Shown here: positions 1 through 34,000 of the stretch, piece after piece
How positions within the stretch are numbered: the first letter of the stretch is position 1
Layout: the number at the start of each line of letters is the position of its first letter
Source of the DNA: Psammoneis japonica
Taxonomy: Eukaryota
Direction: 5' to 3'
Length of the DNA: 34,000 bases
NCBI GenBank assembly: GCA_008632985.1
Contig: QPGO01000072.1
Location: 372,001-406,000 of the forward strand
The notes under the pieces: model-generated
Seen by the model: the letters and a program-made list of their open reading frames with translations, nothing else
The model's database searches: none
What the model was told of the DNA's origin: nothing
Program-made: the position numbers and the translations under genes

Positions 1-600
1 GTGCAAAACAACGAAGTGATATCGCTTGTTGCAATCCCCCATGTTGGCATTTCGATTCAAAATGTGAGGAGCAACACACCATCGATGATCAAACATACGA
101 CGCATAACGCGTTTGTAGAGAACATATCATTGACTCACGTTCGTAGCAACTCACTTTGCCTCTTGGTATCGTTGTGAATCGGTATGCAACGTCGTAAAGT
201 AGAGATTGGTATGTTTTGTGCGCTCGTTCGATCGTGTCAAAACACACGCGTTCGTCGCTTTCGCCAGCTGTCCGAACGCGCTGGCCGGCATTGTTCTGAT
301 TGAAACACATGAAAATCAATGACGAGTTTGATAGAAACTTCGATACTAACATCAATTTTTGTATAAAACCTTGTATACATAGCATAATCGAAAATTTGAA
401 TTGTACCGGATGCTTCTGTAGAATCTACGTGGAATCCAACGGCCGTAACGATCAGAATACAAGAGGTTCGAGTTCTAAAAAAATTATGATTCGAGCTCCT
501 CAAGTAAAGACACTGAAACAAAACCTCGTGCCAAAGAGGAAAAGAGAGAGAGAGAGAGATGACACCGTGCTGTACATACGTGCAGCACTGCATGCGGCTA

Positions 601-673
601 GCTAGAGTGCTAGAGAGAGCACAGTGTAGACTCTAAAGTCTAAAGTGGCTTGTGCTCTCTCCAGCTCTCTGGC
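601..673. repeat. Imperfect hairpin (23-bp arms, inner TAGACT/AGTCTA stem) at the left edge of domain 1
   Basis: 601-623 gctagagtgctagagagagcaca vs reverse complement of 651-673 gccagagagctggagagagcaca: 20/23 identical. Confidence 0.75.
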
Positions 674-1064
674 GGCAGGCACTGGCAGTCATCATCGTCT
701 GCGCAAATGTCGTGATGCCACGCACCACATTTCTTTGTGCACTGGAGCTCGTGCTGATTCTGTGCAATGCAATGTAAAATGCATGTCATGCTGTGCATGA
801 AAAAAGCATGCCAGTGATTGATTCATGGCTCCCAATTGTGACGAACTCATTTCTCATGCACTCAGAAGGAGCCTTGTTGGAACGCCGCTTCCAATCAATT
901 TTCACTTGTGGTGTGTCACATGCGCCCCTGTGCCCAGTGGTGTTCAATGCCATGCTGTGTCAACAAAAATGTTTGGGGAGCATTGGAAAAACAGTGGTGG
1001 CATTTGGGATCAAAATGCCACATTCACGCCACATTCAGTGCAAATGTGGCATTTGCACGGACAA

Positions 1065-1470
1065 CCGACCAACTGCAAGGGACGGGTTCCAGCCCTGCTG
1101 GGTGGGACTCCATGTGACATTGGGCCATAGAATTCCACGTGCGAGCTCTGCAGCAAATTTGTTGAGCAATGGAAATGTGTGATCGCCAACAGAAAAAGAG
1201 GCAATTTTACGAATGCATCTCCTCTTTACACTTGGAGTGCATCATTGACAGTTTTCCCGGGCACATTCTGCAGACATTAAAGAACACACCCAGCGCATTT
1301 TCACTCTCATAAATGTTGAAAATGGCAAAGCCTTTGGCTTCACAAAACAGGGAGCATGAAACAATTTTGGAGAATGCAGCACGTAGAAATGTGCATGTGC
1401 GACATCCGACGCGATCCAAAAAACTGTTGATGTCACAGTGCAGCAGTGCGAGGTCCCACCTGGAGAGCTG
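1065..1470 (+). repeat. ~400-bp direct repeat, copy 1
   Basis: Aligns with 3335-3740 (shared ggtgggactc..tgtgacattggg, cacttggagtgcatcattgacagttt, tgtcacagtgcagcagtgcgaggtcccacctggag). Confidence 0.9.
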
Positions 1471-3334
1471 GAACGCGTCAAGGACCAAAAAACCGTGTCT
1501 GCCCCCTCTGCTTTTTGGTGTCTTTGTAAAAGTTGATTTTGTTTCCAAAATCAATGGGTCATTCACCATGCGGTGCTTCTTGCATCTTCTGCCATTGTCA
1601 ATTGACATGTTTTCATGCCTGTGTTCACCAGAGTCATGGCTCTGAATGCCACAACTGGTGTCGCAAGAGGGGGCTTTTTTGCTCCAAGAGGACAGACCGG
1701 TCATCAGTGGAATTCTATGTGGAAATGCACCGAGAAATTTCCAAAGTTGTTTTTGCTCATTTGTGTCCATTGTCTCTTGCAATGGCAGCATGGCAAATCC
1801 ACAGCACACACTCATGTCAAATTGTGTGGGCCCACAAGCTGTGATTGATTGCTGTTTTGCTTTGTCTGGCTCTCCCCTTTTTGTGTTGTCTCTTGACTTG
1901 AAAAAGCGGCACAGATTCAAAATTGTGCCCATGAGTTTTAAAAATGTTTTGGTCATTTGTGGCTGGATGTGTGAATGATGTCACAAATGGAAGCATCTGG
2001 TGGACTCCTTCTGTCGGTCGTCTGCAAAGAGAGTCATGCTGCCAGAGGCAACTTTGTGTTTTCTGTGCTGCGCTGTGGTTGGCAGGAAGAAGTGGCTTCT
2101 TCTGTGTCACCAGCAGAGTCTTCAGAATCACTGAAAGAGGGGCCTGATGCTTGTTCCTCTGTGCCGCCGTTCGTGAACCAAGTCGCAAGGGAGTTGTCAT
2201 GGCGCTTGGGAGATTTCTCCATCTGCTGTTGTTGTTGTTGCATTTTGGTCTGCGCAAATCCCTGCGCTAATTTCCCCCTGTCAAATTTTGACAAAAAACA
2301 GTGAGCAGAAGTTGACAGGGCAAAATTCCCACAGAAGTCTTGCAGAAAGGACAAAAACATTGCAACGGAAGTTGCTTCATGCAACAGACTTAGTGGATTT
2401 GTGGGTGTGGGAATTCACCCTCTGTCGACATTTGCTCGTCGGACTTCGCCAAAGCAAGAACAAGTTGACTGCCAGAAAATTTGTGCAGAGCTGTCACAGA
2501 GAGGACAAACAAATTGCAAGACAAGTTGCTTTGCTCAACGGACCAAGTGGATTTATGGTCGCCTCACTCTTTGCATTGCCCTGACAACCAAGCATGTGAA
2601 CATCAACGTGAAAACATCAAATGCCAAAAATTCATTGACATTTTCAAAAAATTGCTGAACGGAAATGTTTGGGGTGACAATCAAATGCAACTGCAAAGAT
2701 TTGCACAAAACAATGCAGGACTGGCATGGCTGTTGTTGTGCATGAGTCAGAACATGAAAAACAAATGACTTTGGTCATGGGGCAATGATCATGTGCAGGC
2801 CAAATAAAAACATGGAACACAAACAAAAAAGGTCAACTGCCAATGAGCGAGCATGCATGATTTCAATCAGCAAGAATGTGACGATGCAACAGATCTGAGA
2901 GCACACTCACTGGGTCAAAGCGCCAAATGATGCCCTGTGACTGATGCACTCTTTTGTGCCTCTCTGATGTTGTGTGTGCAGGTGTTTGTCACTGGTCATC
3001 ATTCATCATGACACATGGTGCAACTTCTTGTTGTCAAAAAATTGACAAAACGCAGCATGACACAGTGTTAAAAATGTTAAGACAATTGCAGAACAAAGGG
3101 GCAAAGGCACGACAATTTGATTTTTCAGGATTTTCCACTGTGCGAGAAACGTGCAGTGCGCTGCGCACCTCGTCGCCAATGATCGGCGACGTGACGGTGG
3201 TGCATTGTCGCAATGACAGCGATGACAGTGATGTGTCCCAGAGTCTTTTGTCATTGTGGACATTTAGTTTGTTGTGTTTGAGAATGCACTCAGTCATGAA
3301 AGTCCCCGTGAGCAACCTCCATTGAAGCGCAAAA

Positions 3335-3740
3335 CGTCATGCCAACAAGGAGATGGGTTCCAGTCCCAGGTGGGACTCCGTGTGACATTGGGCCCACAGA
3401 ATTCTATGTGCAAACTCCACAGCAAATTTGTGCTGTGATGAAAATGCAAATGATCGCCAACAGACAAAGAGGCAATTTTACGAACGCATCTCCTCCTTCA
3501 CACTTGGAGTGCATCATTGACAGTTTGCCCGGGTGTGTTCTGCAGACATTAAAGAATGTGCCCAGCGTGTTTTTGTTCTCACGAATGTTGAAAATAGAAA
3601 GCCTTTGGCTTCGCAAAATGGGGAGCATGAAACAATTTTGTAGAACACAACACGTAGAAATGCACATGCGTGACATGCGACGAGATCCAAAAAACTGTCA
3701 TGTCACAGTGCAGCAGTGCGAGGTCCCACCTGGAGCTGGG
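3335..3740 (+). repeat. ~400-bp direct repeat, copy 2
   Basis: Aligns with 1065-1470. Many differences are CA-vs-TG swaps (ggcacattc/ggtgtgttc, gaacacaccc/gaatgtgccc). Confidence 0.9.
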
Positions 3741-4271
3741 TTGCATCAGGAGCTCTGTTTTTCGACCGTCCTTTCATGCACTTGATTGTCGAACGATTGA
3801 GAGTTTGTCCGGGGGACTTTCTTTGCACATGTGTGTTCTTCATGGTGCAATTGATTGATGCATTGAGTGCCTGTCACAAAGTGTCGTCCTCTGTCAGCGT
3901 CTGAAAATTGTCACTGTCATCGTCGGCGTCGACGGCAATTTGTCGCGCAAATCGCAAAAAATGCACGACTGTCGTCTGTCTGACATTGCGCTGCTGTGCG
4001 CTTGTTGTGTTCATGCCTTAAATGATGAAGACAATTGATGAACGAAAATCTCTGTAAAATTTCAGATGATGCATTTTTTTAGAAAATGGCATTTTTTAGA
4101 AAATGGCGATGTGCCATTTTTGGCCCCCGATTGCACTGTGATGCAACGTTCTTTTGTCCCGCTGTTTTCACTAAGATCTCTGTTGAAGTTCTGTCTGAAG
4201 TTGGTAGATTGGGTTTGCATGGCAAACAATGGGAAGTCACTCATGGAGTTGCTTTACAAAGTTTGCTCTTG

Positions 4272-4307
4272 CAAGAGGACAGACCGGTCGGAAGAGGACA
4301 GACCGGT
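4272..4307 (+). repeat. Tandem AAGAGGACAGACCGGT motif (2 copies; third copy at 1686-1701)
   Basis: caagaggacagaccggtc is an exact 18-bp match between 1685-1702 and 4272-4289; 16 bp repeat again at 4292-4307. Confidence 0.75.
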
Positions 4308-4715
4308 TTTTTACTTGTAACGGAAAAACGGACGATGCAAGGCATCCAGAAATCATCCCGGTGCGGTAAAAAAGGTCGTTTTCTGTTTTTTCCAAGAGTA
4401 ATTCTGTCATTATTGTACCCAAAATGCCTCATCCACTGGGGAAAATAACGGATTACTGGATCTTCCGCGTGCAGTGAACGCAGGACACTGAAGCTTGAAA
4501 GCAAGTCTCAGTCATGAGACGCTCACGTAAGACTGTGGTATGTTTTCTACGCGAGATTCCAGAAATTCTTTTGATCCGTGTCATTGATGTCAACCAATCG
4601 ATGCGCTTTGTATCCGTGTGAGGTGTCAAAGCCTTTCACGTTTGCCTCTTATCTTTTACGCTTGACCCATTTTCTTGTTGTACTGTGCTTCTTTCAATTA
4701 TCACTTATCAGAACG

Positions 4716-5174
4716 ATGATGCGCCTGTCCTCTCTTGTGCTTCGTACGACCTGTCGCTTGTCTCCTCGAGCCTTTGCAACACTTCCCCTGCCGTCGGACC
4801 CATCCATTACCGCCCTGGACAAGCTTCATCAGTTGATCGAAATGAATCGTCAGGCAGAGTGCGTGAAAAATCTTTCCGTTCCTCTTTTACCAGTCCGTAA
4901 AACGTCAATCTCACTTTTTGTCTTGCAAAACAGTTTCCCTCAGACAGTTCCTCATGAGTTTGTGGACCAAGTAGTGACTGCTGCGGACGAAAACAAAGAT
5001 GGCCGCATCAGTGTCGACGAAATGAACGTCATGCTGAAGAATTTGTACTCTCATCAACCTATCACAAGGGAGGAAGTGCAGTTCATCATGGAAAGGGATC
5101 TTGGTATGGACCCAAACTCGGATAGTGTTCCTATGGAAAAGGTGAAGCAGTTGTTGCTTGAGATCTATCATTGA
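4716..5174 (+). CDS. Small EF-hand Ca-binding protein with a probable mitochondrial presequence; probable 75-nt intron 4859-4933
   Basis: Canonical EF loop DENKDGRISVDE. Arg/Ser/Leu-rich N-terminus MMRLSSLVLRTTCRLSPRAFA. In-frame GTGCGT...pyrimidine tract...CAG segment. Confidence 0.75.
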   Translation: MMRLSSLVLRTTCRLSPRAFATLPLPSDPSITALDKLHQLIEMNRQAECVKNLSVPLLPVRKTSISLFVLQNSFPQTVPHEFVDQVVTAADENKDGRISVDEMNVMLKNLYSHQPITREEVQFIMERDLGMDPNSDSVPMEKVKQLLLEIYH

Positions 5175-5770
5175 AGAAACTATATGACAAGACTTGCATG
5201 ACTAACATAAAGTATATACGGGTAATGGAGTGATGCCAGCCCTTTCATTTTGCATATCTCCATGGAAAACACCAAGCAAACATTGCTTTTATATCTATGC
5301 TTGATGGATGAGACTATTCCGTGGAGTGCGTTGACGTGGGTAATGGCGAACGCTGAAATATCACAACCTGGCGTAACGACGTGATCGCTATACAATGCCT
5401 TGAACTATATAAGTAGACAATTGATTAACCACAGCTTCTTTTCTCCTTCTTGACAGAGCTGAGTAGACAGTAGAGAGTGATGCATAGCTTTTAGACTACC
5501 GGTATTAGAAAAACAAACAATCGTCAAACAACGAAAACAACATACAGTTTGATTCTATAAATTTTAGGAAAGAGTACAAAAAGCTGTGGTTCTTGAACTC
5601 TGGCTTTTAAAACTGTATCGGCGATCTTTTCTTGAACCCGACGAGGCGACCGGCTTCCAGTTCCAAAAAGCACCGCAAGAAACCTTCGCTTTCAATGTTC
5701 CTAATGTATTTCTCCAAAGCATACTGCCGTCCGCGCACAGTTTCCCCCATAATGTTCACGTCTTCCATAT

Positions 5771-8700
5771 CTAGAATGGATCGATTGGGCACTTTCCAGA
5801 TCCCGTACACTTGTATTTTTGTCCCGTGAAGTATCCATTATTGTTCAAGCAACTTTCCTCTTTCATCATTCTACAGTCGCCACTCATCCAACAGCAAGCA
5901 CCTCTACTGTTGGGTTTAATTGGAGCCGCTGGATCCGCTGCACACTTCACATCACGGCATCTCGACCCCAAACCCAAAAAGGTGCCACCTTTCTTGCTGC
6001 AGAATTTGCGCTGGGAAAGCTTACAATTTCCGCTTGTCATGCAACACGCACCATAGGCTATCGGACAAGTCTTATAGGTGCATTTTGCGTTCGGAACAAA
6101 GTCTCCTCCTTGTCGTTCGCAATTATTTCCCATGATATTCTTGCAAACGGCAGCTTTTTCCAAACAACATGAACCTTGCACGTTTGGAAAGTTGGGCGGA
6201 GGGTCAGTGGGTTTCGAAGCGAGTGGGCACGTGCCATCACTGTTGCATGCAACGTTGTCACCCATGTATGTATCCCGTCTGCTTTCGCAAATGCGAAAGC
6301 TTCGCATTCTGCATTGGCCGTTGGAAGTGCAACACGCGCCTTTTACAACGGGCTTCTCGGTAGGAAGTGAGCTTAAGTCCGCTACGGGGCATGATTTGTC
6401 CGAGTTGCAGCTTTGGCCTATTACGGAAACGCCTCCTCGGTTCTTGCATTTCCCTTTTGTGTAATCATTGCAAAAGCCGTTCTTAAAGCAGCATGCGTGG
6501 CGGACAAAGGCAGGTGCTGCGGTTGGACTCGGAGTCTTGGGTGGGGCGCACCACTGGGTATCTCTGCAGTTTGTATCGGCTTGGAAAGGATGCCCATTGT
6601 CAAGACACGTCTTTTGGGGAAGGTTGACGCAAACCTTTCCTCCGATACAACACGCCCCATATTCATCTGCTCCGCTGTCTGGGGGAGGCCTAGCAACGAC
6701 ATTGGAAGGTGCCGCCGTGGTGGGAGCCAGTGTAGGCGCCATTGTTGGGCTTCTCGTCGGACAAACACCGGGGTCTTGACAAGTTGTACCAAAACCCATG
6801 AACTCGCCATCGCAATTGAATGGTCTCCTTGGTCTGCAGGAAGAAAATCCGTTGCTCTCCATGCAGCTAAGAGAGAAAAGAGAGGTGAGAAACCTTATCG
6901 AATTCTCATAACGTTACAAACACGAGAACGACACTAGCCTTACCATGCACCGTTTGTCGGACAAACGTTTGCTGAGCATTGGACTAGATGACCAACGAAA
7001 TCGCCATCGCAATCTGCAGGAGGCACAAATTGGCACCCAAGCAATGTGCAACATGCACCGGGCCTCTGGTCTGTGATGGTGGGACTCTGTGTGGGCGAAG
7101 TTGTTGGCGATCGAGTTGGCGCTGCGGTTGGTAACGAGCACTCAGCTTGATTGCAGAGCTGATGAAAGCCGTTCCAACTTCCGCCCTCATCGTAGCAAAC
7201 GTCCTGACGTGTGAAATTTGAGCAGGTATTGTCAGGTCGACAGCAACTGCCGGGACAGCCACCGCAGTTGGTATCCGGGCCGAGCCACAGCCCTGTCGTG
7301 CAATCTGCATTCGTCGTCACCTCGCAAGAATCCGGCGCTAGCTTGCAACATCCACCGAGGGGTTGCTGTGGACATTCAGTGCAGTTTGAGGAGCCGTCCT
7401 GCCAACTCCCTTCAAGATCTACGGTACACTCTTGTTCCGTAGTGTTCTCTCTGCAGATTCCGAATCCGTTAAGCGTTCCACAGCATGGCGCCATTGGTAT
7501 TGGCAACAGAACGAGTGGCGCCTCTGTAGGTCCTTGTGTTGGATTCATCGTAGGTGAAGTTGTTGGAGCTTTTGTAGGTGACTTTGAAGGACTCTGCGTA
7601 GGAGCCCCTGTCGGGTTTGTAGTAGGAGCTCGCGTCGGTGACGACGTCGGAGGTTGCGGGCATTGAGTAGTAGCGCAAGTCGAGTTGCCATCACTCCACT
7701 CGCCCCCTAATTCGTCGCACTGGCTTTCGGCAACAATGTCTCTACAGCCGCCATCTGGTAGACAACACGTGCCAGCCTGTGTCGTGGTACGAAATAGTTA
7801 GATATACACGGAAAGCAACAGCATTGCAATCAGATTAGTAAGTGAGCATTATACGTACCGGCGGACAAGCAAAAGGACAACTTTCTCCCCGTGCCCAAAA
7901 TCCATTTTGTAAGAAATTTAGACAATCGGACCTTGTTCTTTCGACACAGGCACCGCTTCCTGAATACGTCAACGAACAACATGCCGATATTAGCTCTGCC
8001 TCTGCCGTTGGACTCTCAGTGGGGGACCGAGTTGGTCCTGGCGTCGGACTCTCAGTAGGACTGCGCGTTGGTCCCATTGTTGGACTCTTCGTCGGAGCCC
8101 GCGTTGGGGACGTTGTGGGGGTGCGTGTTGGGCTACGCGTGGGCGCAGCCGTAGGTGCTGAACATTGAGCTTCAGCGCACACACTGTTGAAACCGTTCCA
8201 CTTCCCTGTCATAATACTGCACACGTCCTCTGGTACGAACTCTTCGCAGCTTCCGTCAGGAAGGCAGCAACTGCCTGGACAGCCACCGCAGTTTCTGTCC
8301 GGACCGAGCCACAATCCAGTGCACTCTGAAGGGGTGGTTACATCGCAGGAATCCGGATCAAGCGTGCAACAGCCACCGGTAGGGGGCGGCGGGCATTCAT
8401 TGCAATTGAGGGCACCACCTTGCCAGGTCCCTTGAAGGTACACGATGCATACTTCCTCTGAAGTAGCCTCTCTGCAGTCTGAAAATCCCCCAAATGTTCC
8501 GCAGCATGGCGCAAGAACTTGCGTTGGACTACCAGTGGGAGGATCGGTAGCTTCGTCTAGCGCTATAGTAGATGTTGGAGCCGGTGTTGCGAGTAAAATT
8601 GTAGGCTCAGCCGTAGTAGGCGTCGCAGTGGGAGACGTCGTTGGCGCCATGGTAGTAGGACCTGATGTCGGGCCCGAAGTAGGCGATTTAGTCGGTGTCG

Positions 8701-9298
8701 ACGTCGTTGGAGCCTCCGTCTCGACAGTGGGAGAAGTCGTTGGCGCCATGGTTGGAGATGCAGTAGGTCCTCCGGTAATTGCCGCCATAGGGGCTGATGT
8801 CGGATTTGCGGTTGTCGGTGCCATCGTAGGTTGATTAGTCGTAGGAACCATAGTGGGGGGCGATGTCGGATTTGCGGTTGTTGGTGCCATCGTAGGTTGA
8901 TTAGTCGCAGGAGCCATAGTTGGGGCCGATGTTGGATTTGCGGTTGTTGGTGCCATCGAAGGTTGATTAGTCGTAGGAGCCATAGTAGGGGCCGATGTTG
9001 GATTTGCGGTTGTTGGTGCCATCGTAGGTTGATTAGTCGTAGGAGCCATAGTAGGGGTCGATGTCGGATTTGCGGTTGTTGGGGATACAGTTGGTCCTCT
9101 GGTAGGCTCAGCCGTAGTAGGAGCTGATGTCGGATTTGCGGTTGTTGGCATCATTGTTGGTCCTTTAGTAGGTTCAGCCGTAGTGGGGGATACAGTCGGT
9201 CCTGCGGTAGGTTCGGTAGTAGCAGGTATCGGCGTGCTATTCCCTAGCGAAGCCAAGAAAGCAAGAAGGAGAAACTCTCCTACGATGGCGATCTTCAT
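5771..9298 (-). CDS. Secreted mucin-like Pro/Thr-rich protein with multiple Cys-rich GACC-type repeats (~1122 aa; exons 9298-7859, 7776-6944, 6866-5771)
   Basis: Signal peptide MKIAIVGEFLLLAFLASLGNS. Introns GTACGT..CAG (7858-7777) and GTAAGG..TAG (6943-6867) join three ORF segments in frame and rebuild a GACC motif across intron 2. PTxAPT linkers alternate with G[AS]CC-x-C-x-C-x-GG-x-C modules. Confidence 0.88.
8782..9085 (-). repeat. Coding minisatellite, 66-bp unit x ~4.5 (PTMAPTTNQPTMAPTTANPTSA)
   Basis: ccatcg[t/a]aggttgattagtcg recurs at 8821, 8887, 8953 and 9019. Confidence 0.9.
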
Positions 9299-10599
9299 GG
9301 TTTTCCAAAAAAAAATCGATGTCAAAGGAGTGACGATGTCAAAGGAGTAATGATCAATCAATTTGTTTACCCATGGGCAATCGACTTCATTTTTGTGATG
9401 GTAACGAGGAACAAGAATTCGTCTGGAAAAAATGAGTGGGTTTGTTGATTTTGGATCATCAGCCAAATCCTTTCTGTCCATAAGTAGGGTGTGACGTTTG
9501 CTGAACTCTTTTTATTATGCCCTTATATAAATCTTGTTAAATAGTCTTTGTCTCCCCGTTTTGCGGGCAATTATCGTTGCTCAACATAAGATTGGATCGC
9601 GGATGTGCAGGGAATCGGCGTTTCCCCTCACACTTGACATTCTGTGTTCTCTATGCGGATGTTTGCTTGTCTACTCTAGCTAGCTAGTCTTCGTTCGTCG
9701 ATCTATTTTGCAGACGCCTGAAGCCATCCACAATGTTGGATCTGTGCTTTTTCCGCAATCAGTGTTGAAAGCGTTTCTGTGGCTTGCATCTCAACTTCCT
9801 GCTCCACCCCAGCAAATCAAAATGTCGCAACGAGGAGGAAAGGCGCTTTTTGGGGACCACTCTCTTGAATGTCTTGCACCTTGAAAATGCCATCACAGAG
9901 CTCCACTTGGATGGAATTTAATGGAGGCAGAGCTCATTTCATCGACACTGTTCATGTCACCAAGAAGTTGGCATTTTCGTTCCCAGGGGGGGGGGTTGCC
10001 AAAATCTGACTTTGTCAAGGTGCAATCATGTCATTTCCTTCTGGAGCTTGTAGATGCTGATTGACTGGGTTCACTTTGGTGGTTCACATGCAAGCTCCAG
10101 GGCTTGCTGTTTTTCAATTTCATGAGGAATCTGGCCTGTTTTTCTCATGCCAGGACTGGCAATTTGACGACAATTTGAAGCGACCAACGGGTGAGAAGTT
10201 TTCTCGATTCAAAATCCCAGCCCTGTTTTGCAATGTGGATTTGACAGCTGCATCAGAAAATGCTGATGTCAACATTGGAAAGCTCTGTTCCCATTTTGAC
10301 TGGACAATTTGGCGGGATTTCACGTGATTGCAGTGCCCAGCAAAGACGTTGTTCTGGAACGTGACTCCATTCACCAATTTCAAAGGCAGGTTGGGAACAA
10401 ATTGTGTGCTGTCCTTGGAAAAGACAACAGCATTGAGCGAGTCTGGGCAAAGCCAAATTGTGTCAATGGAGTGCATTTGTCTTGTGCAAAGAGTGCGAGT
10501 GTGAAAAAGCAGAACAAAGGTAAAAACATGATCATTGCCAGTTTAGTGTGCATGCACAAGAGCCCATTGTTCCACCTGCACAAAGCTCTTTGCTGATGT

Positions 10600-11220
10600 T
10601 TGGGCTCGTCATGACCATTTGCATCAGATTCATCATCATTTGCATCACACAAGGGGAAGCAAGGACATCACATGATCTTCCTCTGACCAGCCAATGAAGC
10701 GCTTTAGGACACAAGATGCAAAGTCAACAGCATGTTTCTTGGACTCTGGCAAGTTGAATGAAAAGCTCATGGCTGCCAACTTGGTCAAGTCAGGTTCCAA
10801 ATTTCTCACACCAAACATGGATTTTCCCTTTGCTGCTTGGCTGAAGCAGCTTGCAAGTGAATGATTGCACACAGTGAGGCCATCAATGAACTGGTGTTCC
10901 TCGCACTTTGGCAGTGCTTCTGTCATGTCCTCAATGTCAAGTGCGACAGCCGATGCTGGCTTGAGCAGCTGCAGCATTTTCTCCCAGACATTGGGCTCAA
11001 CATCAGGGAAGGAGACACGTCTCTCTCCCTTTTCCCTCCTTTCAAAATTGGTTGGTGTGGAGAGTGACGTGTTCATGGATTGTGATGGTGCACCTTTTGG
11101 TCTTTTCCCACAACAACCTCCACAACCTGGGCATCAGGAAAGAACCTTGTGCACCGACTGATGAATCCACCTGGGTCCGAGGCTGCAGAGGCCGGTCGTT
11201 CCATTGCTTCATCAGTCATG
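10600..11220 (-). pseudogene. Decayed BTB/POZ-domain gene
   Basis: PDAQVVEVVVGKDQKVHHHN...ERRVSFPDVEPNVWEKMLQLL...EEHQF resembles a BTB core, split over frames. His/Cys appear where Tyr would be expected. Confidence 0.55.
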
Positions 11221-11399
11221 GTGGTGTTTGCTTTGGGTGGTTTTGCAGGTTGTGGGTTGTGAGGGGTGAGGGCTTGTTTCTTGGTCCATGGTGCCCTCCT
11301 TCTTTCATTCTTCAAAGATTGTGAAGACAGCAGACCTCACAGCTTGAAGCTAAAAATTCATGTGACATCTGTCTTTCAGTGTGAGGGACGACAGTCAAT

Positions 11400-11930
11400 G
11401 CTCAGGGTTCAAGAAAAAAGCAACAAGCTTCAAAGATTTTAGTTCTCAACTTTTCTCATTGAGTCCTTCATTGCTGCACCCGGCATCAGATGCACAACTG
11501 AAACCAGCTTGAGTGGGAGGGGATGCAATTTCAGCCCCACAGAACAGAGCAATGCACTCATCCCATGTGCGCCGCTCTCGACCATTTTTCATGGCAACCA
11601 TGTTGATGTCCATTTTCACTTTAACTGCTTCCATGCTGGAACTGACAGAAGTGCCAAGAAATGCACTCTGCACAGAAAAACGTGCTTCCATTTTTTGCCA
11701 CACTGATGTTGCCAAGGGTGGTGTTGCACTCACTGCCAGACCAGTCATGCAAAACGTGCTTGAGGAAAAAGACATCACACTGTTCCATGACTTCTTTCAG
11801 AAAGCTTGCAAAGAAATCTCCACCAATGGCACTCATTTGATCCAACAGATCGTGCCCCACAAAGTGCTCTTTTGCCTTCTTTTTGGCAATGTGCGGCAAG
11901 TCAAAAAGCAGTCCCTTCATGTTGGGACCC
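11400..11930 (-). pseudogene. Hypermutated 3' fragment of the O-methyltransferase gene plus its 3' flank
   Basis: PNMKGLLFDLP..GGDFF..CDVFFLKHVLHDWS..KVKMDINMV..ERRTWDECIALF aligns with 16450-17000; frameshifted. Confidence 0.93.
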
Positions 11931-11944
11931 AAATGTGTTGCTGA

Positions 11945-13950
11945 CTGTGCCCAGCGGGTGGCTCCATCTTTTGTTGTGCCAAAGCAAGACCTGATGGTCT
12001 GGTCCACATTGACAATTCCACAGATGAGCTCAACAAATGGATCAAGCAAGTGCCATGATGTGCAGCCCATCATGTCCAAGACACATGCTGCCTCATTTTC
12101 CTGTGGGGAAAGTGCAAGATGCAGGTGTTGCCTGCGGGGCTGCACAGCTTTCAACATGGACACATTTCAGAAGAAAATGGTGTCAACCTGAATTGAGGAT
12201 TCAGTGCTCATTCAAATGTGCTCAGATCACCTTCTGTGTGTGACAAAGGGCACCTGTGAAGAACCCTTGAGAAATTCAAACTTGTCTCATTGCAAATGCA
12301 GAAGGCAGGGCTGAAAACCAGCCAGACTGTTCGGGCTGTTTGGTCAACTGCAGTGGTGAACAGCTGACATCTGCCAAAGTCAAAGTCATCAAGTGGATTG
12401 CCAAGCTGAAAAAAATGATGTGTGGCTGCAATGTTCTGAAATTTTGTCACCCCTTGCATGTGGCTTGCAAGCAGGGCTGTCCAATGGGAGTGAGTGTTTG
12501 CTGAAGATGAGGCACTTGAAACTGTCAAACAAGCATTGTTTGGCATGTCTTGTTGGCACATCCAAACTTCAACAAACCCATTTGAGGTGCACACCAAAGC
12601 CTCTGTAAACATCAACATGGAGCAGCAACATGTCAAAACAATGAGCCTGTTGCATTTTGCAGCAGAAAGCTCAACAGTGTGCAATTGAATCATGCAACAA
12701 TGGCGGAGAGAGAAAATCACTTGCCATTGTGAAGAAATTGAAAGAAGTTCAGATGGCTCTCCTGGTCAGTGCATGATGGCATGTGTTGGCCACAAAAATC
12801 TCATTTGCAAGGCACTCAATGCCAAACACATGGTGCGCTGGAGGTTGACACATGCAAAGGACAGCACATGACCCCCAGTTGCTGGCACCACACTGAGTTG
12901 CCTCTGACCAGCCCCCAGCTTGCTTTCCGAGTGCAATCTGGAGGTTGTTGTGATGCCAAACAGTTGTCATCTGCTGTGCAAAGCTTTCAATGTGAACACA
13001 GCACAGGTGCTGTTGCTTGCTGTTGGCTTCAAGTGCATCTCAATGGAGCAACAGCAGGAAAAGCACCCCCAGCTTCATGTGCAAAGGACTTGTCCAACTG
13101 CTCCGTCCATGCAGTTTGTGAGGGAGAGTCATCATGGCAGTTGGTGCACTGCACAAAAACAAAATTGTTGTGCCCCAGGGGTCATTGCAAACTCCCTTGA
13201 CTGAGCAGCACCTTGAGCAGCTGTGTTGTCCAGGTGTGAGATGTGCACAGAAATGTCCTCTGCCCAGCACTCCTGTTGGCACAATGTGAGGGCTGCAGTG
13301 CACTGTGTGTGCATTGAGTGTGGCCAATGTCAGAAGCCAAAACACAGGACCCAACATTGTGGAAACAAAGTGCCAGAAAAGATGGCAGAGACAGCCCCAT
13401 GGGGGGAAACCCTTTGCATGGACATGATTTGACCCTGCAAAATTCAGAGACACAAAAAAGACACTCTGCAATCACAGGTGCCAGCCACAATGATCAACTC
13501 AGATGGTTTGAGGTTGAAGCAGAGTCTGCAAAATGTGTGGACATTGCAGCGAGCATCTCAGATCAAACTTGGCTGTTCAAGCATCCATGGCCAGCCAAGG
13601 TTGTTTCTGACCATGGGACTGAATTTTGGCCAGACAATTCAGAGTGACTGTGACACATCATTGTCAAGAAAAAACCAAAGCAAAAAATCCACAGGGGCAA
13701 ATGTGCCACAGGAGCAGAGTGAGGAGTGCATCAGACACACCCAGCAATGTGGCACATTCATTTTCAACACAGCTGCTGTGGCCTTTGCCATGCTCCTGTG
13801 GCACACGCAGCCATGTGGGCAAGCCCTGCACAGCTGTTCTTTGGACATGATGCGAGCTTGTCTGTTGCTCATTGTGCGCCAAGTGCAAGCACATGGTGGA
13901 AGACAGAGAAAGCAGAGGCTTCTTGCCCACTTTTGAACAGAAGAGAAAGC
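11945..13950 (+). mobile_element. Degenerate Ty3/gypsy LTR-retrotransposon pol (RT - RNase H - integrase order)
   Basis: RT remnants APSFVVPKQD (~11961), ELNKWIKQ, DTFQKKM, QKAGLK. RNase H LAHPNFNKP/FEVHTKAS (~12555-12604). Integrase CGQCQK..VPEKMAETAPWGETLCMDMI, HPWPAKVVSDHGTEF, KNPQ, VHQT, AVAFAM, ASPAQLFFGHD. No LTRs recognised. Confidence 0.85.
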
Positions 13951-14248
13951 ATGAAGGAGGTGCATGATGGAAAGAGTGCCAGCACACTGTTGGGCAGTTG
14001 GCTCTTGTCAAACAAGAACAAAAGTCAAAATGTGGGATGTGGGGCTGACAACACAGCACACCACCCAGTGTGTCACTCCAGACTCAACCAAATGAACCAA
14101 AATCATCGACAGGTTTTTTTGATTCGTGCATTGTGCATTTGTGCTTGGATCTGTGCGGTGTTCTGTCAAGATCCATCTGTGATGCACAACTCAATCACTG
14201 CCGTCTGCGGCACACAAAGAAGATCAAAAAGCACACATCCTTGGATCC

Positions 14249-16178
14249 ATGTCAACCTTTTCTGCCCTGAAGAAAAATGGGTGCAAGGCCAAACCCAAGT
14301 CGGCTTTTGACAAAATTCCAAAGACGAATGAGACTGCCGACACTCTCAAGGATGTAATTCTTCTGCACGCGGAATTTGGCATGAGGCTCCATGCCATCAA
14401 TGTGCTTTGGACTCCTCTCGAAGAAAGTCTTCCGCTCTCGAGCAAGAAGGTGTGTGATGTGTCGGCTGACCAAGATCCCTCAAGTCAAGATGACGACCTT
14501 GACGCGGCCCGCCCTCCAGATGGGATTCTCTTGCCAATGTGGCGTCGCTGTCACATGGGAATCATCCTTGAAGCCAGCAATGACTCATGCTCCGGTGATG
14601 CCCAACTGAACATTGCCGTTGAGTTGTTCAATGATGGAATCCACACCCCTGCTCATTTTTCACGAGCTCCAATTTGCGCAGAAGCCACACATTGGTTTCT
14701 GTGCATTTGTGCAGATTTTGTGCCAATCGCATCACAGAGGTGTGTTGTTCGCCAGCCCTGACGATCTCTTTCTCAGTCACAACACATTTTTCACGATGGC
14801 CGGCACATGACGCCAGCTCGGTGGACACGTTTCGAGTTCTTTTCATGTGGATCTTGCTGCAGACATGCAGCACTCAGATTCATTTCGGCGCGCAGTTTTG
14901 TTGCAGATGGCACAGAAACCCGTGGCAGTTCCCTGCTTGTGCACAGAAACGCGTGGCGAGGTCCTGAGCATTTTCGATGGCACAGAGCCTTGCCACGGGT
15001 TTCTGTGCCATCTGCGACAAAACTGCGTAGATTTGTGCCGAAATGAATCTGAGCACTGTGTGTCTGCGGTGAGATCTGCATGAAAAGAACTCGAAACGTG
15101 TCCACCGAGCCGGCGTCATGTGCCGGCCGTCATGAAAAACACATCATGACTGAGAAAGAGTTCGTCAGGGCCGGCGAACAACACACCTCTACGATGCGAT
15201 TGGTGCAAAATCTGCGTAAATGCACAGAAACCAACGTGTGGCTTCTGTGCAAATTGGAGCTCGTGAAAAATGAGCAGGGATGTGGAGCACCTCTTTGGTG
15301 CTGGCTCAAAAACGAAGGTCATTCAAATGCTTCGCAGTCACTGTGGTGATGATCACAAGGCATTTTCTGCCGGAGTTGAGCGTGACATTGATGTTGAGCT
15401 GAAGTTGTCATCAGAAGTTGTCGATTCGTTCAGGCGTTCAGCGTGCTCTTTGGCAGGTTTCAACTGTCGGCACTTCACTGCTGTTGTGTTTTACAACTTT
15501 ACAGGACAGTTTCTCCGTGACTCATTGCATCGAAGGTGGACATCCAGTCACAACGGATGGGGATTCTCAGCCAAGAATAAATCATCTCACCCTTGCATGG
15601 AGTGGGCCGACGGTTCGAATCTTCTCAAGGAAGAGCTGGAACCTGTGGAGGGGGAACCACTCCTTTTCAGTCGCTCACCGTGTGGATTTGGCAAGGTCAC
15701 CAAAGCAGCTGCTGAAGTTGGCATTTTTCTGGCCAAATCAAAACTCCCTGCTGCAAAAATCGCTGGCCTCGTGGTTGTTGGTGGTTCTGTGTTGGTTGAC
15801 AAGGTCCCCCAAATCCGACGCTTCGCGAGGTCAACCGCATGGTACAAGTGCGACCCAGATCTCGAAACTTGGTACTGGACTCCGTACCGTGATGGCGAAC
15901 TGGACAATCCAAGCCACAGGTGGATCTCCGTACATCAATTAGAGGTCCCTCATGGCCGTTTCCAAGGACAGACATTGGAAAATACCAACAAACGAATTGT
16001 CCGCATCTTAGCCGACGATGTCTTTGATCCTACGGAACGCGATCAAGACGATTGTCCTATCTGCTTGAATCCGAAGCCAATGAGGAGATTCGTTTCTTGC
16101 AGATGCTGTGACAGTGCCATTTGCATGGATTGCTTTCCCCGAATGGACCTCTGCCCCTTCTGCCGCACGGCCTACTGA
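14249..16178 (+). pseudogene. C-terminal RING-finger protein gene (copy A), interrupted by a MITE, with a hypermutated 5' half
   Basis: MSTFSALKKNG...FNDGIH [insert] EHLFGAGSK... is in frame once the insert is removed. Ends CPICLN..CRCCDSAICMDC..LCPFCRTAY. Paralog at 20197-21448. Confidence 0.8.
14646..15280. mobile_element. ~635-bp foldback/MITE with ~280-bp inverted arms
   Basis: 14647-14927 is the reverse complement of ~14991-15279 (CCCTGCTCATTTTTCACGAGCTCCAATTTG...). Absent from the paralog, where the empty site reads ggaatccacatggagcacc (~20594-20612). Flanks CA / TG fit a mutated TA (or ATAT) target duplication. Confidence 0.93.
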
Positions 16179-16537
16179 ACTACCATACCGTGCTGCCACT
16201 CTGACATTTCTCACTGTTATCTTCGTAATTGCATTCTTGTTCTACGTACGATACTTACCACTGTATATTCGGTGTCCACTGATATCGACCTGATATTTAT
16301 TAGAAAGTGGCCACATATATATTCTGTTGTCAATCGTCCTTGTGTGCGCCATAGAGTGACTTCTGAGTAGCTGTTGAAGCTTCTGAAAAATCCTTGTCTT
16401 TGAGAATCAAGGGATAACTAACAGAGAGAAGTAGTAGATGAATGTGCACAGGTTCAATGATACAACCAGCTTCACAGTTTTTAGTTCTCAACTTTTTCAC
16501 TGACTCAAAAAAATTGCTCCGATTGAATCCTCCATTG

Positions 16538-17797
16538 CTATAACTTGAGATGCACAATCGAAACCAGCTCTCGAGTAGGAATTAGAGTGGGAGGGGATTT
16601 AATTCCAGCCCTGTGGAACAGAGCAATGTATTCATCCCATGTACGCTCTCGACCGTTTGTCATGACAACCATGTTGATGTCCATTTTTACCTTCACCACT
16701 TCCATACTGGAACTGGTAGAAGCGCCGAGAATAAAGTCAGCGCCAACGATTGTGCTTCCTTTTCTCGCCACGCTCTTGACATTTTTAAGGATGGTGTCAC
16801 ACTCACTGTCCGACCAGTCGTGCAAAATGTGCTTGAGGAAAAAGACGTCACATTGTTCCATGACTTTTGGAAGGCTCGTGAAGAAATCTCCACCAACGGT
16901 TTGAATTCGATCCGACAGATGGTGTTGCGCAAAATGCTCTTTTGCTTTTTTCGCAATGTTTGGCAAGTCAAAAAGCAGTCCCTTCATGTTGGGATAGTGG
17001 GATGCCACAGCAGCCAACAAGGTCCCTTCTCCGCCGCCAATGTCACAAACGGTTGCATCGGGGAAGGGCAAGGCCCAATCACTCAGTATGAATTCTGCCG
17101 TTTCCCTCGTAGAATCCACCATGGCTTTGTCAAAAATGGCGGCAATTTCCTCATTATCAGGTGACTGAAGATATTCAAAGAATTCCATACCCGTGGATTC
17201 CTTCATCCCGGTTTTACCCGTAACTAGTGATTGTTCTCCAGCCACGCTCCACGCCTTTTGAAACGTGAAGTGACCAAAGAGAAGGCACCAGTTGTGGAGG
17301 CCATTCGGATGATTCTTACGCAACAGCGCGCCGGTGGCAGTTTCTCGATACTTTGTAACTTGAACTTTGGTAGTCGCGTCTGTTGTCGTTGATACTTGAA
17401 GCAATCCCAGTGAGACCCCGGCACGCATATAACGACATGTATAATCGACATTCAACTCGAGTTGCTCTGCAACTTTGCTGCATACCCGTGCTTTGCCTCC
17501 AAGCGCATCCATAATGCCACTCTTGACGATTGCAAAAAGAATCTCAGAATCCCAAAAGCCTGAAGCGAGGTTTCGTATTTGAACAGATGGAGGCGTCACA
17601 GCGCGAAGAGTTGCCGCCAAGGCATCACTCACGGCGATTGCCACTCGAAATACAGGCCAAGGAGGAATGTCGACTGAAAATGAATTGTTGCTTGGAATAA
17701 CTGGGGGGGTAATGCCAGAGGGTGATGAGGCAACGAGGTAGCCAACCCCAAAGGCGACAATCGCAACGATTCCACAAGTAAGCACGTTGATGAGCAT
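16538..17797 (-). CDS. Class II SAM-dependent O-methyltransferase (COMT/ASMT-like) with an N-terminal hydrophobic anchor
   Basis: Motifs VCDIGGGEG, LFDLP, GGDFF, LKHILHDWSD, NGRERT; dimerisation-type N-domain. Likely ATG at 17797 (MLINVLTCGIVAIVAFGVGYL). Confidence 0.92.
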   Translation of the reverse strand: MLINVLTCGIVAIVAFGVGYLVASSPSGITPPVIPSNNSFSVDIPPWPVFRVAIAVSDALAATLRAVTPPSVQIRNLASGFWDSEILFAIVKSGIMDALGGKARVCSKVAEQLELNVDYTCRYMRAGVSLGLLQVSTTTDATTKVQVTKYRETATGALLRKNHPNGLHNWCLLFGHFTFQKAWSVAGEQSLVTGKTGMKESTGMEFFEYLQSPDNEEIAAIFDKAMVDSTRETAEFILSDWALPFPDATVCDIGGGEGTLLAAVASHYPNMKGLLFDLPNIAKKAKEHFAQHHLSDRIQTVGGDFFTSLPKVMEQCDVFFLKHILHDWSDSECDTILKNVKSVARKGSTIVGADFILGASTSSSMEVVKVKMDINMVVMTNGRERTWDEYIALFHRAGIKSPPTLIPTRELVSIVHLKL

Positions 17798-18159
17798 TGT
17801 CAATAATGAGCTCTCTGAGACGACTCTATGAGGCGGAGCGGCGGCGATCGCGACGCCATTTTGTGTTATGTAGAAGTAGATGGATGATTCTTCATATGTA
17901 CCTGCTGTTTGAGATGAAGATGATTCGCACTGCGTCGTCGCGCGAAAAGATATTTTCGAAAGATTCAGCACGATGCTGCGGCGCACTTCACACTTCACCA
18001 CTTATCACGAACGAAAGAATGAATCAAAGGTGTAGGGCGGGCCCAAGCCCTTTATGCATGATGCATATTAATACCCTCTGAAGACTGAAGACCTCATCGA
18101 TGAGGGATGGGCATTCTTATTATTTATTATCAATAACGAGAGCTCAGTAGTTCTAAGGC

Positions 18160-19926
18160 ATGCCGGGAGATCAAGGTGTCACAGCGGTTGAAGAGAATCG
18201 CAACCAGCTGTTCGCATGGGCGGAAACCGTGCTCGGAGAAGAACACACCGGAGAACAGGATTGGACTCTGATACGTAGGCTTGCACTGAGCAACGGTGTC
18301 TACGAGAATACGGACTACGCGGCACAGCTGCTTTGCCTAAGTGCAGTTCATGGAGACTTAGAATCCCTCGTCTATCTGGACGGGTTGAAACCCGAAATAT
18401 TGTCGTGGAAAATCTACAGCAAATCGATTGCTGCGCACGAGGAGAGACTATTCGGTACGAGGACATTCAGGGAGCAGAATCGACAAGCTTGGATAGATAT
18501 TGGGGGAGAAGAACTGGAGGAGCCCATACGCTCTGGAGCCATTGCGCTGCTTGATGCAGTATGGTTGGTGGACTATGCCGCTTCTAATGAAACCATGGTC
18601 CATCGTCAGAAACTGCCAAAGGAAGCTTTCCTCACGTGTGAACAACTGATCGCTTCAACCGATAAGAAGGGATTCCCAATCGTAGCCTTGAGTTACATGT
18701 GGCTTACTCCAGACCATCCTGATCCGAAGGGAGATACTCTCAGGCTACTAGCAAAAGAGCTTGAAATTCGAATCAAGGATGGCATGCCTTCAACTCCTCG
18801 ATTAGGAGTGTTCTGGGACTATGCGTCGCTTCATCAACACCCACGATCTGCCGAGCAGAAGAAACTCTTTGAACAAGGTCTGGGCTCTTTGGCGATGTTG
18901 TTCTCATGTCACTGGACCTCTGTGTACAGGGTTACTGTTTTCCCTCCAGGATATCCAGGAGACTACAAGATCTTTGGTGGCACCAAAATGACTGGTTACA
19001 ATCAGCGAGGATGGCCTTTCACAGAGTCATGCTGGGCAACTATGACAAAGGAAAGCTCACGGACTGTTGATATTTTCTACGACGGATCCAAGCAGACTCA
19101 TACGGAACGTGGTGCCCCTGTCCTGCCAGAACGCTTTGAAGTTATAGTACAAAACCGCGTGTTCACTAACCAGAAAGACGATCGCCCGCTTGTAATTCGG
19201 CTGTACCGCGAATACTTTGTGCGTCACTTTTCCCACGTCGACAAGCTCAACTATTGCAATTTGCAATGGCTCGATGAGCAGGTTTCAAGTCTTGCGGAAC
19301 TTCTCTTGGCGGGGTACGCCAGTGCAGTCGAGGAGATTGATCTTGGCAGCAACTCCATCGGAGAAGCGGGCTGTCGGGCACTTGTGAAAGCGCTTGACCG
19401 AATCAGACTCAAAAGAAGCCTTCGTCTCTCTTTCAATCCCCTCGGTGATGATGGAGCCAAGTGCTTTGCGAATGCAATTGGTTCCACGCGCAGTGTAGAT
19501 TTCACTCGGGTCGGTTTGACTCACATAGGGTGCCGAGCTATTGTTCTCGGCGTCAGAAAACATCCCTCTTCGAATCTGCTCCGGCTACACCTGGGGTTAA
19601 ACAGAGGCATCGGCGATGAGGGATGCAGAGTGCTGGCTCCCATTCTCGCCCGTCTCGAAGAATTTGATTTGCATGGATGCAATGTGGGGGACTCTGGATG
19701 CGAGGCAATTGCCACGGCGATTTGTCGAACGAAACAGACAATACTGAAGGAGTTCTGTCTGAGAGATAACCCAATTACAGACGAGGCGGGTGACGTCTTG
19801 TGTGGGCTCGTCTCACACTGTTCCGCGACCCTCAAATCAGCAGCAATGAGCAGAACGTCTTTAAGCACGGAGACACAAAATCGCCTGGTAGATTTGGGGG
19901 GCGAGGGTACCGTATTTTTGTTCTAA
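18160..19926 (+). CDS. HET-like (TIR-related) domain + RI-type leucine-rich repeat protein
   Basis: Intact 588-aa ORF. ALSYMW..HPDP, VFWDYASLHQ and YNQRGWPFTE motifs, then LRRs (IDLGSNSIGEAG, LSFNPLGDDG, LGLNRGIGDEG, LHGCNVGDSG, LRDNPITDEA). Confidence 0.85.
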   Translation: MPGDQGVTAVEENRNQLFAWAETVLGEEHTGEQDWTLIRRLALSNGVYENTDYAAQLLCLSAVHGDLESLVYLDGLKPEILSWKIYSKSIAAHEERLFGTRTFREQNRQAWIDIGGEELEEPIRSGAIALLDAVWLVDYAASNETMVHRQKLPKEAFLTCEQLIASTDKKGFPIVALSYMWLTPDHPDPKGDTLRLLAKELEIRIKDGMPSTPRLGVFWDYASLHQHPRSAEQKKLFEQGLGSLAMLFSCHWTSVYRVTVFPPGYPGDYKIFGGTKMTGYNQRGWPFTESCWATMTKESSRTVDIFYDGSKQTHTERGAPVLPERFEVIVQNRVFTNQKDDRPLVIRLYREYFVRHFSHVDKLNYCNLQWLDEQVSSLAELLLAGYASAVEEIDLGSNSIGEAGCRALVKALDRIRLKRSLRLSFNPLGDDGAKCFANAIGSTRSVDFTRVGLTHIGCRAIVLGVRKHPSSNLLRLHLGLNRGIGDEGCRVLAPILARLEEFDLHGCNVGDSGCEAIATAICRTKQTILKEFCLRDNPITDEAGDVLCGLVSHCSATLKSAAMSRTSLSTETQNRLVDLGGEGTVFLF

Positions 19927-19985
19927 AAGACAGAATGCTTGCAGTGCTCGATACGCAGTGCATCTCTGTAATTCGTGGTGGGCAG

Positions 19986-21800
19986 CCAGACTCAAGCGAC
20001 TAAACCAACGACCAGAGCGATGTTGTTTCATTCGTGCTTCGATCTGTGCGGCGTTCTATCAACTTTCAATCTAAATGATGCATAACTTAATCTCTGCCGT
20101 CTACGGTACACAAAGAATAGCCTCTCTTCCTCTCCTCAAGAATTCTGAAGCTTAGTGGGGCCACTGGTGTAGTTCGAAAAGCACATCCTTGGGTCCATGT
20201 CAACCTTTTCTGTCCGTAAGAAAAATGGGTGCAAGCCCAAACCCAAATCAGCATTTGACGAAATTCCGGAAACGAATGAGACTGCCGACGCTCTAAAGGA
20301 TGTGATTCTTCCGTATACGGAATTTGGCACGAGGTTCCGCGCCGTTAATGTGTTTTGGACTCCTCTTGGACAAAGCCTTCCGCTCTCGAGCAAGAAGGGG
20401 TACACAAGTATGATGTGTCGGTCGATCAATATCCCTCAAGTCAAGATGACGACCTTGACGCCGGCCGTCCTCCAGACGGGGTTCTCTTGCCAATGTATGA
20501 CGTCGCTGTCACATGGGAATCATCCTCGAAGCCAGCAATGACTCGTGCTCCGATAATGCCCAACTGAACATTGCCATTGAGTTTTTCAATGATGGAATCC
20601 ACATGGAGCACCTCTTTGGTGTTGGCTCAAAAACGAAGGTTATTCAAAGGCGCCGTAGACACTAAGGCGATGAGCACAAGGTATTTGCTGCCGGAGTTAA
20701 GAGTGACATTGATGATGAGCTGAAGATGTTATCAGAAGTTGTCCATTCGTTCAGGCTTTCAGCGGACTCCTTAACAGGTTTCAACTGTCGGCACTTAACC
20801 ACTATTGTGTTTTACCGCTTTATAGGACAGCATGTCCTTGACTTATTGCATCGAAGGCGGACGTCTAGCCACAACGGATGGGGATTCTCAACCAAAAAAG
20901 AATCATCTCACCCTTCTATGGAGTGGGCCGATTGTTCGAATCTTCTCAAGGAAGAGATGGAAACTGTGAATGGGGAACCACTCCTTTTCAGTCGCTCACC
21001 GTGTGGATTTGGCAAGGCCACCAAAGCAGCTGCTGGAGTTAGCGTCTTTTTGGCCAATGCAAAATACCCGGCTTCAAAAATCGCTGGCCTCGCGGTTATT
21101 GGTGGATCTTTGTTATGGTTGACAATGTCCCCAAAATTCAGACGTTTCGCGAGGTCAACGGTATGGTACAGGTTCGACCCAGATCGCGAAACTTGGTACT
21201 ACATAACGTGACGGCTAACTGGACGATCCTATCAACTCCATCCACAAATTGGAGGTCCCTCATGGCCGTTTCCAAGGACAGACATTGGAAAATACCAACA
21301 AACGAATTGTCCGATAAAGACGATTGTCCTATGCTTGAATCCAACACCAATGAGGAGGTTTAATTCTTGCAGATGCTGTGACAAGGCCATTTGCATGGAT
21401 TGCTTTCACCGGATGAACCTCTGCCCCTTCTGCCGCACGGCCTACTGAGAGTGCCATACAGTTTTGCCACTCTGAAGTTTCTAACTGCTATCACGATACT
21501 AAACATCCACTGTACATTCGGTGTCCATGTTAGAAATAGCCCAATAAAGATTTTATGTAGTCAATCGTCCTTGTGTGCACTTTCTAGTGACTTCTGCGTA
21601 GCTGTTGAAGCTTATGAAAGATCAGAGAGAAGTAGCAGACGGATGTGCTCAGGTCTACAGTAAGGATACAACGAGCTTCACGGTTTTTCGTTCGCAATTT
21701 TTTCACTGACTCAAAAATAATCTAGATTGAATCCTCCAGTGCTATTGAGATGCAAAACCGAAACCAGCTCTCGAGTGGGAATTACAGTGGAAGAGGATTT
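19986..21800 (+). repeat. Segmental duplicate of ~14078-16600 (RING gene, intergenic DNA, OMT 3' tip), lacking the MITE
   Basis: Homology runs from ccagactcaa (19986 / 14078) through the RING gene to the IPTRELVSVLHL / IPTRELVSIVHL OMT tail (~21745-21795 vs 16545-16595). Confidence 0.9.
20197..21448 (+). pseudogene. RING-finger gene copy B: frameshifts, stop and deletions, but TpA intact
   Basis: MSTFSVRKKNGCKPKPKSAF..., SRSPCGFGKATKAA, DDCP and a RING tail ending GCCTACTGA, spread over several frames. Confidence 0.85.
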
Positions 21801-22068
21801 TTGGTTGCCCGCAATTTTTCGATACAGCAACCCGTTTCTGTAGGTAATAGGATATGAATTTCGGCCAGATGCAACAGAAAGGACTAAAGCTTGTAAGAAA
21901 TACTGAGGGCTCATACTTTCTAAACTCAGAAATGCGAACGGGGGGACCGTAGTTGCCTTCCATCTTACACATACTGCTAATTCCTTGACAATTGTAGTGA
22001 GGTGTTCCTTCGGCTGGACGCCTGAACAAAGCACATTGAACACCTCGCCATTACAAATACCAATCGCG

Positions 22069-25050
22069 TTACTGAATCGAACAATTCTCGCCATCATTGT
22101 CTTCGCCATCGCTGTCGGCATCATCTTCCAGCACAGGGTGGAACCATTCATCACTTGGCAAGGAAGAAAAGCAAGCAAGGTCGTTGCCACCACTATTCTG
22201 TGGGAGCTCTTCGAATTGACCTGCGGGAAGAAGCGGTGCTCTGACGATCGAGCCGTTGGAGAACCCAGCAACAAACCAACTGCCTCGGATAGCCAAAGCT
22301 ACGGGCCTCCTTCACCCAATCCACTGCCTCGTTCCCGCTTGCTATTCCAATTCCTTTGCTGTTTCCGACTCGTTTCATTGTTGCCCCACAGGGGAAACTT
22401 GACTTTGCCAACCGCCATTGACCTCCCGAGAATTGGTGTGGTGATACCTCTTCATCGTACCCTGCTTCGTCTTCGAACTCACGGGGATTTCCATCCCGAC
22501 GGTCCAATTTATCATATTCAGCGTTTCCCTCGATCCGAAATAGCCATGCGGTGCTGAAGCTCTCATTGGCCATTGCCGCGTAACTTCCAGCCATGCACAT
22601 CCTGCCGTGAAAGGCATCGCCCTGTTGAGGGTGGCGGTTGCCGAGGTTACCGTACCCATGCAGCTCCAAGCATGGCTCTCCATATTCATCTTCCAGTGAA
22701 ACAACAGCGACCCGGTCTGCAACTCACAGCAAAACAGAACGTCCGTTCCGCAGATGCTTATACCAGCCACACTATCAAGGCGTGTGCGCTGCTGCTTGAA
22801 CAGGCTGCGGGACGGATCCCAGAAGTCATGACGGCAGAGAGGAACCCCAGGGTTGCTTAGATCCCACAAAATCATTGCATCTGGGAGGCCTGTGCCAGGA
22901 CGCATGCTATAGCTGAAGAGGTATCTATCAGGGACGACAGCCATCGCCTGGATAATTCCCTGGTGCTCTCTCCAGGAATCCATAGGAGTTCGCATGCGCT
23001 CGTGAAAAGGCAAAATGTTGCCCTCGCTAATCTGAGCAGCTTCATCCAAATCAAAGTCAGAGTAGTCTGGCTGACACTGTAGCCGCGGAGAAATGATACA
23101 GGCCAATCCCACAACCATGGTATCTATCCACTGGTCATCGACAAGGAGACGGCAGAAACAACAGTAGCAATGGATGGGTTTGCCGGATTGCCTTCCTCAT
23201 CCTTCCCAACATCGCAAGAATAGGTGCCAGCCGCTTGGCAATCACGTCCACTCCATTTTCGAACTTTGTATGGCCCTCGTTCACCAAAGTGGTGCGCATC
23301 CGACCAAGTGTACAACCAGTGATGCTTCCGCTTTGCGTCATAACGTACGACGATCCCAGCGACACCGAATGTCTCCCTTACTAGTAGCCCAATGTTCCCG
23401 CCAGACCTATCGACTGCATTCGTTCTGTCGCTGTAAATTTGCTTTGTCCAAATCAATTTAGACGGTTCATCGTCTAGAGACCATTTGGAGAGAGTGCCGT
23501 CGTCGTGTCCAGAATAAAGCACAGTTGTTCCGTCGTGCTCTTGCGCAATGGCGAGCGCAGTGACAAGCTTCTTTGTATCGTTGACTTGCGATATCACCAC
23601 GGCATCATCAGCCTCCCCAAAGCAAGGTGGCTCCTTTGGTAGCGGATTGGATGGACTAAGATCGGAGTCAAACTCGGGAAGAAATGAGTCCGGCTTGAGT
23701 TCCTCGCCGGAATAGACCCAACTGGCTTCAACGGCACACAAGAGGTCATGAAACGTTTCAAAACCTCTTTCCACTTTCGCAAGACCTGCTGCTCCTCAAA
23801 GTCACGGTCAAAGGGACCAACCGCACGGCCAACAATGACTCGCAAGACTCCTTTCTTGTACTCAAACCAGCGAAACTTGCCACTGGCCAACTGGGCGGTC
23901 GTCTTGGGGAACGCCTTGGCAGAGTCAAAAGATTTACCACCGGCTGCATTATCGGTCTTCTTTTTCATGCGATAGAAGAGAACCTTGGGACCAAATTCGG
24001 CCATCTCGTCTTGTTGTCTTTCCTGAAGCTTGTTGTATGGATCATCACCATCTGGACCTGCCGGAAAAACGTGACGTACGACCCAACCGTAGCGAATCTT
24101 GTCCAGATGATCCGGATCCGAGGCCGGATCTCGAGGAGTCCAGGCCTGCTCGGCAACCGTCAAGAACTCGGTCATGTTGAGAAACGGTTGTGACGAGAAG
24201 AACAAATCCGAGTCGAATGATGAATTCTCCATGTAGGAAAACGTCGTGTCCTTTTCTGTGCGCTTACGGGAAGAGAGCCCGAGACTAGCACAACCAATTG
24301 CTTTCCTATTTCAATCATATTCTTCTTTCTGGAGAGGAACGTAGTATCCCAGAAACGCTCTGGAGAAGTTTGGATAGTGCGCGTCAATCTGATCTTGCGT
24401 TTTCCACTGAAAAGCCGGGACGGCTTCCAAGTCATTGGTTTGTGCAACAGCATCTCCTTCGCCTTCAAAGTACTGCAAAAGACTGGTTGCCCCGGCAGGT
24501 CGTACAGACAAGACTTTGAGGTACAGCGTCGTCGTGGTGCCATAGTCATAGGTGACCTGAACGATATGCCCACGAGGCAAAAGCTGTTGGCTGAGCTTTG
24601 TCTCTGACGCCACCAATTCGTAATCGTCATCATCAAAATTCTGCTCTTGACGCATTTGTAAATTTAGGCGGGCATGACAAGAATGGTTCCACGATACCCT
24701 TCTTCATCTTCATCTGAAGACGCGTCGCTCTCGTCCGTGTCGTACATTTCATAAAACTTCTCCTTCTTGCGTTCCATGGTTGCTCGTTCCGTACGAATCT
24801 TCCACTCCCACAAGTGATCATCAATCCCGTAAGATTCACCGTCAAACGCTCGACGCTTTTGGAGAGCCGTCTCGCACAGTTTATGCATCACCTGATGAAA
24901 GGAATGCTGAGACGTTGCCACGATCTGCTCGTCTTCCCAGAGCGGCTTGCATTTCTTCCAACTCTCTGGTGGACTGTCAGTCACACCAAATCGCCACTCC
25001 ATAATCTCTAATCTTACACTTTTCTGTAGCTTATTCCCCCTGTTGCTTTT
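22069..25050 (-). pseudogene. Large interrupted gene: pRiA4b-ORF3-like N-domain, WD40/beta-propeller-like region, acidic tail and CaaX (CSIQ)
   Basis: Collinear minus-strand ORFs 24664-25002, 24311-24655, 23594-24232, 23124-23774, 22375-23118, 22193-22669, 22069-22296. Motifs DDHLWEW..VTYDYG..LYLKV, LYSGHDDGTLSKWSL, FVAGFSNGSI. The breaks may be real or assembly indels. Confidence 0.6.
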
Positions 25051-25239
25051 GTCTGGGTTGCTTGTTGTTGCTGGTTGTAACCTTACAGCGTTGCTATTTT
25101 GAGTTGTGATGCGCTCGAATGATGAAGAATCAGAACCACACCGCGCGCCCAAGTCGGGAGTGCACCGCGCCAAAAAAATAAAGGTTGCCGACGCACCGGT
25201 GGCGCGCAGGGCCCTCTCTCTAGAGACTAGCAGCAGGTG

Positions 25240-27490
25240 GAGCAGAAAACGAAGCCAGCTCCCAAGAGATCCCTCATTCTTGTTCTGACAGCACCATGGG
25301 ACAGTGCAATCGAAGTGTCTGCAAGAAGATGCCAACACTAAAAAAGAAATTGTAGCTTCTTTCTTCTCTGCCAGCTTTTGGAAAATCCCCAGCAGCACGG
25401 CGCGGTGGTCTCGTTTTTTCTGCAGCACGACTCACATTGTTGGCGCTTTGCATTGCTGTGCCACACGGCACCATTTTTGGATGTTCCTTCCACAATTTTG
25501 TGTTGACCAAGTCATGTCAACTGATGCCAATCTCATTGGACAGGTTTTTCTGCTCTGGTCTCACTGTTGGGTCCTGGCGCGGGGACAGCGCACATCTGCA
25601 CTTTTGTTTTCATGGTGGCTCAAGGGCCCAATTGCCCAGTTGGCACCAATGGCAATGCTGCCCCTGGCACATCTGGCACCCCCCTGAAACTTGGGAATGT
25701 GCCACACAGGTGGCTGATCAACTTTGCTGTGGCACTTTCTGCATTTCTTCTGACTCTGACTGGCGTCAGCACCCCAGTTGACTGGACCCTTCTGCTCAAC
25801 TGGCCCTTGTTGAACCCAACTTCTCACTCAGCATGGGTTCAGGCTAAGGAAAAGGCCTGGATGATCCAGCACATGAGAACAGCAACTCAACAACCTTGGT
25901 GTCAGAGCAAAGGTGATGCAATGTTTGATCAGGCTGGTTTGTCGGTGTCAAAAACTTTGCAGGATTTGACACCCATGGCCTCTCCTGAACAACCACCCCT
26001 TCCCAAGTGGAGAATGTGGTTATGATGTCATGGTGATGCAATGTTCATGTCATGAATTTTTTTGTGTGTTGGCACGTCACTCAATTTTGCACTTGCACAC
26101 AAGTGCCAATGACAACAGGAAAAATCCTGAACCATGGGGGATGGGAGTTTTTACTCAACGAAACACACATGTTCACAAGAATGTGAACACATCCGACTCA
26201 ACGGATGTGATGATGTCATCACACATCACCCACACCCACATCCCATGGGACCACTTGCAAAGGGGTGCTGAACAACAATGATGCTTGCAGCAGATGATCT
26301 CCAACCTCTGACTGGCTGGTGTGATGTTGTCAAGCTGAAAATTAAAAAAGAAACAGCTGTGCAAGACCGCACCTGAAAAGGCTTTGTCAACCCCCACTCT
26401 TGTCAAAGATGAAATTGCAAGGGGCTCATTTTGTTTTCCCACTCAACCTCAGAAGCTGGTGCTGCACTGCTTGCCAAGTTGTTCTTGTCTGGCTCTGCAG
26501 GGGATGGCCAACCTTGGCAAGAAATGCAAAACATTGGCCAATCTTTGACAGCAGCATGGCACAACCAACAACCCCAGCAGCCAGCAGTCAGGTGGCATGG
26601 CAATCAATGACACTTTGGATCTTGCACACAAAAACAGGCTTTGTGGCTTGGGTGTGCAACACAAGGATGTCCAAACCATGGGAGGAGACGCACCTCTTGG
26701 CCATGACAACATGAGTGGTGCTTTCACCTGGAGAAACACAACATGATGAAACACCAGCACCTGAGCCTTGTGGGATTGCCACAAGTTCCCAACCCTTCTG
26801 CTCACCACGACCAGCACCTGGCACAATGTCTCCAGTTGGTCCAGAACACTGTGGAGCTGGCTCCTTTGCACACATTTGTGGGTTCCCACCTCCCAAGGAG
26901 TGCAGAGGAAAGATTCTTTGTTGGGAGGTTCCCTTTTTGCTCTGTGCTGAGTCAGAAGCAGCCAACAGCCCTGGGAGAGCTGCTTTCACATGTGCTTTCT
27001 CCTGCCTGCCTGCTGCTGCACAAAAACAGGCACAAAAGAAATGATGAGTTGGTCTCTGTTGCAGCAGGTGCTTTTTGCTCATTTGTTTTTTCTTTCATGC
27101 TGGGTTTTTCTAACGCACTGCCGCCACCGCTGCTGCTGCTGCCCACTGAGAGAAGACTCCAGATTTTCCAGCAAAGAGACTGGGTGCAAACTTGAGAGAT
27201 CTGGACAAACACTTTGCAAGTGGCTTGTTTTGGCCCTCTGCTGCTCATGGCATGCCGGTCATTGAAGCGCAGCTGCCCTGCAGCCACACAACTCTTTTAG
27301 AATCACTTTTGTTGCATCGCTGTCATTGGTTTCTTTTGCAGCCTTGAGCCAACAGCTCTTGTGTTGTTGCAGTCGACATTGCCACTGCGAGTGGAAGGCT
27401 TCTGTCAGAAAGATCCAAAATCGATCCAACAGACGCTCAAGAAGATCGAAATGGCCTCTCCCCTGAACAGGCTCGCAACTCAACTCCTTT
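25240..27490. other. TpA-depleted hypermutated domain 3 (unclassified decayed element)
   Basis: Only a handful of TA in ~2.2 kb, with strong TG/CA excess. Abrupt return to TA-rich sequence at 27501 (actatcgtacctgtactgtacagtat). Confidence 0.8.
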
Positions 27491-27715
27491 GCCATGACCG
27501 ACTATCGTACCTGTACTGTACAGTATGCCTTCTCTCCTCTCTCCCTCCTACGGTACTACCTTGGACCTCCGGTCAGGGGTGACTTTTACGAGGTCGAAAA
27601 GTGATAAAACCTCGAAGCAGAAGGCACAATGGCAGAGTCGGCGTCGGCGCAGTCAGAACCGGCGGCGAAACTGTGCACTGTGATTGAATGAGGTGGCTTA
27701 GCACTATACAAAACC

Positions 27716-29412
27716 ATGGTCAACAACAAAAGCAGAGTCATTCTTAATACCGTCGTTCACATCTTATGCTTGAGTGTCTACTTAATTCCGCTCCTATCAC
27801 CTCACGCGGACGAAGCCGTGTTGGATGAAATCCACATTGTTTCCAAAGACAATCCAGACACGACAACACTTGAGAATGATTGGACCGATGTGTTTTACCA
27901 CGATTATTGGGGTCGAGCCATGACCTTTGAATCATCTCATCAGAGTTGGCGTCCACTCACGGTACTTTCGTTTCGTTGGATACGCCTGGGCGGCTCAAGT
28001 GTGTTGTTTGGGCATCGGCTTGTGAACATCATTACACACGCAGCTACGGCGCATTTTGTATCAATTCTGGCAAGCTTGCTATTCCCTGATTCTGACTACA
28101 GAATGGCACTCTTGGCAAAATTAATCTTTTGCTTGCATCCAACCCATGTCGAAATCACTGCCAATGCAGCCAATCGAAACCACTTATTGGCCGTCTTGTG
28201 CAGTGTTGTTTCGTCAGATCCTAGAATTCACGTATTGACACTGGCGACGTTTGTTGTTTGTGGGTTGCTCTGCAGTGAAACCTTTTTGTTTCAAACACCA
28301 GCCATTATAGTTACAATGACTGTGATTGTTTATCGCAGAAATCAAGGGGAGAAACGAGGAGAAGAATGGCCCAGGATTGTGACCCAACTGCTACCACGCT
28401 ACATTTTGGTGTTGTTTCTAAGTTTCGTCTACCTGGGCGGTCGTTTTGCCTTTGATACACTCAGCATTCCAGAGGGATTAATTCGACCTGCAGAGAATCC
28501 ATTTTTTGAATTTAGAGGCGCGAGGCGTGTCTTGAATTACTCGTACATTTTGATTATACACGTGATGAAGTCGATCTGCTTGGATGTGATTGGGTTTTCA
28601 CACGAGTACGGATACAATTGCATACCCGAACTCACAACAGTGTGGTGTCCGCAAATTGCCTTGGTGGCAGCCGTGATTGCTGGAGGCTTGATCATTACAT
28701 ACAAGACGCTAAAGAGGGGAATGACACCGTTCCTCTTGTGGCTGTGCTACGCGTCATGGCTTGCCACGCTGTTTCCCATAAGCGGCCTTGTCAAGGTGGG
28801 GACCTTTGTTGCCGATCGGATTGTTGCTGCAAGTACAGTACCGTTTTCCATTTTCCTGGCAAAGTGGATATCAAGGTGGGTCGTCACTTCAAGGAATCTT
28901 GAAACGCCCAAGCTCAATCCATCAAAGTCGTTCCTAGTGTTCTTGGTATTGGCATTCTTGTGGAGACGAGTACACATTCGTACCATGGATTGGATGGACA
29001 ATGTCCGTCTGCTGACGAGCAGTCTAGAAACGTGCCCAGAAAGCGCAAAGAGTAACTTGGAGCTGTCCAAAGTCTACTCTGGGTTGTATCCCGAAATGGT
29101 GGATCTGCAGTACACGCGAACCTTGTTGGAAAAGACAGCCGAGATTGATCCAAACTTTGCGACGTGCACAAGCAAATGGCGCAGCTGGAAATTCAGGAAC
29201 AAAACTACCTTGAGTTTGAAGAACATTTGGTACAGGCCATCAAGTGCCCCTTTACCATGCAGGGGAGCGTTGCATTGTGGCGAGAGTATTGGGGTATTGC
29301 TTTAAAGGATCCCGCTACTGGTGCTGCTGCAAAAATTCGCTTGACAGGTATTCGAGGCAACTGCAGAAAGCTATTGACGACGCAAACAAGGAAGATCAAC
29401 AATGATACTTGA
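27716..29412 (+). CDS. TMTC-like membrane protein (protein O-mannosyltransferase family, DUF1736 + TPR); frameshift near 29160
   Basis: DYWG..SSHQSWRPLTVLSFR, HPTHVE..AN..NR, ENPF, VGTFVADR, CPESAK motifs. TPR-like tail continues in ORF 29164-29412. Confidence 0.85.
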
Positions 29413-29456
29413 CATGCAACACTAAGTTATTCTTCTACTTTGGCCCGGACGGTCTT

Positions 29457-31520
29457 CTACAATTCCTCATCATACCAGTCCTCGCCTTCTTCCGCACCAC
29501 TGCACTACCAGCAGATCCATAAAGCTGACGCATAATTGGATTTGCAATGTTCTCCACCTCCTTCTGTTTGTCTTCGTAATCATCCTTGTCATGACTGGCG
29601 TCTTCGATCCAGTCGAGAGCATCGTTGATGGTATCCAAGAGCTCCTCTCGATCCTGCGACGAGATATTTCCTTCACTTTCTTCTTCAAGAGTGTTTCTAA
29701 GATTGAAGAGATAGGATTCCAGTCCGTTCTTGGCGTTGACCTTTTCTTGAACTTGTCGATCCATCTCGGCGTGCTCTTGTGCTTGCTGAATCATTCTATC
29801 GATTTCTTCTTCGGATAGACGCCCCTTGTCGGCCGTGATTGTGACATTGTTTGCCTTACCAGTGCCTTTGTCTACGGCAGATACTTGAAGGATACCATTT
29901 GCATCAATTTCAAAGCTTACCTCAATCTGAGGGACGCCACGGGGTGCAGGAGGAAGACCAGAGAGCTCGAATTGACCCAACAACAAGTTGTCTTTGGTCA
30001 TGGTTCGTTCACCCTGAAACACCTGGATAAGGACGCCCGGTTGGTTATCCTGGTTTGTCGAAAAGATTTCTATGAAAGGATGTCCAAAGCATTGGGTGAG
30101 CAAATTATATCAGACACTGCATCTGCGGTATGGCGAATATATCAACTTACGAGACTTTTTTGTTGGAATTCGAGTGTTCCTTGGGATCAACTTGGTGAAG
30201 ACTCCGCCAACTGTTTCGATTCCTTGAGATAGCGGGGTCACGTCCAAGACAAGGACTCCTGGATCGTGATAGGTACCTCCAAGAATAGCAGCTTGAACCG
30301 ACGCCCCGTAAGCAACTGCCTCGTCTGGGTTGATGTTGGTGGAGAGTTCCTTACCAAAAAAGTCGCGCAGAAGATCTTGCACTTTTGGTATACGAGTAGA
30401 CCCACCCACGAGAACAACATCATCGACTTCATTCTTGTCAAGTCCAGCGTCTTGCAAGACTTTCTTGACGGGACCCATCGTCTTGCTAAAGAGGTCAGCG
30501 TTGAGTTCTTCAAACTTGGCGCGAGTTAGAATCTCTGAAAAGCTTACTCCGTTGGCAAGGTTGTCAATCTCCAAGAAGGTTTGCTTCTGAAAGGACAGAG
30601 TCCGTTTGGCTCGTTCCACCTCTTTGCGAAGCTTGGAAAGGGCATGATTGTCCTTGGAAATGTCAATACCTGTTGTCTTTTTGAATTTGGTGGAAAAGTG
30701 TTTCATGACACGTTGGTCGAAGTCTTCGCCACCCAAGTGCGTATCGCCGTTTGTTGCCAGTACATCAAAGAAACCGCTTTCCATTTCAAGCAGAGTCACG
30801 TCAAATGTACCGCCACCAAGGTCAAAGACGAGCACGTTCCGTTCCTTGTTGTTCCCTTCCATCTCGTTGAGGCCATGCGCAATCGCCGCGGCGGTGGGCT
30901 CGCTAATGAGACGTTCCACTTTAAGACCTGCAATGGCTCCTGCATCCTTGGTGGCCTGTAGCTGCGCATCTGAAAAGTAAGCTGGCACGGTAATGACAGC
31001 TCGTTTCACTTCGCGGCCAAGGTAGGCTTCTGCGGAGGCTTTGAGCTTCTGCAACACCATGGCTGACACCTGTTCGGGAGCAAAAGATGTGTCCTGTTGC
31101 TTTCCGTCGGAATCCGTAGTAGAAACATGGACACTGGGCTTGTTGTTGGCGTCGGCCTTGATGGTAAAGGGGAGTAGCCTTTTGTCCAGTTGGACGGACT
31201 TGTCATTGTATGATCGCCCCATGAGACGTTTGATGTCAAAGAGCGTGTTTGTAGGATTCAAGGTCGCTTGGTTCTTGGCTGCATCTCCCACCAGTCTTCC
31301 CCTCCTGATGCAAATGCTACATAGGACGGCGTGATGCGATTGCCTTGATCGTTTGCAATGATATCCACGTGACCGTCCTTGTACACACCAACGCATGAAT
31401 TGGAAGTTCCCAAATCAATACCGATGATGGGACCATCGTCTTGCGCGTTGGGTTCAGGGGAAGCTACGGAGGTAGGTACAATGAATAGCCCAATCAGAGC
31501 CAGACAGGCCACTGTTGTTG
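29457..31520 (-). CDS. BiP: ER luminal HSP70 (BiP/GRP78) with intron 30150-30070; frameshifts near 31300 and 29500, start codon unclear
   Basis: Signal-like [63 protein letters not shown]. An alternate frame ends [12 protein letters not shown] (ER-retention type) at 29457. GTAAGT..TAG intron restores KKSQIFST. Confidence 0.9.
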
Positions 31521-32244
31521 GGAAATCGAATGGTTAGAAATGTTGATGTGATGGACCACCCATTACATTCACGCGAGTGCTGTGTGCATCTTACCGAGTA
31601 TAAGAGCGCTTTTAAGCCCGTTGTATTGCGCCGATTGCGACGCCTGTATCGTAGTTGTAGTTTCTTTCGATTGTTCATGTTAATTTTGATTGGCTTCTGC
31701 AGTAGTTTGCTGTTTTCATTCAACATGGAAGAAAAATTGTGAGCAGAAATAGCGCTTCAGACAGGTTTTGCATGTGGTCGCGTTAACGTACGTTTAAACT
31801 TGACAGGTGGAACCTTTTCCATAACCGAAGGACTATCAATGTCGCGCAAACTCTAAAGTAAATGTAGAGGATGCCGTAGCTATGACATCAATTTCACCGA
31901 CTGACTTCACCACGTGTCGGATTTTCGGTTTCAGACATGCATGACCAAAGTCGCGACTTGTGCGCTCGTGTGCGTGTGGCAGTGTGGAATAAAAATGTGT
32001 GTGCACTGTCTGTCCCGGTCAGTTGTTCTTACCCTGTGGTGTCGCGTCCCGTACAACTTACAGACCTCAGTCCCGATTTCTTTTCAGTCGAACAATTCGA
32101 GTCGTGTTCTGCATTGGTTCGTGAATCGCGGCAGACTCCTCGTGACTGAATTTCTTATGTTCGTGCGAATTTCTGCGGCTCTCGGCCTCTCTCACAATAT
32201 CAATCACACATCGATCGCAACCTTCTCCAGGTAACGAAATACCC

Positions 32245-32751
32245 ATGACAATCACTAGCAACAAAGCAAACTTGTACCCTGTGGCGGACGTTACTCATAT
32301 CGAATCGGACCCTGCTCCATCCGCTCCAATTGTCTATGTCGATCCAGTCCAAAATAATACCAGCACCGCGCCAACAGACGAGACGATTCATGTCGTTCCT
32401 GCTACAACCGGCACGACATCAAGTGGTCCTGTAAAGAGACCTACAAAAGCAACGATCAATCAATCAAGTCCACCACAAACAACGACATCGCACCCTCCAC
32501 CTGGTGCTCCCGATGGTGGTCAGTGGGTTACAATCAATCATACAGGTGGTGGCACATGGGCAATTTGTGGTGTTCTCTCCGTAATTGGCTGCATATTGTT
32601 TTTGTTCCCTTGTGGAATATTTGCCCTTTGCTGCCCATGCGATGAAAAAGATGCTTATGTCGTGAACAATAGTGTTTATGATGCATCTGGTAAATATCTT
32701 GGGACTACGAAAAAGATAAATACGGTTCGCCGCAATCGCCGCCGTCGATAA
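32245..32751 (+). CDS. Small protein: Pro/Thr-rich N-terminus and a Cys-rich transmembrane segment; function unknown
   Basis: 168-aa ORF with PPPGAPDGGQW, then hydrophobic WAICGVLSVIGCILFLFPCGIFALCCPCD and a basic tail. Confidence 0.75.
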   Translation: MTITSNKANLYPVADVTHIESDPAPSAPIVYVDPVQNNTSTAPTDETIHVVPATTGTTSSGPVKRPTKATINQSSPPQTTTSHPPPGAPDGGQWVTINHTGGGTWAICGVLSVIGCILFLFPCGIFALCCPCDEKDAYVVNNSVYDASGKYLGTTKKINTVRRNRRRR

Positions 32752-32827
32752 GGACCAGACGAACAAGACCGAGGCATAGACATAAACTTGTAGGGCCTAC
32801 AAAACAATTATTTGCTCTAAAATTATA

Positions 32828-34000
32828 TCAATAGTACCATGTTTCTCTCTTTCGTCGCTTATCTGTAGCTGTCTTTTCAAGTGCCGCAGCATCCTCGTCG
32901 TCAAGGACTTGCTCAAAATCTACAACATCGCCAACGATGGGGTGATTGACCAAGGAGTGTTTGATTTGCAGAAGATGCATAGCTGCGCTAGATCGTCGTA
33001 GCTGGTAGACACCATAAAACGGGCGGTTCATATCAAAGGAAAACTCATAAAAAAGCACATAGACGACAACCAGAAGAGAAAACAGAATCTGCGCGATAAT
33101 GGCGGGCGTCCCCTTCACCTGCACCGTTGCCACAGTGCCAAGAGAGAATCCAATGAGCAGCAAACCACACAAAAAGGTCAAGACATCAAAGTGGGTTGGA
33201 GGTAACGCAAGGGCCTCATCACTCATGCGTTTAGATCTCAAGGAGAAGAGCTCAGTCACAATTGTTCGAATTTCGATCACTCTCGGAGAAAGTTCATCGA
33301 GCACTCCATCGGCCTCTTGCTTGGTCAGTATACGCAGTATTCGGGCGTATGGGTCGTTGTAGATGAGTCCCATGATTTCTCTTCCTCGGCTCTCTCGCAC
33401 CAAAGTTCGGACTTGATCTGCTACGCACTGCGCTGCCTCGCAGCAGGTGCTGTCATCATTCCCGAACAAATCCAATAAGTGGTGGCAGACCAGCGCGAGT
33501 GCCGCTGTTTCTTGGGAGACAGTCTGCTGCATGCGCCCAATCCGATCGTACAAAATACTCAGTGTCAGTGACACCAACGTGCCCAGTACAATCGAAATCC
33601 CCGGCAAGAAGACATTGACAAGGGCTATTAAGTCATCTCCTTTGACGCGGTCCAATAGGTTGTCTTCCAAAAAGCAGGTCAGGTAGGGAAAGACAAAAAA
33701 GGCCATGCTCCCAACAACAGCCCGAGCTGGAAGTCCGTTCCAAGCAAGGAAATTCGCCAATGGGGAATATTTGTTGCGTGGCAAGGCCACATCATTGATG
33801 GATGGCAGAATATGTCTATTTTCACTATCAAACTGTCTTCGTCGAGCATATCCACGAGGTTCGACCAAGCGGGTAATTTGTGAGTAGGCTTCTGTTGGAG
33901 GATAGTCGATGAAGCTTATCCAACTGAACGTGTGCGCACCCTCGTCTTGTGAAAGTGGATAAGTAGAAGCAGGGAAGAGAGCGACTCGCTTTCTCTGGGC
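32828..34000 (-). CDS. Multi-pass membrane protein (DUF4239/bestrophin-like); 5' end lies beyond the window
   Basis: Frame is open from the window edge to 32828. Two hydrophobic hairpins separated by a helical loop; SFDMNRPFYGVYQL motif. Confidence 0.7.
   Translation of the reverse strand, partial: AQRKRVALFPASTYPLSQDEGAHTFSWISFIDYPPTEAYSQITRLVEPRGYARRRQFDSENRHILPSINDVALPRNKYSPLANFLAWNGLPARAVVGSMAFFVFPYLTCFLEDNLLDRVKGDDLIALVNVFLPGISIVLGTLVSLTLSILYDRIGRMQQTVSQETAALALVCHHLLDLFGNDDSTCCEAAQCVADQVRTLVRESRGREIMGLIYNDPYARILRILTKQEADGVLDELSPRVIEIRTIVTELFSLRSKRMSDEALALPPTHFDVLTFLCGLLLIGFSLGTVATVQVKGTPAIIAQILFSLLVVVYVLFYEFSFDMNRPFYGVYQLRRSSAAMHLLQIKHSLVNHPIVGDVVDFEQVLDDEDAAALEKTATDKRRKRETWYY

What the first reader, a model, noticed from the sequence alone, without database searches (positions are those of the whole stretch)
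15281..16178. Hypermutation spreads out of the MITE into the flanking gene and fades
Against paralog B, TA sites just right of the MITE are converted (ggttattc->ggtcattc, gtattt->gcattt, gttatcag->gtcatcag, gacttattg->gactcattg, ctattgtg->ctgttgtg). Beyond ~15840, TAs and Tyr codons persist (ggtacaag, ggtactgg, ccgtaccg, gcctactga). A gradient over a few hundred bp fits a spreading chromatin mark or a processive enzyme rather than a property of the sequence.
Basis: partly seen in the sequence, partly recalled or inferred. Interest (0 to 1): 0.78.

Follow-up and report, generated by a model that had tools for sequence, protein, structure and literature searches.

The report
Sharp-edged TpA hypermutation domain
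The stretch is the right-hand end of a 6-kb block of silent, repeat-bearing DNA in which almost every TA has been rewritten to CA or TG, a rare mutation signature so far reported in one alga; it ends in a step and is not shown to radiate from the small transposon.

Summary
Where paralog B has TA, copy A has CA or TG up to 15838, and TA persists from 15843 on. In A 14221-15842, 19 of 28 aligned B-TA sites are CA/TG and 2 are kept. In 15843-16600, 3 of 32 are CA/TG and 16 are kept (p=2.8e-6). The pattern is a step, not a fade, and it is not centred on the MITE. The left flank of the MITE is equally converted. The TA-free state runs 5 kb further left, so the domain is 9705-15842, with 16 TA against about 232 expected. 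Two more such domains lie in the window (776-4018 and 25354-27502). CpG is eroded too, most strongly at 12-14 kb. Comparing the MITE's own arms, a pair of LTR-like repeats and a second pseudogene (OMT-C) shows the changes arose in place and on both strands. The signature matches the TpA-only hypermutation found by mutation accumulation in Bigelowiella natans (bioRxiv 10.64898/2026.01.13.699255). This organism looks diatom-like and is not B. natans. My reading is domain-targeted TpA to CpA/TpG mutation of silenced repeat DNA plus 5mC decay. The enzyme is inferred, not shown.

The parts
9705..15842 (.). TA-free domain D2: 16 TA in 6138 bp (about 232 expected); O/E for TA 0.04, CG 0.37, CA 1.76, TG 1.74
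   Evidence: passes the preprint's 1-kb thresholds in 10001-15000
15283..15842 (+). The finding proper: the part of pseudogene copy A right of the MITE that lies inside D2; 15 of 19 B-TA sites are CA/TG and 2 are kept
15838..15843 (.). Right edge of D2: last converted TA site (15838) and first retained TA (15843)
15843..16178 (+). 3' third of copy A (RING-finger end), outside the domain: 6 of 11 B-TA sites kept; TA O/E 0.49
14646..15282 (.). Foldback/MITE-like element: arms 14629-14889 and 15037-15297 are 87% complementary; multi-copy in the genome; only 3 TA; arm differences are mostly TA- or CG-derived
14136..14645 (+). 5' part of copy A left of the MITE, inside D2: 0 of 9 B-TA sites kept; 12 of 27 B-CG sites are TG/CA
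20029..21800 (+). Paralog B: empty site for the MITE, itself a pseudogene with in-frame stops, background TA level (O/E 0.35-0.72)
11421..12166 (-). OMT-C, a decayed O-methyltransferase copy inside D2. Of the intact gene's 20 TA sites, 14 are CA/TG and 1 is kept. Of its 32 CG sites, 18 are TG/CA. A conserved Tyr (TAC) has become Cys (TGC)
16538..18001 (-). Intact O-methyltransferase gene, convergent with copy A, outside the domain
12167..14135 (.). Core of D2: TA O/E 0.00-0.01 and CG O/E 0.08-0.09; contains segments repeated elsewhere in the genome (depth peaks at 12074-12307 and 12542-12775); no recognisable protein family
776..4018 (.). TA-poor domain D1 (22 TA in 3243 bp) around LTR-like direct repeats 1076-1480 and 3346-3748, with TA-free flanks of 300 and 270 bp
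25354..27502 (.). TA-free domain D3 (6 TA in 2149 bp; CG O/E 0.24) between two divergent genes; sharp right edge at 27503

Best explanation
Positions 15283-15842 are the right-hand end of a 6.1-kb domain (9705-15842). In it, DNA of any origin has undergone in-place, strand-symmetric conversion of TpA to CpA or TpG: repeats, a foldback MITE and two host pseudogene copies alike. It has also undergone a slower CpG to TpG/CpA decay. The process is targeted to a region, most likely a silenced, cytosine-methylated repeat island, and not to a sequence family. It is effectively saturated for TpA and ends abruptly at 15838/15843 inside pseudogene A.

The signature is the one measured directly in Bigelowiella natans mutation-accumulation lines.

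Shown here: the dinucleotide specificity, the strand symmetry, the in-place origin, the domain extent and the step edge.

Inferred: that the chemical step is deamination of adenine in TpA on either strand (A to inosine, read as G) by a chromatin-directed DNA deaminase. I give that about 0.4 on its own. Also inferred: that the CpG loss is ordinary 5-methylcytosine deamination, and that the domain edge is a chromatin boundary.
For: (1) Three domains hold 44 TA in 11,530 bp (O/E 0.06), with CG O/E 0.40 and CA/TG O/E 1.73/1.76. Outside them the values are TA 0.57, CG 0.92 and CA/TG 1.20, with the same base composition.

(2) A against B. Inside the domain there are 22 single changes of type B-TA to A-CA/TG against 2 in reverse, and 19 B-CG to A-TG/CA against 4 in reverse. 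Outside it the counts are 6 v 6 and 4 v 4. CA (11) and TG (8) are both produced.

(3) OMT-C against the intact gene. Of 20 TA sites, 14 are CA/TG and 1 is kept. Of 32 CG sites, 18 are TG/CA. A Tyr that is Y/F in 6 of the 7 aligned homologues (P0004 has a gap there) is Cys (TGC) in OMT-C.

(4) Sequences that were once identical differ mainly at such sites. The MITE arms show 47 differences in 308 columns, 30 of them in CA/TG, TA/CA-TG or CG/CA-TG pairs. The LTR-like pair shows 75 in 427: 13 CA-v-TG pairs, 4 TA pairs and 11 CG pairs.

(5) Outgroup polarity: 4 clear and 2 weak sites show TA lost in A.

(6) Divergence not of TA or CG type is alike on both sides of the edge: 84 of 985 (8.5%) against 21 of 282 (7.4%).

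(7) A separately assembled contig set of the same organism agrees with the TA-free sequence: 10 differences in 2425 bp and 25 in 2177 bp. Of the 12 listed in-domain differences, 3 have TA where the window has CA/TG, and one is a TG/CA pair.

(8) By the preprint's criteria (rho TA at most 0.43 and rho CA+TG at least 1.52 per 1 kb), 10 of 34 windows pass here. In about 198 kb of related environmental loci, 1 borderline overlapping window passes.

(9) B. natans lines: 230 of 231 mutations in the hypermutable regions are A>G or T>C, all at TpA (Results read).
Against: No de novo rate, methylation or expression data exist for this organism, so 'silenced, methylated island' is inference.

Three of the 9 outgroup-informative nonsynonymous TA-type sites (2 clear, 1 weak) are gains of TA in B and not losses in A.

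For the non-paralogous bulk of the domains (9705-11420, 12167-14135, D3) an originally TA-poor composition cannot be excluded.

No viral or transposase protein family was recognised in the domains, so the 'foreign DNA' target seen in B. natans is not shown here.

Pseudogene B is also dead but is not mutated, so silence of a gene alone is not the trigger.

If the contig set in (7) comes from the reads used for the assembly, it is not independent.
Confidence: 0.75

Rival explanations
1. One reading: the MITE nucleates a mark or recruits a processive enzyme, and hypermutation spreads outwards from it for a few hundred bp and fades.
For: B lacks both the MITE and the mutation. The mutated flank right of the MITE is 560 bp. 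That is similar in scale to the TA-free 300 and 270 bp outside the LTR-like repeats of D1. The MITE is a multi-copy repeat with long inverted arms, a plausible silencing trigger.
Against: Conversion does not decline with distance: 11 of 14, then 4 of 5, then a step. The left flank is fully converted, and the TA-free state continues 5 kb to 9705. TA and CG depletion are deepest at 12-14 kb. D1 and D3 have no copy of this MITE.
Confidence: 0.12
2. The step at 15838/15843 is a recombination or gene-conversion junction. On this view the left part of A derives from a hypermutated paralog and the right part from an unmutated one, so no boundary of the mutation process lies here.
For: Three tandem copies of the RING-gene/OMT unit exist, which gives substrates for conversion. 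The edge is sharp, 5 bp between informative sites.
Against: A-B divergence at sites not of TA or CG type is the same on both sides: 8.5% of 985 against 7.4% of 282. The other domains also end sharply without any paralogy.
Confidence: 0.08
3. There is no loss in A. Either B gained TA by C-to-T changes at CpA/TpG (RIP-like), or the TA-free blocks are native low-TA sequence or a base-calling artefact at modified bases.
For: Two clear sites (15501, 15720) do show TA gained in B. The origin of most domain sequence is unknown.
Against: B's TA level equals that of all other genes in the window. A's own 3' end has background TA. OMT-C, the MITE arms and the LTR-like pair give the same asymmetry independently. 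Contigs from public runs reproduce the TA-free sequence.
Confidence: 0.04

Closest known systems
TpA-specific hypermutation of integrated viral regions in Bigelowiella natans (Mettrop et al., bioRxiv 10.64898/2026.01.13.699255; Results, Discussion and dinucleotide Methods read)
   Same: Only TpA is hit. The products are CpA and TpG, so both strands are affected. The process is confined to discrete blocks with TA depletion and CA+TG enrichment, and TE-type sequences are among the depleted ones. The window passes that paper's cluster criteria.
   Different: The organism here groups with diatoms, not chlorarachniophytes. The targets shown are a foldback MITE, LTR-like repeats and host pseudogenes, with no viral genes found. 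Depletion is near total (rho TA 0.00-0.13, against 0.45 for the B. natans NCLDV region). CpG is co-depleted, whereas that paper never mentions CpG. The edges are resolved to a few bp. No de novo rate has been measured here.
Repeat-induced point mutation (RIP) of ascomycete fungi, including leakage into adjacent single-copy DNA (leakage recalled, not read here; the RIP definition is as quoted)
   Same: A dinucleotide-specific, transition-only, regionally confined genome-defence-like mutation of repeats that can reach neighbouring genes.
   Different: The direction is opposite. RIP makes TpA from CpA, whereas here TpA is destroyed. Duplicated copy B and the duplicated 3' end of A escape, so duplication is not the criterion.
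CpG decay by 5-methylcytosine deamination in methylated transposons. Diatom TEs are methylated, and DNMT5a loss removes the methylation (PMC9998398, passages read)
   Same: CpG to TpG/CpA loss is confined to repeat-bearing blocks: CG O/E 0.08-0.45 against 0.92.
   Different: This explains only the CpG part. It is slower and more graded than the TpA loss.
ADAR / APOBEC editing of retroelement copies (as discussed in the preprint)
   Same: Clustered transitions, with a 5'-U/T preference for adenosine deamination.
   Different: Those leave a one-strand signature on a copied RNA or cDNA. Here CA and TG arise in equal numbers in resident DNA, including non-mobile pseudogenes.

Membership tests
TpA hypermutation, B. 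natans type | Changes are A:T to G:C transitions at TpA only | tested here: met
   In-domain asymmetry is 22 v 2 for TA to CA/TG. Other W-to-S against S-to-W transitions are 21 v 14. AA, AT and TT O/E are little changed. A separate CpG signal coexists.
TpA hypermutation, B. natans type | Both products (CpA and TpG), i.e. either strand | tested here: met
   CA 11 and TG 8 in A v B; CA 8 and TG 6 in OMT-C; CA 1223 and TG 1293 domain-wide.
TpA hypermutation, B. natans type | Confined to discrete genomic blocks (at least 3 consecutive 1-kb windows with rho TA at most 0.43 and rho CA+TG at least 1.52) | tested here: met
   1001-4000 and 10001-15000 pass; 25001-27000 gives 2 windows. The rho formula image was not held, so the standard observed/expected form was assumed.
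TpA hypermutation, B. natans type | Targets are integrated viral or other foreign sequences | tested here: inconclusive
   Multi-copy repeats are inside. No Pfam family and no viral-contig relative was found for the 3 ORFs tried. Host pseudogenes are also hit.
TpA hypermutation, B. natans type | Directly measured, about 1000-fold elevated de novo rate | not testable with these tools
   There is only a hint: 3 of the 12 listed in-domain differences between the window and run contigs are TA v CA/TG.
Fungal RIP | C-to-T at CpA, creating TpA, in all copies of duplicated DNA | tested here: not met
   TpA is removed, not created. Copy B and A's 3' end are duplicated yet unmutated.
5mC-driven CpG decay | CpG to TpG/CpA loss restricted to the marked region | tested here: met
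   19 v 4 in-domain against 4 v 4 outside; CG O/E 0.40 v 0.92. Methylation itself was not tested.
MITE / foldback transposon (the element at 14646-15282) | Short, non-coding, with terminal inverted repeats, multi-copy, and an empty site in a paralog | tested here: met
   637 bp; arms 261 nt at 87%; run-contig depth 293-2737 against about 55; B has the empty site.
MITE / foldback transposon (the element at 14646-15282) | Target-site duplication | tested here: inconclusive
   The flanks read CA...TG and B's empty site reads CATG. No clear duplication is seen.
RNA-level editing fixed by retro-copying (ADAR-like) | One-strand bias (A-to-G only on the copied strand) | tested here: not met
   CA and TG are equal. 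There are no long one-strand blocks in 300-bp bins. Run tests are not significant.

The most novel reading that the evidence does not exclude
A diatom-like alga runs a chromatin-domain-directed DNA mutator that erases TpA (to CpA/TpG) to near completion across silenced repeat islands. It is coupled in space to cytosine methylation, overruns neighbouring host genes by a few hundred bp, and stops at bp-sharp boundaries. That would make TpA hypermutation a RIP-like genome defence shared by, or convergent in, two distant SAR lineages (Rhizaria and stramenopiles), and not an oddity of one chlorarachniophyte. A bolder form: a single deaminase acts on both A (in TpA) and 5mC/C (in CpG).
Probability: 0.45. 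Interest if true: 0.8.

Novelty: new member of a known kind. Interest (0 to 1): 0.62.

Why it matters
TpA-only hypermutation has a single report in the held literature, a 2026 preprint on one chlorarachniophyte. This window suggests the same process in a diatom-like genome, at far higher saturation; about a third of 34 kb is affected.

It also adds points that the preprint could not resolve:
- the domain edges are sharp to a few bp;
- host pseudogenes and a MITE are swept in, so targeting is by place and not by sequence origin;
- CpG decay occupies the same domains, which points to methylated heterochromatin as the address.

There are practical consequences as well. Such blocks lose TAA and TAG stops and so show spurious long ORFs in all six frames. 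They also become unrecognisable to homology searches.

Tried and rejected
- The whole genome is not held, so no genome-wide distance profile or deaminase search was possible.
- Earlier-findings look-ups returned nothing.
- Pfam scans of 51 and then 27 domain ORFs found only the OMT fragment.
- Viral-contig scans with 3 of those ORFs found no relative.
- Purine/pyrimidine-recoded k-mer matching, low-stringency blastn and tblastx and recoded local alignment (scores no better than shuffles) found no hidden paralogy. They were tried for 9705-11420, 12167-14135, D1 and D3.
- Strand-coordinated clusters, a test for a processive one-strand enzyme, were not significant. Run tests gave p=0.08 (LTR-like pair, one run of 8), 0.37 (MITE arms) and 0.72 (A v B).
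- Resistance of the TAC context as the reason TAs survive beyond 15843 was rejected. Residual in-domain TAs are enriched in TTA/TAA, not TAC.
- Gene conversion as the cause of the step was rejected, because background divergence is equal on both sides.
- No RNA holder was listed for the stretch, so expression and the 3' end of the convergent OMT transcript could not be compared with the edge.
- Read laying listed only 40 of 313 variant places, so per-site comparison of MITE copies was not possible.
- Related environmental loci (22 loci, about 198 kb) showed 1 borderline window, L010 1251. This is useful as a control, but it is no evidence on relatives, because metagenome contigs under-represent repeats.

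Full report
WHAT IS AT THE COORDINATES

Copy A of a RING-finger gene is split by a 637-bp foldback element: 14136-14645, then the element at 14646-15282, then 15283-16178. The element's arms, 14629-14889 and 15037-15297, are 87% complementary. Paralog B (20029-21800) has the empty site. A third, decayed copy of the downstream O-methyltransferase gene (OMT-C, 11421-12166) lies to the left. B is itself a pseudogene with in-frame stops.

CHECKING THE OBSERVATION

I scored each TA of B that aligns without gaps to A:
- 15283-15560: 11 of 14 are CA or TG in A, and 2 are kept.
- 15561-15842: 4 of 5 are CA/TG, and 0 are kept.
- 15843-16178: 1 of 11 is CA/TG, and 6 are kept.
- 16179-16600: 2 of 21 are CA/TG, and 10 are kept.

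Pooled, 19 of 28 against 3 of 32 are converted (Fisher p=2.8e-6), and 2 of 28 against 16 of 32 are kept (p=4.8e-4). So the contrast is real.

It is not a fade. Conversion is as complete at 15838 as next to the MITE. The only two survivors (15492, 15500) lie near the MITE, and the first retained TA (15843) is 5 bp beyond the last converted one.

THE MITE IS NOT THE CENTRE

Left of the MITE, 0 of 9 B-TA sites survive. A 500-bp profile shows TA almost absent from about 9705 to 15842: 16 TA in 6138 bp against about 232 expected from the rest of the window. There are two further blocks, 776-4018 (22 TA) and 25354-27502 (6 TA).

Over the three blocks, the observed/expected ratios are TA 0.06, CG 0.40, CA 1.73 and TG 1.76. 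Outside them they are 0.57, 0.92, 1.20 and 1.20, with unchanged base composition. Depletion of both TA and CG is deepest at 12-14 kb (rho TA 0.00-0.01, rho CG 0.08-0.09), not at the MITE.

Run-contig depth shows that the MITE is multi-copy (293-2737 against a baseline near 55). Segments at 12074-12307 and 12542-12775 are multi-copy too. D2 is therefore a repeat island that also contains host pseudogenes.

THE CHANGES AROSE IN PLACE, ON BOTH STRANDS, AFFECTING TA AND CG

Single-site classification of A against B gives, inside the domain, 22 B-TA to A-CA/TG against 2 in reverse, and 19 B-CG to A-TG/CA against 4 in reverse. Outside it gives 6 v 6 and 4 v 4.

OMT-C against the intact gene gives the same picture. 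Of 20 TA sites, 14 are CA/TG and 1 is kept. Of 32 CG sites, 18 are TG/CA.

Sequences that should once have been identical differ mostly at such sites. The MITE arms show 47 differences in 308 columns: 8 CA-v-TG pairs, 2 TA pairs and 12 CG pairs. LTR-like direct repeats in D1 (1076-1480 and 3346-3748) show 75 in 427: 13 CA-v-TG pairs, 4 TA pairs and 11 CG pairs.

CA and TG arise about equally. That excludes one-strand RNA or cDNA editing.

POLARITY

A Tyr codon of the intact OMT is Cys (TGC) in OMT-C, at a position where 6 of the 7 aligned homologues have Y or F and P0004 has a gap.

For A and B, six homologues from a full-library search serve as outgroups. They show the B state ancestral at 15360, 15408, 15483 and 15837 (clear) and at 15378 and 15522 (weak). 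They show the A state ancestral at 15501 and 15720 (clear) and at 15777 (weak). Part of the A/B difference is therefore ordinary C-to-T gain of TA in B. The excess and the asymmetry are A-specific loss.

THE EDGE

Divergence not of TA or CG type is 8.5% (84 of 985) inside the domain and 7.4% (21 of 282) in the adjoining coding part outside it. A recombination junction between paralogs of different age is therefore unlikely.

D3's right edge is equally abrupt: no TA from 27299 to 27502, then five within 22 bp.

CpG decay in A does look graded away from the core: 12 of 27, then 3 of 13, then 2 of 13, then 2 of 13 outside. The counts are small. In D1, TA-free DNA extends 300 and 270 bp beyond the LTR-like repeats. 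A generalised 'repeat-nucleated domain that overruns its neighbours by a few hundred bp' therefore remains tenable. 'Out of this MITE, fading' does not.

WHAT IS KNOWN

Five full-text searches found one relevant paper: Mettrop et al., bioRxiv 10.64898/2026.01.13.699255. I read the abstract, Results, Discussion and dinucleotide Methods.

In B. natans mutation-accumulation lines, 231 of 302 nuclear mutations fall in two integrated viral regions. Of those, 230 are A>G or T>C, and all of these are at TpA. The rate is about 1000-fold above background. In addition, 124 TpA-depleted, CpA+TpG-enriched clusters exist genome-wide. The authors propose an ADAT2-like adenine deaminase.

By their cluster thresholds, 10 of 34 1-kb windows here pass. 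In about 198 kb of related environmental loci, 1 borderline overlapping window passes.

That paper does not mention CpG, boundaries or diatoms.

THE ORGANISM

None of the window's proteins is in the large protein collection. The best matches are 41%, 72% and 54% identical. For the DUF1736/TMTC-like gene, all 10 organism-named hits among the 120 listed are diatoms. The query nests among diatom sequences in a tree, on a long branch and without strong support. It is therefore not B. natans and is probably a diatom or a close relative. Diatom transposons are cytosine-methylated (PMC9998398, passages read), which fits the CpG decay.

MECHANISM

Shown: the process is regional, in place, strand-symmetric and specific to TpA, with a parallel CpG signal.

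Inferred:
- A DNA adenine deaminase acts at TpA, addressed by the chromatin of silenced repeats (about 0.4).
- Thymine modification that mispairs with G is an alternative chemistry.
- The CpG loss is 5mC deamination.
- The edge is a chromatin boundary, possibly set by the convergent OMT gene. This could not be tested, because no RNA holder is listed.

An artefact is unlikely. Contigs from public runs reproduce the TA-free sequence, with 10 differences in 2425 bp and 25 in 2177 bp. Of the 12 listed in-domain differences, 3 are TA in the run against CA/TG in the window. That also hints the process is still polymorphic.

VERDICT

The MITE-spread gradient is not supported. What is there is the step edge of a TpA-hypermutated, CpG-decayed repeat domain. 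It is a second, more extreme instance of a phenomenon known only from one recent preprint, in a different lineage.

Noticed in passing
window 12000-14200 (also 1200-3800 and 25300-27300): Inside the TA-free blocks, long ORFs open in all six frames, because only TGA stops remain. None matches a protein family. Gene finders would over-call here.
   Followed up: partly
window 776-1075 and 3749-4018: Zero TA in the 300 and 270 bp just outside the LTR-like repeats of D1 (about 11 and 10 expected). This is a possible overrun of the mutation into flanks, or the element may be larger than the repeats suggest.
   Followed up: partly
all three domains: The 44 surviving TAs are enriched for TTA/TAA contexts (symmetrised 3' A 0.48 against 0.20 outside) and poor in ATA/TAT. 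This may reflect a flanking-base preference of the mutator.
   Followed up: no
window 14640-14650 and 15278-15290; B 20598-20608: The MITE has no clear target-site duplication. The flanks read CA...TG and the empty site in B reads CATG.
   Followed up: partly
window 1262-1348: Eight consecutive CA-v-TG differences between the LTR-like repeats have the same orientation. That hints at strand-coordinated patches, but the run test is not significant (p=0.08).
   Followed up: yes
window 10085, 10685, 13045, 10915-10916: Contigs of public run X1 carry TA (or CA) where the window has CA/TG (or TG). These may be polymorphisms of the hypermutation between haplotypes or isolates.
   Followed up: partly
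window 8722-9249: Six copies of a 66-bp tandem unit lie inside a Pro/Thr-rich, Cys-motif ORF (7835-9511, minus strand). Two similar ORFs follow at 5771-7797.
   Followed up: no
window 29435-31414 (minus): A BiP-like Hsp70 gene reads as two abutting ORFs split at 30109/30110, by a stop, a frameshift or a short intron. It is only 65-72% identical to the best database hits.
   Followed up: no
window 15283-15971 (records 5 and 7): B-like contigs laid on A have about half the depth (about 28-29) of the main contigs (about 55-59). Copy B may be heterozygous or differ in copy number.
   Followed up: no
L010 1251-2250: The one borderline TA-poor, CA+TG-rich window (rho TA 0.35, rho CA+TG 1.56, rho CG 0.50) among 22 related environmental loci.
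   Followed up: no
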